Source: a virus
DNA length: 64,000 bases
Strand: one strand, 5' to 3'
Virus record (IMG/VR): IMGVR_UViG_3300013126_000010
Coordinates: 1 to 64,000 of that record
Shown: one piece after another, positions 1-64,000 of the stretch
Layout: every line of letters begins with the position of its first letter
Position numbering within the stretch: the first letter of the stretch is position 1
Program-made: the position numbers and the translations under genes
The notes under the pieces: generated by a model
Told to the model about the DNA's origin: nothing
Database searches by the model: none
What the model saw: the letters and a program-made list of their open reading frames with translations, nothing else

Positions 1-1106
1 ACACGATAGAATCTAAAGAAAAAATTGCAATTGCATCAAAAAACACAAACGTGAAAAAAACTGAAAAGTCCCATGATAGAATATTACAATTAATTTCATC
101 GTATAATTTATCATTAGTGGGACCATTGGTCCCTGGATATTCACATGTCGAGTTAAAATGTAATATTTGTGATACAGAGTTTAAATACACTAAACAATAT
201 TTTACAAATTCAAAAACATTTTCTGACATGTGCCCAACATGTTACCCACCAGAATTAACCAAAAGCTTTGCACAACAAGAAATTTATGACTTCATTCATC
301 AATATCATCCAGATTCTATATATAATTACAGAAAACATTACCATGACAAGGAAATTGACATTTACATTCCATCACTGAATTTAGGATTTGAATATAATGG
401 CTTATATTGGCATTCTGAGATATATAAAGATAAATCTTACCACATCAACAAAACAAATATAGCAACCAAATCCAATATAAGATTGATTCATATTTTTGAA
501 GATGAATGGATTAATAATAAAGACATAGTTAAATCAAGAATAAAGGTTTTATTAAATGTGTGTGATCATAAAATATTTGCAAGAAAGTGCAAGGTTAAAA
601 TATTAGATAGTGAGGCAAATATTTTTTTAAATAAACATCATATACAAGGGTCAGGTCGGTCCAACGTGAAATTAGGTTTATATTATAATGGCACATTGGT
701 ATCAGTGATGACATTTTTAAACAATGATATTTCTAAAAATGTCAAGGGGTGGGAATTAAATAGATTTTGTACAATTGGTGACACAATAGTAGTCGGAGGT
801 GCTAGTAAATTATTTAATTTTTTTATAAGGGAATTTGAGCCAACACAAATAACATCTTTTGCTGATGCCAGATGGAGTTCAATTAATTCTATCTATTTGT
901 CACTAGGTTTTGAATATGTCAATTTATCAGTGCCTAATTATTGGTATATTACTAAACCATACAGCAAACGGTTTCATAGATATAGTTTAAGAAAACCAAT
1001 TAATTGTTCATTATCTGAAATTGAACTTAGACACAGTGAAGGATATCTAAGAATATGGGATTGCGGAAGTTATAAATTTTTATGGAGCAATAAAAAGGCG
1101 GGATAA
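1..1106 (+). CDS. Hef-like homing endonuclease (NUMOD3 + Zn ribbon + PD-(D/E)xK/DUF559-like nuclease + GNAT/Mom-like C-terminal domain), 5' truncated by the window edge
   Basis: Frame is open from base 3 (TIESKEKIAIASK, NUMOD3-like), so the true start is upstream of the window; CNIC...CPTC; EIDIYIPSLNLGFEYNGLYWH nuclease motif; C-terminal FLNKHHIQG...WELNRFC...VVGGASKLF...SFADARWS. Confidence 0.75.
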   Translation, partial: TIESKEKIAIASKNTNVKKTEKSHDRILQLISSYNLSLVGPLVPGYSHVELKCNICDTEFKYTKQYFTNSKTFSDMCPTCYPPELTKSFAQQEIYDFIHQYHPDSIYNYRKHYHDKEIDIYIPSLNLGFEYNGLYWHSEIYKDKSYHINKTNIATKSNIRLIHIFEDEWINNKDIVKSRIKVLLNVCDHKIFARKCKVKILDSEANIFLNKHHIQGSGRSNVKLGLYYNGTLVSVMTFLNNDISKNVKGWELNRFCTIGDTIVVGGASKLFNFFIREFEPTQITSFADARWSSINSIYLSLGFEYVNLSVPNYWYITKPYSKRFHRYSLRKPINCSLSEIELRHSEGYLRIWDCGSYKFLWSNKKAG

Positions 1107-1116
1107 CCCCGCCTTT
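1094..1116. terminator. Bidirectional intrinsic terminator between convergent endonuclease and tail sheath genes
   Basis: aaaggcggg-ataac-cccgccttt, flanked by an A-run and a T-rich tract. Confidence 0.85.
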
Positions 1117-1135
1117 CTTTTGGATAATAACAATA

Positions 1136-4100
1136 TTATCCTGAAACTGCTCCTGTATTTCTTAATCTCAATGGAATATAAATAAATTCAACAGCTTTTA
1201 TAGGAACTATTGCTATATCAACATATAATTCATTACGATCAATTCGTGCTGGGGTATTATTACTAGTATCACAAACTACTAAGTAGTCAGCAATAGCACG
1301 TTGTGCAACTAATTCTAACATAATACCATCAACTACACTTTTTAATTCATCACGTGTGATTTTATCATTAGGTTCGAATATAAATGGTTTTGCCAAAATA
1401 GACAAACGTCTACGTAGGTAAATTACCAAACGTGCCACAATTATTCTATCTAATGCACTTGCAGAACGAGCACGAGTTTTTTGACCGAAGTTAACCAAAC
1501 CAGAATTTGCAAAGAATGTAATAGGATTGATTTTAGCATCATATAATGCGTCACGTTGACCGTTATTTAATGCAACGGTTACAAATTCACCTTCTTTATC
1601 AACATAACCAGCGGCTGTTGCATTATTAATACCACCTCGACGTAAACCTGCAGGAGCAAACCATGGATATGCTACTTGGTCATTAAGTGCAATGGTACGC
1701 AACATCATATGACTAGGTGGCACTACTACATTGTTACCGAAGTTGTCACTGGTGTAACCCCATGGATAGAACATACCCATATATTCATCATAACTTGCTG
1801 CACCAATATCATTATCTTCAGGGGCTAAATTTACATTAGTTCCCCATTCTAACAACGAGGTAGCATCGCTAGTCAACCGTGCTGGAGTATCACCGACAAC
1901 AAATGCAGTCAATCCACGATCAAAGTTTAATGCTATCATTTCACCAATCAATTCTGGGTATCCAGGACATGAAATTAAGTTAAATACACGGCTTTCGTCA
2001 TCGCGCATTGATTGGCTACTATTAACCATTGCTTGTAATTGTTGCACAACTACTTTGCGTTGAGCTTTGCGACCAAATGTACCGGCACCATTTTCTTGAT
2101 TTCCACTTACTGTTACCCAACGATGTGAATAATAGAATTCTTGTGACTCTCCTGAATATGTTGGAGCTGGTCCAAAACGAGGATTATCTTCACCATGATT
2201 AATGTAGTTTTGTCTAAATTCTTTTACATTGAAGCCAGAACGACGAGTATTCCACAATAACATACCTTTTGGATATAATACTGGATCTGGTGAATCAAAA
2301 TCAACGAAATCTGACGTTAACAGGTCTGCAATAACACCAGCGGTGTTTGAATTTTCACCAGTAGTGTTATAACGTGCATCAGCAAACACAATACCATCTT
2401 CAGTACTTTGATCAGTATTGTCTAGTAAAACCCAACGATATTTAATTGGTTTGTTTTCAAATTCTGAAAAATATTTATAAATTACTGGGTAATTTTCAAT
2501 ATCACTGGTATCGATCCATAAATCACCAGATACCAACGGAGTATTATCAGATTGGGTTTCTGGTATAGTAGCAGAAATGATTGGACCGTTTGGATCTGTT
2601 TGTTCAGCATCTACCGCACTATAATGAGGACTGGTTGGTGATTTATATCCAACCCATTTATTTCCATCATTGATCATGATATCAACTTCATCAATTACAC
2701 TGTTATACCATAACTTACCACTAGGAGCTAATGTAGACGGTGTGTCCGGTGTTGCAACATAATTTAATGGTGACCACAATGATGCCACGAAATCGTGTAA
2801 TACATCACCTGCGGGAGCAGTATATAAATTCAATGTTCCAGATTTTGTTATAGGATCATATTCAGTAAATAATGTACTAAATGGAACACCATTGCCATCT
2901 GCTATTCTAAAGTCTCCACCAGTTTTATGTTTAATAACAACTCTATTCATTGCATCAACTTCTGCGTACACATTAATTAATCCAACTGAATTAATTGCTG
3001 CGGCAATTATATTAGAATCATCAATAGTCCCAGTAGCTGAAAATGTAATATTTTTTATAGAATAACTACCAGATTTATCATAATCACCTAATACTGCTGA
3101 TCCTATTATACTTTCTGCAATAGAAAACGAATGGGTACTTGGGCTAACATCAACTGTTAAACTATTTGCCAAAATACGTTTTGAAACGATAGTGGTTTCA
3201 CCTGCATCACTTCTGCGCATTAATTTGAAATTGGCAGACGATGGGGAATCATCCAATCCATAATCTTCAGTGAAATTATAATTTACATAAACATCACCAA
3301 CTGGTATACTAAGTCCACCATTGATTTTGTCAATATTATATATTGCAGATTGGCCATTAGCGTACAACCCTGGTTCAATTACATCCCATACTAAGGTAGA
3401 ACCATTGAAACGTTTAATTCTCCAATGTGCACCAACGTTTTGTTTAGTAGATTTAACCCAAACAGAACCAGATGGACGAGGTTGTGGATTTTTCTTTTTA
3501 TATTCAGGAACTTCGGTATGTTTGCTAATTGTAAATTTAGGGCTGTAATATGTACCTGCAGCAATACCTAGTAAACTATTAACAATATTGGTATGAATTA
3601 AACTACCAACAGTTCCTGGCTCTAAAAATATTGCGTCACCCGCAGAACTATCAGTTGTAGTCGCAGTGTAGCTACCATTGTTATACAAGAATAACTTACC
3701 GTTAATGACTTCAGCAGATATTGCACCACCATAAAATTGTTCAATGTTAATTGCATCAGCTATACTTTGTAAGGTGCTACCAGCAGTTATCAAATTTCCA
3801 TTTAAGTAAAAATTATCACCCGGTGTGACTGATGATACAAATTTTGTACCAGACACTGTTGGCCATGATTTTTGCCAATCATTACTACCAACTAAAACCC
3901 AACTACCATATTGATTTTTGAAGAACAATTCATTTGATGTAGTCGCAGTAACTAATGCATAGCTACCAATAGTACCAACACTTGCTTTTGGTGTATAGTC
4001 ACCTACTTCAAAGTTTACTACCTGTGTTTGATCATTTAATATCATTGGGACTTTATTGGTGAACGATTGACCACCTTTTACAGTTAATGGATTACCATTC

Positions 4101-4549
4101 CATTCAAAAATTCCATAATATGAATCATTTGTATCAAACCAATAGGTGCCATTTTCAGCAACACCACGTGGTTCATCAGCAGATGCGGTTAATTCATTTA
4201 AATCAATGTCTGCACGTGCAACGAAGGCACGGTTGCTAACACCTAATAAGCTATACGCAGCTTGTAAACCATATTCATTTTGTTCACCAGCATGTATTGG
4301 ATTATTATTGGTATCAGTTTTAAATACTGGGTCACCAAAGGTATCTACCAAATCTTTTTGACTTGTGATTAAATATACTTTTTCAGCGTTAGCTTTTAAT
4401 GTACCTGGAGCTGTACCAGTACCAGCACCGTTTAGTTTGTTTTCTGCAGACGCTACAATTATTAGCGGGGTTGTTCCTGGTTCTGCAGGTGAGTAGAACG
4501 ATTCGTCAATTACTGGGACTGAAACGCCTGGGGAGCTTAAAGTAGCCAT
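1136..4549 (-). CDS. gp18: Contractile tail sheath protein (T4 gp18-like), enlarged
   Basis: N-term LSSPGVSVPVIDESFY, C-term YPWG...VPPSH...WFAPAGLRRG...INPI...GQKT...ALDRI...FEPND...IVPIKAVEFIYI; AGGAG RBS. Confidence 0.95.
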   Translation of the reverse strand: MATLSSPGVSVPVIDESFYSPAEPGTTPLIIVASAENKLNGAGTGTAPGTLKANAEKVYLITSQKDLVDTFGDPVFKTDTNNNPIHAGEQNEYGLQAAYSLLGVSNRAFVARADIDLNELTASADEPRGVAENGTYWFDTNDSYYGIFEWNGNPLTVKGGQSFTNKVPMILNDQTQVVNFEVGDYTPKASVGTIGSYALVTATTSNELFFKNQYGSWVLVGSNDWQKSWPTVSGTKFVSSVTPGDNFYLNGNLITAGSTLQSIADAINIEQFYGGAISAEVINGKLFLYNNGSYTATTTDSSAGDAIFLEPGTVGSLIHTNIVNSLLGIAAGTYYSPKFTISKHTEVPEYKKKNPQPRPSGSVWVKSTKQNVGAHWRIKRFNGSTLVWDVIEPGLYANGQSAIYNIDKINGGLSIPVGDVYVNYNFTEDYGLDDSPSSANFKLMRRSDAGETTIVSKRILANSLTVDVSPSTHSFSIAESIIGSAVLGDYDKSGSYSIKNITFSATGTIDDSNIIAAAINSVGLINVYAEVDAMNRVVIKHKTGGDFRIADGNGVPFSTLFTEYDPITKSGTLNLYTAPAGDVLHDFVASLWSPLNYVATPDTPSTLAPSGKLWYNSVIDEVDIMINDGNKWVGYKSPTSPHYSAVDAEQTDPNGPIISATIPETQSDNTPLVSGDLWIDTSDIENYPVIYKYFSEFENKPIKYRWVLLDNTDQSTEDGIVFADARYNTTGENSNTAGVIADLLTSDFVDFDSPDPVLYPKGMLLWNTRRSGFNVKEFRQNYINHGEDNPRFGPAPTYSGESQEFYYSHRWVTVSGNQENGAGTFGRKAQRKVVVQQLQAMVNSSQSMRDDESRVFNLISCPGYPELIGEMIALNFDRGLTAFVVGDTPARLTSDATSLLEWGTNVNLAPEDNDIGAASYDEYMGMFYPWGYTSDNFGNNVVVPPSHMMLRTIALNDQVAYPWFAPAGLRRGGINNATAAGYVDKEGEFVTVALNNGQRDALYDAKINPITFFANSGLVNFGQKTRARSASALDRIIVARLVIYLRRRLSILAKPFIFEPNDKITRDELKSVVDGIMLELVAQRAIADYLVVCDTSNNTPARIDRNELYVDIAIVPIKAVEFIYIPLRLRNTGAVSG

Positions 4550-4575
4550 TTTGTATTCTCCTATGAACTTCTATG

Positions 4576-4582
4576 TATTTAG
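4576..4582 (-). promoter_or_regulatory. Late promoter (CTAAATA) for tail sheath
   Basis: T4 late-promoter-like nTAAATA ~27 nt upstream of the sheath ATG. Confidence 0.6.
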
Positions 4583-4660
4583 GCGAAAAGGGTAAAAATG
4601 GCTACTTATTCAAAAGGTTTTTTAGAATTTGATATTAAAATGATAAATAATGAAAATTTA

Positions 4661-4837
4661 TTAATTGTCTTTTTTGTCGGGTGGTACTGGGGTGGTTTTA
4701 CCTATTACACCATATTTACTAAACAATAATGCACCACCGATATGAAGTTTACCAACATCATCTGATTTTTTAAATGCATCGGATTCCATTATAATTTTTA
4801 AATTATTATTAAACGTTGTTATTCCAGAAAAACTCAT
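4661..4837 (-). CDS. Small hypothetical protein (58 aa), not in the ORF track
   Basis: Hand translation MSFSGITTFNNNLKIIMESDAFKKSDDVGKLHIGGALLFSKYGVIGKTTPVPPDKKDN*; ATG 2 nt after the dNMP kinase stop; fills the gap. Confidence 0.55.
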   Translation of the reverse strand: MSFSGITTFNNNLKIIMESDAFKKSDDVGKLHIGGALLFSKYGVIGKTTPVPPDKKDN

Positions 4838-4839
4838 TG

Positions 4840-5469
4840 TTATTTACCATCTATCATTTTCAATACATAATCTATTTTATTATGTAAATCTTCTTTAGTA
4901 CCATTATTTTCAATGGTGTAGTCAATTTCACCACCTATCCAACCCCATTCACTAGGGTGAACAGTATTATTGAACTTCATGATGTCATTCTGTCCTAAAT
5001 TTGTTTTCATTGCATCATCAAACCATTCTGGTTCGGGACCACGTTTTATCCTAATTATTGTTCCACCGATATTCTTAATTGATTTTAATTCATTTATAAA
5101 TCTTACATCAGATAGTACTATGTTAGTATGCGAGTGTAACAATCTATTTTCAACTGATGCAATCCAAATATCCTGGTGAAAATTATTACGGCACACATCG
5201 GTCCCCATGAATTGCAATACCATTCTTGGTGTTAAATTAGGGATTCCTAACCTGCTGCTCCACCATTCATCCACGATTTCACGCCATCCACGGGATTCCA
5301 ACGTGTCACCCTCTAGTAGTGCCCTATCCCATCCAAAGATCGCAGCCACGGAGTCTTTTAGTGACTTTGCAAAGGACTCCTGTATAAAGTTGTGCTGCAT
5401 TTGTAAATGTTCGGATGCGGTGCCTTTTCCAGACCCAATAAATCCTACCAATCCAATAATTTTGTTCAT
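4840..5469 (-). CDS. gp1: Deoxynucleoside monophosphate kinase (T4 gp1-like)
   Basis: IIGLVGFIGSGKGT P-loop, FAKSLKD, TPRMVLQFMGTDVCR, SDVRFINE, HPSE. Confidence 0.92.
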   Translation of the reverse strand: MNKIIGLVGFIGSGKGTASEHLQMQHNFIQESFAKSLKDSVAAIFGWDRALLEGDTLESRGWREIVDEWWSSRLGIPNLTPRMVLQFMGTDVCRNNFHQDIWIASVENRLLHSHTNIVLSDVRFINELKSIKNIGGTIIRIKRGPEPEWFDDAMKTNLGQNDIMKFNNTVHPSEWGWIGGEIDYTIENNGTKEDLHNKIDYVLKMIDGK

Positions 5470-5498
5470 ACCACTTCCATTTTTCGTTTAAATGTGGT

Positions 5499-5527
5499 AT
5501 TATAGTCATCGTTCATAAAAATGACAA
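5499..5527 (-). promoter_or_regulatory. Sigma70-type (early) promoter for dNMP kinase
   Basis: TTGTCA-N17-TATAAT on the minus strand. Confidence 0.8.
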
Positions 5528-5531
5528 CTGA

Positions 5532-6311
5532 TTATCCTATTACAAAGCTCCATCCAGTATTACCAACTAGGAACATTTCCAATTCTTTTTCCAGTTTTTC
5601 GATTTCGTCTTTACCAGCTTGTAATAACGCAGCTCCATTAAGTTGAGAGCCACCTGATGGTCCAGCAATGGTTGAAAATTTACTTCTAGCTTCACCAAGC
5701 ATTAATTTACAATTCGCTAATGAATAGTCTTTGATCCATTGTCCAGCATACAAGTCATTGATTAATGCAAAATCAGGTCTATAATTCTGTGTACGAAGCA
5801 TAATAACTTCATCATCTGCAAATGGTCTTTGTAATATTCTTAATGTTCTAGAGAATTGAATCCATTGATGTTCAATATAACTACCAAACATTTTTCCAAC
5901 CATTTCTTGATAACATGCAAACATATAATATGTTGCAATTCCACCTAACATGGTTGAATTAAGTAAATATGTATTGGTGTATGCCAAATTAAATGGTTCA
6001 AAATTGGTGCCTGTTCCACCACCAGTTCTGGAACCAAGTGATCTTCTATAACAGCTTTGTACATTTATTACTTCTTGTGGTAATATATAATCATTTTTAT
6101 CTTTCTCAAGTGTTAAAAACATATATGATTCTTCAACTGCACTTGATGAGCGTTGCCTAAATTTCGCAAGTGTTCTATCGAGTGCTACTGAATAATGTTC
6201 CAGGTCCAATTCTACTGAAATCATACCATCGGCAAGCATAAGTCTACAATAGTCATATACTTTTTGTCTTTCTTCTTGAGGATTATTTGTTTGTTGTGGA
6301 TCTATATTCAT
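5532..6311 (-). CDS. gp13: Neck/head completion protein (T4 gp13-like)
   Basis: ISVELDLEHY...WIKDYSLANCKLMLGEARSKFSTIAGPSGGSQLNG. Confidence 0.88.
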   Translation of the reverse strand: MNIDPQQTNNPQEERQKVYDYCRLMLADGMISVELDLEHYSVALDRTLAKFRQRSSSAVEESYMFLTLEKDKNDYILPQEVINVQSCYRRSLGSRTGGGTGTNFEPFNLAYTNTYLLNSTMLGGIATYYMFACYQEMVGKMFGSYIEHQWIQFSRTLRILQRPFADDEVIMLRTQNYRPDFALINDLYAGQWIKDYSLANCKLMLGEARSKFSTIAGPSGGSQLNGAALLQAGKDEIEKLEKELEMFLVGNTGWSFVIG

Positions 6312-6330
6312 ATCATGTACTCTATTATTG

Positions 6331-6366
6331 TATTTATCTTAAATTTAACTATAATATAGATAAATA
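6331..6366. promoter_or_regulatory. Divergent pair of late promoters (ATAAATA at 6331-6337 minus, 6360-6366 plus)
   Basis: GATAAATAC upstream of gp13 and GATAAATAA upstream of the endonuclease. Confidence 0.65.
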
Positions 6367-6425
6367 AGTATAGGTCGCGGAATTGCCGTTCCCACCTATT
6401 CTAACATCACATGGAGATATCAGCA

Positions 6426-7328
6426 ATGTTATTTAGCAAAGAATCACATGGTTACGTGTATAAATGGACCGAATTATCTACTTGGAAATGGTATATTGGT
6501 AGTCGAAGCGCGAAAAATTGTCATACAGATGATGGCTACGTTTGTTCAAGTAAAATAGTCAAACCATTAATTCAAAATAATCCAGAGAATTGGGTTAGAG
6601 AAATACTATGGATTGGTGAGAGGAATTATGCTACATTGGTTGAGTCAGAATATTTAACATACCATAATGCTGCATCAAACGAAATGTCATATAATCAACA
6701 CAATAGTGATTATAAATGGAATAATACTGGAAGAACAATGCCACAAACACCAGAACATATTATAAAAAGAACTAGTAAACGAATAGGTTCAACAGTATCA
6801 GATGATTCTAAAAGAAAAATGAGTGAATCTGCTAAAGGAAAAATTATTTCAGCGGAAGCACGTGCTAATATGTCGAAAGCACAGTATGGTAGGAAACATT
6901 CAGAAGATACAAAAAATAAAATAAGAAGTAAATCATTGTTACGTAGACACAGTGATGAAACTAAGCAATTAATTAGTGAAAAACATAAAGGACGACCATC
7001 TACCAGAAAAGGAACCACGTGTTCTATAGTCTCTAAGGAAAAAATGTCAATTTCTCAAAAGAACAAAAAGAAGGGTACATGTATTCACTGTGGCGTAGTA
7101 ATGGATATTTGTAATTTGAAAAAATATCACAATGACAATTGTAGGTTAATCAACCCAGATATAATCAGAAATCAACATAATAAAGGTATGATTGTTTCTA
7201 ATGAAACTAGAATTAAACAATCTGAAAAAGCTAAGAATAGAATAAAACTAATATGCGAACATTGTAACAAGTCGATCAATAAATCGGCATATACAAGATA
7301 TCATGGTATTAATTGTAAACATAAATAA
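6426..7328 (+). CDS. Free-standing GIY-YIG homing endonuclease with NUMOD3 repeats and two Zn ribbons
   Basis: GYVYKWT...WYIGS...YVCSSK; HSEDTKNKI / HSDETKQLISEKHKG; CIHC..YHNDNC and CEHC..YHGINC. Start moved from 6411 to ATG 6426 because GGAG lies at 6413-6416. Confidence 0.85.
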   Translation: MLFSKESHGYVYKWTELSTWKWYIGSRSAKNCHTDDGYVCSSKIVKPLIQNNPENWVREILWIGERNYATLVESEYLTYHNAASNEMSYNQHNSDYKWNNTGRTMPQTPEHIIKRTSKRIGSTVSDDSKRKMSESAKGKIISAEARANMSKAQYGRKHSEDTKNKIRSKSLLRRHSDETKQLISEKHKGRPSTRKGTTCSIVSKEKMSISQKNKKKGTCIHCGVVMDICNLKKYHNDNCRLINPDIIRNQHNKGMIVSNETRIKQSEKAKNRIKLICEHCNKSINKSAYTRYHGINCKHK

Positions 7329-7347
7329 TATAAAGGAATAATATCAT

Positions 7348-8640
7348 ATGCCAAAACTTAGTTTATATAGACCTTATAAAAGTCATGATTTTCGTTTTCT
7401 CGACCGTAATATCAGTGAGATGTTTACTGTTGGTTGCACTGATTTGCATTTTCATAAGTATCTTGGTCCAAAAAATCCAGATCCATCACTTGCAACTATT
7501 GACCAACCAATTTATGACACATTATCTGAAACTAATATTCAAGATTTATTGTTGCTGGAAAATAGAGACAGAAAATATGACCCAGATATTTTTGTGTTAA
7601 GAGGTCATTTTAATGTTCAAGATCTAGATTTCAATCTAAGCCAATTTGGATTATTTATTGATAATAGTACTATTTTCATGACTGTTCATATTAATGATAC
7701 CATTAATTCAATCGGTAGAAAACCATTAAGTGGGGATGTTATTGAAATTCCTGCATTACGAGATGAGTTCGCGTTAAACAATTATGATTCATCCTTGCCT
7801 AGATTTTTTGTAATAACTGATGTAGGTAGAGCGGCTGAAGGATTTACACAAACTTGGTACCCTCACTTATATCGGATCAAGTTAGATAAGATTGCAGATG
7901 AAGCACAATATACCGATATTCTTATCAAACCAACTGATGAAACATTACCATTCATGGGTGACTATAGTCCAACAACCACCTATAATCCTGGGGATATCGT
8001 TCGTTATCAAGGATCATTATATACAGTGACTACAACTTCTACTGGAAATTTACCAACAGATACTGCATTTTTTACCACATTCACTGGTGAAACATTTCAA
8101 CAAATATTATCAACTGCTAACACAGCATTGGAAATAAATAACAAAGTTATTGAACAGGCTGAAAGTGATGCTATGCTAAGTGGTTTTGAAACTCAACAAT
8201 TCTTCACACTGGCAGTATCAAATAATGATGCTGAATTACGAGCAACTGATATGACAACATTGGATGCATCATATACTGGGTTAGATGCTAGTGCAATTTT
8301 GGATAAACCAATTAGATCTGGATACTGTGGTTACTTATTGGGAGATGGTATTCCAGAAAATGGTGCTATGTTCGGCCATGGTATTAGTTTTCCAGTAACT
8401 CCATCAAAGGATGATTTTTTCTTGAGGACTGATTTTTTACCCAATAGATTATTTCGTTATAATGGGCACCGTTGGGTTAAACATGAAGATGCCGTTAGAC
8501 ATCAAATTACAAATACATCATCTAGACAAACACTTAAAACATCATTTATTAACAATACTAAAGTTAATAATATTGATGGTAGACAAGTTGAAGAACGACA
8601 AGATATAAAAAAGGCATTAAAGCCACGAGCGGATTTTTAA
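7348..8640 (+). CDS. gp14: Neck protein (T4 gp14-like) with a CBM5/12-like insertion
   Basis: MPKLSLYRP...IQDLLLLENRDRKYD...FNLSQFGLF...KPLSGDVIEIP...WYPHLYRIK. Confidence 0.85.
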   Translation: MPKLSLYRPYKSHDFRFLDRNISEMFTVGCTDLHFHKYLGPKNPDPSLATIDQPIYDTLSETNIQDLLLLENRDRKYDPDIFVLRGHFNVQDLDFNLSQFGLFIDNSTIFMTVHINDTINSIGRKPLSGDVIEIPALRDEFALNNYDSSLPRFFVITDVGRAAEGFTQTWYPHLYRIKLDKIADEAQYTDILIKPTDETLPFMGDYSPTTTYNPGDIVRYQGSLYTVTTTSTGNLPTDTAFFTTFTGETFQQILSTANTALEINNKVIEQAESDAMLSGFETQQFFTLAVSNNDAELRATDMTTLDASYTGLDASAILDKPIRSGYCGYLLGDGIPENGAMFGHGISFPVTPSKDDFFLRTDFLPNRLFRYNGHRWVKHEDAVRHQITNTSSRQTLKTSFINNTKVNNIDGRQVEERQDIKKALKPRADF

Positions 8641-8650
8641 GGAATAAATA

Positions 8651-10498
8651 ATGGATTTCGTATATAGTGGGCAAATTAGAAAATATATTACCCAGGTTAC
8701 TAGGGTTTTATCAAATTTTTCTGTTAGACAAAATGATGGAACATTAATACCAATACCAGTAATATATGGTGATCCTGACCGACAAGCGGCAAGCATCATA
8801 AACCAAAATTCAGAAAATTCATTAAATTCTGCACCTAAAATTGCAGTATATATAACAGGATTAAATCTTGATCGTGATAGGCTAAGTGATGCAACTCATG
8901 TTAGTAAATTACACATGAGAGAACGCGCAATAGAAAATGGTGAATATACTAGTGCACAAGGTTCCAATTATACAGTAGAACGTTTGATGCCAACACCATT
9001 TATGTTGACCTTAAAAGCTGATATATGGTCATCTAGTGCTGATCAAAAATTACAAATAATTGAACAGATACTGATGTTTTTTAACCCTAGTTTAGAAATT
9101 CAAACTAGCGATAATTATATAGATTGGACATCAATCACTGTGTTGGATTTAGATGATATTTCATGGTCTTCACGAAGTGTCCCAGTAGGCACAAATACGT
9201 CTATTGATATTGCAACATTGACATTCAAAACACCAATATGGATAAGCCCTCCAGTAAAGGTTAAAAAGATGGGGGTTATTACTAGTGTATTTACAAATAT
9301 ATATGACAGTATTGATGAAGGTACTGGTAGTTATATAGATGGATTAGGTCACACTATAGGTGAAACTAATCCATACCCTGCTAACAATCCAATAGTATCT
9401 CAAGCAGAAACTATTGGTAATTATGATATAGTAGTGGCAGGTAAAAGTGTTTTAGCAATTAGTCATACACAAGATCAATCATATGTGTCATGGTATCATA
9501 TTATTGAACAAATAAAAGGTAATTATACTGCTGGTTTGGCACGAATATATTTAATGCAACCATCTGGTACCGAAGTTGTTGGATATGGTTCAATTAATAT
9601 TTTAGATGAAACCATAATGTCTATTAGTGAATGGGACCCAGATACTTATCCAGCTAACACTGCTATTTCAGGACCATCCAGAGTTAATACATCATGGGGG
9701 AGCTTTGATGCAGTAATTAATCCATTAACATTTAGACCGCAGAATGTAATTCCAGGAACTCGATATTTATTAGTTGATGGTATTGGTGGTGGAATTCATG
9801 ATACATTTATTGTAGAAAATACTGTTTTAAATAGATTAGAAATTCCAACTGCATTTACTAAAGTGAATTTTTATACATTTAAAGTTGATGGTGTCGAAGT
9901 ACCGTCACATCCATTACCAAATCCAGTATACACAAATATGCCAACTGTTAATATATCCGGTAATGGTATTAATGCTCGTGTAACTGTTACTACTGTTCTA
10001 ACATCCGGTACATATTTGGCATCATTGACAAATATTGGTACTGGTTATTCTATTGGGAATAAAATTAAAGTTAGAGGAAATTTACTAGGTGGTTCAATAG
10101 TAGAACATGATTGTGTATTGACCGTATTATCAATTGATACAAATGGTGGAATAGTAGATTTTCGCATCAACGGGTCATCAGTGCCAGTTAATTGCACTAT
10201 CATCCCAGATGTACCAGTTCCAATTGGAAGTACTGTTTCTTATGAAGTGTTTGTTAACGAAGATGGGCCTGATGCGTGGAAAAATGCAGATGGTTCAGAT
10301 TTTATATCAAATGCTAATGATATAATTGAATGGGATGGTAGTAATTGGGTTAGAGTATTTGATTCTATAGAAGTAACTGATCTAGTATATCAAACAAACC
10401 TTCACACATTAGCACAATATAAATGGGCTAATGGTGAATGGATTAAATCGTTTGAAGGTGAGTATAAACGTGGTAAATGGAGAATCGTTTTATCTTAA
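8651..10498 (+). CDS. gp15: Tail terminator / sheath stabilizer (T4 gp15-like) with a long C-terminal extension
   Basis: YSGQIRKYITQ...IPVIYGDP...VERLMPTPF...KLQIIEQILMFFNPS...TLTFKTPIWISPP. Confidence 0.85.
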   Translation: MDFVYSGQIRKYITQVTRVLSNFSVRQNDGTLIPIPVIYGDPDRQAASIINQNSENSLNSAPKIAVYITGLNLDRDRLSDATHVSKLHMRERAIENGEYTSAQGSNYTVERLMPTPFMLTLKADIWSSSADQKLQIIEQILMFFNPSLEIQTSDNYIDWTSITVLDLDDISWSSRSVPVGTNTSIDIATLTFKTPIWISPPVKVKKMGVITSVFTNIYDSIDEGTGSYIDGLGHTIGETNPYPANNPIVSQAETIGNYDIVVAGKSVLAISHTQDQSYVSWYHIIEQIKGNYTAGLARIYLMQPSGTEVVGYGSINILDETIMSISEWDPDTYPANTAISGPSRVNTSWGSFDAVINPLTFRPQNVIPGTRYLLVDGIGGGIHDTFIVENTVLNRLEIPTAFTKVNFYTFKVDGVEVPSHPLPNPVYTNMPTVNISGNGINARVTVTTVLTSGTYLASLTNIGTGYSIGNKIKVRGNLLGGSIVEHDCVLTVLSIDTNGGIVDFRINGSSVPVNCTIIPDVPVPIGSTVSYEVFVNEDGPDAWKNADGSDFISNANDIIEWDGSNWVRVFDSIEVTDLVYQTNLHTLAQYKWANGEWIKSFEGEYKRGKWRIVLS

Positions 10499-11658
10499 AA
10501 CAACCCACCATTTATTTCTGAACTAGGTGGTACTTCCGATGCTCCAAAAGTGCCACCATCGATAACATTTAGTATCAATTGCATTGGTTGCCAAATGGAA
10601 CCATCATATCCTTCCCAGATCATTAATGTGGTGTTGAACCTAAAATAACCAGCTACTGCAGGAACATCACGTTGTGCTGTAGTACCAGATGGAGTTATCA
10701 ATGAACCTGTTGGTGAGGTTATAATAGAACTAATATTACCAAGTTCATTCCATTGCACACCATCATAAACTTCAAGATGCCCAAGTGTCGAATTAAACCT
10801 AACATATCCAACTACTGGCACAGAATCACGCTGTGCTGTAGTACCAACCGGTGTAATCAACGATTTTGTATTACCAGTTACTATACCAAAATTTATTTTA
10901 CTTTGTAATATAGAAGACGGTGAACCAGTAATTTGATTGGTTACATTTATGGTTCCAACATCAATACTTGTTGAATGCAGATCAGTAGTGACTACCGTTG
11001 GACTATTAATTGTTAGCGTACCAGATGCCGATCCTATTGAAAATGTAGTAGCATTAGGTAAAATAGAATTAACAGTTAATACAGTAGTATTGTCAATTTT
11101 ATAAGTTTTACCAGATGCTATATTCCAGTTAGAACCAGAAGTCCAGTTATCACTACCATTGTTATTCCATGTAATAGTTTTATCAGTTGCACCTTTAAGT
11201 GTGATACCACCGCCATCAGCGGTAATATCAGTCGGTGATGGTCTACTACCTAATTCTAGATTTCCATCATCAACAGTTAGGGTGGTTGAATTAATAGTAG
11301 TTAATGTACCTTCTACTGTCAAGTTTCCAATAATAGATACATCATGATTTACTGTTAAGTTATTATCAACTATTATGCTTCCATATAAGTTAACAGTAGA
11401 TGATGCTTGTGCTATATTTACGGTTTGTGCATTACCAAAAGCATGAATTTCAGTTGGTGTATCATTGAACAAATATGCAATAGTATTCGAAGTATCTAGT
11501 TTCGATTCATTAATACCACCTATAATAACATGCGGAGATTTTAAATATATATCCCCACTACCAGCTATATTATCCAACGTGGTCAAGTTAAGTGAACCAG
11601 CTGGATCTCTAAGGCTTACAGTATAATTGCCATCATTAATGCGTATTATTTTGGACAT
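10495..11658 (-). CDS. Virion structural / fibre-like protein
   Basis: GNLTVEGTLTTINST...ADGGGITLKG beta-repeat fibre motifs; tandem PxGTTAQR...GY.RFN.T....E.YDG..W repeat. Confidence 0.65.
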   Translation of the reverse strand: MSKIIRINDGNYTVSLRDPAGSLNLTTLDNIAGSGDIYLKSPHVIIGGINESKLDTSNTIAYLFNDTPTEIHAFGNAQTVNIAQASSTVNLYGSIIVDNNLTVNHDVSIIGNLTVEGTLTTINSTTLTVDDGNLELGSRPSPTDITADGGGITLKGATDKTITWNNNGSDNWTSGSNWNIASGKTYKIDNTTVLTVNSILPNATTFSIGSASGTLTINSPTVVTTDLHSTSIDVGTINVTNQITGSPSSILQSKINFGIVTGNTKSLITPVGTTAQRDSVPVVGYVRFNSTLGHLEVYDGVQWNELGNISSIITSPTGSLITPSGTTAQRDVPAVAGYFRFNTTLMIWEGYDGSIWQPMQLILNVIDGGTFGASEVPPSSEINGGLF

Positions 11659-11670
11659 AAAATTCCAGAA

Positions 11671-12051
11671 TTAGATTGCTGACAAGATAATCAATGTTTC
11701 TGTTGAATCGTCTTGTAATGTCCAAGTATATTTGTGTCCAGTGAAATCAACTGCGTGATGTCTGGTTAATTTTTTTATAGCTACCGGACCTGTGCCAATG
11801 ATGATACCAACCAATGCGCCTTCACCAGCTAGTACACCAGTAGTTTTATCTACTAAAGTTACATTTCCAGATTGTGTTTGATCAATGCTTTCTACTTTAA
11901 ATTTTCTAGTAGCACGTTGTTTTAGAATGTATCCGTTGAATTGTCCTGCACCAACATTTGCAATAATTGGTAATGTGTTTCCTGTGTTTAAACCAGTTCC
12001 GGTACCTAAACCTACTTGTCCAAACCATTTTTTGTTAATCGGTCTTCCCAT
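11671..12051 (-). CDS. Small late (probably virion) protein, MGRP-type
   Basis: MGRPINKKWFG...YILKQRATRKFKV; AGGAG RBS; late promoter upstream. Confidence 0.6.
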   Translation of the reverse strand: MGRPINKKWFGQVGLGTGTGLNTGNTLPIIANVGAGQFNGYILKQRATRKFKVESIDQTQSGNVTLVDKTTGVLAGEGALVGIIIGTGPVAIKKLTRHHAVDFTGHKYTWTLQDDSTETLIILSAI

Positions 12052-12115
12052 TTATTTTCTCCTATAATGAGTGTTCTATACTCTACGTGGTGGGTACCAC
12101 ATAAATCTGTAGACA

Positions 12116-12877
12116 TTAGTATTTATCTTTTTGTTTACAATTGTTATTATGGTATCGTTCATAAGCATTCATCGCTATTTCTTTACCACAATAAATGCAC
12201 AATTTAGTTGGGCATTTTCTTCCGCGTTGTGATTCTGCACGTTTTGCAACCATTTCTGGATCTTGTTTTCTTCCTATGGCTTTTTCTCGTATTTTATTTT
12301 TAGTTTCAGTGGATTGTTTTTTACCATACATATGGTTTTTTTCACCAGTTCGTGATTTTGATAAATTTTCTTTCCATTCGTCTGAAAATGGTTTTCGTAT
12401 TCTACCAATCATAGCTTGTTTCTGATTTATGTTTTCCTGTAACGGTTGAATTCGTCCTGTATTAGCAATCTTTATTTTAGCAATAGCTTCAGTGGTTTGC
12501 TTTTTACCATACATTGGGTTGTTAACTCCTGAAACCTTAGCGCTTTGTAATACGGAATATTCTGACTTAATTTTTTCATATACCTTACTAGTGATTTTGG
12601 TGTTATATCTATGTTGTGATTTATTATCAGCTCTCATGATTCTCATTGCATTGATCATTTTATAATATGCAATTGGGTCATTTTTGTGTATTTTGGTTAA
12701 TAACCAATGGCATATAAAATGCTCTCTAGCTGTTAGTCGCACCAAGTTTTCTTTTTTATTAGTACCTCCAAGGCTTTTTGGAATTATGTGATGTACTTCT
12801 ACATACGTTCCATCAATGAGTGTTCTGTTTTTGGCAGCTTCTGTAATCTGTTCATACCATATACTATATTTTGACAT
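12116..12877 (-). CDS. Free-standing HNH homing endonuclease with NUMOD3 repeats and a C-terminal Zn ribbon
   Basis: EVHHIIPKSLGGTNKKENLVRLTAREHFICHWLL; NPMYGKKQT / NHMYGKKQSTETK; CIYC..YHNNNC. Start moved to 12877 (MSKYSIWY) because ATG 12919 lies inside the promoter spacer. Confidence 0.88.
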   Translation of the reverse strand: MSKYSIWYEQITEAAKNRTLIDGTYVEVHHIIPKSLGGTNKKENLVRLTAREHFICHWLLTKIHKNDPIAYYKMINAMRIMRADNKSQHRYNTKITSKVYEKIKSEYSVLQSAKVSGVNNPMYGKKQTTEAIAKIKIANTGRIQPLQENINQKQAMIGRIRKPFSDEWKENLSKSRTGEKNHMYGKKQSTETKNKIREKAIGRKQDPEMVAKRAESQRGRKCPTKLCIYCGKEIAMNAYERYHNNNCKQKDKY

Positions 12878-12907
12878 TGTGTTATTCGATTTTATTGTTA
12901 AAATTAA

Positions 12908-12936
12908 ATTATATCTCATTGTATAAAAATAAGCAA
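12908..12936 (-). promoter_or_regulatory. Sigma70-type promoter for the HNH endonuclease
   Basis: TTGCTT-N17-TATAAT immediately after the capsid terminator. Confidence 0.7.
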
Positions 12937-12943
12937 CAATAAA

Positions 12944-12963
12944 AAACCCGCCGAAGCGGGTTT
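12944..12963 (-). terminator. Intrinsic terminator of the major capsid gene
   Basis: Minus strand aaacccgc-TTCG-gcgggttt followed by further T's; UUCG tetraloop. Confidence 0.92.
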
Positions 12964-12989
12964 CTTTGTTAAATATTGAAAATAACTTA

Positions 12990-14162
12990 TTAGCTGAATA
13001 CTGCGTTAGAAATAGATACAGTGCCTAGATAATCTTTTGCATTGCCTAAACTCGAACTTGCATTCGAAAGTTCAACATAACCATATCTGGTAAGGAAACT
13101 TACGACTGGTTCGAAGGTCGTTGGGTCGAGTACAACACCAGAACTCATCAATGGAATATATGGGCAATAGATTGCAGCCGCATCAGATTCTGATGGACCT
13201 TTATAACCAATGATAACTGTATCATCTTGAGCATATGTGTTTACATATACTTTCATTGCATTATTCAAAGTACCAACAAATTTAGTATTGGTTGGAGCTT
13301 CAAAAGTACCTTCTGTAGTACGTGCGAAAGCAGAGGTAGTAGCAGATTGTAGAATGGTTAGAGCAGTTGGTGAAACAACAGCCCAGTTACCAGCACCACG
13401 ACGAGTACGTTGTGCAATGGTGTTAGCAGCACGGTTGATCAGAATAGCTAAAGCCGCATGTTCATCACCAACGAATGTAGCAGTACCAGACACGTTTGCT
13501 TGGTCGAAAGTCAAGTTGTTGCCATTGTTTGAACCTAATACTTTCAATGATAACAAAATTTCTTGGTCGATTTCAGCAGTAATTTCTTGTGCCAATGCAG
13601 CCATAATTTCTGCTTCGATGTCAATACCTTGTTGAGATTGTGCATCTTGTGCAGCTTCAAATGTCCAACGAGCACTCAATTTACGAGTTTTCGCTTCAAC
13701 AGTTTGTTTTAAGATTTGGATGCTTAATCTTTTACCAGCTAAACCTTCTAATGCTGCAGTAGATGCTGCACCAAAAGAACCAGCTTGACCAGAAGAATAG
13801 CCTTCTGCGATTTTGAATGGGCTTAGAGCTTCTTCACCAGCGGTTGCACCGTATTGACCTGAAACGCTATCAGCATAGCGAACACGCAATGTGTTTACTT
13901 GACCAACAGGACCTGTCATTGGTTGTACACCTACCAATTCGTTAGCAATAACGGTTGGCATTACACGACGAATAACTGGTAGAATTACACGGTTAAGTGT
14001 AGCAACATTACCTGCAGAAGTTGCACCAACGGTTGCACTTTCAGTTAAGTATTTTCTGGTATTTTCTAAAGTAACGTCTAGAACAGATTTTTTATTACCT
14101 TGCAAACCTTCAGTTAAAGCTGCTTTGGTATCTGTCCAACGACTTGTTAATAGTTCTGACAT
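12990..14162 (-). CDS. gp23: Major capsid protein (T4 gp23-like)
   Basis: VIRRVMPTVIANELVGVQPMTGPVG...VEAKTRKLSARWTFEAAQD...EIDQEI...YCPYIPL...TFEPVVSFLTRYG. Confidence 0.97.
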   Translation of the reverse strand: MSELLTSRWTDTKAALTEGLQGNKKSVLDVTLENTRKYLTESATVGATSAGNVATLNRVILPVIRRVMPTVIANELVGVQPMTGPVGQVNTLRVRYADSVSGQYGATAGEEALSPFKIAEGYSSGQAGSFGAASTAALEGLAGKRLSIQILKQTVEAKTRKLSARWTFEAAQDAQSQQGIDIEAEIMAALAQEITAEIDQEILLSLKVLGSNNGNNLTFDQANVSGTATFVGDEHAALAILINRAANTIAQRTRRGAGNWAVVSPTALTILQSATTSAFARTTEGTFEAPTNTKFVGTLNNAMKVYVNTYAQDDTVIIGYKGPSESDAAAIYCPYIPLMSSGVVLDPTTFEPVVSFLTRYGYVELSNASSSLGNAKDYLGTVSISNAVFS

Positions 14163-14189
14163 TATATTTTCTCCTAATGAATTTAAGTT

Positions 14190-15287
14190 TTAATTTTTAT
14201 ATCCAGCAAGCCGACGAATGTCAATTATATTTGCATCGGACTCTCTGCCAATTGAGCTGTTAACTTTGTTACCTGTTACTTCAGTAGACTCGTTCAAAGT
14301 TTGTTTTTGAGGTTGTTTACTAGGAGTACCAGAAATTACAGCAGGTAAGTACTTTTCAAAACTAGAGCGTAATTTTGAAGTTTGTACACTTTCAAGTAAA
14401 TTTGTCATGATTTCCTTATTGTCTTTTGACAAAGGATTTAATAATTCATGCATAATTGCTTGACGTTGTGTAGATTCTTGTAAGGTTTTTACTTGAGAAT
14501 CTTTTGATTCGATAATTACTAATGCATCTTTTACTTTTTCTTTTGCTTCCATAATTTCTTTATTTTTACGATCAATGATCGTTAATAATTTGGAAGTTTC
14601 GGATTTTTCATTTAAGTAACTAGTTTGATATTCACTAGCAAATGCTTCGAATAATTTTCTACCGAATTCATATTTACGTGCATTTTCGATATCTTCTTTT
14701 AGTTGAGTCATTTCAGCTTTTAGCGATGTCTCGACGGTAGATTCGACCAGTTTTGCAGCACGTTTAATAAATTGTTCTTTCATAGTTGCAAGGGCTTGTT
14801 TTCCTTCACGGACCAATCTAACTTTGGTGTTAGCTACATCTTGTTTATCGGTGTAGAATTCCGCAATTTCTTGTGCCAATGCTTCCATTACAAATTCTTC
14901 TAATTTTCCAAAATTAGAAGTCATTAATTTATGATCTTCACGCAATTCTTTAACTTCAGAAGATAGCTGACGAGTAATGAATTCTTTCATTAAATCAGAA
15001 TCTTTTTTCATTTTAATTGCATACTTAGCTTTTTGTTCAGCTAATTGTTTTCGATCATCTATAAATTGGGCAATTTCTTCTTTAAGATGGTCTGACAACA
15101 TTCTGTCAACAGCTTCTACGATCAATGATTTATCATGTTCATAACGCTGTGCAAATTCTTCACGTAATTGTTTTGTTACTGATTCTTTATTTTCAGTTAC
15201 TTTACTATTCCATGCTTGTTCAATATCAGATTGAATCTCTTCAGAAATACCCGCTGTTTCAAATAGTGATTTCAACACATCTATCAT
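14190..15287 (-). CDS. Prohead core scaffold protein (T4 gp22-like)
   Basis: Coiled-coil, E/K rich, between protease and capsid genes, many (I/L)xE sites, ends IRRLAG. Confidence 0.8.
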   Translation of the reverse strand: MIDVLKSLFETAGISEEIQSDIEQAWNSKVTENKESVTKQLREEFAQRYEHDKSLIVEAVDRMLSDHLKEEIAQFIDDRKQLAEQKAKYAIKMKKDSDLMKEFITRQLSSEVKELREDHKLMTSNFGKLEEFVMEALAQEIAEFYTDKQDVANTKVRLVREGKQALATMKEQFIKRAAKLVESTVETSLKAEMTQLKEDIENARKYEFGRKLFEAFASEYQTSYLNEKSETSKLLTIIDRKNKEIMEAKEKVKDALVIIESKDSQVKTLQESTQRQAIMHELLNPLSKDNKEIMTNLLESVQTSKLRSSFEKYLPAVISGTPSKQPQKQTLNESTEVTGNKVNSSIGRESDANIIDIRRLAGYKN

Positions 15288-15354
15288 TTTTCTCTCCTAT
15301 GAGTAATTGGAGCAGTTCTGTTAAAAACGAAACCAGTGGTATTCCAATCAATAA

Positions 15355-15362
15355 TATTTATA
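15355..15362 (-). promoter_or_regulatory. Late promoter TATAAATA for scaffold-capsid
   Basis: Exact T4 late consensus ~70 nt upstream of the scaffold ATG. Confidence 0.7.
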
Positions 15363-15430
15363 TATAATTGATTATATTGCGTAATTATTGTCATAATTTT
15401 GCAATTTTTTGTATTTTCTGCCATTATTGG

Positions 15431-16081
15431 TTATTTTAATTTGTTTATAATACCCAACAAACTTTGTTTTAAGAATCTCTGTGCTTGTGGGTCACCAGTT
15501 AATTCTTTTGACATTAGTAATGTTTTATATCCACCTTTATTATTCATAAGGTGTTCATAAATTGGTTCTGGGTAAGCTGAAGGAGCACTAGGTTGTGCAA
15601 CTATATCAACCGTGATAATTTCAAAATCCGAAACTTCTCCAGAACCGTCTTCTTTTACATTCCCAGAACCTCTAGAACTAACCCCGATTTTAATACCGGA
15701 TTCTAATAATGTTTTGGCAATATTTCCTAATGGTGTTGGCAATATTTTCAATTTTCCATATCCATCAGCACCATTCATCCAAACTTCGGTGATGGCATGA
15801 CTGACACGATCTAAATTAATATTTAAATCATTTGGGTGATTTAACTCACCCAGGATTGAATAATCGTTTTTTAATTGGTCTTGCATTGTTCTAATTGCAC
15901 GGTCAATTTCTCTAACAGGATATACACGTTGATTTTGATTTCGAATACCACCTTGAATAATGATTCCTTTCATGTATAATGATTTACCAGCTGGTCTACC
16001 ATCAGTATCATATTCATCATTAGATTCAACTATTGATCTAGAAATAGAAGGTGCCATGTATTCATATAATTCTTTTCTCAC
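15431..16081 (-). CDS. gp21: Prohead maturation protease (T4 gp21-like), TTG start
   Basis: NQNQRVYP...LGELNHP...RVSHAI...GKLKILPTPLG...GVSSRGSG...DIVAQPSAPSAYP; AGGAG upstream of the TTG. Confidence 0.95.
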   Translation of the reverse strand: MRKELYEYMAPSISRSIVESNDEYDTDGRPAGKSLYMKGIIIQGGIRNQNQRVYPVREIDRAIRTMQDQLKNDYSILGELNHPNDLNINLDRVSHAITEVWMNGADGYGKLKILPTPLGNIAKTLLESGIKIGVSSRGSGNVKEDGSGEVSDFEIITVDIVAQPSAPSAYPEPIYEHLMNNKGGYKTLLMSKELTGDPQAQRFLKQSLLGIINKLK

Positions 16082-16109
16082 AAGTTTCTCCTAGATAATT
16101 GATTTACAA

Positions 16110-16967
16110 TTATTTTTTACCACCAATTATACTTTTGGTGTTTTGACCATTTTCACCAGTACCTTTTTTCTCGGCACCATGTCCTGGTTCTTTTTTCTTG
16201 AATGCAGTTTTACCAGCATTTCCACCTGGAACGTTGACATTACCGAAATTTTCTTCTTTAGTAGAAGGTTTCAATAGTCCACCTTGTGTTCCACCGGTTT
16301 TAGTGTCACCACCTTGGTCGAATTTTACTGGTTTACCATGGTCACCAATTTTATTTGGTTTAGCTAATACGCTTTTATTATTTTGACCATCGTCACCACC
16401 TTTAGCGAATGCATTGTAGGTTTTACCACCAACTTGTTCGACATATTCGCGCATGAAGCTGTCTTTTAATTCATCTTCTTCACCTTCGTCACCAAATGCT
16501 GGTTCACCACCAAAATCATCTTCGCCTTCGTCACCGAAACCTTCTTCACCTTCATCACCGAAACCACCTAATTCATGGTCTTCACCTGATTCTTGTCCTA
16601 AAAGGTCTTCGAATTCTGCACGTAATTCATCTAACGCATCTTCCAAATCAACGATACGGTCTTCTAGATCTTCTGGTTCACCTTCTTCATCACCAAATTC
16701 TCCTTCTTCACCTTCTTCGCCATCAGCTGATACATCATCAATAAAATCGTCAGTTTCATCACCACCAATGTCGCCATCTTCTGCACCGAAATCTTCTTCA
16801 CCATCTTCGTCTTCGCCTTCGTACATACCGAAGTCTTCCGCTAATATGTTTCCATAGATTTCACGAGACTTTTCAACAACTAATTGGTGAAAAATTTCTC
16901 TTGCTTTATCACTGTCTTCATTGATAAGATGTTCTAACATCTGTTCAAATTTTGATCTGTCGGTCAT
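16110..16967 (-). CDS. Highly acidic prohead core / internal protein
   Basis: Long D/E/G low-complexity centre (FGDEGEE repeats), basic G/K tail, head operon position, AGGAG RBS. Confidence 0.7.
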   Translation of the reverse strand: MTDRSKFEQMLEHLINEDSDKAREIFHQLVVEKSREIYGNILAEDFGMYEGEDEDGEEDFGAEDGDIGGDETDDFIDDVSADGEEGEEGEFGDEEGEPEDLEDRIVDLEDALDELRAEFEDLLGQESGEDHELGGFGDEGEEGFGDEGEDDFGGEPAFGDEGEEDELKDSFMREYVEQVGGKTYNAFAKGGDDGQNNKSVLAKPNKIGDHGKPVKFDQGGDTKTGGTQGGLLKPSTKEENFGNVNVPGGNAGKTAFKKKEPGHGAEKKGTGENGQNTKSIIGGKK

Positions 16968-17014
16968 TTTAATCTCCTATAATCTGGACTTTCATCAACT
17001 ATTTACCAATATAA

Positions 17015-17049
17015 AACCAAAATATAGGCAAAATACCTATATTTTGGTT
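17015..17049. terminator. Long hairpin, probable terminator before the late promoter GTAAATA (17000-17006, minus)
   Basis: aaccaaaatatagg-caaaata-cctatattttggtt, 14-bp perfect stem with T-rich flanks on both strands. Confidence 0.65.
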
Positions 17050-17055
17050 ATTTTT

Positions 17056-17634
17056 TCACAAAAATATATTTATGTGTTTTAAAAATTCACTTTTTTGAAT
17101 ATTTTTAAAATTGGGTTGATTCCATTTTGTATCATAAAATAATTCATCAACCACTCTAAAGAATTTTATGTATGGGTGGGTTTTTATAACTATTTCCGTT
17201 TGTTTTTCCCAGTTACCCCAATAGGTTTGTGTGTCACTAGCCGAACTGTAATTATTTGTATCTGCATAGATGTTATTAAACTTACCATCAACTCCGGTAA
17301 AATCAAATCCTAAAATATATATCTCATCAGGACAGTGTGATGCTGCCAATTTTAAAGCACATGGACCAGAACTCCATCCCATTCTTGGATTAAAATAGTT
17401 AAATCCATTATCATATCTGACATGAGGATCTATATTTGTCCATACTTCATGGGATTCTTGATACTTAGTATTTTGAATCTCAAGTATCATTTTTCGATCA
17501 ACAGCTATTAAATAATCTGGGTTAAATTCTCTATATAATGCATTACATCCATATACTTTCCCACATGGTTGTAATATGGATGGGTTAATGGATTTTCTAC
17601 TTAACCCATTACCCAATACAAAGCTTCGTATCAT
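17056..17634 (-). CDS. Maf/DUF115/CstII(GT42)-like glycosyltransferase-fold protein
   Basis: FVLGNGLSR, VYGCNALYR, DYLIAVD, GWSSG, IYILGFDF resemble the GNGPS / CN / SG / GxDF motifs of this fold. Confidence 0.55.
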   Translation of the reverse strand: MIRSFVLGNGLSRKSINPSILQPCGKVYGCNALYREFNPDYLIAVDRKMILEIQNTKYQESHEVWTNIDPHVRYDNGFNYFNPRMGWSSGPCALKLAASHCPDEIYILGFDFTGVDGKFNNIYADTNNYSSASDTQTYWGNWEKQTEIVIKTHPYIKFFRVVDELFYDTKWNQPNFKNIQKSEFLKHINIFL

Positions 17635-17648
17635 ATTATGTTTAATTA

Positions 17649-17897
17649 TTAAACACCTGGACCAGCTGGTTGCTCTGGTGTTTTATACATAGTTTGAATG
17701 AAGTCTAGTTCGACATCCTGTTCTAAAACATGCATATCAGATGATTTTCGTAATTGATTTAATTGTTTTAATGTTAATGTTGTTTTTCTAGTATCAGATC
17801 TTTTTCTCATTGATATATCATTTTCATTTGAATATCTCATATCATTGGATATAGCCTGAGTATCTGGGTCTGTGTAAAATAATTCACGTAATATCAT
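17649..17897 (-). CDS. Small protein downstream of portal (hypothetical)
   Basis: MILRELF...RKTTLTLKQLNQLRK; co-oriented with and abutting the portal gene. Confidence 0.7.
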   Translation of the reverse strand: MILRELFYTDPDTQAISNDMRYSNENDISMRKRSDTRKTTLTLKQLNQLRKSSDMHVLEQDVELDFIQTMYKTPEQPAGPGV

Positions 17898-17900
17898 ATA

Positions 17901-19640
17901 TTATCCTTGTGTATCCTGGTCTGCACCCATTGCTGGTGTTCCTCCAGCGGAAGAGTCTCCTGGTGTTCCTGCACCTCCTGCTTGATCTGGTGGTAATGGA
18001 ATATCACCTAATCCTGTCATATCTGCTTGCATACTTGATTGGCTTATACCAACATTTCTCATTTCACCTGAGCTGTCGGTGGTGATAGTAGAACTTTCTC
18101 CATTCTCTTCTGCCCATAAACGCTCGTTCTCTGCAATTTCTTCTTCAGTCCATCCAAGATATCGTTTCATTGCAAATCGTTTACTAATCATTTGATGTGT
18201 GATAATTGCACCAAAATGTGCAGTTCTTTTGTCATCTAATTCTGATTGTCTATATGAAGCAAAATTCTGGGGTTCATTAAATTCTAAATCAAATATAGAA
18301 CTATCTATATTAACCCCTTGTTTGAATAGATATAATTTAAATTCTTGATCAAATACTGATTTCATTAGATTTTGTAACCTAATACAATATTTGTTAAATC
18401 TTAATTCTTGAATATACGCAGTACCAACTCTACCATCAGTATATTGTTGTTGACTATCATCTGCACCAGTAGGTAAATATGATGATGGTATTCGCAATGC
18501 TCTAAATAATTTATTAGTGAAATATGTTAAATCGGTAATTTCACCTATATTGTTACCACCAGGAAGAGTATCAACCTTTGATCCTCTACTATCTGATGAT
18601 ACTGGTAAGAAAAAATCTTCTAATTGTGATAATGGATTAAATGCCGAATCAATAACATTATTTCCACCACCAGTAGGAGATGGTATTCGACGTTGCTGTA
18701 TTTCATTCTTGACACGCTCAACGAATGTCATTGCAAGATGCGATGGCATATTACCAACATCAATATAAAATATTCGTCTTTCAGGCGCACGTTGAATACG
18801 ATATATTAATATAGCATCTTCTAATAATTCTTTTTGTTTGTATACTTTAAATACAGTTTCTAATAAACTGTTTCCAAATGGGTATTGATTATCAAGACCT
18901 TCTGATAAACTTAGATGAACAATATGTTGTGCATCAACTGCTAATTCATCATTACCATTTTGAAATCTAGATCCAGTTGATGATGGGTTTGCTGGATACG
19001 CACCAACCATACCTCGTGCGGCGGCACCACCTGCAACATAACTGGTTCCTCTGTTATTAGTAATAGTAGTATTTGGACTAATTGCAGTAGTGACTAGGTG
19101 AACAAAGTTTGGACTTAGATCCTTAATGACATATTGTTCTGGTACTTTACCTTCACTTTCATTGACGATTATTTTAACTAATTTACCCGGATCAACATGA
19201 TGCCATTTATATGTTTCTGGATCTCTGATGAAAAATGCATCACCATTTTTAAATGTGTTTCTAACAATACGAAACATTCTAGTTTCGAATTTCTGTAATT
19301 TACACCATTGTCTTAAATATTCACCAAGAATAGATGTTTCAGAATTTGTTGCTTTATTTTTAAACGAAATAGTGAATGGAGTTTTATTTGATTTACTAGT
19401 TTCAGTACAAAATTCTGCCAAAATATCTAGTGCTGCAGCAATTTCAGAATCCATATCCATGGTTGAATATTGTAGATATCGTTCTACTCTATTTGGGGCA
19501 CCTGTATATACTTCTGGTAAGAATGAGCTATAATTTGTTCGTGCGGGTCCTGGTTTGGATGCATTACTGCTTCCTATCGGACTAAAATTACCAGGAGTAT
19601 TATCAATTGATACTGGCGAAAAATATTTTTTCCATGTCAT
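17901..19640 (-). CDS. gp20: Portal protein (T4 gp20-like)
   Basis: LLEDAILIYRIQRAPERRIFYIDVGNMP...LEDFFLP...GSKVDTLPGG...KLFRALRIPSS. Confidence 0.97.
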   Translation of the reverse strand: MTWKKYFSPVSIDNTPGNFSPIGSSNASKPGPARTNYSSFLPEVYTGAPNRVERYLQYSTMDMDSEIAAALDILAEFCTETSKSNKTPFTISFKNKATNSETSILGEYLRQWCKLQKFETRMFRIVRNTFKNGDAFFIRDPETYKWHHVDPGKLVKIIVNESEGKVPEQYVIKDLSPNFVHLVTTAISPNTTITNNRGTSYVAGGAAARGMVGAYPANPSSTGSRFQNGNDELAVDAQHIVHLSLSEGLDNQYPFGNSLLETVFKVYKQKELLEDAILIYRIQRAPERRIFYIDVGNMPSHLAMTFVERVKNEIQQRRIPSPTGGGNNVIDSAFNPLSQLEDFFLPVSSDSRGSKVDTLPGGNNIGEITDLTYFTNKLFRALRIPSSYLPTGADDSQQQYTDGRVGTAYIQELRFNKYCIRLQNLMKSVFDQEFKLYLFKQGVNIDSSIFDLEFNEPQNFASYRQSELDDKRTAHFGAIITHQMISKRFAMKRYLGWTEEEIAENERLWAEENGESSTITTDSSGEMRNVGISQSSMQADMTGLGDIPLPPDQAGGAGTPGDSSAGGTPAMGADQDTQG

Positions 19641-19679
19641 ATACTAAGTTCTCTATAAATTTATATATTACTATTTATG

Positions 19680-22058
19680 TTATTGTGGATACAAGTTTGG
19701 TCCAATATTCTTGGTAGCTTTAACTTGTTTACTACCAAGTGCTTCATGTTGATGCACAAATTGAGAAAATTGTCCATTTAATGTTTTTAATTGTTCCAAC
19801 ACTTGTGTCATTAATGCATTCTGTGCATTTAATGTTTTATTATTTTCCTCAACCGCAGCAGTTGTTTTTTTATCCTCTGGTGGTGCTTGTTTAGTCGTAT
19901 CTGGTTTTGCCGTGGTTGGTTGTGGTTGATGATTTTGTAATCCGGGCGCAACAGTAGACAAATTTAGAGAATTTAAATCTAGTTTAGGAGTATTTGGAGT
20001 ATTAATGTTCGGTGATGTTGGTGTAATATTGACGTTATCAACCTGTTGTTGAATTGATGATGTTATATTAGATAATGTTGACAATGATGTCGCATTAGCA
20101 GTGATGGTAGCATCCATACTAGTAAAAATTTTACTTAATGATTGTATTGATTTGTCTATATCACCTGTATTATTATTTGGATTAGAAATTATAGTTGTAA
20201 CAATAGAACCTAATTGTTTGTTAATATTATCTGAATTTTTTTCATATTCTGTTAGTACTGGTCTTAAATCTCTTTCTGAGTTCGCGGCAAATTGCTTGAA
20301 CATATCAAATGATGATTGAATACCACGTTGAATACCAAGCTGCATCGAACCATTAGCTAAATTATTAGTTTGTTCAGTGGTTACCATTCCTTCGTGCCCG
20401 TCACCATGACCCATGATTAATGTTCCAGAACCAAAATTTTCGGTAATATTTCCAGTTGCACCAAGTGATCCAGAATGTCTAGGCTTTGCCACTTTATCAA
20501 CTACATCCGTTACTACCTGAGAGAAAACATCAGTATTATTGTTAGCAGCATTAGCTGGGAGATTTTGTAAATATGCTGCGGATTTGGTAAGCATTGATGC
20601 AAAATCATTTACAGCTTCTGTAACTTTTTGTTTAAATGAATCCCCAGCTCCATCTGTAATTGTTGTCAATCCCTGTTTAATTGCATCAACACTAAAAGTA
20701 TCTCCAAATGATTCTTTTAAAACTCCTGCAACTTTATCACCAAATTCTGCAACTGATTGTTCTGAATTTTCTGGTGTCAATGACGATGCTATACTAGCCA
20801 TTTTATTAGAAAGATCTACCACTGATGTATTAAAAATTTTTACATTATCCGCAATATCAAATGTCCCTGCTTTAACTCCTTCTAATGCAGTTGATATATC
20901 AACCGCAGCGGTATAAAATTGATTAACACGGTTACCATTCTCATCCAGTCCTTTCTGTGATGCTTCCACTTGTTTTTCTAATATAGATAATGCCTGTGTC
21001 ATATCACGTGCATACCTTTCATTTGGGGCAATGGTTGCATTTGCACCTTTTAATACGCTATCGGTTTTTTGGCTTATACTGGAGATTACCCCACCAAATT
21101 CATGAAGGTCTTCGCTAACAGTATTCATCATTAATACTTGATTAGAGTTGGCAACCTCCAATGCTTTGGGTACTCCTTGTTTCATTAATTCATTACCAGT
21201 ATCAGTGAGTCCTTTATTAAACGCAATTGCAGCTTGTCCAATTAGGTTACCTGGACCTTGCAGCTGTAGTTCCATAGCTGCTTGCGCGGATGATACATAT
21301 CCTTTGGTAACTAGTTCCATGTAGGAAGATCCTTGACCTACCGATTCAGCATATGCTAGTTGTGCTTTTACGGATTCTTCATACGCAGCAAACTCCTTTT
21401 CATTCATAGTTCTGCGCATTAATTCCATTTTAGAATTAAATGATGACAGCCGTTGTTTGTCAGCTAATTGATTTAATAAATCTTCCCGCTGTCTCCCAGT
21501 TAATTTAGCTAATTTGTCTAAATTTGTTCCTAGATATTCGGCAGATTTTATAACCGATGCTCGTTGGGTAGCGTCATTCATATCTACAACACGTCGAGTA
21601 CTCACTGTTAATGCTAACAAATCATTCATTTCCTTTGTCGTATAATTAAGATATCTAAGTGATTTTGCTTCTTGTTGAAAGGTATCTGATAATTTTACAA
21701 ATTGTTCAGTGCCACGAGTGACTGAACCACCTAACCCTGTTAGGTTTTTACCTTGATCTTGCATAAAATCAGAGAACTCACGAAAATCCATCCTGGTTTT
21801 AGCCACTGCACTTGATATTCCAAATAGATTATTATCAAATGTTGCACCTGACCTTGCAAGTCGATGAAAATTTTGTTCTACTTCTGTTGAACCTCTAGCA
21901 ACTGCTACTAGTGCATTTATGACAGAAGATTTTGTGCTACTAAAATTCCCACCAAATAATGAGGTATTATTATTACCTGTTCTAAGTAACTCTTCGATTC
22001 GTTCAAAATTTCGGTGATAGTCGTCACCGCCAGTTAATGATGCCATAAATATATCCAC
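19680..22058 (-). CDS. Tape-measure-like protein
   Basis: 792 aa, helical A/S/Q-rich, next to the gp26-like chaperone gene; ATG 22046 (GTGGA upstream) may be the true start. Confidence 0.55.
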   Translation of the reverse strand: MDIFMASLTGGDDYHRNFERIEELLRTGNNNTSLFGGNFSSTKSSVINALVAVARGSTEVEQNFHRLARSGATFDNNLFGISSAVAKTRMDFREFSDFMQDQGKNLTGLGGSVTRGTEQFVKLSDTFQQEAKSLRYLNYTTKEMNDLLALTVSTRRVVDMNDATQRASVIKSAEYLGTNLDKLAKLTGRQREDLLNQLADKQRLSSFNSKMELMRRTMNEKEFAAYEESVKAQLAYAESVGQGSSYMELVTKGYVSSAQAAMELQLQGPGNLIGQAAIAFNKGLTDTGNELMKQGVPKALEVANSNQVLMMNTVSEDLHEFGGVISSISQKTDSVLKGANATIAPNERYARDMTQALSILEKQVEASQKGLDENGNRVNQFYTAAVDISTALEGVKAGTFDIADNVKIFNTSVVDLSNKMASIASSLTPENSEQSVAEFGDKVAGVLKESFGDTFSVDAIKQGLTTITDGAGDSFKQKVTEAVNDFASMLTKSAAYLQNLPANAANNNTDVFSQVVTDVVDKVAKPRHSGSLGATGNITENFGSGTLIMGHGDGHEGMVTTEQTNNLANGSMQLGIQRGIQSSFDMFKQFAANSERDLRPVLTEYEKNSDNINKQLGSIVTTIISNPNNNTGDIDKSIQSLSKIFTSMDATITANATSLSTLSNITSSIQQQVDNVNITPTSPNINTPNTPKLDLNSLNLSTVAPGLQNHQPQPTTAKPDTTKQAPPEDKKTTAAVEENNKTLNAQNALMTQVLEQLKTLNGQFSQFVHQHEALGSKQVKATKNIGPNLYPQ

Positions 22059-22069
22059 AAATTATCATA

Positions 22070-22087
22070 TATTTATGAATATAAATA
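22070..22087. promoter_or_regulatory. Back-to-back late promoters (ATAAATA 22070-22076 minus; TATAAATA 22080-22087 plus)
   Basis: Both motifs lie in the 59-bp divergent gap between tape-measure-like and gp26-like genes. Confidence 0.7.
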
Positions 22088-22117
22088 CATATTATTAATC
22101 AACAATACTTTAAAATT

Positions 22118-22933
22118 ATGAATCCATTACAAAAACATTATAGACAGCCAAAAATTTATATAGAATTACCAAGCAAGGGAACATTTTATTCTGAAAATTC
22201 ATTAATAGGTGACGCACTTAATGTGCCTATCTATGCAATGACTGGAATGGATGAATTATTGATGAGAACACCCGATGCGTTATTTAATGGTCATGCCAGC
22301 ATGTCTGTAATACAGAGCTGTTGTCCATATATTATCTCTGCCAAAGATATGCCAATAATAGACGTTGATGTGGTATTAGCAGCAATAAGATTAGCTACTT
22401 TTGGACCTGCATTACCGTTTAGTTATAGATGTAAATCATGCGGTGCTGAAAATGAATATGAATTAAATGCACAATTAATTATAGACCATTTCCATAATAA
22501 ACAATTTAATAGCAAATTAGAAATTGATGGGTTAACTATATATTTTAAACCATTATCATATGAGCAAATAACCAAGTTTAACGTAGAAAATTTCACGTTG
22601 CAACAAATGCTAAAACAAGTTACTGCAACGGTGGACATGGCGCAAAAACAAGAGCATTTAAATAAATTATACGAATCAATGGCAATCATCCAAGCAGAAA
22701 TATTTCTATTAAGTATAGAGTCAATTCATACTGAAGATTCAATAGTATCAGATTTACATTATATCAAAGATTGGATTGCAAACTGTGATAGGAGTTATTA
22801 CATTGCCATTAAGGATAGACTTGATAACAATAGAATAGAATGGTCCGTTCCTAAAACAGATGTTACATGCACATCGTGTAACACGGTTGAATCAGTTGAA
22901 ATTATTTTGGATCAATCTCATTTTTTCGAGTAA
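22118..22933 (+). CDS. gp26: Baseplate hub / tail assembly chaperone (T4 gp26-like)
   Basis: RQPKIYIELPSKG...IPIYAM-like VPIYAMTGMDE...DVVLAAIRLATFG...CKSC; C-terminal CTSC, ends SHFFE*. Confidence 0.75.
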   Translation: MNPLQKHYRQPKIYIELPSKGTFYSENSLIGDALNVPIYAMTGMDELLMRTPDALFNGHASMSVIQSCCPYIISAKDMPIIDVDVVLAAIRLATFGPALPFSYRCKSCGAENEYELNAQLIIDHFHNKQFNSKLEIDGLTIYFKPLSYEQITKFNVENFTLQQMLKQVTATVDMAQKQEHLNKLYESMAIIQAEIFLLSIESIHTEDSIVSDLHYIKDWIANCDRSYYIAIKDRLDNNRIEWSVPKTDVTCTSCNTVESVEIILDQSHFFE

Positions 22934-23160
22934 ATCTACTTTCGTTATCTCCTGATCAAATAGAATCTATGATTAACGAGATGGAGGTAGATACAAAAAC
23001 ACTGAAAGATTCATTTTTGAGGTTAAGTTGGGGGATGAGAGGTGGTGTCACCTATAATGAGTTATTACATTGTTATTCACATGAAGAACGTGTGATAATA
23101 AACAAAATAATAGGTGACAATATTGAATTAACTAAAAAAAACGGGATTTCGATATTATAG
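22927..23160 (+). CDS. gp51-like small ORF; probably translated as the -1 frameshift extension of gp26 (347-aa fusion)
   Basis: Frame open from 22900; no SD before ATG 22969; slippery T TTT TTC at 22921-22927. Confidence 0.65.
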   Translation, partial: RVNLLSLSPDQIESMINEMEVDTKTLKDSFLRLSWGMRGGVTYNELLHCYSHEERVIINKIIGDNIELTKKNGISIL

Positions 23161-23164
23161 TAGA

Positions 23165-24349
23165 TTATAGTCCAGGTCTTCTTTGTAATCCAGCAAATGG
23201 ATCTGGACCATCAAAACGGGTTTTATATTGCTGAAGTTCCGCATTATTTAGTGTCAAATATCCGTCCTTGTCAGTAACTGGCATACCACTAACTCTCATA
23301 ATATTAGGATTATTTTTGTCAAATGTTATTTTATAAGTTTGGTCTTTATAAAGATCAACTATTTTTTGTTTTTCTGGTGGTAATGGGACAGCTGATGAGT
23401 TTGAGTCGTTATTAGCATTTGTTTTTGCTGGCTGTTCAGCTGATTGGGTAGGTGAACTATTAGTTCTAACAGCTCCTACACCAGTAGCTGCATTTTTGGT
23501 AATAGCATCTTTATTATTAGTGAAAAATGATTGAATCCATCCTCCAGCAGTTTCTGATATTTGGAATGTAAGTTGACCTGATGTACCTAAAAAGGTAGTC
23601 AATGAATCTTTCATGACATTATGAAAGAAATTCTGCCCAGCATCTGATTGTACGAATAAAATGAACAATGGTCCAGTTATACCACCTGATATCATTTTTG
23701 AAAACAGTGCAGCTATTGTAAATGGTGCTCCAGCAACTGAACCTAGTACTTTAGAACCAAGTTTTGCACCAGTAATTGCACCAAATATACCATATTGGCT
23801 TCCCAACGAACCACCAGCAACTGCTCCACCAATAGAACCAACAGCCTTTGGACCTTTTCCTAATAATGACCATATTACATCAGTTTTGGTTAACATTGGA
23901 CCAATTACTAACATACCTTCGCCTATTATTTCAGTTTTTGTTGATTCAAATTTTTGTTTAGCTTCTTCAGCTGACATATTTCCAAATATTTGAGTAGTAG
24001 TATCACCGTTTGAATATTTTTTATATTGTTCTTCTAATTCAGCATATTTTGAATATAACCCATACAAGAATGGAGCACCAACAATAGATTTTAATAATAA
24101 TCCATTTCCTTTTAATGATCCTATGACTGTTTTAGCAACAGCTTTAGCTGGTAATGATGCTATTATTTTAACAGTAGATAATACAGATTTAGATGCCACT
24201 TTTGGTGCGACAGCTGCAGCTTTAGCAGCGGTACCAGTGTTTCCAGCAACTTTACTACCACGGGTAATCAAAGATTTCCCAAAATTATAGATACCTTTCG
24301 CAACATCAGCTGGACCTTCATTTAATGGTTTAAATTCATCAAATCTCAT
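23165..24349 (-). CDS. Late protein with capsid-targeting-like N-terminus and Gly/Ala-rich hydrophobic segments (putative internal/ejection protein)
   Basis: MRFDEFKPLNE; late promoter GATAAATA at 24374-24381; hydrophobic GAVAGGSLG..FGAITGA..APFTIAALF..PLFILFV. Confidence 0.5.
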   Translation of the reverse strand: MRFDEFKPLNEGPADVAKGIYNFGKSLITRGSKVAGNTGTAAKAAAVAPKVASKSVLSTVKIIASLPAKAVAKTVIGSLKGNGLLLKSIVGAPFLYGLYSKYAELEEQYKKYSNGDTTTQIFGNMSAEEAKQKFESTKTEIIGEGMLVIGPMLTKTDVIWSLLGKGPKAVGSIGGAVAGGSLGSQYGIFGAITGAKLGSKVLGSVAGAPFTIAALFSKMISGGITGPLFILFVQSDAGQNFFHNVMKDSLTTFLGTSGQLTFQISETAGGWIQSFFTNNKDAITKNAATGVGAVRTNSSPTQSAEQPAKTNANNDSNSSAVPLPPEKQKIVDLYKDQTYKITFDKNNPNIMRVSGMPVTDKDGYLTLNNAELQQYKTRFDGPDPFAGLQRRPGL

Positions 24350-24389
24350 AATAACATTTCCTATTCATGATGATATTTATCCATTGCAA

Positions 24390-24640
24390 AATTTTAGGCA
24401 TAGTATGCCATTGATAGTTCGATTATAATTATGTTTATATCTGGAGGTCAATAAATTGACCTAATCTTCAATATTTCTCATCATTCGTTCGTTCCTCACT
24501 CATGTGAGAAATATTTTGATTGTAGGGTTTTTTTCTTTTTATTTATTTACATGTATTAGAGAACAATATATGAAATTATTTAAAAATTATTAATGTTTTA
24601 TATTGTTCTTATAATTATGGTTTAAAATACACATTACTAG
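24390..24640. other. AT-rich inverted-repeat cluster (candidate origin / DNA unwinding element)
   Basis: IRs at 24397-24409, 24445-24462, 24470-24515, 24560-24609; 24541-24630 is ~13% GC by hand count; no ORF. Confidence 0.45.
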
Positions 24641-24649
24641 ATTGTGGAG

Positions 24650-25049
24650 ATGGATTGACGCTTGAATGACCAAGCGTCAAAAAAACTTTACTGAGTTGCT
24701 ATCGAAGTTCTAGACGGTAGGAATTTTTAGTGATGTTTCTCGTGATTCGGCTCTTAGCTGTACCGGTACCTACCTAGATTTTTAAGACCCTGCGCGTCAT
24801 TGGGTCATATCAGTCAACAAAACATCTGATGAAATAAATCATCCATGGATATTTCTATCCAACAACCTATACGATTACCGGAATGCTACTCAATGGTGGG
24901 AATGAGACATTTTAAGGCATCCTGAACCAAGATTCAGGGTAGACGGTAAAAGCCCAGCATTAGCGACTGGAATTGAGTACCTTATCACATCAGTAAGGAT
25001 TCCTCGGTGGAATAATGATCGGCCCACTAACCTTATGCTAATTTAGTGT
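24650..25049 (-). ncRNA. Putative structured non-coding RNA (~400 nt), family not recognised
   Basis: No ORF >30 codons found on either strand; ~41% GC; many stems; own promoter at 25054-25087; GAAA tetraloop and G-U closures fit the minus strand. Confidence 0.6.
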
Positions 25050-25053
25050 ATAC

Positions 25054-25087
25054 TTATTATATGTGTCGGGGATATGAAAAAAACAAC
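25054..25087 (-). promoter_or_regulatory. Bipartite promoter GTTGTTTTTTT-N10-ACACATATAATAA driving the putative ncRNA
   Basis: Perfect TATAAT; the same 34-bp architecture recurs at 31125-31158. Confidence 0.65.
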
Positions 25088-25106
25088 AACAGTTGAAAAT
25101 ATTTTT

Positions 25107-25559
25107 TTATAATTGATTGTTATATTCGATTTCTTCAATGGTTGGTTCGTTTACGTTAAATTTAACAGCCCCAATTTGCCCATTATAGAATTTTTTAGTA
25201 CCATCTGCAAGTCGGATTCTCATCACATCTTCCATTACTTGTGCCTTGACTTCTGCATAATATAAACTAGCTTTTGTTTTATGTAATGAACATATTTCAA
25301 ATCTATAATTACCAATGCCTTTTAATGCTATTTGTTCATTAAGTGCCTTACAACTTCCAGTATATTTTTTCCAGTCAGATTCTTTGTAGGTGATTTTTTT
25401 ATTCTTTTTACCTTTTACCGCTACTCTTCTCATCATTTTGAACTGTTTCTTTCCTAGATATTCTTTTCCAGTATCTAATTCAATAATTCTATAAATGAAA
25501 CCGAACCATTCTTCAGGATCAAAATCTTTCTTGACTATCCAATGTCCAGTATCATTCAT
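25107..25559 (-). CDS. Stand-alone GIY-YIG catalytic-domain protein
   Basis: GFIYRI...EYLGKK..MMRR...SDWKKYTGS...YYAE...FYNGQI; no NUMOD/HTH DNA-binding tail. Confidence 0.75.
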   Translation of the reverse strand: MNDTGHWIVKKDFDPEEWFGFIYRIIELDTGKEYLGKKQFKMMRRVAVKGKKNKKITYKESDWKKYTGSCKALNEQIALKGIGNYRFEICSLHKTKASLYYAEVKAQVMEDVMRIRLADGTKKFYNGQIGAVKFNVNEPTIEEIEYNNQL

Positions 25560-26112
25560 TGTCTAATCCTGCTTGTTCTCTGAGGCGTTTGATTGCATCC
25601 TCCATCTCTGCCTCAAATTCTTCTTCGGATCGCGCCAGCGCATCTATACGAGCTACACGGTACACTTCTGGATTAAAGCGAGGATCACGACTGTTTTGGA
25701 ATTGTTTTACTTGAAGACGACGAATATTAATTTGTTTCAATAATCGCATTATCCAGTAATACATACGTTCAGATGATGCAAAACTTCTAGATGTGCACCA
25801 TGATTCCATTTCAATAAAATATCGATGGAGTGCCTGCATTAATAATTGATGATCATCAAGATGTTGAGCAAATGTTTCTTCATTAAAAATAGAAACTCTG
25901 CCATTTTTGAAATATTTTTCTTCATCACCTTTAGGTTTGACATACCCTTCTGGGTATTTACGTGGTCTACCAGATGGGCGTTTGAAATCTAATTTGATGT
26001 CAGTATCTTTTATTTCTTTTTTTGGTCTACCACGAGGACGTTTAGGCTTATCCACTACTGGACGGGTACGTGGTCTACCCATTTTCTTTTTAGGTGTATT
26101 TTCGTCAGACAT
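25552..26112 (-). CDS. AT-hook DNA-binding protein
   Basis: Three GRP cores (KMGRPRT, RPRGRPKK, PSGRPRK) followed by a helical domain. Confidence 0.7.
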   Translation of the reverse strand: MSDENTPKKKMGRPRTRPVVDKPKRPRGRPKKEIKDTDIKLDFKRPSGRPRKYPEGYVKPKGDEEKYFKNGRVSIFNEETFAQHLDDHQLLMQALHRYFIEMESWCTSRSFASSERMYYWIMRLLKQINIRRLQVKQFQNSRDPRFNPEVYRVARIDALARSEEEFEAEMEDAIKRLREQAGLDNE

Positions 26113-26160
26113 AAAAAACCCATGATTACGATAGATTTATTTATCATCATAATCATGGGT
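26113..26160 (-). terminator. Terminator-like hairpin with the late promoter in its loop
   Basis: 16-bp stem (two G-U on minus), loop ATAAATAAATC, followed by T6 and then the ATG. Confidence 0.7.
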
Positions 26161-26169
26161 GTAATTATA

Positions 26170-26472
26170 TTAGAATTTTAGTTTGAATATAAGATATTTG
26201 TTATTGTCTACTACATCATATGATGATTTCATATAACCACTATCATAATGTAATTTAATTCCATATTTTGATAACATGTATGTATCAAAATTTATTGGAT
26301 CATCATCGACATAAATTTGGATGTATTCTGTATTTATAATGTGTTTTAGTATTTTAAAGAATTTAGTAGAATCACTATCTATCAAATACTCTAAGTATGT
26401 TTTCACTATACCATCGTTATGCCCAGTTGCTTGTTTATAAATTGGTAATAAATCTTCAAAGTTAACGTCCAT
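26170..26472 (-). CDS. Hypothetical protein (100 aa)
   Basis: Co-oriented, abuts the gp46 stop; ends YDVVDNNKYLIFKLKF. Confidence 0.7.
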   Translation of the reverse strand: MDVNFEDLLPIYKQATGHNDGIVKTYLEYLIDSDSTKFFKILKHIINTEYIQIYVDDDPINFDTYMLSKYGIKLHYDSGYMKSSYDVVDNNKYLIFKLKF

Positions 26473-26473
26473 G

Positions 26474-28261
26474 TTATTCCTCGTATGTATATGATGTAAA
26501 GCTATTTTCTTTGACTGCTTTTAATACATTAGTCACTTTTGATGTCAATTCTTCTTTATGTGAAATTAAGAATACATTTTTATTGCGTTCATAAATCATG
26601 TTTCTAAGAAGATTTGTTGCATTTTCCGCACCTGATGCATCAAGACCAGCATCTAGCATTTCGTCAATTAGCATCAAGTTGATTGGTTGATATAAATTCT
26701 CCCAAACATCTCTGAATGCAAATGATAGTGATAATGACACTCTGGTCATTTCGCCACGTGATAGATTGTCAAAATCAAGATCACGACCAAGATAACTAAT
26801 ATCAGTTGACAAATCGCTATTAAACACAACGGAATGTGGCAGACCCATCTTTTCCAAATACATACCTAATCTGCTGTTTAATAGAGATAGATTCTGTTCA
26901 ATAATTTGTTTTCTTAGGAATGAATCTTTATTGGTTAACAGTTTTAATAATAAATCTTGATGTTCTTTTAACTTAGTTAATTCATTCATGTTGTCATAGT
27001 TAATAACAGTCAATGCCTTGTTACATAACTCATCAATTTGTTCTTGGTATGGATCGTTGTCCAAGTATCTAGTCTCTAATTTTTCTAACAAACCATTTAG
27101 TTTGTTCTTATGGTTTAGGGCATCTGTTAATGTTTTGTATACAGTAGTAATTTTAGTATCAAACAACCCAGTATTAGTAGAGTTCAATGCATCCAGTTCA
27201 TCGTATAATGGTTGTAGTTTTACAGCTATGGATTCAATTTCATTAATTGCAGAATGTATATTATCATTTGCTACTTGAATTAGTTCAGCATGTTTGGTGG
27301 TATGTAATCCTTGCTCACACATTGGGCATTTATTTGATGATAATGATTCCACTTGTTGTTCATATTGTTTTTGTTTTTTGTCTGCATTGAACAAAGATGT
27401 TTCTAAGTGTGAAATTTTTAAATTCAATGATTCAATTGAAGATGATATTGTTGCCTGTTGTTGAAGAGTTTCATGATTTTTTATTTCAGTATCAATATCA
27501 AACTCTTTCATTCTATCAATTCGATCAGCTAATGCAATACAATCATTGTCTTTGGTTTGTCCCCATTGGATTTGTGTTTGTTTTAATCTATCAATACTTT
27601 CTTGTATTTTATTATTTGCCGCAATATTAGCGTCGATTATTGCAGTTTCTTTGGTTAGAGAATCTTTTGTATCTTTAATTTGTTTCTTTAACAATTCTGC
27701 TTTTTCTGAAAGAATTGTTATACCAAGAAGATTTTCAATAATTTCACGTTGTTCAGCAGCTTTCATCCCAAGAAATGGAGTCGAATATGTATTCAATGAC
27801 ACCACATTTTTATACATTGTGTGGTCCATCATGAATAATTTTATTATTTCTTCTTGGGTATCACGTGAATCACCTTGCGCATCATTGTTATTATCAGTTC
27901 CTTCATCTTGTGCAACATCATTGATAAAGAATTTAAATACTGTAGGTTTTCTTCCACGTTCAATGCGATAATCATTTCCATTTTTAGAAAATGTTAATGT
28001 AACCAGCATATCACGTTCATTCATCTTGTTGATTAGATTATCAACTTTAATTTTTGTTAATGCCTGTCCAAATATAGCATATGATAATGCATGTGTTATT
28101 GTCGATTTTCCGCAACCATTTCTTGATCCAGCATCGTTACCACCCTGATCTCTATTTTCACCAAGGATTAATGTTAGATCATGCTGATTAAAGTCAATAG
28201 CTTGGGTACAATTCCCAACTGAAAGAAAGTTTTTAATTGTTAAATGATGTAATTTTATCAT
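26474..28261 (-). CDS. gp46: Recombination endonuclease ATPase subunit (gp46 / Rad50 / SbcC-like)
   Basis: KNFLSVGN, NGCGKST Walker A, CPMC zinc hook, LSRGE signature, LMLIDE Walker B, FLISH. Confidence 0.95.
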   Translation of the reverse strand: MIKLHHLTIKNFLSVGNCTQAIDFNQHDLTLILGENRDQGGNDAGSRNGCGKSTITHALSYAIFGQALTKIKVDNLINKMNERDMLVTLTFSKNGNDYRIERGRKPTVFKFFINDVAQDEGTDNNNDAQGDSRDTQEEIIKLFMMDHTMYKNVVSLNTYSTPFLGMKAAEQREIIENLLGITILSEKAELLKKQIKDTKDSLTKETAIIDANIAANNKIQESIDRLKQTQIQWGQTKDNDCIALADRIDRMKEFDIDTEIKNHETLQQQATISSSIESLNLKISHLETSLFNADKKQKQYEQQVESLSSNKCPMCEQGLHTTKHAELIQVANDNIHSAINEIESIAVKLQPLYDELDALNSTNTGLFDTKITTVYKTLTDALNHKNKLNGLLEKLETRYLDNDPYQEQIDELCNKALTVINYDNMNELTKLKEHQDLLLKLLTNKDSFLRKQIIEQNLSLLNSRLGMYLEKMGLPHSVVFNSDLSTDISYLGRDLDFDNLSRGEMTRVSLSLSFAFRDVWENLYQPINLMLIDEMLDAGLDASGAENATNLLRNMIYERNKNVFLISHKEELTSKVTNVLKAVKENSFTSYTYEE

Positions 28262-29265
28262 AATCCGGTATATATAGACAGTAGTAAATTGTTATCGAAT
28301 TTTTCACTTTTGAAATTCAATATTTGATTAGTGATTGTTTGATCAACTGATTCAACTATTAATGATTCATCTTCAGTGATAACATCATTCTTTTTATCAG
28401 CTAATAGGATAAGCTCTCTGATATTATATTCTTCATGTAGCTGTTCTTTTAATTGCATGGATTGTTCATATGATATGTCGATATCAATGGTAGCTTTGAT
28501 GAATTGTTTTGGTTTAATTGCCGATAAGTTGTCGCATAATTCACTTAGTTTTAATGTTCTAAATGTTGGTTGATCTGGCCAAGATATAAATTGTGGTTCT
28601 TTATCCCATTCTAAAATCATCATACCACGATCATCATCCCATGCATCGGAATATGTTAATGGGAATGCATTACCAATATAAGTAATATTACTAGTTGTTT
28701 GTCTTTTATGAAAATGCCCTGAGTAACAGTGTTCAATATTATTGAAATCTTTTGATGAAATTTCCCCATGATCTGGCATTTTAACCAATGAATTCATGTA
28801 AAATCCTGGCAATTCAAAATGACCAAACATGTATTTTCCCTTATATTTTTTTAGATGTTTGGCATCATCTTTTACCAGCCATGGAGCGATGATAACATTA
28901 CCTTCATTAAACCAATCATCAATGATGGTAATGTTATCGATATGTCTAGCCCATCTAACACTGTTTACACTTCTCCTATCTTTAAAGAATAGGTCATGGT
29001 TTCCTGGGATAAAGAACACGTTATCAAATGCTTCCCCTAACATTTCTAAACCACGAATTGCATAATTCATGGTTTTAAGGTTCATGGTATTCCTATTATT
29101 GTGATAGTCACCAAGGAATAGGCAGGTGTCGCATTTATGTTTTTTGGCAGTGTGAATGAACCATTGAATAAAAGAATCGCAGTCTTCATTGTGAAGGTCG
29201 CTATTACCTTTTGCACCAAAATGGATATCCCCAAAAACCGCAGCTTTTTTGAATAAAATTGTCAT
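28258..29265 (-). CDS. gp47: Recombination endonuclease nuclease subunit (gp47 / Mre11 / SbcD-like)
   Basis: GDIHFG, GDYHN, PGNHD, GHFE, SGHFH metallophosphoesterase motifs. Confidence 0.95.
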   Translation of the reverse strand: MTILFKKAAVFGDIHFGAKGNSDLHNEDCDSFIQWFIHTAKKHKCDTCLFLGDYHNNRNTMNLKTMNYAIRGLEMLGEAFDNVFFIPGNHDLFFKDRRSVNSVRWARHIDNITIIDDWFNEGNVIIAPWLVKDDAKHLKKYKGKYMFGHFELPGFYMNSLVKMPDHGEISSKDFNNIEHCYSGHFHKRQTTSNITYIGNAFPLTYSDAWDDDRGMMILEWDKEPQFISWPDQPTFRTLKLSELCDNLSAIKPKQFIKATIDIDISYEQSMQLKEQLHEEYNIRELILLADKKNDVITEDESLIVESVDQTITNQILNFKSEKFDNNLLLSIYTGL

Positions 29266-30023
29266 ATATATGTCGCCTTGTAACCGTTATGAAAAGTATT
29301 ATTTTGTGTTTTTTTTAATATTGTTTGCAACCATTGGCCAGTATGTTGTTCAAAATCTTTGCGGCTCTTGTAACACATAGTGGTTCCATCTGCCATTTCG
29401 ACTAATACTTTTTTACAGTTTAGCGCTGATGCCTTTTTTAAAGCATTTCTAGAATGATCTGCCATCACTGAATGATTTTTCTGCCAGTAGTCTTTGAAAA
29501 ATATTGATTTTTTCTCAATTACTTCAGGATTTGATTTATAATAGTCTCGCAAAGATTCCAACCGTGATGCTATTGTAGCAGGATCGCTACAGTGTGCAAC
29601 CATACGTTGTCTTTCTTCTGGAGTAGTATTAGCCCATTTTTTGATATTATACTCAGTAAATCTATTACTCAGTTCAGATTTAAACTGTATTAGGTCGGAT
29701 TCTGATAAAGTTTCCCATCCATAGGCACCCAACCCATCACCACCTCTACTGCAATTTAATCCATTTTTGTATGAATCATGTAATCCAATGTAGTATATTT
29801 CTGCTTGTGCTAATTCCGCGATATTAGAAAATCCTTGTTCAATTACTTCATATTTACATTGTTCTAGACCATATTCCATCATTTTTTGGTATAATAATTT
29901 ATTATGGTTCTTTTTATATTCTCTGCAGTGTGTTTTCCATCTAGATTTTTTATAAACTGGTTTAGTGTCGAACCCGATGTAAACTTGATTGATAGGAATG
30001 ATTGTGATTTTGTAAATAAACAT
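29262..30023 (-). CDS. Free-standing GIY-YIG (Seg-like) homing endonuclease
   Basis: MFIYKIT...VYIG...RWKTH...AEIYYI...GLNCSRGGDG; C-terminal NUMOD1/HTH-like region. Confidence 0.85.
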   Translation of the reverse strand: MFIYKITIIPINQVYIGFDTKPVYKKSRWKTHCREYKKNHNKLLYQKMMEYGLEQCKYEVIEQGFSNIAELAQAEIYYIGLHDSYKNGLNCSRGGDGLGAYGWETLSESDLIQFKSELSNRFTEYNIKKWANTTPEERQRMVAHCSDPATIASRLESLRDYYKSNPEVIEKKSIFFKDYWQKNHSVMADHSRNALKKASALNCKKVLVEMADGTTMCYKSRKDFEQHTGQWLQTILKKTQNNTFHNGYKATYI

Positions 30024-30024
30024 G

Positions 30025-30070
30025 CTTTATCTCCGTAATGAATAAATATTTATTCATTACGGAGATAAAG
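30025..30070. promoter_or_regulatory. Perfect 46-bp palindrome containing the late promoter and sequestering the endonuclease RBS
   Basis: ctttatctccgtaatgaataaat|atttattcattacggagataaag; on minus the 3' arm holds GGAG 7 nt before the ATG. Confidence 0.85.
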
Positions 30071-30084
30071 ATATTTCAATTAAG

Positions 30085-30112
30085 ATATTAATAAAAATTG
30101 TAAAAATGTCAA
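30085..30112 (-). promoter_or_regulatory. Possible sigma70-type promoter for the endonuclease-gp47-gp46 operon
   Basis: TTGACA-N16-TAATAT; perfect -35, imperfect -10 and spacing. Confidence 0.45.
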
Positions 30113-30114
30113 TC

Positions 30115-31086
30115 CTATGATTCATCTACAATATTTTCGACTTCTTCTGTTAATTCTTCCGCCAATTCTTCTAATAGCTGGTCATCTACTGGTTGTTTGG
30201 ATTTATTTAACGCAATTGATTTCAATCTTTTTGACAATTCTGCGCTAGTGATGTATTTGTATTTCGGGTCTATTTCTCTATTCGAATATATTTCATGTTC
30301 ATGCGCAATGGTACGAGAAAAACTAGGTTCCAAGCCATTTGATTCAAGTAGTTCATCTCTGGATACTTGGTTACGTTTTTCTACGTTAATAACTCTAACT
30401 TGTGCATTTGTTATTACTGATGATAGATATGAAAATGGGTTTGATGAATGATATTCGTTAAATTGTAATCCAACGTTAATTAATTGTAAAATTGCATTCC
30501 CCTTCATTTCATCTAGATAGGTGTACATGTTTATATTACCTTTGGTAGAATACTTGTCGCATAATTTCATATACATTTTTGCAAGTTTATCTGTGATTTG
30601 CCCATGTGTTTTACAGAAATACCCATTATCCACATCACCCTTCCAGTGGCTTTTTCCAACACATAGTAACTCACCATGATCATTTAGTTTCCAATGCTGA
30701 AATGGTGGGAAATTTATTTTTTCTTTATGGTCTGCTATTGTTTTTGGGGTTTTTTTTCTGCCTGGGTGTAAAGGAATGTGATCGTATGTCATTACTCTGA
30801 AAATAAGATCAGTTGTTAATATAGTAGATGGGTCGATTGCACATTCTGATAATTTTATTTTTTCTTTAAGAACATGTTTTTTATATTCATATATTTCTTG
30901 TGACAAACGTTTTGCTCTATTTTTACGAGCTGTTTCAATGTTTTCTAAATTAATATCATTTAGGTCAAGTAGAATTATATCATACTGGTGATATGCTTTA
31001 TTTAAAAATGAACTGAATGATGTTTTTGATTTATGAATTTCTGCCATAAGGTCTGCATTGTTTAGATAATTTACTCTTGTTGACAT
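30115..31086 (-). CDS. gp55: Late transcription sigma factor (T4 gp55-like)
   Basis: NYLNNADLMAEIHKSK...YTYLDEMKGNAILQL...FNEYHSSNPFSY...EKRNQ..RDELLE. Confidence 0.85.
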   Translation of the reverse strand: MSTRVNYLNNADLMAEIHKSKTSFSSFLNKAYHQYDIILLDLNDINLENIETARKNRAKRLSQEIYEYKKHVLKEKIKLSECAIDPSTILTTDLIFRVMTYDHIPLHPGRKKTPKTIADHKEKINFPPFQHWKLNDHGELLCVGKSHWKGDVDNGYFCKTHGQITDKLAKMYMKLCDKYSTKGNINMYTYLDEMKGNAILQLINVGLQFNEYHSSNPFSYLSSVITNAQVRVINVEKRNQVSRDELLESNGLEPSFSRTIAHEHEIYSNREIDPKYKYITSAELSKRLKSIALNKSKQPVDDQLLEELAEELTEEVENIVDES

Positions 31087-31121
31087 GGTGGTATCCTGGG
31101 TTAATAAAAATGATGACTCTA

Positions 31122-31178
31122 TATTTATTATATGTGTTCAACTTCATAAAAAAACAACTATTTTTAAAAAAATAAATA
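31122..31178. promoter_or_regulatory. Divergent promoter region: bipartite motif 31125-31158 plus overlapping ATAAATA 31122-31128 (minus, gp55); ATAAATA 31172-31178 (plus, baseplate operon)
   Basis: Motifs read directly from the 111-bp intergenic gap. Confidence 0.65.
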
Positions 31179-31197
31179 CATTATTAGGAGAATAATT

Positions 31198-32121
31198 ATG
31201 GCTTTAGATAATGTATTGACACAGGCTAAAAATGAAGTTGGTGGGTTAGTTAATGATGTGACTAGTGGAGTGTCCGGTATAGTTGGAAATATAACCCAGA
31301 ATGGCAAAAATCTATATGAAGGTATAACTAATCCATCACAGATAGCAGCTGCTGCTAGAAAAGCCTTATTACCGCTTGGTGGTAGCACATTTAAAACAGC
31401 ACTGGTTGACTTTCTTGGACCTGAAAACTCTAAAGATTGGAGGGTTCGATTATCAATACCATTTAATTTCTTCATGAGTAGTGCTGTATTTGAACCATTA
31501 GTTAATGCAGGTGGGTTAATATTCCCGTATACACCAACTATAAGAATATCTGGTGGTGCAAATTACGACGATATTGATGTCACTCATCAGAATTATCCAT
31601 TCTTGGCATACAAAAATAGTAAACCTGGGGATATTACTATTTCTGGTGATTTCAACGTTCAGGATGTCGAACAAGCAAAATATTGGATAGCAGTAGTGCA
31701 CTTTTTACGATCATCTACTAAGATGTTTACTGGAGGGAAAGAAAATGAACAAGGTAGCCCACCACCAATCCTATCATTAAATGCATATGGAGATTTTGTA
31801 TTTAAAAAAGTGCCAGTTGTTATTAAGAGTTTTGATATAGATCTACCGAAAGATTGTGATTACATATCAACTAAACCAAAAAGAGGATTGACAACTAATT
31901 TAAAAAGTCTTGGAATATCCGCTGCAATGTCACAATTTAATCCTGATGACTTTATTGGTGGGTTAGCAACCATGATGCTGGCGGGTGAGGGAGAATCACA
32001 TGTACCAGTAAAAAGCACTATCAGTGTAACGTTACAGCCAGTTTATAGTAGGGAAGCAGTGAAGCAGTTTAGTTTACAAGCATTTGTTAATGGGCAATAT
32101 ATTATGGGAGGATTTATTTAA
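31198..32121 (+). CDS. Baseplate tail-tube cap / initiator (T4 gp48/gp54-like)
   Basis: WRVRLS...GLIFPYTPTI...HQNYPF...ITISGDF...PPPILSLNAYG...VPVKSTISVTLQPVYSR. Confidence 0.7.
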   Translation: MALDNVLTQAKNEVGGLVNDVTSGVSGIVGNITQNGKNLYEGITNPSQIAAAARKALLPLGGSTFKTALVDFLGPENSKDWRVRLSIPFNFFMSSAVFEPLVNAGGLIFPYTPTIRISGGANYDDIDVTHQNYPFLAYKNSKPGDITISGDFNVQDVEQAKYWIAVVHFLRSSTKMFTGGKENEQGSPPPILSLNAYGDFVFKKVPVVIKSFDIDLPKDCDYISTKPKRGLTTNLKSLGISAAMSQFNPDDFIGGLATMMLAGEGESHVPVKSTISVTLQPVYSREAVKQFSLQAFVNGQYIMGGFI

Positions 32122-32414
32122 TGTACGCGCAGACAAGTCCATGGTATACAACACCAATAAACAATCAATATTTGGATGTTCTTAATATTAGACCAGTGAG
32201 TAAGCAATCAGATGATTCATTGTTTGAGATCCAGTCAGTATATACATATAGACCAGATTTGTTGGCATATGATTTGTACGGAACAACCAAATTATGGTGG
32301 GTTTTCATGCAGAGAAATATGGATGTAATAAAAGATCCAATTTATGATTTTGTGGCTGGAACAAAAATTTATTTACCACAGAAAGAAGGGTTATTTAAAG
32401 TATTAGGATTATAA
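32121..32414 (+). CDS. gp53: Baseplate wedge subunit (T4 gp53-like, LysM-like)
   Basis: YTYRPDLLAYDLYGTTKLWWVF...IYLP. Confidence 0.8.
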   Translation: MYAQTSPWYTTPINNQYLDVLNIRPVSKQSDDSLFEIQSVYTYRPDLLAYDLYGTTKLWWVFMQRNMDVIKDPIYDFVAGTKIYLPQKEGLFKVLGL

Positions 32415-34531
32415 TGAGTATTTTTTCAGACATTCAAGACGCTATATCTAAATTAGAAGTACCTGCTAAACCTCCATTTAGTAATGTACTACATAGTTAT
32501 GCAACCTATAATTATATATTCACGATGAGTATTTTAGATAAAACTAGAATTGGAGTACCAGCGAGAACGTATAAAAAAGGTGATATTGGGCAAATAATAT
32601 TCAAAAGTGCAAGTGGTGATCCTAAAAATAGAGTACCAATAGGAAAATATGGCTCATTTGACTTTTTTATCGATGATGTAAATATTACCAGCCAAATGGG
32701 ATTAGATTTAGTATCTGGGAATACTAACTCATCTATAATAACATTTAAAATAACAGAACCATACAGTATGGGGATGTTTCTTCATGCACTTGAAGTTGGG
32801 GCAAAACAAATGGGTTATGAAAATTACGCATCAGCTCCGATCTTATTAACTATTGAATTTATTGGAAATTTAAATCCAAGTGAATATGGGGTAAGTAGTG
32901 AACAGTTAACAAAAATAGAAAAAACCACTAGACATATCCCTATAAAAATAATGAAAGCAGAAATGTCAGTGACACATGCAGGTAGTATATATGATGTTAC
33001 TGCATGTGCATGGAATGATGCAGCACAATCTACCACCTACATGACTGCTCAATCAGACTTGTCAATTACTGGTTCAACAGTACAAGAATTATTACAATCA
33101 GGTGAGAATAGTTTAGAAGCAGTGTTAAATAAAAGATGGATGGATGAAGCAGTCAAAGCAAAAAAAGATCCAGACCAATTATTGATATTGTTTCCAAAAG
33201 ACCCTAAAACCGATAGTGGAGTAACAAGTGTATTTAAATCATTTAGTGCAACAATAGATCCTAATTCAATGAATAATATTGTGACGTTAAGAGATGTATT
33301 AAATGTCAAACCGGTGACATTGGCAGACGTTGAAGTATTAGTACAAGACACCAATAATGTTAATGCATTCGGAACAGCATCAATGAATTTTAACGTGTAT
33401 GACGGGGTTTCAACCCCATTTGCTGAAAATAGTGTAGTGTATGATGATAAAACTAAAACATATACTCGCGGAAATTTAACTATCAAAGCCAATAAAGGGA
33501 ACACGGTTGGTGATATGAAATTCTCACAAGGTGCTGATATAAGGGCAATTATTAATGAAGTTATCTTAATGAGTGATTATGGTCAAAAAGTTTTAAAAAA
33601 AGAAGAAGTTGAAAAACAAAAAGGAAAGATAAGTTGGTGGAGATTGGATTTTCAGTCATATCCAATTGACTCGGATAAAAACAAATATGCTACTGGTGAT
33701 GCACCTAAACTTGTGGTTGTTAGAGTTGTCCCATACACGGTAAGTTCGGCAGTATTTCTTCCATCTAACAAAGCAGATCCATATATAAAAGATAGACTAA
33801 AAGAAGCAATAAAATCATATGATTACATATATACTGGCAAAAATTATGATATTATATCATTTGATATAAATTTTAAATATGCTGTGTATCAAGGGCTGTT
33901 TGATGTAAAAAATACTGGTGACCAAAAATTAAAAGAACAACAGGCACCATTAGCAGAACCTGAAAAACCAAAATCACAAGAAAGTGGATATCTATCATCG
34001 TTGCTCTATAATATTGAGGAATTGGTTGATGATGTGAATCCATTTAAAAAACGGGTAAAGACTGATGTTACCTCAACAAGTTCATCATTAAAAGGTGGTT
34101 CTTTGGCAGACACTGAAGCAACAAAAATTGCAAAGCATGCACATGATTTAATATTATCAGGGGTGCATTTAATGACTGCTACTGTAAAAATAATAGGTGA
34201 TCCATATTTTTTAGGTGATAGTGGTCTTGGTAATTATACTGCACCTGAAACACAATATAGTAATTTAAATGCAGACGGATGCATAAATTATCAAAATGGT
34301 GAGGTTGATATTGCACTAAATTTTAAGACACCGATTGACATAGATCCTGCTATTGGAACTTATGAATTTGGTGGTCTGGAATTAGTCAGTTCATTCAGTG
34401 GATTATACCGAGTATTAAAGTGTGAGAATAATTTTTCTAAAGGTAAGTTTACTCAAGAATTAACATTATCTAGATGCATTGGGCAAGATCCAGTAACGGG
34501 TCAGCTGGCGGGATTAAAACCAACTAATTGA
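32414..34531 (+). CDS. Baseplate hub protein (T4 gp27-like)
   Basis: Position between gp53 and gp5; IIGDPYFL, GLYRVLKCENNFSKGKFTQELTL C-terminal hub fold. Confidence 0.65.
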   Translation: MSIFSDIQDAISKLEVPAKPPFSNVLHSYATYNYIFTMSILDKTRIGVPARTYKKGDIGQIIFKSASGDPKNRVPIGKYGSFDFFIDDVNITSQMGLDLVSGNTNSSIITFKITEPYSMGMFLHALEVGAKQMGYENYASAPILLTIEFIGNLNPSEYGVSSEQLTKIEKTTRHIPIKIMKAEMSVTHAGSIYDVTACAWNDAAQSTTYMTAQSDLSITGSTVQELLQSGENSLEAVLNKRWMDEAVKAKKDPDQLLILFPKDPKTDSGVTSVFKSFSATIDPNSMNNIVTLRDVLNVKPVTLADVEVLVQDTNNVNAFGTASMNFNVYDGVSTPFAENSVVYDDKTKTYTRGNLTIKANKGNTVGDMKFSQGADIRAIINEVILMSDYGQKVLKKEEVEKQKGKISWWRLDFQSYPIDSDKNKYATGDAPKLVVVRVVPYTVSSAVFLPSNKADPYIKDRLKEAIKSYDYIYTGKNYDIISFDINFKYAVYQGLFDVKNTGDQKLKEQQAPLAEPEKPKSQESGYLSSLLYNIEELVDDVNPFKKRVKTDVTSTSSSLKGGSLADTEATKIAKHAHDLILSGVHLMTATVKIIGDPYFLGDSGLGNYTAPETQYSNLNADGCINYQNGEVDIALNFKTPIDIDPAIGTYEFGGLELVSSFSGLYRVLKCENNFSKGKFTQELTLSRCIGQDPVTGQLAGLKPTN

Positions 34532-34539
34532 GAGTTATA

Positions 34540-35940
34540 ATGGCAGAAGAAACAAAAAAACCCATATTTTCTACAACAAATAATGCAGGACCATTTATTG
34601 CTAAAGTAATAAGCCACTTAGATCCAACCAGTATGGGTGGATTGGAGGTCGAGATCATGCGAGAAGTTGGAAATGACACATCAACAGCTGGGCAGGTTCA
34701 TCAAGTTAGATATATGAGTCCATTTTATGGAGTAACCAGTATAGACTTTGTTGGCTCAGATCCAAATGATTATAACAACACCCAAAAAAGTTATGGGATG
34801 TGGTTTATTCCGCCTGATGTTGGTACAATGGTGATGATCATATTCATTGAAGGCGACCCTAGAAAAGGTTATTGGATAGGGTGTATCCCAGACGAACGAA
34901 TGAATTTCATGATACCTGGGATAGCGGCTACGAAATTTGCTCAAGGTGGTGACGGTAAAAGCCGAGTACCAACAGCTGAATATAACAAGAAAACACAAAA
35001 AAGCACTAATGATGCAAACCACTATCAAAAACCCCCGCATCCATTTAAATCAGTACTAGAATCACAGGGATTATTAAATGATGATATTAGAGGAATAACG
35101 ACGAGTTCTGCAAGGCGTGAAGTGCCATCAGCGGTATTTGGTATATCTACTCCTGGACCACTTGATAAAGCAAAAAATGCAAAAAAAGGTAATGTCGGGA
35201 AGAGAGGATCAACTGCGAACGTATTTGTAAGCAGACTTGGTGGGTCATCTTTTGTAATGGATGATGGTGATGATAAATTTTTAAGAAAAGGTCCAGCATC
35301 AACTACCGGACCAGATTATGCTGCAGTGGAACAAGGTGAAGCTGGTGGTGATGTTGGTATACCACATAATGAATTATTAAGATTAAGAACGAGAACAGGC
35401 CACCAGATATTATTGCATAATTCAGAAGATTTAATATATATTGGTAATGCAAGAGGGACTACTTGGATTGAATTAACTAGTAATGGTAAAATTGACATTT
35501 ATGCAAATGATAGTATTAGTATTCATACAGAAAATGATTTAAATGTTACAGCAGACAGAGATATTAATTTCAAAGCTGGTAATGCAATCAATCTAAAATC
35601 TAATAGTGTTAATATTGACGGTAGTTCAAATATAAATTTAAAGTCTAATGCAATTAAATCATCATTAATCACTGGTGAAATAACCAATGCATATCAAGCA
35701 AAAACAGCAGTTAATAATGGAGGGTATTCAACTCCGTCTGGACCATCAAGTGCAAAAACTCCACAAAGAGTTCCACAACACGAGCCATGGAGTGGGCATG
35801 AAAATTTAGATCCTGTAAATTGTACACCAACAAAAACGGATTCATCAAATGCTGGAACTGACAGCACTCCATCTATGTATAATAAATATACAACAAAGGT
35901 TGATACTTTTGAAAAAATATCACCACCTGAAAAGAAGTAA
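34540..35940 (+). CDS. Baseplate central spike (T4 gp5 / VgrG-like, OB fold + beta helix)
   Basis: SYGMWFIPPDVGTMV..F..GDP..GYWIGC; RLRTRTGHQILLH...WIELTSNGKIDIYA; VPQHEPW tip. Start set to ATG 34540. Confidence 0.8.
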   Translation: MAEETKKPIFSTTNNAGPFIAKVISHLDPTSMGGLEVEIMREVGNDTSTAGQVHQVRYMSPFYGVTSIDFVGSDPNDYNNTQKSYGMWFIPPDVGTMVMIIFIEGDPRKGYWIGCIPDERMNFMIPGIAATKFAQGGDGKSRVPTAEYNKKTQKSTNDANHYQKPPHPFKSVLESQGLLNDDIRGITTSSARREVPSAVFGISTPGPLDKAKNAKKGNVGKRGSTANVFVSRLGGSSFVMDDGDDKFLRKGPASTTGPDYAAVEQGEAGGDVGIPHNELLRLRTRTGHQILLHNSEDLIYIGNARGTTWIELTSNGKIDIYANDSISIHTENDLNVTADRDINFKAGNAINLKSNSVNIDGSSNINLKSNAIKSSLITGEITNAYQAKTAVNNGGYSTPSGPSSAKTPQRVPQHEPWSGHENLDPVNCTPTKTDSSNAGTDSTPSMYNKYTTKVDTFEKISPPEKK

Positions 35941-35952
35941 TAAGGAAATTAT

Positions 35953-36399
35953 ATGACATCAAATCCAAAATTATATGATAAAGTTGTTTTGCGTGAAAAA
36001 AAATCAACCACTGAATTACCAGGAACAAAAACGTATAAAGGATTTAGTACAATAACTCCATCTACAAACAATTTTTCAGTATATGATTATGCATTAATAA
36101 AACAAGATTTGATAAATCATTTTCATATTAGACAAGGTGAAAGATTAGAAAATCCAACGTTTGGTACTATAATTTGGGATGTATTATTTGAACCATTGAC
36201 TGATCAATTAATATCATTGATTACACAGGATGTACAAAATATTATAAATTATGATCCACGGTTGGTAGCTGAACAGGTGATAGTAACTACATATGATCAA
36301 GGATTGCAAATTGATTGTAGTTTAAGATATCTCCCGTATAATATAACAGAATCCTTACAATTAAAATTTGACAGAGAGAGTGGAATATTCTCTCAATGA
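35953..36399 (+). CDS. gp25: Baseplate wedge protein (T4 gp25-like)
   Basis: LIKQDLINHFHIRQGERLENPTFGTIIWDVLFEPL...DPRL. Confidence 0.9.
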   Translation: MTSNPKLYDKVVLREKKSTTELPGTKTYKGFSTITPSTNNFSVYDYALIKQDLINHFHIRQGERLENPTFGTIIWDVLFEPLTDQLISLITQDVQNIINYDPRLVAEQVIVTTYDQGLQIDCSLRYLPYNITESLQLKFDRESGIFSQ

Positions 36400-36459
36400 T
36401 ACTTCAAAAATAGTCTATTTTTTCCTGCATAAATACAGTATTATATGCGGGAAAAATAG

Positions 36460-39400
36460 ATGTCAGCAACCGATAGACAAAACAGATTATTAGTCGCAGA
36501 AGACTGGAAACGAATCTACCAAAGTTACAAAAACGCAGATTTTCAAAGTTATGATTTTGATAATCTTCGCAGGATAATGATCACTTATATCCGCGAAAAT
36601 TATCCAGAAGATTTTAATGACTATATTGAATCATCTGAATATTTGGCATTGATCGACTTAATTGCGTTTCTAGGACAAAGTATATCATTTAGAACTGATC
36701 TGAATGCACGTGAAAACTTCTTGGAATTGGCTGACAGACGAGAGAGTGTCTTGCGTCTTGCCAAACTATTGAGTTATAACCCAAAAAGAAACGTTGCAGC
36801 AACTGGGTTGCTAAAGTTCGTTTCAGTCCAAACTTCTCAAAATGTATACGATGCCAATGGTAGAAATATTGCAGGTCACACGATCCTATGGAATGACACC
36901 TCCAATCAAAACTGGTTTGATCAATTCATTAGAGTAATAAATGCCTCGTTAAGTTTAAGTAGCCAATTTGGTAATCCAGCAGGTAGTGCCACGATTTATG
37001 GTATACCAACTGAACAATATCGTTTTCAAACAAAAAGCACAGATGTACCAGTCTATTCATTCAGTAGAACTATTGAAGGGAAAAGTATGAATTTTGAAGT
37101 AGTATCAACTGGTATAAGAAATGCAGCTGATATTTACGAAGAACCACCATTGAAAGGTAACAAATTAGCATTTTTGTATAGAAATGACGGCAAAGGTTAC
37201 GGTTCCAATAATACTGGTTTTTTTGTACAATTTAAACAAGGGTCATTGGGTAGCGGGTCATTTACGTTAACACAACCATCAACAAATGAGTCTGTTGATA
37301 TTGATACTCCTAACATTAATAATAATGACGTGTGGTTGTATCAATTAGATCACGATGGAAATGAATCTACATTATGGACTGAAATTCCCGCATTGGAAGG
37401 TAATAATGTAATTTACAACAGTTTAAGTAAAGCTATTAAAAAAATATTTGCAGTATCTACTAGAACTAATGACAGAGTTAGTTTATTATTTTCAGATGGC
37501 ACATTTGGTGATCTACCAACAGGTGCATTTAGAACTTATTATAGATCAAGTAATGGATTAAATTATACTATTAATACCAAGGATATGAGAAATGTGATAT
37601 TAACATTACCTTATATTTCAAATACTAATCAATTAGAAACTATTACTATTAACATGAATTTGGTTACATCTGTTGCTAATTCAGTTGAATCAGAAACTAA
37701 TGATAGTATAAAAGTTAATGCACCGGCAACCTACTATACACAAAATAGAATGATTACTGGTGAAGATTATAATATTTCGCCATTATCTGCCACTCAAGAT
37801 GTATTAAAAATAAAATCTATTAATAGATCATCAAGTGGTATAAGTAGATATTTTGATTTGGTAGATCCTACTGGAAAATACAGTAAAACTAATTTGTTTT
37901 CAGATGATGGTGCCATTTATATTGAAAATTATACTGATAGTTTTCGATTCTCATACATGACCAAAACTGAAATAGAATATGTAATTAATAATAAAGTACT
38001 TGGTGCATTAAAATCAATAGAGTTAAGAGATTTCTATTATAATAATTTTAAAAAATATTTGACTACAACTGATATATCATGGGTGACAAGCACATTTGAT
38101 ACTAATTCATACACTGGATTATTGTATTACAACAGTGCCCCTGTTGCAGTTGGTAGCGGAGCACAATCCGGGTCATTATTGAGATTTATTACACCAGGGG
38201 CACTTTTAAAATTCAAATATTGGGATAGTGTGTATAATGGATATCGTTATAAATGGACAACAGTTTCATATGTAAGTGGTAATGGTACTACCGTTGAAAA
38301 CGGTATTGGACCAATGTATATAACAGATGATGTTCCTGCTGGAGCTGTATTAATTCAAATCATTCCAGCATTATCTACATCATTATCAACTAATTTAGTA
38401 TCTTCGTTAGTTGATTTAATATATGAAAATAAACCATTTGGTCTTAGGTATGATATTGAAACCACCTCATGGAAAATAATTTATGATGTTGATTTGAATA
38501 AATCTGGTGATTTTAGTTTATTAGAGACAGGAAACACTAGTAGACGACACAAAGATAGCAGCTGGTTGTTATTATTTACTACCGACACCGAATACTATAC
38601 TGTAAAACAGCGATTGCTTCGATACGTATTTGAAAGTGAGAATCAAGTAAGATTCTATTTTAATAAAGGCAGTAAAATATACGATAGTAGAAGTAATATT
38701 GTTGTAAAAGATCAGATTAAAATTTTAGGAATTAATATCCAAAACCAAGGAGAGGAACCAAATGATAGAATATGGGAAATAAGTAATCAATTTTATGGTG
38801 CTGATGGATATGTAGATAATAAGAAAATACAATTAAGTTTTTCTGACACTGACGATGATGGTATAGTTGATAATCCTTCTATATTTGATGAGTATGTTAC
38901 TAATAACGAATACATAGTTCAAAAAGGTTATGATACTGACATTGGCTATGAATATAAACTTTCAACTGATGTATACAGATATACTAAACTTGGTGGTGTA
39001 TTAGTTGGTGGCATTACTGAAGATGGTTTTGCAGTAGTACATGACGTTATTATAGTTGACAATGATACCGTTGATTTAACAGAATATTTTATAGGCACCG
39101 ATGATACTCATGCAGTTGAGTTATATTTTTATATAGTGAGTAGTAAAGTTGTAAAAAAATTAGTTTGGGATACTAGTACTACTAAAAAGTTGATTCTGTC
39201 AACCGAACGTAAAGTTTATAATGGAAAAGAAAAGGTAAAATTTCAATATATCCATAATGCAACAAATGATGCTAGGATTGATCCAGGTTTGACAAATATA
39301 ATGGATGTATATGTTTTAACAAAGCAATACGATACTGCGTATAGACAATGGGTTGCCGGGGCAATATTAGATAAACCATTGCCGCCAAGTTCTGATTCAT

Positions 39401-39909
39401 TATATGCATTGATGTCTACTAAATTGAATAAAATAAAATCAATTAGTGATGAAATTGTTTATCATCCAGTCAAATTCAAAATATTATTTGGACAAAAATC
39501 TAATCCAGATGTTCGTGCAACATTTAAAGTTGTCAAAAATTCAGAAATAGTAATTAGTGATAATGATGTAAAATCACAAGTTTTGACTGCTATAAATACA
39601 TTTTTTAATTTAGAGAATTGGGATTTTGGTGATAAATTTCATTTTAGTGAATTACAAACATATGTAATGAATCAAGTATCACCATATGTAGTGAACTTTA
39701 TTATAGTACCAACAATGACAGAATTAACATTTGGTAGTTTGTATGAAATAAATGCAGAAAAAGATGAAATATTTATCAATGGTGCGACAATAGATGATAT
39801 TGAAATAATTAATTCAATAACTGCATCAAAAATAAAAAGTGCAGGACAAATAGCACTTGAAACTACAGGTGTTACAAATATAACAATAACAAGCTCAAGG
39901 AATAACTAA
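36460..39909 (+). CDS. gp6: Baseplate wedge protein (T4 gp6-like)
   Basis: DFDNLR...DFNDYIESSE..ALIDLIAF...RESVLRLAKLLSYNPKR; APATYYTQNRMITGEDY; late promoter CATAAATA at 36428-36435. Confidence 0.88.
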   Translation: MSATDRQNRLLVAEDWKRIYQSYKNADFQSYDFDNLRRIMITYIRENYPEDFNDYIESSEYLALIDLIAFLGQSISFRTDLNARENFLELADRRESVLRLAKLLSYNPKRNVAATGLLKFVSVQTSQNVYDANGRNIAGHTILWNDTSNQNWFDQFIRVINASLSLSSQFGNPAGSATIYGIPTEQYRFQTKSTDVPVYSFSRTIEGKSMNFEVVSTGIRNAADIYEEPPLKGNKLAFLYRNDGKGYGSNNTGFFVQFKQGSLGSGSFTLTQPSTNESVDIDTPNINNNDVWLYQLDHDGNESTLWTEIPALEGNNVIYNSLSKAIKKIFAVSTRTNDRVSLLFSDGTFGDLPTGAFRTYYRSSNGLNYTINTKDMRNVILTLPYISNTNQLETITINMNLVTSVANSVESETNDSIKVNAPATYYTQNRMITGEDYNISPLSATQDVLKIKSINRSSSGISRYFDLVDPTGKYSKTNLFSDDGAIYIENYTDSFRFSYMTKTEIEYVINNKVLGALKSIELRDFYYNNFKKYLTTTDISWVTSTFDTNSYTGLLYYNSAPVAVGSGAQSGSLLRFITPGALLKFKYWDSVYNGYRYKWTTVSYVSGNGTTVENGIGPMYITDDVPAGAVLIQIIPALSTSLSTNLVSSLVDLIYENKPFGLRYDIETTSWKIIYDVDLNKSGDFSLLETGNTSRRHKDSSWLLLFTTDTEYYTVKQRLLRYVFESENQVRFYFNKGSKIYDSRSNIVVKDQIKILGINIQNQGEEPNDRIWEISNQFYGADGYVDNKKIQLSFSDTDDDGIVDNPSIFDEYVTNNEYIVQKGYDTDIGYEYKLSTDVYRYTKLGGVLVGGITEDGFAVVHDVIIVDNDTVDLTEYFIGTDDTHAVELYFYIVSSKVVKKLVWDTSTTKKLILSTERKVYNGKEKVKFQYIHNATNDARIDPGLTNIMDVYVLTKQYDTAYRQWVAGAILDKPLPPSSDSLYALMSTKLNKIKSISDEIVYHPVKFKILFGQKSNPDVRATFKVVKNSEIVISDNDVKSQVLTAINTFFNLENWDFGDKFHFSELQTYVMNQVSPYVVNFIIVPTMTELTFGSLYEINAEKDEIFINGATIDDIEIINSITASKIKSAGQIALETTGVTNITITSSRNN

Positions 39910-42900
39910 TGTCATATAATGATCAAAATGAACAAGGATTGCCAGCGGGTTCTTCACAAAAACGCCGCACTGCTTCTCTATTACCACAAGTATATAGAAC
40001 AGATAGTAATAGGAAATTTTTGCAATCTACGTTGGATCAATTAACACAACCGGGAACAGTTAAAAAAATCAATGGTTACATTGGAAGACAATATTCAAAA
40101 TCCACCACTAGTTCTGATATATTCTTAACAACTACAGATGCTGAACGTAGTTCATATCAATTGGAACCCGCAGCTGTAATCAAAGATGAGCTTGGAAATG
40201 TTAAATTCTACAAAGATTATATAGATCATATTAACCATATAGAACTGTTTAATGGTAATACTAAAAATCATGCACGTATTAATGATGAACAAGTCTACTC
40301 ATGGAATCCACATATAGATTTTGATAAATTTACTAATTATCAAAATTATTACTGGATGCCGTATGGACCAAAGCCTATAAATGTATATGGTGCATTAGGT
40401 GATATTGAAACAACAATGCCAGTATCGATAGTCGATGATGGTGATAATTTTTCATATGTATTTGACAAAGAAATCCAGACACGTAACCCAGAATTGGTAT
40501 TATACAGAGGTCAGACTTATATATTTGACATCATTAGTAAAAACAATCCATTTTATATTAAAACATCAAGATTGACGGGTATAGATGATATCTATGCCGG
40601 TAATATTTTGAATAATGGAATAGAATCAGGTAAATTGACAATTACCATTGACAGAAATACACCAAATATATTGTATTATGTTAGTAAAAATGATGAAAAT
40701 TTGAGCGGTGTTATCCGAATACTAGATTTAGATGAGAATAGTTCGTTAAATGTTGAAACTGATATTTTATATAAATCATCATATAAAATGCAAAATGGAT
40801 ATTATTTGTCCAATGGGATGAAATTAAAATTCCATGGAAACATCACCCCAACAAAATATTCTACTGGATATTGGTATGTGGAAGGTGTTGGTTCAAATAT
40901 ACAATTAATATCAGAAAATGATATTGCTCTTCCTAGCACAATCAGAAACTCTAAATTTGATTATGATCCGTTTGATTCTACTGCATTTGATATGCAGAAA
41001 TCTTTTCCACATGGTAAGGATTATATTGTTATCAACAGAGCATCCATGGATAGGAACGCATGGTCTAGATCGAATAGATGGTTTCACCAAGATGTTATTA
41101 TACAATCTGCTGAATTAAATAATGTATCTCCAGATTTAGATCAGTCATTTAGAGCTATTAGACCTATTATTGAATTCGAACCAAATATAAAGCTTGTTAA
41201 TTTTGGGCATAAGTGTAAATCAGATATTGATTTAATTGATTTTGAAACAAAAGATGTATTTTCTACGATAGAAGGTTCGTTAACACATTACGTAGATGGT
41301 GTGAAACTAGCAAATGGTATGAGAGTTATATTTGCAGCTGATACTGATAGCATGGTTAATGGAAAAATATACAAAGTAGAATATGTAACTATTAATGTTC
41401 CTGGTAGAACAGTAGGTTTTTCTATAGCAGGCGTAAATATTGGTGATAATACTATTTCATTTACTGAATCACATGGGTTCCAAGATGGTATCCAAATAAC
41501 ATATGTGAATAATGGCTTTCCAGATTTGGGAGGATTAATTAATAGAAACATTTATTTTGTTAAAGTAATATCAGAAAAAGTAATTAAGCTATTTAAAGAT
41601 GTTGGGTTACAGATTCCAGTATATATTTCATCGTTGGGCACAAATAGTTCATTAGTCCAACAAAGTTTTGAAATCTACTTAGGAAGACGTAGACAAATAA
41701 TGTTAATTGAGGAAGAAGATACAAACCCACTAACAAATGAGATTGTATTAGTAAAGAATGGTAAATCTAATATTGGTAAAATATTTTGGTATAATGGTAC
41801 CAATTGGACTCAAGGACAAGAAAAAAATAGTACAAATCAATCTCCGCTATTCGACGTATTTGATTCAAATAAACAAAGTTATATGGATGCAACAGTATAT
41901 CCATCATCTACATTTATTGGTACAAAACTATTTTCTTATAAAAGTGGAACAGGTCTCATTGATACAGAATTAGGGTTTCCATTAACATATAGAAGCATTA
42001 ATAACATTGGTGATATTTCATTTGATTTTAATTTATTGAGTGATTCATTTAATTACACTACTGGTAGTAAATTGATATCTCATAATATTTCAGATGGGTA
42101 CTTACAACGAATAAAAACTCTTGAAGACGTGGACTATATTAATGGATGGGATTTATGTTCGGTATCTGATATACAAGGTATTATTAGAATATACAAAAAC
42201 ACCACTATAACCAGCGATTTTTTAATTGATGTTTTTGACACTATACCTGCAGATAATGATTTAAGGGTGAAAGTTTACAAAAATGGAGTTAAGTTATCAA
42301 ATTCTGAATATTCTGTTGAAAGTAAAAATTATAAAAAATATGTTGTATTATCTACTCCTGCATTAGCGTCTGATATTATAACATTGAAATTGTATTCTAC
42401 ACGATATAAGAATGAAAATGGTTTTTATGAAATACCAATTAGTTTACAAAATAATCCATTGAATAATGACATTACTCAGTTTACTTTGGGACAAGTTGTT
42501 GATCATGTTAATGGTATAACAGAAAATATACCTGGGTTTGATGGGATTTTTCCAGGTTCTAGTAACTTGCGTGATCTAGCCGCTGTTCATCAATATGGTA
42601 CTAGATTTGTTCAGCATTTATGCCCAATGAATTTTAGTTTGTACCACCTTGGGTCAAAATCAGCTAATTTGGTAGAGGCTATTGTTGCTGCGGGGGATGA
42701 TTATGGAAAATTCAAACGTGCATTCTTGACAGTTGCAAATCAATTAGGAATACATACCGAACCTAAAGAACATGTTGATGCCATATTAGCAGAAATTACG
42801 AAAAATAAAGCTACATCATCGTCTTATTATTTGTCAGATATGATTGCATATACTGGCACTGTTAAAAATGAGTACATAGTGCTAGATGCTAGGACTACTG

Positions 42901-45900
42901 CATACCCATTATCAAGAACATTTTCAATGAATGTGTTGTCGAATAATGCTGTATTAGTATACTTGAATGGTGTTCAACTATTGCATGGTACTGATTATGT
43001 ATTTTATGATGATTTTGTTGATATTTCCACACAACTTGCTGAAGATGATGTAATTACAGTATTTGAGTATGACTCTACGGACGGTTCATGTTGTCCACCA
43101 ACACCAACTAAATTAGGGTTATATCCAAAATTTGAACCTAAAATTTATATTGATAATACTTATTTAGAACCAACAAAAGTAATTCAAGGGCACGATGGAA
43201 GTATCACAGTGGCATTTAATGACTACAGGGATGATTTAATATTAGAATTAGAAAAACGCATTTATAATAATATTAAAATTAGTTACAATGCGTCGATGTT
43301 TGATATTAATGATTATATCCCAGGATATAATAGAACAACTGATTATACTCGTGAAGAAGTGAATGAAATAATTAGCCAGTCATTCTATCAATGGACCGGT
43401 TTGGTAATTGTAGATTTCACAAAAAATCAAGCATTTGATAGAGAAAATCCATTTACATATAACTATTTTGAAAATTATGCACCGAATGGAACAAATATAC
43501 CATCATATTGGAGAGGTATATTTAACTGGATGTATGATACAGATAGACCACATCTGTGCCCATGGGAAATGCTAGGGTTTTCAGAAATACCAGTATGGTG
43601 GGAGTCAACGTATGGTCCTGCTCCGTATACTAGTAATAATGAAATATTATGGGATGATATTAAACAGGGGATAATTAGAGAACCTGGACGACCTGTAGTG
43701 GTTAATGAAAAGTATATTAGATCCGTATTAGAATTTGGGTTACCTGTTGATGAAAATGGGTCGTTGGTCGATCCTATTCAATCAGGGATTGCATTAGGTG
43801 TGGTAAACATGTCTGGTAATTCTCATTTTATAATTGGTGATGGTAGCCCCGTAGAAACAACATGGAAAAAGTCTAGTTATTTTCCCTTTGCATTATTACG
43901 TGCTATATTGGTAATGAAACCAAATGATGTAATAGGTAAATGTTTTGATAGAAGTAGAATCCATAAAAATATTGTTGGACAATATGTATATACTACTGGT
44001 AAAAGAATTATATTGCAGGATTTGGTTATACCATCTACTTATACAAGTGATAATCGTGTACAAACATCCGGTTTGGTAAATTATTTGGTTGAATTTATTA
44101 ATAGTGAAGTCCAAGTAAGATTAACAGATTATATTTCTGATTTACAATTATTAACTAATAATATCAGTTCAAAGATGGGAGGATTTAGTTCAAAAGAAAA
44201 ATATAGATTATTGATGGACTCTAAATCACCAACAACTCCAAGTGGAAATTTTGTACCAGAGGAAAATTATCAGATATTTCTGAATACATCATCAGTGGTG
44301 AGAAAAGCAGTATATAGTGGTGTAGTTATAACCAAGACTTCGGAAGGATTTGAAGTAAAAGGATATAGTATTGATACTCCGTATTTTAATGTGAACCCAT
44401 TTTTGGATTCTGGTAGAACTATCCGAATCGGTGGGATATCAGAAAGCTTCGTTGAATGGACACCAAGTACATATTATGTGGCAGGTAAAGTAATTGACAA
44501 TAATGGAAGGTATTATAGAGTTAATACTACCCATCGTTCAGGTGATGCATTCGAACCAAGTTATTTTAACGTCATGGCTGAATTACCAGTATATGGTGGC
44601 GCAGAAGTTACTCTACGTAAATCGTGGGACACCAGAATATCTACTGTGGTGAATTATGGTACATTGTTAGATACTGTTCAAGATGTTGCTGACTTTTTAC
44701 AAGGATATGGATCATATTTGGAAAATCAAGGATTTATATTTGATAGTTATTCATCAGATATTCAAAATGTTTACAACTGGCAGATGATGGTCAAGGAATT
44801 TCTATTTTGGACAACACAAAATTGGCCAGAAAATTCTGTTATATCATTAAGCCCATCTGCTGAAAAATTAAAATTAAAAATACCATATACTGTTGTAAAT
44901 GATATAAATGATCCATTCTTTAAGTACGAAGTTATGGATGTTAGTGGTAAGCCAATTGATTATACAAAATTGTCCACTTACCGAGATGGGTCCGAGTTTA
45001 CATTAACTAGTACAGATGCGAACATCGGTGTCTATGGTGCTACGTTATATGCGGTTCAAAAAGAGCATGTGTTAATATTAGATAACAAAACCATATTTAA
45101 TGATGTTATATATGATTTAGAGCCTGGATACCGTCAAGAACGAATCAAAGTATTAGGCTATATCTCTCGTAATTGGGATGGTGGTTTTGATATACCAGGA
45201 TTTATCTTTGATCAGGCAAACGTGTATGATTGGGAGCCATGGACAGATTATCATTTTGGTGACACTGTAAAACATAAAGAGTTTTATTATAGTGCAAAGT
45301 ATTTTATACCAGGGACAGTAGAGTTCAATGTATATGATTGGGTAAAACAATCAGACAAACCAGTTTCTAGGATGCTACCTAATTGGGATTATAAAGCTGA
45401 ACAGTTTACTGATTTTTATGATTTAGATACTGATAATTTTGATTCTCAGCAACAAAAAATGGCACAACATTTAATTGGGTATCAGAAACGTCAGTATTTG
45501 GAAAATATTATCAAAGATGACGTGAGCCAATATAAATTTTATCAAGGAATGATTATTGAGAAAGGTACTGCAAATGTGTTCAGTAAACTGTTTGACGTAT
45601 TAAGTGCTACTGATAAAAACAGTGTTGATTTTGATGAAGAATGGGCAATTAGAGTTGGTGAGTATGGTGCAGTAGATGTATTCGATACGGTTGAAATACA
45701 ACTAGATGAGACTAAATTTGTAATGAACCCACAAGGTATTGAGTTTGTACCAGCGATTATTCCTGACATTCAAGATCATATCTACAGGTTTACCAAGGAT
45801 TCTATCTACATAAATCCTAAAGACGTAGATGATAATACAGTTGTTAAATGGAAAGAAAAAATACAATCTGGTACATTACGTACTCCTGGATATGTTAGAT

Positions 45901-48900
45901 ATGATGATGTTGATTATAGTATTGATAAATTAGAAGATTTATTAGACACTGATGTTAATTTATATTCAGAGCATCAGATATTCTGGTGTGCGTTTAATGA
46001 TAAATTACATGATTCTAATTTTAGATATTGGGATGTATATAGTTTTGAAAAGTATATAGGAACATGGACCTCGATTTGTGAAGAATCACAGGTTATGAAA
46101 ATATCATTAGATCCGCTGTCACTTATTAATATATCAGCTGGCGATGTTATTGGTATTAAATCAGGCAATTTTACTAAATTCGTTATAGCTGATATTAATA
46201 CTACTAGTGATACATTAACTATCGTTGATAATAATTTTTCTATTAATGATACATTATCAAACATTGAAATATATGTTTTTAATTCATTGAGATATGGTAA
46301 CCAGTTATCTCAGAGTGACTTTGTATCACAAATGAGCCAATGGAATCCATCAGTAAAATATATATGGGGTGATTGGGTACAAAATGGTGTGACACAAGGT
46401 TGGGAAGTATACAAAAATAATGGATCATTATTTGATAATACTATTTTGTATTCTGTTGATGATATTGTAGTTTACAATAATTCATATTATATTGTTATTG
46501 CAGAAAGTATAGGACATTTACCAACTGATACATCTTATTTTGAATTATATGTTGGTGATAAATGGTCCATTCATCATTCAAGTGAATGGACCATAGACTC
46601 ATCTATTATCAAAAAGGCGTATTTGTATAATAAAGATACGAGTGAGTTAGTCAGATATATTGATTTAGTAGATGTTGTCAATGGTAAGATACCTGGGATA
46701 GCTGATCAAGAAATAAAATATAAAATGTATAATGACCCAGCGGTATATTCCGTTGGAACAGCAAACGTTAAAGTATTACCAGAAGCTAATTGGGGGGCAA
46801 CTCAAGTAGGACAGCTGTGGTGGGATTTGACACGTGCCAAATTCATTGTAAGCAACGACAATGAAATTGAATATAGAACTAATACATGGAATCAATTGTA
46901 TAAATCTGCTAGTATTGATATATTTGAATGGGTTGAATCATCTATCCTCCCAGCAGATTGGGATGATTTAGATGGTACAGAAGAAGGATTGGCGCTTGGA
47001 ATAAGTGGAAGATCAAAATATGGAAATTCTTCTTACTCAGTTGTCACAAAGTTTGATAATGTAACAGGGATCTATTACAACACCTATTATTTTTGGGTTA
47101 AGGGAAAACAAATTACACCAAACGTGGGATTTAGAAATATAGATGCATACAATGTTGCAGCTATCATTGGTAGCCCAGAAAATACTGGATATCCTTGTAT
47201 ATCAGTAACCAGTACGTCATCATTTATATTAACAAATATAGAACAATACCTGGACCAAACTAACATCATATTAGTTATTGAATACTGGAATGTAGATAAA
47301 GTAGACGCTAATTATCATACAGAATGGAAATTGGTGAGTGAAAACATTAATACGGAGTTACCAACGCACATTGAGCAAAAGTGGATTGATAGTTTAATTG
47401 GTTATGATTATAATGAGAATCGTATACCGGATTACTCACTAAAACCAAAACAACGGTATGGTATTGAAAATAAACCACGTCAGTCAATGTTTATTAATAG
47501 GTTGGAAGCACTTAAACAGGTTATTGAACGAACTAATAATGTATTAAAGACTAATTTAATAGCAGATGATTTTGATTTGTCGCCGTTAATGAAATATGAT
47601 TTGCCACCATCATCGGTGTCTGGTAAATGGGATGTAACGGTTGATTACGACACAGAACTTCAGTATATTGGAACGGCATTATTAAAACAAGCAGAAATAT
47701 CCTTATATATTGTTGATGGTAGAATAGAGGCTGTTAATATAACAGATCCTGGATATGGCTATGTAAACCCACCAGAAGTTGTTATTGCTGGTAATAATGG
47801 ATGTAATAATCAAGCGAAAATTATTTTAACATTGGATAACAACGGGTCGGTATCAACTGCTGAAATCATTGATCATGGTGAAAATTACACTGACGAAACT
47901 GTTGCGACTATTAGACGATTTGCAGTATTGGTTCTAAGTGATAGCCAGAATGAAGACAGATGGGTTATTAGACATTGGTATGAAAATTATAAAAGCTGGT
48001 TGGTACGTCAGGTACGAAAATATGACGTAAGAAAGTGTTGGTATTATATTGACTGGTACGCTACTGGTTATAATCAATTTACTAGTATAAACCATGTAGT
48101 TGATAATACTTCACAATTATATACCAGTTCACATAATATTGGTGATATTGTTAAAGTAAAAAACATTGGAACTGGTGGATGGTTATTATTACAAAAGTAT
48201 AATGAGTTAGTTACTACAGATTATACTAAAATATATAATGTTATTGGTAGGGAAAATGGAACTATCCAATTCTCTGATATATTGTATGATTATGATACTA
48301 ATATATTTCCAGGAACTATCCAAAATCCAGACCCATATGCATTCAATTTACGAAATGAATTGAGAGTTATATTGTCGGCAATAAAAGATAATTTATTAGT
48401 TGATAATTTACGTATTGAATATTTGAAATTATTTTTTGCATCAGTTCGTTATATACTATCTGAACAAATATACACTGACTGGATATTTAAATCATCATTT
48501 ATTAAAGTTACGCATAATGTTGGAGAATTAAAACAAAAAGTAACGTATAATAGTGACAACTTGGAAAGTTTTGAAGATTATATAAATGAAATTAAACCAT
48601 ATAGAACCAAAATTCGTGAATATGTAAGCGTGTATGATGGTTATGATAACTCTAATTCTAATATAACTGATTTTGATTTTCCATCGGTGGTTACATCAGA
48701 CAATATTTACGCCACGATCAATAATTATGTAAGTGAAGATGGAACATTAGTAGTAGATGATAACTATTATACTAATATTAGTCCATGGAAATCATGGTAT
48801 GATAATATAGGATTTAAAGTATCATCGATTAATATCATAGATGGCGGGTCAGGCTATACCAAAGCACCAATAGTAAGATTTATTGGTGGTTATGGAAAGA

Positions 48901-51900
48901 ACGCAGAAGCGACTGCATTTATTTCAAGAGGAAAAGTTAACCGAATAGTATTGGACAATCCTGGGACTGGGTATTTAAGTGCACCAATTATTGTATTGGA
49001 TGGTGGTGTATCATCAGCCGGTGTTACCGCACGTGCAAGTGTAACAATAGAATCAGAAGCTGCTAGGTCAACCAAGATCACCATGAAGTATGATAGGGTT
49101 GCTAAAGGCTATTCTATAACTGATTTATTATATAACGAAACCTTTACTGGAACAGGTACACGACAACAGTTCAAATTAATATTCGCGCCAGATTTGAGAG
49201 TTAATACAGCATCAGTATATGTTGATGGTGTAGAACAATTGCATAATAGCTATTATGTTGCAGTAAAAACTGACACATCAATGGGATATACAAGGTATTA
49301 TGGTACCTTAACATTGGTGACAGCACCTAGAAAAAATAGTGTTATTGAAATAACTTATTTAAAAAATATTGAATACTTGAATGCCAATGATAGAATACAG
49401 TTTAATTACAACCCATCATATGGTAATCCAGGGAAAGATTTATCATTATTAATGAAAGGTATTGATTATGGTGGTGTAATAGTAACTGGTGGTGGTTTTC
49501 AATTTGCGAATGGATGGGACAGTATACCATGGGATAGTGATGAATGGGATGCATTTGACCCAGGATATGATAATTGGTCAATATCTGTACCAAGGGATAC
49601 CGGTATAATTCAATTGCCATATACTCCAGATGTTGGCGAAAAAGTTAATGTATATGTTAATAATATCAGAGTTGATGAACCAACTTTTGTAGCACCACAT
49701 GAAAACATCATTATGGGAACAATTGTTGGTGATGGATTAAAAAATTCTTTCACTATTCCTGGAGATATTCCATCAACAATATATGACATTGGTCAACAAT
49801 ATAATAATAATTTGGTAGTATCAGATTACACTGATAGAAATATAATTATTATTGGTGGTGGTTCGGTCCAAATACCAGCTGGTCAAACAGTAATGGTTGA
49901 CACTTTTTCAAAATATAGTACTACATCAATTCGTTATGATATTGCATATTCTAATGCAGGGGTGTACGGGTATATTGAATTAATATTGATTAATAATCCA
50001 TATACTGCATCAAGTGTCAATGGTAACACAATAGTGTATGGTGGTGGCGGTGCAACCCCTGAGATCGATCTTGGTTTCATGAGATTAACAGTTGAGCAAG
50101 ATCCTTTATCATCGAGTGATATATTATTAAATGTTCATGCAACCAATACAGTTATCGTAACTTACACAAAGTGGGATTTTTCCAAAGGTGGTATTTATAA
50201 TGAAGTGACGAGTAGAATAAATGACCCATTGTTTGAAATTTCAAGTGACAGTTTAACCATCTATGAAATGGAGGAAACAGTTATTGACGAATTTGATAAA
50301 AATGAATTTTATAGTGGATGTTATTATATTCAATTAGTAAGCGACTCGTTTGTCCAATTATTAGAAGTTGAGTTGGTGCACAATGGTGTGGATATTAATA
50401 TCGATATTATATCCACAGATGGTGATATTATTTTAGATACTATGCAAAATGGTGATTCATGGATATCAAGTTATATTGAAAACGATAATATATTATTGTC
50501 ATTAAAAACCATATATGATAAAGTTACCGTAGTTTATTCTAGAGTAATGTTACCATCACTGACAATTAGAGAAGTTGATATAACCGATGTAAGAAGATTA
50601 TCGTCAGATGGTGAATATGCAATAATACCATTTCAATATCAATCGACTAGTACAACACGTGTATTAGTCGATTCATTTGATTTTGGTCATTATGCATACT
50701 GTGATTTTCAAATACAGTTAATTGGATCAGTGGCTACCCAAGTATATGATATTGATGTATTTATTGATCCAAATATAATAGGTACATTTGAGTTTGTGGT
50801 AAAAAACAATACATATGTTGGTAGGGAATGTGGGTACTTTACTGGATCATTGAATGGAGATTCTTTTGAATTATATTTTACACCATATGAGGCGAATGTT
50901 CAGATTACTGGAGTAAAACGGTTATTGGGTAGACCTGGGGTACCTAACATTAATCAACAAGATGAACTTGGATTAGACAATCTATTTAATATAATGTTTA
51001 TAAAACAAACATCTGATGGTGGTGTATCAACTAACCCATATATTGATGAATATGAATTGGGGTTATATGATTATGATGTGCGATTAATTGGTGGAATATT
51101 CGAGGATAGTACGGTTATTGGATATAAACCAGATGATGTTATCACAGATGGGGATGGTTTTATTACACCATCAACCAGTTATGCACCTGAAGAATTATTA
51201 CCTGGGCATATGGCTGATTCTGTTGCTATTAAGGTTTATCAATTACCAACTAGTGGCTCACCAAAAGTAATTAATAATAGATACATACCAGATGGTACAA
51301 CTACTGTATATAGCTACGGACAGGATGTACCAACTGGTAATCATGTGATAGTAACACAGCGCCGTAGTGTGTCTGGAAAAATTAAGAATGTTACTATACC
51401 GTCATCTGATTATGTGCTTGATACGTCGAATCATACAGTAGTATTTAATGTTGCACCAACTGGTGATGCTATAACCGTATCTAGTTTTGGATTTAATTCA
51501 TATATGTTACTGGATACAGACATTATAACTATCAACAAGGCCACTGATGTTATTGTAACCAATGCTCCGTGGATGTTAGGAAATGTGAAAGCAACAGTAC
51601 TTGTCAATGGCAACACATACCAATATGAATTGTTTAGAACGACTGAAAAAGAGCAAAAAATAGAAGTGACTGGGATTAGATTTGGAGCTAAATTACCAAA
51701 GAATACTATTGTTCAGTATATGATTGAACAAAGTGATACTGGTAATATTAATACCAGTACTACTAGTGTAATGGATATCGATACCACTCAATCATATACC
51801 GGACCTGCGGATTATGTTATGAGTGTATCAGCAATATCACCAAACGTGTTGGTGTTGATAGATGATGTACTGTTAAGTCCTGGCAAAGTAGTCACCAAAG

Positions 51901-53489
51901 AAGTAACTCAGAATGATATGTCGGTTAGAATACCAGAATATATGGTCTCAGCATATGAATTAAATTATTCAAATGTTGAAGTATATAGTCATACAAAACA
52001 ACTGCGTTATATTACAGATTATAATATCGAATCAGCATCTGGTGTAATAATATTGACTGAAACGGTATCACCAGGATTAATAACGGTATTGGTCAAAGAT
52101 GCTACTTGTGAATATACAATAAGTGATATGACACTAACTATAACCAAGAATCTACCAGCAGGTAACATGAAAATAATAAGTTTTTATGATTATGGATTAT
52201 TGGAATTAGATAGACGAGTTGATTCAATTTCATCAGCAACTAATATAATAACAAACCCAGTGGATCAAGCAATCTTCACCGGAATGCAACATGGTATATT
52301 TGTGTTGAAAAAACCAGTATTATCATTAGATTATATTTGGGTATCGAAAAACGGGAATATTTTAACCAGAAATATCGATTATACAATAAATGTAGATCTT
52401 ATAAAAATCACATTAACAGATGCATTACTTCCAACGGATGTTGTTCAAATTATCACATTTAGTAATAATATTATTAAAGCATCGTTAGGATTTATGCAAT
52501 TTAAAGATATTTTGAATAGGGACCACTATAAAAGACTAGATGGAACGATGGTAACATCTTTGGCAATGGATTTGGCACAATTTGATACAACAATCTATGT
52601 GGAAGATGGTAGTAAATTAGATGACCCAACCCCTGCAGTGACCGAGAATCAGGTTACTATAATAAATGGTCAACCATTTACACATGCTGTTTCTACTTCT
52701 CCAATTCCAGGAATTATTGAAATTAATGGCGAACGAATTGAATATTTTACAAAGAATGGCAATGAATTGTCTGATTTACGAAGAGGAACATTGGGGACTA
52801 GCTCACCGACTATCCATAAAATACAAACTAATGTGTTGAATATGGGTAGATCAGAAACTATTCCGTATAATGATTTAAATAACATTGAATCGTTTGTTAC
52901 TAAACGTAAAACTAGAATAGTTCCAGTCTCATTTATTCCACGTAGAAGATGTGATAATCCACGAAATGTAGTGAATGTAAGCCACTTATCAGAAATTTTA
53001 GAACCATCCGCCTATACATATTATTTTGTTGATGGTGGTACTGAGTTGTGGTTCTATCATAATGGTCAATGGGATGTAGTAAATCAATATTCAGTAACCG
53101 ATGATGTTGAAGTATTTGTTGGTGGTGTTAGGTTGAAAAAAGATTGGTATACTACATACGGTAATACCAATTACCCATATAGTCCAGAAGGTGATATCGA
53201 ACATACACCAGAGTTTATGGTAAATGGTACTGGATATTATATAAAATTAACAAAGAGTGTTCCCAAAGGAGTAGGAATAACAGTAGTCAGAAAAACAGGT
53301 AAAGAATGGTATGATATGAATAATGAAGATTTGTCTACTGCTAATAATAATATTGCTAGATTTATTAGATCGGTGGAGTCATCATGGCCACAATATTTAG
53401 TTGATAAATACCAATATATAGTAGCAATGGATTCTAATATATCTTTAGAATCTGATGGTACAACATCTGACATTATTGAACTGGATTAA
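39909..53489 (+). CDS. Giant multidomain baseplate/virion protein (4526 aa; gp7-like position)
   Basis: Single uninterrupted ORF, TAATG-coupled to gp6; cupredoxin-like, CBM5/12-like, Ig-like (YLNGVQL..GTDY) and PGxGY..P.V repeats. Confidence 0.8.
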   Translation: MSYNDQNEQGLPAGSSQKRRTASLLPQVYRTDSNRKFLQSTLDQLTQPGTVKKINGYIGRQYSKSTTSSDIFLTTTDAERSSYQLEPAAVIKDELGNVKFYKDYIDHINHIELFNGNTKNHARINDEQVYSWNPHIDFDKFTNYQNYYWMPYGPKPINVYGALGDIETTMPVSIVDDGDNFSYVFDKEIQTRNPELVLYRGQTYIFDIISKNNPFYIKTSRLTGIDDIYAGNILNNGIESGKLTITIDRNTPNILYYVSKNDENLSGVIRILDLDENSSLNVETDILYKSSYKMQNGYYLSNGMKLKFHGNITPTKYSTGYWYVEGVGSNIQLISENDIALPSTIRNSKFDYDPFDSTAFDMQKSFPHGKDYIVINRASMDRNAWSRSNRWFHQDVIIQSAELNNVSPDLDQSFRAIRPIIEFEPNIKLVNFGHKCKSDIDLIDFETKDVFSTIEGSLTHYVDGVKLANGMRVIFAADTDSMVNGKIYKVEYVTINVPGRTVGFSIAGVNIGDNTISFTESHGFQDGIQITYVNNGFPDLGGLINRNIYFVKVISEKVIKLFKDVGLQIPVYISSLGTNSSLVQQSFEIYLGRRRQIMLIEEEDTNPLTNEIVLVKNGKSNIGKIFWYNGTNWTQGQEKNSTNQSPLFDVFDSNKQSYMDATVYPSSTFIGTKLFSYKSGTGLIDTELGFPLTYRSINNIGDISFDFNLLSDSFNYTTGSKLISHNISDGYLQRIKTLEDVDYINGWDLCSVSDIQGIIRIYKNTTITSDFLIDVFDTIPADNDLRVKVYKNGVKLSNSEYSVESKNYKKYVVLSTPALASDIITLKLYSTRYKNENGFYEIPISLQNNPLNNDITQFTLGQVVDHVNGITENIPGFDGIFPGSSNLRDLAAVHQYGTRFVQHLCPMNFSLYHLGSKSANLVEAIVAAGDDYGKFKRAFLTVANQLGIHTEPKEHVDAILAEITKNKATSSSYYLSDMIAYTGTVKNEYIVLDARTTAYPLSRTFSMNVLSNNAVLVYLNGVQLLHGTDYVFYDDFVDISTQLAEDDVITVFEYDSTDGSCCPPTPTKLGLYPKFEPKIYIDNTYLEPTKVIQGHDGSITVAFNDYRDDLILELEKRIYNNIKISYNASMFDINDYIPGYNRTTDYTREEVNEIISQSFYQWTGLVIVDFTKNQAFDRENPFTYNYFENYAPNGTNIPSYWRGIFNWMYDTDRPHLCPWEMLGFSEIPVWWESTYGPAPYTSNNEILWDDIKQGIIREPGRPVVVNEKYIRSVLEFGLPVDENGSLVDPIQSGIALGVVNMSGNSHFIIGDGSPVETTWKKSSYFPFALLRAILVMKPNDVIGKCFDRSRIHKNIVGQYVYTTGKRIILQDLVIPSTYTSDNRVQTSGLVNYLVEFINSEVQVRLTDYISDLQLLTNNISSKMGGFSSKEKYRLLMDSKSPTTPSGNFVPEENYQIFLNTSSVVRKAVYSGVVITKTSEGFEVKGYSIDTPYFNVNPFLDSGRTIRIGGISESFVEWTPSTYYVAGKVIDNNGRYYRVNTTHRSGDAFEPSYFNVMAELPVYGGAEVTLRKSWDTRISTVVNYGTLLDTVQDVADFLQGYGSYLENQGFIFDSYSSDIQNVYNWQMMVKEFLFWTTQNWPENSVISLSPSAEKLKLKIPYTVVNDINDPFFKYEVMDVSGKPIDYTKLSTYRDGSEFTLTSTDANIGVYGATLYAVQKEHVLILDNKTIFNDVIYDLEPGYRQERIKVLGYISRNWDGGFDIPGFIFDQANVYDWEPWTDYHFGDTVKHKEFYYSAKYFIPGTVEFNVYDWVKQSDKPVSRMLPNWDYKAEQFTDFYDLDTDNFDSQQQKMAQHLIGYQKRQYLENIIKDDVSQYKFYQGMIIEKGTANVFSKLFDVLSATDKNSVDFDEEWAIRVGEYGAVDVFDTVEIQLDETKFVMNPQGIEFVPAIIPDIQDHIYRFTKDSIYINPKDVDDNTVVKWKEKIQSGTLRTPGYVRYDDVDYSIDKLEDLLDTDVNLYSEHQIFWCAFNDKLHDSNFRYWDVYSFEKYIGTWTSICEESQVMKISLDPLSLINISAGDVIGIKSGNFTKFVIADINTTSDTLTIVDNNFSINDTLSNIEIYVFNSLRYGNQLSQSDFVSQMSQWNPSVKYIWGDWVQNGVTQGWEVYKNNGSLFDNTILYSVDDIVVYNNSYYIVIAESIGHLPTDTSYFELYVGDKWSIHHSSEWTIDSSIIKKAYLYNKDTSELVRYIDLVDVVNGKIPGIADQEIKYKMYNDPAVYSVGTANVKVLPEANWGATQVGQLWWDLTRAKFIVSNDNEIEYRTNTWNQLYKSASIDIFEWVESSILPADWDDLDGTEEGLALGISGRSKYGNSSYSVVTKFDNVTGIYYNTYYFWVKGKQITPNVGFRNIDAYNVAAIIGSPENTGYPCISVTSTSSFILTNIEQYLDQTNIILVIEYWNVDKVDANYHTEWKLVSENINTELPTHIEQKWIDSLIGYDYNENRIPDYSLKPKQRYGIENKPRQSMFINRLEALKQVIERTNNVLKTNLIADDFDLSPLMKYDLPPSSVSGKWDVTVDYDTELQYIGTALLKQAEISLYIVDGRIEAVNITDPGYGYVNPPEVVIAGNNGCNNQAKIILTLDNNGSVSTAEIIDHGENYTDETVATIRRFAVLVLSDSQNEDRWVIRHWYENYKSWLVRQVRKYDVRKCWYYIDWYATGYNQFTSINHVVDNTSQLYTSSHNIGDIVKVKNIGTGGWLLLQKYNELVTTDYTKIYNVIGRENGTIQFSDILYDYDTNIFPGTIQNPDPYAFNLRNELRVILSAIKDNLLVDNLRIEYLKLFFASVRYILSEQIYTDWIFKSSFIKVTHNVGELKQKVTYNSDNLESFEDYINEIKPYRTKIREYVSVYDGYDNSNSNITDFDFPSVVTSDNIYATINNYVSEDGTLVVDDNYYTNISPWKSWYDNIGFKVSSINIIDGGSGYTKAPIVRFIGGYGKNAEATAFISRGKVNRIVLDNPGTGYLSAPIIVLDGGVSSAGVTARASVTIESEAARSTKITMKYDRVAKGYSITDLLYNETFTGTGTRQQFKLIFAPDLRVNTASVYVDGVEQLHNSYYVAVKTDTSMGYTRYYGTLTLVTAPRKNSVIEITYLKNIEYLNANDRIQFNYNPSYGNPGKDLSLLMKGIDYGGVIVTGGGFQFANGWDSIPWDSDEWDAFDPGYDNWSISVPRDTGIIQLPYTPDVGEKVNVYVNNIRVDEPTFVAPHENIIMGTIVGDGLKNSFTIPGDIPSTIYDIGQQYNNNLVVSDYTDRNIIIIGGGSVQIPAGQTVMVDTFSKYSTTSIRYDIAYSNAGVYGYIELILINNPYTASSVNGNTIVYGGGGATPEIDLGFMRLTVEQDPLSSSDILLNVHATNTVIVTYTKWDFSKGGIYNEVTSRINDPLFEISSDSLTIYEMEETVIDEFDKNEFYSGCYYIQLVSDSFVQLLEVELVHNGVDINIDIISTDGDIILDTMQNGDSWISSYIENDNILLSLKTIYDKVTVVYSRVMLPSLTIREVDITDVRRLSSDGEYAIIPFQYQSTSTTRVLVDSFDFGHYAYCDFQIQLIGSVATQVYDIDVFIDPNIIGTFEFVVKNNTYVGRECGYFTGSLNGDSFELYFTPYEANVQITGVKRLLGRPGVPNINQQDELGLDNLFNIMFIKQTSDGGVSTNPYIDEYELGLYDYDVRLIGGIFEDSTVIGYKPDDVITDGDGFITPSTSYAPEELLPGHMADSVAIKVYQLPTSGSPKVINNRYIPDGTTTVYSYGQDVPTGNHVIVTQRRSVSGKIKNVTIPSSDYVLDTSNHTVVFNVAPTGDAITVSSFGFNSYMLLDTDIITINKATDVIVTNAPWMLGNVKATVLVNGNTYQYELFRTTEKEQKIEVTGIRFGAKLPKNTIVQYMIEQSDTGNINTSTTSVMDIDTTQSYTGPADYVMSVSAISPNVLVLIDDVLLSPGKVVTKEVTQNDMSVRIPEYMVSAYELNYSNVEVYSHTKQLRYITDYNIESASGVIILTETVSPGLITVLVKDATCEYTISDMTLTITKNLPAGNMKIISFYDYGLLELDRRVDSISSATNIITNPVDQAIFTGMQHGIFVLKKPVLSLDYIWVSKNGNILTRNIDYTINVDLIKITLTDALLPTDVVQIITFSNNIIKASLGFMQFKDILNRDHYKRLDGTMVTSLAMDLAQFDTTIYVEDGSKLDDPTPAVTENQVTIINGQPFTHAVSTSPIPGIIEINGERIEYFTKNGNELSDLRRGTLGTSSPTIHKIQTNVLNMGRSETIPYNDLNNIESFVTKRKTRIVPVSFIPRRRCDNPRNVVNVSHLSEILEPSAYTYYFVDGGTELWFYHNGQWDVVNQYSVTDDVEVFVGGVRLKKDWYTTYGNTNYPYSPEGDIEHTPEFMVNGTGYYIKLTKSVPKGVGITVVRKTGKEWYDMNNEDLSTANNNIARFIRSVESSWPQYLVDKYQYIVAMDSNISLESDGTTSDIIELD

Positions 53490-53494
53490 TTAAT

Positions 53495-54997
53495 ATGACA
53501 CGAATTTGGGATTTAGAAGCAGTCGCAGATGATGAGATTCCGTCATCTGCTGCTGTATCAATTATAAGTGATGGTACTCTTACCAAAAAAATATCAGTAG
53601 CTAATATGAAACGCATATTAGTACCGACTGCATCGTCTACCGAGTTAGGAAAGATTAGGGTTGGTCCTGGATTAGAAATAGATGCCAATGGTACTTTATC
53701 TGTTATTCAGGTTGGTGGATATTCATTACCTATGGCAACATCCACCCATCTTGGTGGTATAAAAGTTGGAGCGAATTTAACAATAGACTCAAATGGTGTA
53801 TTAGATACTTTATATCCATTAACACTTGCATCAACTAATTCATATGGTGTAATTAAAGTTGGTAATAACATAAATGTTGATATTGATGGTGTTATTTCAG
53901 TTACATGGCCTGATTTTTCAATTTATCCAGACACTGGTATAAAAATAGGTTCCAGTACTGATATTAAAATTAGAGTTGATGCTGGAACAAAACCAGTAAT
54001 TGAATCATTGGTGAATGGTAAACTTAATATTGCCATCAATGATTCAAGTGATAATGTAGAGATTGGTTTCATAAATAGTTTGTTATCATCTTCTATTGGT
54101 GGTGATAATTTACCAGCATTTGTACCAGACCAATCAGGAAAATTAGTTAATCTAGGAACAAGTATATTAAAATGGAATTCAGTTCATGCTACCAGTCTAT
54201 ACGGTAATTTGGTAGGCAACGCATCACAAGCTGATTCGTTACTGGTTGGCACTAATTATAGAAATGCAAGTGTTACTGCGGTTCCTGATACCATTGTTGC
54301 AAGAGATAGTAATGCTGATGTATTTGCAACAACATTTCACGGTGATGTAGATGGTAACTCGTCAAGTTCTGATTCACTTAAAGTTGGTACGTTATATCAG
54401 GTTGCCGACATATCTTCTACACCTGATACCATAGTGTCACGTGATTTTGATGGTAACATTAATGCCAATAGATTAAATGGTATTGCAACAGATGCTGATA
54501 ATTTATTATTTAATGGTGTTTATAGGTCAGCAGCGGTTGATGCAACCAATAATACTGTTGCGGTCAGAGATAATAACGGTGATTTACATGCAACATACTT
54601 TCATGGAATAGCAGTACAGGCACAGTTTGCTGATTTAGCCGAAAAATATCAATCAGACAATAATTATGATATTGGAACAGTGGTTGTATTTGGTGGTGAT
54701 GAAGAGATAACAGTTACTAATAAAAAAGGTGATCATCGAGTTGCTGGAGTTATCTCCGGTGAACCAGCATATTTAATGAATGTTGACTCAACCGGACAAG
54801 CAGTTGCATTGCGTGGTAAAGTCCCGGTGAAAGTTTTAGGAAAAGTCTCCAAAGGAGATTTATTAATCACTAGTGCAATACCAGGATATGCAATGAGTGT
54901 TGGTGGGGATATGTCATTTGGACATGCTATTTTTGCAAAAAGCATTGCAAATAAAACAGATTATGATAATGGTATGGTTATAGCCGTAATTTTATAA
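53495..54997 (+). CDS. Tail fibre-like protein with C-terminal intramolecular chaperone / peptidase G2-like domain
   Basis: 3x A(S/T)xxxLGxI(K/R)VG repeats, 3x TxxxRDxxG repeats, ADLAEKY...VISGEPAYLMN...VALRGKVPVKV. Confidence 0.75.
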   Translation: MTRIWDLEAVADDEIPSSAAVSIISDGTLTKKISVANMKRILVPTASSTELGKIRVGPGLEIDANGTLSVIQVGGYSLPMATSTHLGGIKVGANLTIDSNGVLDTLYPLTLASTNSYGVIKVGNNINVDIDGVISVTWPDFSIYPDTGIKIGSSTDIKIRVDAGTKPVIESLVNGKLNIAINDSSDNVEIGFINSLLSSSIGGDNLPAFVPDQSGKLVNLGTSILKWNSVHATSLYGNLVGNASQADSLLVGTNYRNASVTAVPDTIVARDSNADVFATTFHGDVDGNSSSSDSLKVGTLYQVADISSTPDTIVSRDFDGNINANRLNGIATDADNLLFNGVYRSAAVDATNNTVAVRDNNGDLHATYFHGIAVQAQFADLAEKYQSDNNYDIGTVVVFGGDEEITVTNKKGDHRVAGVISGEPAYLMNVDSTGQAVALRGKVPVKVLGKVSKGDLLITSAIPGYAMSVGGDMSFGHAIFAKSIANKTDYDNGMVIAVIL

Positions 54998-55007
54998 GGG
55001 TAATTTC

Positions 55008-55613
55008 ATGGAATTTAAAGATTTATCAGGGTTGTCAGTGGAAGGACATATTAAAATATATGATCCAATCACATTAGAAGTATATGAAGACAAACGTAAC
55101 GCGATTCATTATGAATCATTTAGTATTGCATTAGCAGAATGCATAGGAAATACTGGGCAGGGATGGATATATCAAATGGCATTCGGTAATGGTGGAACAT
55201 ATGTAGATCCTACCGGGATTATTACATATTTAACACCAAACTCTACTGGTACAAATGCTGGATTATATAACCAAACATATTCAAAAATAGTAGATGACAG
55301 ATCTGTTTTAAATATAGATCCTATAAGAAATAAAGTTGAAACTAGACATGTCACCGGTAAAAATTATACTGACGTGTTTATTTCATGTTTGTTAGATTTT
55401 GGTGAACCAAATGGGCAACTTGCATTCGACAATACATCAAATAATAATTCAGATTTTGTATTTGATGAGTTGGGATTAATATCATATAACCCTAACGGCA
55501 ATGGAAGACTATTAACACATGTTATATTCCATCCAGTTCAAAAAGCATTGAACAGAGCAATTCAGGTGGATTACACTATTCGTGTACAATCTCTGTCAGG
55601 AGAAATAGTATAA
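55008..55613 (+). CDS. Virion structural protein (fibre-attachment region)
   Basis: EGHIKIYD...KRNAIH...FGNGGT...FDELGL...LLTHVIFHPVQKALNR.IQVDYTIRV. Confidence 0.65.
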   Translation: MEFKDLSGLSVEGHIKIYDPITLEVYEDKRNAIHYESFSIALAECIGNTGQGWIYQMAFGNGGTYVDPTGIITYLTPNSTGTNAGLYNQTYSKIVDDRSVLNIDPIRNKVETRHVTGKNYTDVFISCLLDFGEPNGQLAFDNTSNNNSDFVFDELGLISYNPNGNGRLLTHVIFHPVQKALNRAIQVDYTIRVQSLSGEIV

Positions 55614-57238
55614 TGGCATATAATGTAAAACATTCAGACTCGGCAAACTATGGTGGATTGATAGTAGAAGATAAAACTATTAATGATGACACTAGTTTGT
55701 CATTAGTTGGTAGATATTATCCTGGATATTCCAAACCAATTTCAGAAAATTTTTTACACTTGTTAGAGAATTTTGCAAGTAATATTGCACCATTAAATCC
55801 TATTCGTGGGCAATTATGGTATGATACTGATTCTACTAGTGCAAGCCCAACACCAAAATTAATGATGTGGGATGGTGGTAAATGGGTCCCATCTGGTTCC
55901 ATAAATAGAGCATTTGATAGACCAACATCACCATCTTCTGGTGATTTATGGGTTAATCCAACAACCCATACCTTAGAAATGTATATTGGTAATAACATAT
56001 GGACTACATTTTTGACGGATATCACTGGTGGAACCGGAATAAAAATCATAACAGTGAATGATGGTTCTGCTGATCATGAATTATTAGTAGCTTATATTAA
56101 TGATATTGCAGTTGCAATTTTTAATGCAGATGATGAGTTTACACCAACCAACTGGAACAATATAGAATCATTTGTCGATATGCCTATCAAAAAAGGCATA
56201 AACATCCCTGATACATATCAATATAATGGCATTGCTGAACAAGCGGTTGCTCTTAAATATGGTACTAGTACAAAAACAATAAATGATTTGTTTATAAAAA
56301 ATGAACCAAATACTACATCAGGTACTATTACGGTAAATTCAGATAGTGGTATTACTGTAAATGATACAAACATATCTAAAACTATAAAAATTAAGATTGA
56401 TGATAGTTTAAATTATAATATTTTATCATCATCTTCTGATTTGTTGATATCATCAAATGATGCATCATCGTCTATAACAACGGTTTCATTATTGGCAAAT
56501 AGTGTTGATATCAATAAACCGGTTAATATAAATGGTTTACTAACTCCAACTTCTATTACAACTGGTGATATTAGTAGCACTACCGGTATTACATCAGCTG
56601 CATTCGTTGATGTTGGTTCTACAGTGTTTACCTCGGCTACTGGTATATTCCCAAAAACAACTGCTACGGCAATCGATTTAGGTGATCCAGCACGTAATTG
56701 GACAAACATTTATACTAAATCATTGTATGCTAATACGGTTGGTACACAGAATGTCACCGTGTACTATGGAAGTTTACATAATACGGTAACTTATAATAAC
56801 AATGAAATATTAAGTTCAGGGACTACCTTTACATTATCAACAGATTTAACTGGCACTTCAAGTGGAACTGGATCTAATATAACAATAGCTGCAATTTTAT
56901 CAGGCAATGTTATTTCAAATAAACCAGCAATCACTGCTATTGAAGCAACAGATAAAATGTTAGTTGAGTCAAGTGGATCATTGAAGTCAGTGACATTTGA
57001 AAATGTTATCAAATCTGCCAGCATAGTCGGTGAAGTGGTTGCATATGCTGGCAATACTGTCCCAGATAAATTTAAAGAATGTAATGGACTAGAACTTAGT
57101 AAAACAGCTTATCCAGAATTGTTTGCAGTCATTGGGACAACTTTTGGTGTACCATCAATATCTACTAATTTTAAGTTACCTAATATAACACAATTAACAA
57201 CTAATGTTAAGTATTACATTTATGCAGGGAAAAATTAA
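55613..57238 (+). CDS. Tail fibre with C-terminal tail-collar domain
   Basis: Shared N-terminal ENF.HLLENFA...P..GQ.WYD domain; GEVVAYAG..VP..F..CNG......YPELFAVIGTTFG collar. Confidence 0.8.
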   Translation: MAYNVKHSDSANYGGLIVEDKTINDDTSLSLVGRYYPGYSKPISENFLHLLENFASNIAPLNPIRGQLWYDTDSTSASPTPKLMMWDGGKWVPSGSINRAFDRPTSPSSGDLWVNPTTHTLEMYIGNNIWTTFLTDITGGTGIKIITVNDGSADHELLVAYINDIAVAIFNADDEFTPTNWNNIESFVDMPIKKGINIPDTYQYNGIAEQAVALKYGTSTKTINDLFIKNEPNTTSGTITVNSDSGITVNDTNISKTIKIKIDDSLNYNILSSSSDLLISSNDASSSITTVSLLANSVDINKPVNINGLLTPTSITTGDISSTTGITSAAFVDVGSTVFTSATGIFPKTTATAIDLGDPARNWTNIYTKSLYANTVGTQNVTVYYGSLHNTVTYNNNEILSSGTTFTLSTDLTGTSSGTGSNITIAAILSGNVISNKPAITAIEATDKMLVESSGSLKSVTFENVIKSASIVGEVVAYAGNTVPDKFKECNGLELSKTAYPELFAVIGTTFGVPSISTNFKLPNITQLTTNVKYYIYAGKN

Positions 57239-58188
57239 TGACTTATAGAATTAATAAATTTGATGGAACAGTATTAACCGATGTTGTTGACGGTACAATA
57301 GATCAGATTTCAACTGATTTGACTCTTGTTGGAAGCGATGTTTCTGGTTATGGTGAAATACTAAATGAAAATTTTATTCATCTATTGGAAAATTTCGCAA
57401 GCACAAAAGTACCACCAAATCCAATCGCTGGACAAATATGGTATGATTTAGCTGAATCTGTTTTAAAAGTATATAATGGAACTGAATTTATAAAAATATC
57501 TGGAACACTATTTGAGTCTGATAGCCCAACTGTTTATACAAATCCAGGAGATTTATGGATTAAATCAGATAAAGGACAATTATACTTCAATGATGGGGCA
57601 GGTATTAAATTGGCTGGACCAATATATGACAAAACTCAGGGGATGTCTGGCTTTCAAGTTGTAACTGTTGACAGTTATACAGTAGTATGTTTATGGATAT
57701 CGAACGTGTTGGTCGGTATATTAAGCAATGTTGAGTTTACACCAACTACTCCCATCTTTACTTATTCTGGTATTGTAAATGCAGGTATTACATTATTATA
57801 CCCTAATATTAGTAATACTACTGCAAACTTAACATTGAATGCAATAAATTTATATGAAGGTCAGCAACCAACTACGAATGTTACAATTTATAGTCACAAC
57901 AATAATTTTAAAGTTAGTGCACCAAGTGGTAATATAGATGCAGATGGTGCCAGAGTAATGAATGTAGGAGTACCTACTGAATTACATGATACAGTAACAG
58001 TTGAGTATAGTAAAATATATTATGCTACCACTCAGACAGTTGATTCTAATATTATATCAGAATTAGAAATTTTGGCACCACATGCGGAATACATTGCTGG
58101 AGTGCAAGCTCATGTATTATGTACGGCTATTCCAGAACGAAGAAAATATATAATTTCTAGCACTGGCTGGACTGGTCCAATTGTATAA
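57238..58188 (+). CDS. Tail fibre paralog
   Basis: MTYRINKFDGT...GYGEILNENFIHLLENFA...GQIWYD. Confidence 0.75.
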   Translation: MTYRINKFDGTVLTDVVDGTIDQISTDLTLVGSDVSGYGEILNENFIHLLENFASTKVPPNPIAGQIWYDLAESVLKVYNGTEFIKISGTLFESDSPTVYTNPGDLWIKSDKGQLYFNDGAGIKLAGPIYDKTQGMSGFQVVTVDSYTVVCLWISNVLVGILSNVEFTPTTPIFTYSGIVNAGITLLYPNISNTTANLTLNAINLYEGQQPTTNVTIYSHNNNFKVSAPSGNIDADGARVMNVGVPTELHDTVTVEYSKIYYATTQTVDSNIISELEILAPHAEYIAGVQAHVLCTAIPERRKYIISSTGWTGPIV

Positions 58189-58212
58189 ATACATTAATTA
58201 AAGGAATAAAAG

Positions 58213-59700
58213 ATGCCATACAGTATTAATAAATTTGATGGTACCACGGTAACAGTAGTAGAAGATGGTACATTAAATTCAACATTAGATATTAAATTAT
58301 TTGGTAGAGATTATCCAGGATATGGTGAAATTCAAAATGAAAATTTTGTATTCATGCTGGAAAATTTTGCTGGAACCACTCCACCACCACGTCCATTAAA
58401 CGGGCAGATATGGTACGATACATCAGCCAAGAGAATCAAATATTATGAGCAGGTAAGCCAAACCTGGAGGTCGTCAGGGGGCACCGAGGTTTCTGCTACA
58501 CCACCAGTCGGGTTGGCACTAGGTGACCTGTGGTGGGACTCTACTGAGCTTAAATTATATGTTAAAGGTGCATATGGGTTTACCTTAATTGGTCCACAAA
58601 GTGTTTATAATTTTGGACAAACACAATTGAAATCTCGTGGTGTTATCGACGAGTTCAACACAACTCATGCAGTCATTGAAACATGGACAGATGGTCAGAT
58701 TGTTAATGTTATCGCAAGTGATGCTTTCACATTACATTCATCAATAATTACTGAATATTCTGGAAGATTGACTTATATCAAAAAAGGATTGAATTTAGCA
58801 TTCACTGATGATAATGGAGTATCAACTGTATCAGATACAAGATATTGGGGGACAAGCAGTGATGCCGATAGACTTGGTGGACATTTGGCTAGTGATTATT
58901 TATTAGCATCTGGTGCACATTTTCAAGATGCAGGGTATTTTCTTGGCAATGACAATGATTTACACGTATACATGTCTGGAACAAATGCAGACATTTCGAC
59001 GCATTATCCAATAATTGAAAATACAGTATCAAATAAAATTGGATTCACTGTTCGTGATAATGCAACTGCAGTTACTCCATTATTAATCAATGGTTCAGAA
59101 GTTATCCCAGGAATCACTAATTCTGTAAACTTAGGATCATCGACTTATACATTTAACACGGTCTATGCAAATAACGTAATTGGAACTGCATCTGCAGCTG
59201 ATTCATTAAAAGTTTTAACATCTACTACATCAATCTATTCAGTTGCTACCACTGGTCCTACTATAAATTCAATAGCAGCTAGAGATTCCGATGGTAATCT
59301 ATCTGCTAATATATTTAATGGTGTCGCAACATCTGCTAGATTTGCAGACTTGGCAGAAAAATATATTCCTGATGCAGACTATGAAGTTGGTACCGTTGTT
59401 GTAATTGGTGGCGAAAAAGAGATCACTGCATCCAATTGGGTAGGACAACGTGCGATTGGTGTAATTTCTGGTAATCCTGCTTTTATGATGAATAGTGAAT
59501 TAGAAGATGGTGTTTATGTTGCTCTTAAAGGTAGAGTACCAGTGCGAGTTCATGGTCCGATAGGAAAAGGTGATCGGTTGATGGCATCTACTATTGGCGC
59601 AGCATCGAGATGCAATGAATTTTATGAAAATACATTTGCTATAGCATTAGAAAGTTCTGATGTAAGTGGTATTGTAACAATAGAAGCAGTGATATTATAA
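58213..59700 (+). CDS. Tail fibre paralog with peptidase G2-like chaperone domain
   Basis: MPYSINKFDGT...ENFVFMLENFA; ADLAEKY...VALKGRVPVRV; late promoter TATAAATA at 58184-58191. Confidence 0.78.
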   Translation: MPYSINKFDGTTVTVVEDGTLNSTLDIKLFGRDYPGYGEIQNENFVFMLENFAGTTPPPRPLNGQIWYDTSAKRIKYYEQVSQTWRSSGGTEVSATPPVGLALGDLWWDSTELKLYVKGAYGFTLIGPQSVYNFGQTQLKSRGVIDEFNTTHAVIETWTDGQIVNVIASDAFTLHSSIITEYSGRLTYIKKGLNLAFTDDNGVSTVSDTRYWGTSSDADRLGGHLASDYLLASGAHFQDAGYFLGNDNDLHVYMSGTNADISTHYPIIENTVSNKIGFTVRDNATAVTPLLINGSEVIPGITNSVNLGSSTYTFNTVYANNVIGTASAADSLKVLTSTTSIYSVATTGPTINSIAARDSDGNLSANIFNGVATSARFADLAEKYIPDADYEVGTVVVIGGEKEITASNWVGQRAIGVISGNPAFMMNSELEDGVYVALKGRVPVRVHGPIGKGDRLMASTIGAASRCNEFYENTFAIALESSDVSGIVTIEAVIL

Positions 59701-59710
59701 GGATAAATGA

Positions 59711-62278
59711 ATGGCATCTGGTCAAGGTCAAATAGTTCAAACCACAGATTTTAATACCTTTAGGCAGGATTTTTACAATGTTTTTGGTACCGGATCAAAT
59801 AATTCTGGATATGGTCAACCGGTGACTGCAATAAGTGGTGCGATTGGTGGATTAATATCATCGACAGTGTGGTCATCATTGCGGTTAGACATGATTAAAG
59901 CAAGGCAGCATCAAACTGGACTGACAATAGGTGCATTGGGATTACAAGATGGAAATAATTTGGTCCCCATTACACAATCAACTATTATCACAGATGACAT
60001 AAGAGCACAGTATAGTAATTTTTCAAATCTAGTAGTATCCAACAAAGATCAAGTACATGTAGGTCAGTTAACCAGAACATCTCTTTTGTCTGCATCAAGA
60101 ACAACTGCATGGAATTTAATACTTAATCAAACAATTACATTTTCTGCGCCAGCAACTGGGGACGGTACTAGAAATAATTTTAGATATTTTTTTAATACTG
60201 GTGGTAAATTATCGTTTGATTTTTCAAGAACTGGTGGCACATCTTCTGCTAAAAATACTTTTTGGTCCAATTTATTAACATCTATTGGAACATTATCATT
60301 TGGTAGCAATGGTTTTGAACGTGGAGCACCAAGCTTTGGAACTATTGGGGCTGGTGGTACTATTTCATCAATTAGTTTTTATGATTTATCATTGAACAAC
60401 ACACAATTATTTTCAATCACTGGTTCTGGTGCAGATACTGGATCGTATTTTAAAATATATGGAAGATATCAATCTGATAAATTAATTATTACGTTAGTAT
60501 GGAACGAGCCTAGTACAGCAACCACTGTTACCGGATCATTGAATTCAGTTGTGTCTATGCACACGGCATCTGGGGTTAATGTATCAGTATTACCGTTGAC
60601 TGCTGCTGATAGTGGAATATTAGGTGGAGTTGCAACACCACCTGCAGCAGTACTAACAACATCAAGTATACCTGCATCAATCAATGAAGGTGACAGCTTG
60701 AGTATTACTATTAGTTATAATGATTCTACCACCTCATCTATAAACTGGTTGTTAGTTGGTAGCGGAACAAAGCCAGCAGATTCTTCTGATATGACATCAG
60801 TAGTAAATTCCGGGACACTGACTCTTGATTCTTCTAAAAAAACAATACTAACATTACAACCATATAACGACATGATAACAGAGGGTGTTGAGAAATTTTA
60901 CATTAAATTCACTAATCCTGCCGGAGATGTATTAGGGAATACATCTGTTATAACGATCAATGATACTTCACCATATTTAATTACCACTGATAAAACAGAT
61001 TATAGAAATAATGATGTTATAAATTATACAATATCAACATCTGATAGAGGAATTGGGAATACAGTATATATTGGGGTTACTGGTGACGGAGTAGTGAATG
61101 GTATTGTTCCAACAACTGATATTACTGGATATATACCATCACCATTAGATTCTAAAACATTTACTACTACATCAGTGACTGGTTCATTCACTATTTCTCC
61201 TAACGCAGTAATGGATGGATGGTCAGTACCAGGAACATCGTTAACATATAAAGTTGGTTATATTTATATCACCGATGTTAGTGTTTCTGGTACAGTATTA
61301 ACAAAATCACCCGAATTTAATATAATCTCACCAGCAGCATCACCCGTTGTTGTTAATGCAACTCTATCTGAAAATTTAACTACGATGGTTACTGCTGTTA
61401 ATTTTTCTGGTAGTACCGTGAATACCAACAATGGTGTGGTATTATATGCAGTAATTACTGGTAAAGTAACTGAGAGTATTACTGGTTCGTTGACTCAACC
61501 AGTCACTGTAAATAATAATATGATATCTGGTCATTACGATGTTAATATAACAGCAATTGATAAACCGGGTGTAATTAGTATCAGGATAGTTCCTGATAAT
61601 CCAGCAACTGAAGTAGGCAGAACTGAATTATTCACTGTTAAAGGACATGGCACTGTTCTGTATAATAATACTGGAACATTTTCATTTGTTTCTCAGAGCA
61701 CGAGTGTTGAATTAACCTATCCGAATGAGATTGGCGAGTTGATAACTAAAACAGTACCAGTAGTATTTGGAAAATCATATAATGTTGGGATTGGGGATTT
61801 TGGTGTCCCTTCTAAATTCGATAATACGTTATTACAGAATACCGGGGTTGATAAATTAATATTCTCATATTACGGTAAAATTGATAGAACTGATTATTTT
61901 ACATTTAATATTCATAGCGTCACTGGTCAGTCATTTACCTCTACATCAGGTAAACAAGATGATCATGTGTTGGCTGCTAGTAATGTTGGCTTAACATTAC
62001 TAGAAGATAGAGAAAAGTCATCTGGGGATCTTAAATCCACAATTTCAATATACCCGTTTAAATCAGAAGTGATGCAATATACTCCTGCTGTTTCAGTATA
62101 TTTGTCTGAGTTTAAGGGAAGAGATGGAAAATCTAGATTTCATTTTTCAGTTAAGCCTGCTTCCTCAAATAATTATCAATTATCATGCTCTGCAGATGAT
62201 GACCCAAGTAGCGGCAATGATAATTATAGGTATAGTGTATCAGTGAAAATGGTGCAATTTATTAAAATTAGTTGGTAA
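59711..62278 (+). CDS. Distal fibre / receptor-binding-like protein with Ig-like (Calx-beta-like) domains
   Basis: S/T/G rich; RYFFNTGGK motif; SINEGDSLSI...PYNDMITEGVEKF. Confidence 0.6.
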   Translation: MASGQGQIVQTTDFNTFRQDFYNVFGTGSNNSGYGQPVTAISGAIGGLISSTVWSSLRLDMIKARQHQTGLTIGALGLQDGNNLVPITQSTIITDDIRAQYSNFSNLVVSNKDQVHVGQLTRTSLLSASRTTAWNLILNQTITFSAPATGDGTRNNFRYFFNTGGKLSFDFSRTGGTSSAKNTFWSNLLTSIGTLSFGSNGFERGAPSFGTIGAGGTISSISFYDLSLNNTQLFSITGSGADTGSYFKIYGRYQSDKLIITLVWNEPSTATTVTGSLNSVVSMHTASGVNVSVLPLTAADSGILGGVATPPAAVLTTSSIPASINEGDSLSITISYNDSTTSSINWLLVGSGTKPADSSDMTSVVNSGTLTLDSSKKTILTLQPYNDMITEGVEKFYIKFTNPAGDVLGNTSVITINDTSPYLITTDKTDYRNNDVINYTISTSDRGIGNTVYIGVTGDGVVNGIVPTTDITGYIPSPLDSKTFTTTSVTGSFTISPNAVMDGWSVPGTSLTYKVGYIYITDVSVSGTVLTKSPEFNIISPAASPVVVNATLSENLTTMVTAVNFSGSTVNTNNGVVLYAVITGKVTESITGSLTQPVTVNNNMISGHYDVNITAIDKPGVISIRIVPDNPATEVGRTELFTVKGHGTVLYNNTGTFSFVSQSTSVELTYPNEIGELITKTVPVVFGKSYNVGIGDFGVPSKFDNTLLQNTGVDKLIFSYYGKIDRTDYFTFNIHSVTGQSFTSTSGKQDDHVLAASNVGLTLLEDREKSSGDLKSTISIYPFKSEVMQYTPAVSVYLSEFKGRDGKSRFHFSVKPASSNNYQLSCSADDDPSSGNDNYRYSVSVKMVQFIKISW

Positions 62279-62301
62279 AAAAGGGGCTGTACGCCCCTTT
62301 T
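62279..62301. terminator. Bidirectional intrinsic terminator between the fibre operon and thyA
   Basis: aaaaggggc-tgtac-gcccctttt. Confidence 0.88.
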
Positions 62302-62302
62302 G

Positions 62303-63148
62303 TTATACAGCCATTGGTGCTTTAATAAATGGATGGTGTTGATAATTAATTAATTTAATATCGTCCATTGTAAAGTCAAATATATTTTTTATATCAGGGT
62401 TTAACCACAACGTTGGTAGCTCATATGGATCTCTTGATAATTGGGTAATACAATGTGACATATGATTATTGTATATATGCAAATCACCGAATGTATGAAT
62501 AAATTCACCAACTTGTAAATCACATACTTGTGCAATCATATGTGTCAATAATGCATATGATGCGATATTGTATGTAACACCAAGAAATAAATCAGCACTG
62601 CGTTGATATAATTGACATGATAATTTGCCATCTCCTACATAGAATTGAAATAATGCATGACATGGATTCAATGACATTTGATCCACTTCTCCTGGATTAT
62701 AGTTAACAACAATATGTCTTCTACTATCAGGATCTTTTTTAATACCATCCACTAATTCTTGTAGTTGATCTAATGTTGTACCATCTGGTCTAATCCATGA
62801 ACGCATCTGTGCACCATAAATTCTACCACAATCCCCATCAAATGTTGCTTTGCTAACCCAATTGGGGGCATAGGCATTGTTAGTCCATATAGTCGTGTAA
62901 CTTAGATCACGAGAACCATGTAAAATTTCACATAATTCTCGTTCATCGACTGATCCACGTAAAAACCATAACAATTCTGATTTTACATTGTCAAATAATA
63001 ATTTTTTGGTAGTAACTGCTGGAAATCCATCTGATAAATTAAATCTACATTGATACCCGAACACACTGCGTGTTCCAGTATTAGTTCTATCAGATTTATC
63101 TAACCCATTATTCATCACATGGGTTATCATATTTAAATATTGGTGCAT
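62303..63148 (-). CDS. thyA: Thymidylate synthase
   Basis: GTRSVFG, SELLWFL, GRIYG, PDSRR, PCH catalytic Cys, YQRSADLFLG..NIASY, GDLHIY; GAGGAG RBS. Confidence 0.97.
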   Translation of the reverse strand: MHQYLNMITHVMNNGLDKSDRTNTGTRSVFGYQCRFNLSDGFPAVTTKKLLFDNVKSELLWFLRGSVDERELCEILHGSRDLSYTTIWTNNAYAPNWVSKATFDGDCGRIYGAQMRSWIRPDGTTLDQLQELVDGIKKDPDSRRHIVVNYNPGEVDQMSLNPCHALFQFYVGDGKLSCQLYQRSADLFLGVTYNIASYALLTHMIAQVCDLQVGEFIHTFGDLHIYNNHMSHCITQLSRDPYELPTLWLNPDIKNIFDFTMDDIKLINYQHHPFIKAPMAV

Positions 63149-63624
63149 CGTTTATACTCCTCTATTACACATGTTTCCATATCATGAGATTGTTGTAATT
63201 CAAATTCTTCTAAGAACTCAGATAGATTGATGAAGGTATCATTAACATACTCACCTGGAATTCTGGTTAGATATATACAATCTATGACCGGTAATGCTTG
63301 CATTAATATATTTGGACCACCAATAACATAAATTTGCTCATGATTATGATAGTTTTGTAAATGGAGTAATAGATCACAAACATCCCCATGTGCTTGGAGA
63401 ATATCTTCATTATCTACAAATTTATTTGTAATTAATACATTTGTTCTATTTGGTAATGGGACTGGCATATCGGTACACTCCCATGTTTTTTTACCCATCA
63501 CTACAGTATTATTCTGTGTTTTGTTTTTAAACCACATTAAATCTTGTTTATTTCGTGGCCATGGCATACTACCTTGAAAACCCATTCCACCAGTTTCATC
63601 GACTGCGAATATAGCATAAATCAT
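63133..63624 (-). CDS. folA: Dihydrofolate reductase
   Basis: GSMPWP...DLMWFKNKT...VVMGKKTW...LPNRTNVLIT...VIGG...IYLTRI. Confidence 0.95.
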   Translation of the reverse strand: MIYAIFAVDETGGMGFQGSMPWPRNKQDLMWFKNKTQNNTVVMGKKTWECTDMPVPLPNRTNVLITNKFVDNEDILQAHGDVCDLLLHLQNYHNHEQIYVIGGPNILMQALPVIDCIYLTRIPGEYVNDTFINLSEFLEEFELQQSHDMETCVIEEYKRCTNI

Positions 63625-63923
63625 AGATTATAGTGTGTTAAAAATTTGTTGGTTGAGTTTGATATATCATCTTTTATTTGTTCTAGATCAATATTGTATG
63701 AGACAGTTTTGACTTTATCCTTGTATTTTAATAAAAATTCATGTAAAGTTTCTTCCCAATAATTATCTTGTTTATCAATGGGGACTTCAAAGTTTTTATT
63801 ATTTTTAAATATTACAGACACTGATGCAATGTATTTTGATGGAAGCATGGGTTTTGAAGTTACCATGATCCCATCAAATATTTCATACCAGTATTCTTCA
63901 TTCAATACTGGATAATTTATCAT
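63621..63923 (-). CDS. Hypothetical protein (100 aa)
   Basis: ATGA-type overlaps with both neighbours. Confidence 0.7.
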   Translation of the reverse strand: MINYPVLNEEYWYEIFDGIMVTSKPMLPSKYIASVSVIFKNNKNFEVPIDKQDNYWEETLHEFLLKYKDKVKTVSYNIDLEQIKDDISNSTNKFLTHYNL

Positions 63924-64000
63924 ACTTTAGTTGATTTTTTACGATTAGAACGAGCAACGGATGGTTTTAACACAGCTTTGGGTGCATCTATGATAAGATC
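63920..64000 (-). CDS. 3' end of a gene truncated by the window edge
   Basis: Hand translation DLIIDAPKAVLKPSVARSNRKKSTKV*; its TGA overlaps the next ATG. Confidence 0.6.
   Translation of the reverse strand, partial: DLIIDAPKAVLKPSVARSNRKKSTKV

What the first reader, a model, noticed from the sequence alone, without database searches (positions are those of the whole stretch)
24650..25049. Unrecognised ~400-nt structured non-coding RNA with its own promoter
This is the largest non-coding gap in the window. I found no ORF over 30 codons, and GC is ~41% (hand count of 24661-25020). Minus-strand helices: ATTCC/GGAAT, CCTTA/TAAGG, CCAG/CTGG, CCTGAA/TTCAGG (24921-38), TGGATA-GAAA-TATCCA (24846-61), GATGA/TCATC, ATCAG/CTGAT, GACCC/GGGTC, a bulged TCTAGGTAGG/CCTACC-GTC-TAGA, and a 10-11-bp terminal TTGACGCTTG/CAAGCGTCAA (24655-80). 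The GNRA loop and several closing G-U pairs work only on the minus strand, which matches the promoter direction (predicted TSS ~25048). A 9-mer TACCGTCTA occurs twice (24711-19, 24940-48), and GTACCGGTAC is self-complementary. I could not match it to tRNA, tmRNA, RNase P or intron cores.
Basis: partly seen in the sequence, partly recalled or inferred. Interest (0 to 1): 0.8.

Follow-up and report, generated by a model that had tools for sequence, protein, structure and literature searches.

The report
Divergent Polynucleobacter-1 phage RNA gene
The gene-free stretch behind a small nuclease gene of this uncultured T4-like freshwater phage encodes a real folded non-coding RNA of about 420 bases. 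It is a very divergent, full-length relative of the catalogued but unexplained Polynucleobacter-1 RNA, and its function is still unknown.

Summary
Window ~25049 to ~24627 (minus strand) is a conserved, non-coding, highly structured RNA gene with promoter-like sequences directly upstream. Support comes from comparison, not folding energy: the minus-strand z-score is only -0.55.

I found a second copy in the same phage genome and five relatives in other contigs. In the 5' domain, 20 of 31 base pairs show compensatory changes, and G-U pairs outnumber A-C mismatches 17 to 3, which fixes the minus strand.

It is not wholly unrecognised. Rfam finds nothing here even at E<=10. However, a model built only from this RNA type hits two relatives in the same intervals where Rfam's Polynucleobacter-1 (RF01718) hits. 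All six RF01718 helices are present.

The gene context matches Weinberg 2010: downstream of a PSSM2_218-like (SegE-type GIY-YIG) gene. The uncatalogued 3' two-thirds is shared with Polynucleobacter genomes. It includes two boxes, AACUC-AGNNN and AAUCU-AGNNN, whose NNN changes in step.

The RNA does not need the nuclease. Copy B and all bacterial copies examined lack it, and many nuclease homologues lack the RNA. Function is unknown.

This scan reached the same identification on at least eight other phage genomes. Verdict: new variant of a known kind.

The parts
25056..25061 (-). -10 hexamer TATAAT of the RNA's promoter; predicted start near 25049
   Evidence: TATAAT/TATAGT sits at the same place in copies A, C and F. 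The upstream GTTGTTTTTTT-N10-ACACATATAATAA motif is shared with the region upstream of the gp55-like gene (31125-31158). Copies H, I and B have full TTGCAx-16/17-TATAAT promoters. No expression data.
24627..25049 (-). The whole RNA gene (about 423 nt): 5' domain 25049-24873, 3' domain 24872-24627
   Evidence: It is 86.4-86.5% identical to contig C, while the flanking genes are 44-77% and the spacers 51-69%. No conserved ORF. An nhmmer profile finds copies A and B only in the genome.
25006..25028 (-). P1 hairpin (A)GUGG...CCAC(C)
   Evidence: 3 of 5 pairs change on both sides across relatives. An A.C to G.U switch occurs at the base pair.
24975..25005 (-). P2 hairpin GAG..CCUUA...UAAGG..CUC
   Evidence: helix 3: 100% paired and 7 of 9 pairs change on both sides (CCUUA, CCACG, CCUAG and CCUCU versions).
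24953..24971 (-). P3 hairpin UCCAGU...GCUGGG
   Evidence: helix 4: 5 of 6 pairs change on both sides.
24944..24949 (-). P4 5' strand UUACCG, pairing with 24875-24880
   Evidence: Pairs as UUACCG/CGGUAA in A, C, F and H, ACAUUG/CAAUGU in I, and AUAUCA/UGAUAU in B. The MFE of every segment gives the same three-way junction.
24921..24938 (-). P5 hairpin after the conserved junction GUCUACCC and before GGAUGCC
   Evidence: The stem sequence differs in every copy (helix 5).
24889..24906 (-). P6 hairpin CUCA...UGAG
   Evidence: CUAUC/GAUAG in F, CUCUG/CAGAG in H, AUCCC/GGGAU in I.
24875..24880 (-). P4 3' strand CGGUAA
   Evidence: See the P4 5' strand.
24862..24869 (-). Long-range helix, 5' strand UAGGUUGU, pairing with 24638-24645
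   Evidence: Present in the MFE of the 3' region of A, C and F. An equivalent closing helix appears in J, P21 and P19. It is unvarying within this subtype; two double changes against J were read by hand.
24846..24861 (-). P7 hairpin with a GNRA loop (GAAA)
   Evidence: The loop is GAAA, GUAA or GUGA in A, C, F and H. The stem has double changes.
24827..24843 (-). P8 hairpin GAUGA...UCAUC
   Evidence: Double changes and length variation (helix 3).
24786..24806 (-). P9 hairpin GACCC-AAUGACGCGCA-GGGUC, followed by UUAAAAAUC
   Evidence: The 38-nt block is identical in A and B and has one change in C. The stem is unvarying, so it is untested by covariation.
24716..24774 (-). P10: GGUAGG/CCUACC enclosing UAC-CGG...CCG
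   Evidence: Unvarying in this subtype. By my reading of the sequences, J and K have the same layout: GAGG-UAN-CGG-loop-CCG-CCUC.
24686..24698 (-). Twin box 1: CAACUC-AGUAA-AG
   Evidence: AACUC|AGNNN is present in all full-length relatives, including six Polynucleobacter loci.
24655..24680 (-). P11 terminal hairpin UUGACGCUUG...CAAGCGUCAA
   Evidence: 97.5% paired. Three one-sided changes all give U.G on the minus strand and would be A.C on the plus strand (helix 7).
24632..24645 (-). Long-range helix 3' strand (ACAAUCUA) overlapping twin box 2 (AAUCU-AGUAA-UG)
25107..25559 (-). Upstream neighbour: 150-aa SegE-type GIY-YIG protein gene (PSSM2_218 homologue)
   Evidence: PF19835, E 6.9e-33. 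35% identity to P-SSM2 PSSM2_218, E 5e-22.

Best explanation
Window ~25049 to ~24627 (minus strand) is the gene of a stand-alone, folded non-coding RNA of about 420 nt. It is probably transcribed from the promoter-like sequence directly upstream.

It is a very divergent, full-length member of the mobile-element-borne RNA family whose 5' third is catalogued as the Polynucleobacter-1 motif (RF01718).

Structure. A 5' domain holds six helices (P1-P3, then a P4/P5/P6 three-way junction). A 3' domain is closed by a long-range helix and contains P7-P11.

Two short boxes, AACUC-AGUAA and AAUCU-AGUAA, flank the terminal hairpin.

Inferred, not shown. The RNA acts in trans as a compact RNA or RNA-protein particle. 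The two identical boxes are read by one twice-used or two-fold partner. Its position behind the small GIY-YIG gene reflects inherited linkage, with the RNA gene riding along with a nuclease cassette, rather than RNA-guided cutting.
For: Shown by comparison:
- Copies. There is a second copy in the same genome (G000 162272-162455, 87% identical, and 162650-162779, 68%; 162067-162455, 85.7% over 405 nt). Relatives lie in L004/L006, L009, L013, L014/L015 and L017.
- Conservation. The RNA is 86% identical to C, while the neighbouring genes are 44-77%. No conserved ORF.
- 5' domain pairing: 92.9% of cells paired against 73.8% in shuffles and 35-49% when slid. 20 of 31 pairs have double changes.
- P4/P5/P6 junction. 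Independent MFE folds recover it in 11 of 12 segments from three subtypes.
- Strand: 17 G-U against 3 A-C pairs; wobbles in P11; GNRA loops.
- Promoters.

Family link:
- Model R1, built only from this subtype, hits L026/L027 (E 9e-5) and L013 (E 0.013). These are the intervals where RF01718 scores 39.6 bits (above its cut-off of 37) and 33.5 bits.
- Weinberg 2010 places the motif downstream of PSSM2_218-like genes. PSSM2_218 is a homologue of the window's nuclease.
- The 3' boxes AACUCAG and AAUCUAG occur at the same places in six Polynucleobacter loci.
- NNN is identical in both boxes of every RNA: UAA, GAU, UGA or CGA.

Mobile and accessory: RF01718 is found in 13-14 of 121 Polynucleobacter genomes, in 1-2 copies, and next to integrase genes.
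Against: - No transcript evidence.
- Minus-strand folding energy is not better than shuffles.
- Rfam's own model does not reach this RNA even at E<=10.
- The conserved P2-P3 linker of RF01718 is different here.
- Within this subtype P9, P10 and the long-range helix never vary, so they are untested by covariation.
- No terminator was found.
- No reader of the twin boxes was found inside the RNA, so the trans-acting particle idea is inference only.
- The alignment used for one search was fitted to the model.
Confidence: 0.8

Rival explanations
1. The RNA is the working partner (guide or scaffold) of the adjacent minimal GIY-YIG nuclease, which has no DNA-binding domain. This would resemble the omega-RNAs of IscB/TnpB.
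For: The RNA lies directly downstream of the SegE-type gene in contigs spanning 64-85% nuclease identity and three RNA subtypes. Weinberg 2010 reports the same linkage. The 150-aa protein is essentially the catalytic domain only.
Against: - Copy B has no such gene nearby.
- No PF19835 match in five RNA-bearing Polynucleobacter genomes, with a positive control on the phage.
- Close nuclease homologues are followed directly by a protein gene, with no RNA (L010 and the P0013 contig).
- L028 has only a ~330-nt gap with no R1 or RF01718 hit.
- In P-SSM2, PSSM2_218 abuts the next gene.
- The protein family occurs in 831 phage records.
Confidence: 0.08
2. The transcript primes DNA replication. A promoter plus a folded RNA runs into an AT-rich unwinding tract (24541-24630), like T4 oriF/oriG or ColE1 RNA II.
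For: The promoter motif is shared with the gp55-like gene, so it may be of a middle-type class. A very AT-rich tract follows each phage copy. The genome has two copies.
Against: - The same RNA sits in Polynucleobacter chromosomes between ordinary genes.
- Selection acts on junction nucleotides, GNRA loops and the twin boxes rather than on a hybrid-forming 3' end.
- Intergenic DNA of this phage is AT-rich everywhere.
- There is no strand switch at this site.
Confidence: 0.05
3. It is a cis-acting element: a 3' UTR of the nuclease mRNA or a leader of the downstream gene.
For: It is on the same strand as both neighbours. Rfam and Weinberg left cis-regulation open. No clear terminator separates it from the nuclease gene.
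Against: - Every copy has promoter-like sequence upstream.
- Copy B follows a ClpS gene; by my reading of the sequence a terminator-like hairpin lies between them.
- Downstream genes are unrelated between copies A and B, are on the opposite strand in L026, and vary in bacteria.
- A strong promoter (TTGACC-18-TATAAT, 24451-24422) lies between the RNA and the 394-aa gene.
Confidence: 0.04
4. It is not an RNA at all: a DNA-level repeat or recombination cassette, or a decayed gene.
For: The A/B similarity extends into a promoter and stem-loop block (24413-24575) that also follows the RNA in L013. That block resembles the mobile promoter/stem-loop cassettes of T4-type phages (from my own knowledge of Arbiol et al. 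2010).
Against: - Compensatory changes keep the helices.
- The G-U bias is strand-specific.
- No frame is conserved.
- Hairpins keep their place while their sequence is replaced.
Confidence: 0.03

Closest known systems
Polynucleobacter-1 RNA motif (Rfam RF01718; Weinberg et al. 2010, Genome Biol 11:R31, PMC2864571)
   Same: The six helices come in the same order. The junction words ACUAYCC and GGAYG match. The position downstream of a PSSM2_218-like gene matches. The freshwater, mobile-element setting matches. The 3' flank of the Polynucleobacter loci carries the same AACUCAG and AAUCUAG boxes.
   Different: Rfam's model gives no hit here. The P2-P3 linker differs (GGUACUCAAU instead of GGGAUGGAAAU). 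The Rfam motif covers only about 141 of ~420-480 nt. In 2010 no example was known from a purified phage; this one lies in a T4-like viral contig, in two copies.
HEARO / omega-RNA of IscB, and TnpB reRNA
   Same: A large structured RNA encoded next to a small nuclease gene in mobile elements. HEARO was found in the same 2010 survey.
   Different: Co-occurrence is not obligatory in either direction here, and no variable guide segment could be identified. Rfam finds no match.
GOLLD and ROOL large RNAs of phages and prophages
   Same: Large, ornate RNAs of unknown function carried by phages.
   Different: No sequence or model match. The architecture and neighbours differ.
T4 seg/mob free-standing homing endonucleases beside conserved genes (for example segB among the tRNA genes; from my own knowledge)
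   Same: A GIY-YIG gene sits next to a conserved RNA gene, so linkage by co-conversion is plausible.
   Different: This 148-150-aa family lacks a DNA-binding domain and is widely conserved in cyanophages and FelixO1-like phages. That is unlike a sporadic selfish gene.

Membership tests
Polynucleobacter-1 RNA (Rfam RF01718) | Score at or above Rfam's gathering threshold (37 bits) with the curated model | tested here: not met
   No RF01718 hit in 24300-25150 even at E<=10, and none for copy B at E<=1. Relatives L026/L027 score 39.6 bits and L013 scores 33.5 bits.
Polynucleobacter-1 RNA (Rfam RF01718) | Helices P1, P2 and P3, followed by a P4-closed three-way junction with hairpins P5 and P6 | tested here: met
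   Model R1 aligns P1, P2, P3 and P5 of this subtype to the same helices in L013 and L026. The P4/P5/P6 junction is recovered by separate MFE folds in A, C, F, H, I, B, J, K and three Polynucleobacter loci.
Polynucleobacter-1 RNA (Rfam RF01718) | Conserved junction words ACUAYCC before P5 and GGAYG after it | tested here: met
   GUCUACCC ... GGAUGCC at 24939-24913.
Polynucleobacter-1 RNA (Rfam RF01718) | Conserved linker GGGAUGGAAAU between P2 and P3 | tested here: not met
   This subtype has GGUACUCAAU at that place.
Polynucleobacter-1 RNA (Rfam RF01718) | Homology traceable through intermediate sequences | tested here: met
   R1, built from six sequences of this subtype only, hits L026/L027 2058-2174 (27.4 bits, E 9.2e-5) and L013 958-1083 (18.9 bits, E 0.013). 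Both overlap the RF01718 hits. R1 did not reach the Polynucleobacter loci themselves.
Polynucleobacter-1 RNA (Rfam RF01718) | Location downstream of a GOS11034 / PSSM2_218-like gene (Weinberg 2010 supplement) | tested here: met
   Copy A follows the SegE-type gene at 25107-25559. PSSM2_218 is its homologue (E 5e-22). This is not met for copy B.
Full-length (extended) Polynucleobacter-1 RNA as seen in Polynucleobacter genomes | A 3' region with AACUC-AGNNN, a hairpin, then AAUCU-AGNNN, with NNN the same in both boxes | tested here: met
   A, B and C have UAA/UAA; F has GAU/GAU; J has UGA/UGA; six bacterial loci have CGA/CGA.
Known large RNAs (group I/II introns, RNase P, tmRNA, GOLLD, ROOL, HEARO, OLE, 6S) | Match to the Rfam covariance model | tested here: not met
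   There is no hit in the gap at gathering threshold or at E<=10 apart from chance-level lncRNA/miRNA matches. ARAGORN finds no tRNA or tmRNA.
Nuclease guide RNA (OMEGA-like) | Obligatory co-occurrence of the RNA and its nuclease | tested here: not met
   (see the rival explanations).
RNA-primed phage origin (T4 oriF/oriG type) | A persistent R-loop at an unwinding element, used as a primer | not testable with these tools
   Only the promoter-like motif and the AT-rich tract can be seen.

The most novel reading that the evidence does not exclude
The twin AGNNN boxes are a small programmable specificity code that the RNA presents to DNA- or RNA-acting enzymes of mobile elements. The candidate enzymes are the domain-poor GIY-YIG nuclease in phages and the 188-aa catalytic-domain-only tyrosine recombinase that follows the RNA in four of seven Polynucleobacter loci. 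If so, this family would be a new kind of RNA cofactor for mobile-element enzymes.
Probability: 0.07. Interest if true: 0.9.

Novelty: new variant of a known kind. Interest (0 to 1): 0.55.

Why it matters
Large, intricately folded bacterial and phage RNAs have repeatedly turned out to be ribozymes or cores of RNA-protein machines.

This work makes four points:
- An orphan Rfam motif is only the first third of a ~420-480-nt RNA.
- The family lives in T4-like phage genomes as well as in bacterial islands.
- Subtypes exist that the Rfam model cannot see.
- The RNA carries a two-box feature that changes in step and calls for a two-fold reader.

These give a concrete handle for experiments: box swaps and pull-downs. 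They also argue for rebuilding the Rfam family at full length.

Tried and rejected
- Rfam at gathering threshold and at E<=10: nothing in the gap.
- ARAGORN: no tRNA or tmRNA.
- blastn of the gap against 50,697 phage records: no match.
- Exact-block scans of IMG/VR and JGI metagenomes: only contig C plus GC-rich chance hits L005, L007 and L008.
- The search for related loci with the 394-aa neighbour: nothing.
- An nhmmer profile of this subtype does not reach J, K or the bacterial loci significantly; there are only co-linear hits at E 2-10.
- Helices I first considered and then dropped:
  - ACUGA/UCAGU closing the 3' domain, which is broken in C and F.
  - ACUCAAU/AUUGAGU and AUUGAGUAGC/GCAACUCAGU, which are replaced by the covarying P6 hairpin.
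  - A small G(C)AUU/AAUC hairpin, which is replaced by P4.
  - UAAGG/CCUUA (25035-31 with 24911-15). It is unvarying, would be a pseudoknot with P4 and is absent in J and K, so it is left open.
- I searched inside the RNAs for a segment complementary to the twin boxes. No consistent partner was found.
- In J and the Polynucleobacter type the post-P4 strand can pair with box 2, and by hand also with box 1. This does not explain UAA versus GAU within this subtype.
- DUF6641 is not found in the phage.
- I did not build a covariance model of the 3' domain.

Full report
**Setting.** The window is the first 64 kb of a 184.7-kb IMG/VR virus record. It is a T4-like myovirus: it has a gp55-like late sigma factor, gp46/47-like SbcCD and a baseplate hub. 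The finding lies in a 757-nt gene-free gap, 24350-25106. On one side is a 394-aa ORF (23165-24349, minus strand). On the other is a 150-aa SegE-type GIY-YIG gene (25107-25559, minus strand; PF19835, E 6.9e-33).

**Checking the observation.** GC is 38-40.5% across 24600-25100, against 24-33% around it. One 45-codon GTG frame exists (24890-25027, minus strand), but no frame is shared among homologues. Folding energy gives no support for the minus strand: z is -0.55, against -2.26 for the plus strand. Rfam finds nothing in the gap at gathering threshold or at E<=10, and ARAGORN finds nothing.

**Relatives.** The genome holds a second copy, B. It lies at about G000 162067-162780 on the same strand. 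It is 85.7% identical over 405 nt and 68% over 133 nt, with an unalignable middle that carries about 100 extra nt. Its neighbours are ClpS, Hsp20 and an unrelated 269-aa ORF, and no nuclease gene is nearby.

Neighbour-protein searches gave further copies behind orthologous nuclease genes:
- C: L004/L006.
- F: L009.
- H: L014/L015, 5' 300 nt only.
- I: L017, 5' 240 nt only.
- J: L013, a very divergent RNA at the same site.
- K: L026/L027, behind a nuclease that is 64% identical.

The RNA is absent behind close nuclease homologues in L010 and the P0013 contig, where a protein gene follows directly. In L028 only a ~330-nt gap follows the nuclease gene, with no R1 or RF01718 hit.

Against contig C the RNA is 86% identical, while the flanking genes are 73-77% and 44% and the spacers 51-69%.

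**Structure and strand.** I built a covariance model, R1, from the six 5' domains of this subtype. I then realigned all hits to it.
- 92.9% of cells are paired, against 73.8% in shuffles and 35-49% when partners are slid.
- 20 of 31 pairs have changes on both sides.
- This alignment is fitted to the model, which favours the structure.
- G-U pairs outnumber A-C pairs 17 to 3.
- The three one-sided changes in the terminal hairpin all give U.G on the minus strand.
- The P7 loop is GAAA, GUAA or GUGA.

Together these fix the minus strand as the RNA strand.

It reads UUACCG/CGGUAA in A, C, F and H, ACAUUG/CAAUGU in I, and AUAUCA/UGAUAU in B. Separate MFE folds of the P4-to-P4 segment give the same three-way junction in 11 of 12 sequences.

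In the 3' domain, P7 and P8 covary. P9, P10 and the long-range helix never vary within this subtype. The long-range helix (24862-69 with 24638-45) appears in the MFE of A, C and F. An equivalent closing helix appears in J, P21 and P19.

**Promoters.** Copies A and C share GTTGTTTTTTT-N10-CACATATA(A/G)TAA with the region upstream of the gp55-like gene. F has a TATAAT at the same place. H, I and B have TTGCAx-16/17-TATAAT. The -10 hexamer of copy A is at 25061-25056, which puts the start near 25049. No terminator was found.

**Identity.** RF01718 (Polynucleobacter-1) scores 33.5 bits on J and 39.6 bits on K; its cut-off is 37. R1, built without J or K, hits the same intervals at E 0.013 and E 9e-5.

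The helix map is one to one:
- P1 = GUGG/CCAC.
- P2 = CCUUA/UAAGG.
- P3 = UCCAGU/GCUGGG.
- P4, P5 and P6 as described above.

The junction words ACUAYCC and GGAYG are kept. The P2-P3 linker is not.

The Weinberg 2010 supplement says that most examples lie downstream of GOS11034 genes resembling PSSM2_218, and that none was found in a purified phage. PSSM2_218 is a 145-aa homologue of the window's nuclease (E 5e-22).

**The uncatalogued 3' two-thirds.** Six Polynucleobacter-group loci carry RF01718 at 70-104 bits. About 200 nt further on they carry AAAGAACUCAGCGAAAGUCC, then a hairpin, then GAAUCUAGCGAAA. Every full-length RNA has AACUC-AGNNN and AAUCU-AGNNN flanking the terminal hairpin. NNN is identical in the two boxes of each RNA but differs between lineages:
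- UAA in A, B and C.
- GAU in F.
- UGA in J.
- CGA in the bacterial loci.

I found no consistent complementary partner inside the RNA.

**Distribution.**
- RF01718 occurs in 13-14 of 121 Polynucleobacter genomes, in one or two copies.
- A DUF6641 gene lies divergently upstream in 7 of 7 loci.
- A 188-aa tyrosine recombinase lies downstream in 4 of 7 loci.
- No SegE-type gene is found in five of these genomes, and the positive control on the phage works.

The RNA is therefore an accessory, mobile-element-borne gene that does not depend on the nuclease. The nuclease family also occurs widely without the RNA.

**Mechanism.** What is shown is a conserved, compactly folded RNA gene with two domains. 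What is inferred:
- It is transcribed on its own from the promoter-like sequence upstream.
- It acts in trans.
- Its twin boxes are read by a two-fold partner.
- Its linkage to the nuclease gene is inherited or the result of hitchhiking.

The rival readings (nuclease guide, RNA-primed origin, cis element, DNA repeat) are weighed in their own sections.

**Earlier notes of this scan.** At least eight earlier follow-ups on other phage genomes reached the same identification and described the twin boxes. I took the twin-box lead from them and verified it here. New in this window:
- This subtype is invisible to Rfam.
- There are two paralogous copies in one phage genome, one without the nuclease.
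- The bacterial gene context and the sporadic distribution.

Noticed in passing
window 12049-12126 (-): Rfam freshwater-2 RNA (RF02980), 54.4 bits against a cut-off of 49.9. It lies between two minus-strand ORFs.
   Followed up: no
window 24413-24575; G000 about 162067-162215; L013 1500-1611: A promoter and stem-loop block lies just downstream of the RNA. It contains the hairpin GGTCAATAAATTGACC overlapping a TTGACC-18-TATAAT promoter for the next gene, plus the hairpin CTCACTCATGTGAG. It is nearly identical beside copies A and B and recurs beside the divergent RNA in L013. It resembles the mobile promoter/stem-loop cassettes described for T4-type phages.
   Followed up: partly
window 25054-25087 and 31125-31158 (-): The motif GTTGTTTTTTT-N10-ACACATATAATAA is shared by the RNA's upstream region and the region upstream of the gp55-like late sigma gene. 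It may be a phage-specific promoter class.
   Followed up: partly
window 25552-26112 and 25107-25559 (-): The 186-aa ORF and the SegE-type gene overlap by 8 nt. They are neighbours in about ten related contigs, but not in L026 or P-SSM2.
   Followed up: partly
window 29262-30023 (-): A second, larger GIY-YIG homing-endonuclease-like gene (253 aa) lies between the SbcD-like gene and the late sigma gene.
   Followed up: no
window 39909-53489 (+): A single 4526-aa ORF among the structural genes.
   Followed up: no
G000 138095-138247 (-), outside the window: A weak second SegE_GIY-YIG match (19.6 bits; 31.1 with its neighbours) inside a 273-aa frame.
   Followed up: no
L020, L030 (Polynucleobacter sp. 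MWH-HuK1), L018-L024: In the bacteria the RNA always has a DUF6641 gene divergently upstream. It often has a 188-aa catalytic-domain-only tyrosine recombinase downstream. One genome has two RNA copies 18 kb apart on the same strand.
   Followed up: partly
L002 2100-2160 (G000 about 162870-162930): A terminator-like hairpin with a T-run follows the ClpS gene. It is followed by TTGCAC-16-TATAAT about 90 nt before copy B, and by two copies of the palindrome TTAGCTAA that can pair.
   Followed up: no

Follow-up and report, generated by a model that had tools for sequence, protein, structure and literature searches.

In the ColE1 RNA II system, a long RNA has to fold for a persistent hybrid to be formed, and a primosome assembly site, which is a single-strand loading signal, lies downstream. 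Large ornate RNAs, among them GOLLD and ROOL, are also found in phages, and for most of them no function is known. The T4 origins oriF and oriG, in the portion of PMC3016281 available to us, are multiple dispersed origins of about 100 bp, where a promoter, a transcript and an AT-rich unwinding element follow in this order; they have little sequence in common and require no folded RNA, and R-loop origins of this type need no particular sequence or fold. In the papers on RaK2-like jumbo phages that were searched, replication origins have not been mapped.

The element described here, with its putative promoter, appears to present the same order of parts as the T4 origins and is likewise dispersed and multiple, whereas it contains a conserved covarying RNA (300–950 nt in the different copies) and a conserved downstream segment. 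Compared with the ColE1 RNA II system, it is phage-borne and multi-copy. Its RNA is similar to GOLLD and ROOL in large size, many helices, pseudoknots and phage location, although it gives no Rfam match to either and is accompanied by dispersed copies and an origin-like DNA segment. We give a probability of about 45% to the reading in which this stretch, as one of several dispersed copies of an element found in RaK2/GAP32-type jumbo phages, acts as a transcript-primed origin of the T4 oriF/ColE1 kind, endowed with an ornate RNA, the adjoining nuclease gene being an optional late neighbour. The RNA-plus-DNA element itself is real and largely undescribed. No paper describing this RNA element was found in the largely open-access literature searched, and the words 'intergenic', 'non-coding' and 'origin of' are all absent from the available part of PMC5259590.

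The window, that is, the whole stretch of 64,000 nucleotides analysed, corresponds to positions 1–64,000 of a virus contig of 184,707 bp (C1) with an estimated completeness of 52%. The nearest cultured kin of its baseplate hub (about 30% identity) and of its gp46 (30–44%) are jumbo phages of the RaK2/GAP32/PA5oct/Atu_ph07 type. Read along the minus strand, the genes come in the following order: late sigma factor, 253-aa GIY-YIG homing endonuclease, gp47, gp46, 100-aa gene, 186-aa AT-hook gene, 150-aa GIY-YIG gene and, across a gap of 758 nt, a 394-aa gene. An earlier note on this DNA had proposed the AT-hook protein, the 150-aa nuclease and a structured RNA as one new module; the two reading frames were confirmed with an overlap of 8 nt, and the three parts are all there, without behaving as a single unit. 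Elsewhere in the window, a 305-aa ORF (6411–7328, +) with a GIY-YIG-like start and a weak tblastn match (E 0.22) is probably the second homing endonuclease counted in that note; an Rfam freshwater-2 RNA above cut-off (54.4 bits; 12049–12126, −) lies directly upstream of a 126-aa ORF (11671–12051), and a 4526-aa ORF (39909–53489, +) is found in the tail/baseplate region. Further along the contig, the minus strand of an ORF-free gap (C1:124260–124796) looks tmRNA-like by eye, possibly permuted and with a tag-like reading frame, and tRNA-like genes lie near it (C1:123209–123700).

Table 1. Features of the locus, in window coordinates, with the basis of each assignment.
Feature	Position	Strand	Basis
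Whole non-coding element: RNA of about 420 nt, AT-rich stretch, 130-nt repeat and palindrome segment	24430–25060	RNA on −	
RNA 3' core and terminal hairpin (24655–24680) flanked by ACTCAG and ATCTAG	24632–24811	−	83–91% identity to each of the other two copies
RNA variable region, without guide-like character; the second copy has about 100 nt more here	24812–24907	−	48% paralogue, 90% orthologue identity
5' domain of the RNA, made of three stems, CTACCC, a hairpin and GGATG; architecture resembling Rfam Polynucleobacter-1	24908–25034	−	Alignment, descriptor
TATAAT, putative −10 hexamer for transcription of the RNA, without clear −35	25056–25061	−	Sequence
AT-rich zone (85%), which may serve as a DNA unwinding element	24510–24630	.	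Composition ranking in contig
Downstream DNA segment overlapping the AT-rich zone; GAACG repeats (24483–24502), palindrome GGTCAATTTATTGACC (about 24446–24461); candidate protein-binding site	24430–24559	.	97% paralogue, 59% orthologue identity
Tailless SegE-like GIY-YIG nuclease, 150 aa (PF19835, phrog_447)	25107–25559	−	Profile and predicted fold
186-aa protein: disordered N-terminal AT-hook region and helical hairpin (residues about 86–141)	25552–26112	−	Homologues, profiles, model
Hairpin and then T-run before the AT-hook ATG; putative late promoter GATAAATA in the loop (26138–26145)	26118–26160	−	Sequence, fold −25.4 kcal/mol

The non-coding element extends further than had been thought, since it runs past position 24650, where the module of the earlier note starts, to about 24430. 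The structured RNA was borne out by the comparison of three copies, namely that of the window, a paralogue in the same contig and the orthologue of the close relative L001 (79% identity over the element): 11 of the 69 predicted pairs change on both sides, and C-to-T changes preserve pairing on the minus strand only. Single-sequence folding gives no signal for this RNA (minus-strand z −0.41); a plus-strand reading (z −2.47) was ruled out by the wobble pairs, the promoter side and the strand of the PA5oct transcript ncRNA004. An Rfam scan of both own copies returned no family, and likenesses to RNase P, tmRNA and group I/II RNAs, noticed by eye, found no support in Rfam or ARAGORN. The promoter, previously placed some 20 bp after the nuclease gene, is reduced to a −10 hexamer 46 nt past the stop, and a sigma70 scan on the 5' side of the RNA in the window called none. 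The second copy (C1:162,067–162,780) lies between a 100-aa gene, which looks ClpS-like from its translation, and a 269-aa gene, with neither a GIY-YIG nor an AT-hook gene beside it; it stands after a terminator, with a clear sigma70-type promoter (C1:162,860–162,935) having the late-type GATAAATA between its two hexamers. Apart from the segments whose values are given in Table 1, identity to the paralogue and orthologue is 61/83% in the 5' domain, 83/90% in the core, 91/87% in the 3' hairpin and 51/49% in the AT-rich zone.

To judge from its position and motifs, the window RNA probably belongs to a multi-copy RNA family of the RaK2 clade. Members of this family are located between gp46 and gp51/gp26, have extra dispersed copies and show a 3' hairpin beyond which come repeats and a palindrome, an arrangement which the window fits. 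The link is of moderate strength and runs through synteny and through a 5' domain that appears related to Polynucleobacter-1 (RF01718; PMC2864571), whose stem order seems to resemble that of the window; RF01718 spans 141 positions and is apparently only one optional 5' module. The 37-bit cut-off of RF01718 is passed by the 5' part of the long RNA in two syntenic relatives, with 64.2 bits in L095 and 38.7 bits in L097, with no match above cut-off in the window or its contig and none in PA5oct, BF, RaK2 and Atu_ph07. The 5' domain of the window has 23 of 25 nt in common with L097 (E 4e-5, in a small database). Moreover, a stem descriptor (CTAYCC..GGAYG), written after the window copy had been seen, matches both own copies, L001, L097 and L241 and misses L095, L246, L254 and L259; its background was one match in 20 shuffled contigs and none in 498 kb, and within the contig it finds exactly the two own copies. 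Covariance of the 3' core, as captured in model R1, joins the environmental, BF and PA5oct RNAs, the top nine matches all falling on RNA loci (E 1e-24 to 0.08; L095, L097 and L098 strong, the BF and PA5oct copies weak), with no match in the window, L016 or L001. Model R3, built from window-type copies, ranked the same L097 stretch first among 19 loci (E 0.012) and found nothing in 55 further loci. As the window is missed by R1, by a second model (R2), by RF01718 and by the nhmmer profiles of the family, evidence from the relatives transfers to it with a confidence of about four in five only.

A scan of viral DNA for one motif of the element gave at least 120 stretches, 80 of which had full flanks and were analysed, the 40 short ones being left out of the context scoring. 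In syntenic viral loci, a gap containing common motifs occupies the corresponding position, and 40 representatives among the matches listed present a core of about 330 nt with covarying helices and a pseudoknot; covariation is also strong in 24 enteric copies, including a pseudoknot between a loop and a distant strand. Five cultured RaK2-like phages carry 3–5 dispersed RNA copies each. Those of BF lie at 30, 93, 174 (174.4–175.2), 259 and 335 kb, with a similar layout in GAP32, XbC2 and Munch, and there are four copies in 121Q, one of them at 326.6–327.3 kb, and three in PA5oct. With blastn, 4–6 places per record were found in 66 records among the matches listed, and a search of Atu_ph07 found no copy. 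The probability of the smallest gap between copies is 0.002–0.005 for four genomes, which are close kin and in which terminal repeats would shorten one gap; in 121Q (p 0.05) and PA5oct (p 0.19) the copies are not clearly evenly spaced. Their shared orientation is uninformative, since most genes are on one strand.

Transcription has been described in PA5oct, where Table 1 of PMC7318152, in the part available, lists ncRNA004 from RNA-seq at 246116–246734 (+), with a low and early-biased abundance (0.08/0.03/0.02% of phage reads). This transcript coincides with the 246-kb copy (246.0–246.9 kb), from its promoter to just beyond the 3' hairpin; the other two PA5oct copies, at 12.9 and 75.8 kb, are not in the list of four ncRNAs given in that part of the paper, and the accessible part of bioRxiv 10.1101/406421 mentions five. 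In PA5oct (L173:13525–15039), four tiny annotated 'hypothetical' CDS coincide in part with the RNA element; they are unlikely to be genes.

Outside phages, five matches were obtained in bacterial genome contigs, two by chance within genes and three RNA-like, the nuclease being absent from the 1.5-kb flanks of these three. The core motif of the family was seen in Terasakiella pusilla (L385, a 7-kb scaffold with a resolvase-like gene near) and in Pseudomonas sp. BBP2017 (L386), copies which may belong to a plasmid or island. As regards the other viral scans, three of four loci were due to chance in one, another found the contig of L001 only, and in another 24 of 25 loci were without profile match; a gp46 scan gave 2 loci. 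A metagenome DNA scan gave 72 loci, the element being present in none of those listed, and a profile search of all 72 produced short weak matches only (best E 0.002). Many of them were tandem repeats in bacterial intergenic DNA, whose interpretation as origin iterons was dropped; many bacterial metagenome contigs (L020–L091) have intergenic tandem repeats with a 22-nt period and a 19-nt word in common with the RNA core, apparently by chance.

In the origin reading, host RNA polymerase would make the RNA of about 420 nt, which would fold during its synthesis, the fold being indicated by covariation and the transcript coming from the PA5oct relative only. The 3' end of the RNA would remain in an R-loop, paired to the DNA of the AT-rich zone, and would prime leading-strand synthesis, while the exposed strand, together with the downstream repeat and palindrome segment, would load the phage replication proteins. 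R-loop, priming and replisome loading are proposed by analogy with ColE1 RNA II and with T4 oriF/oriG, the latter as presented in the available part of PMC3016281. In favour of this reading, the AT-rich zones of the two copies rank first and joint second among the 121-nt windows of the contig and both directly follow the RNA, composition being retained between copies at a sequence identity of about 50%; at 80 nt they rank first and third. Over the 130 nt downstream, identity is 97% between own copies and 59% to the orthologue, a pattern to be expected if a factor encoded by the genome recognizes the site, and gene conversion could be an alternative cause of the 97% identity. Furthermore, mini-hairpins with GNA or GNNA loops, which are stable in single-stranded DNA, occur past the RNA on the sense strand: 31 were counted in 26 of 41 environmental loci among the matches listed, compared with 2.3 in shuffles, and 27 in 21 of 24 enteric copies, where shuffles gave 1.6 and the antisense strand 0. 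The copies spread round the genomes of cultured relatives and the low, early-biased PA5oct transcript point the same way. Against it stand the strict mini-hairpin test on the three window-type copies, which gave 0; the zone after the RNA in environmental relatives, which shows no AT enrichment (62% vs 61% AT, higher in 24 of 41, among the matches listed); the zone of the second copy, which falls outside the top eight at 150 nt, so that one only is found there; and the weak promoter of the window. The main objection is that the many covarying helices and pseudoknots exceed what a primer seems to need, since T4 origins need no fold while the RNA here is ornate.

The chief rival of the origin reading, which we hold to be unlikely, is a non-coding RNA acting in trans, as a GOLLD/ROOL-like scaffold, a ribonucleoprotein or a ribozyme, the AT-rich zone and palindrome then being no more than the sites where the RNA terminates and the next gene is controlled. 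It accommodates the dense covariation with pseudoknots, the invariant unpaired motifs, the promoter that each copy has of its own, the discrete PA5oct transcript and the copies in bacterial contigs. Nevertheless, it leaves unexplained the 97%-identical DNA beyond the RNA end, the extreme AT zone and the mini-hairpins outside the RNA, and the PA5oct transcript is rare, with less than 0.1% of reads compared with 1–5% for ncRNA001/002 in the available part of PMC7318152.

Improbable, in turn, is a non-autonomous mobile or selfish sequence spreading between sites, whose hairpinned 3' flank would be read by a nuclease or recombinase encoded elsewhere. The unrelated contexts within one genome, the RaK2 copies at 7.2 and 280 kb with none at the gp46 site, and the Terasakiella copy near a resolvase-like gene are in line with such spreading, whereas the copy number is steady at 3–6, positions are held across BF, GAP32, XbC2 and Munch, and RNA distances track those of gp46 (rho 0.72, 7 loci).

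As for the nuclease, the 150-aa protein is a member of a widespread stand-alone SegE-like GIY-YIG family. It matches Pfam SegE_GIY-YIG with E 7e-33 (113.9 bits, curated cut-off 25), and its tblastn relatives are distributed over 831 phage records (543 with at least 80% query cover), mostly cyanophages and FelixO1-like phages; in its own contig, 52% complete, it is the single gene of the family. The predicted fold (pLDDT 92.7) has the I-TevI catalytic domain as its best structural match (Z 8.4, rmsd 2.6, 82 aligned), followed by PD-T4-3 (Z 6.5), T4 EndoII (Z 4.9) and UvrC (Z 4.7); Foldseek by itself gave a weak match (E 0.33), and a PDB sequence search with the GIY profile gave none. The phrog_447 label 'NAD synthetase' receives no support from the fold. 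The fold and, it appears, most catalytic residues are common to this protein, the I-TevI catalytic domain, EndoII and SegE-like PF19835/phrog_447. The retention of the likely catalytic residues, as stated previously, holds for the Y, Y-G, E and N positions (all 55 of 55 homologues have Y23, Y34, G36, K37, E103, E110 and N126) and not for the Arg after the YIG motif, which is variable (R45 in 34 of 55; R114 in 46 of 55).

The absence of a DNA-binding tail had been taken to mean that specificity must come from elsewhere. This inference fails, since tailless GIY-YIG enzymes such as EndoII, with a chain of 134 residues, act without RNA, and a missing tail therefore does not imply a guide. Tailed versions of 355–405 aa fill the same slot in L095, L259, L266 and L278. 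In other relatives the slot between gp46 and the RNA is occupied by endonuclease VII (BF, GAP32, 121Q and XbC2) or by a RusA-like gene (PA5oct), and, as resolvases fill this position, albeit on the opposite strand, the nuclease is most likely a late cutter of branched or single-strand-containing DNA, structure-selective and predicted to work independently of the RNA. The interval next to gp46 and endonuclease VII has extra genes in Munch and RaK2 (L199:402–1358; L202:732–1763), which suggests an insertion hotspot.

An AT-hook model matches all six full-length homologues of the 186-aa protein, obtained among 111 candidates of similar length, only weakly (best E 0.0024), and residues 86–141 match the profile of 32 small helical proteins (E 1e-4) which come after gp46 throughout the phage clade and carry the GRP[RK] motif in 0 of 32 cases. 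The model of the protein has a pLDDT of 59; a structure search gave no fold match, Atlas matches were all below 0.9, and comparison of the helical domain with Histone H1-like Hc1 in Pfam and PHROG gave no significant family for five of five proteins. The hairpin upstream of the gene, described before as a late-only switch, was confirmed: it has a T-run and ATAAATA in its loop, and is retained in L001 despite letter changes. Within the contig, xATAAATA has 40 occurrences at most 60 nt upstream of 184 long ORFs, and TAAATA precedes one of 30 distant homologous genes. From these two distributions among distant homologues (GRP[RK] 0/32, TAAATA 1/30), the AT-hooks and the late hairpin are read as lineage-specific additions to a small helical gene, whose product is probably a late DNA-binding protein. 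Late-promoter and hairpin control has been reviewed for T4 endonuclease genes in PMC2988022, and, as far as the available part goes, the arrangement upstream of the AT-hook gene fits their late control.

The relationship between nuclease and RNA was one of independence in both directions, an outcome which the earlier note had listed among those that would refute its module. The second RNA copy of the same genome has neither gene; among the matches listed, a GIY-YIG gene lies upstream of the RNA in 50 of 80 loci (47 of 74 with enough sequence, 23 of 42 non-redundant) and is absent from 19 of the 42; the nuclease family was found in none of the five cultured genomes with 3–5 RNA copies, a positive control having passed; and of 91 loci retrieved through the nuclease, among which some are short or duplicated, 5 contain the RNA core, L001 adding a window-type copy. 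The nuclease gene is probably an optional, mostly vertically inherited neighbour of the RNA.

That the nuclease optionally acts at the RNA site is plausible, more than half of the loci having its gene immediately upstream of the RNA. To this extent, the earlier idea of a nuclease that processes the primer or nicks an adjacent origin keeps a plausible origin-like zone, with nuclease action there as an option only, and that of a late maturation or packaging complex keeps a plausible late DNA-processing role. As an explanation of the locus, however, an origin or RNA gene on which the late tailless nuclease acts optionally, by nicking or resolving R-loops or by homing next to it, seems quite improbable. 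The same-strand position directly upstream of the RNA, seen in 47 of 74 loci among the matches listed, the patchy presence between close sisters (at least two changes on a gp46 tree of 10 rows, made of 9 of 44 representative loci and the window), the tailed versions in the same slot and the late hairpin control resembling that of T4 endonuclease genes (PMC2988022, in its available part) agree with it; the occurrence of the family in other contexts, in FelixO1-like phages and cyanophages, does not, and GIY distances follow those of gp46 (rho 0.59, 8 sequences), which fits ordinary linkage. Finally, it is very improbable that nuclease and AT-hook protein form an obligate ribonucleoprotein with the RNA as guide or scaffold: adjacency, also in L001, and a basic beta-hairpin in the nuclease would suit it, but nuclease and RNA each occur without the other, AT-hooks are missing from the 32 distant homologues, and the RNA offers no guide-like match in the contig, its 'variable' part being 90% identical between orthologues and its longest match elsewhere in the contig (15 nt) lying within the range of shuffles (13–16).

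These results remove the case for a new RNA-guided GIY-YIG system at this locus. More tentatively than for the element itself, it may be proposed that RaK2-type jumbo phages and their many uncultured relatives start replication at several spaced origins, each set by a large pseudoknotted RNA which would, by folding, hold its own 3' end in place at an AT-rich element and pass a hairpin-marked single strand on to the replisome, Polynucleobacter-1 being one interchangeable 5' module. The element is present in cultured phages (BF, GAP32, 121Q and PA5oct) at known coordinates, so that the proposal is directly testable. If the origin reading is true, it would provide a function for a class of large RNAs and for an orphan Rfam motif.
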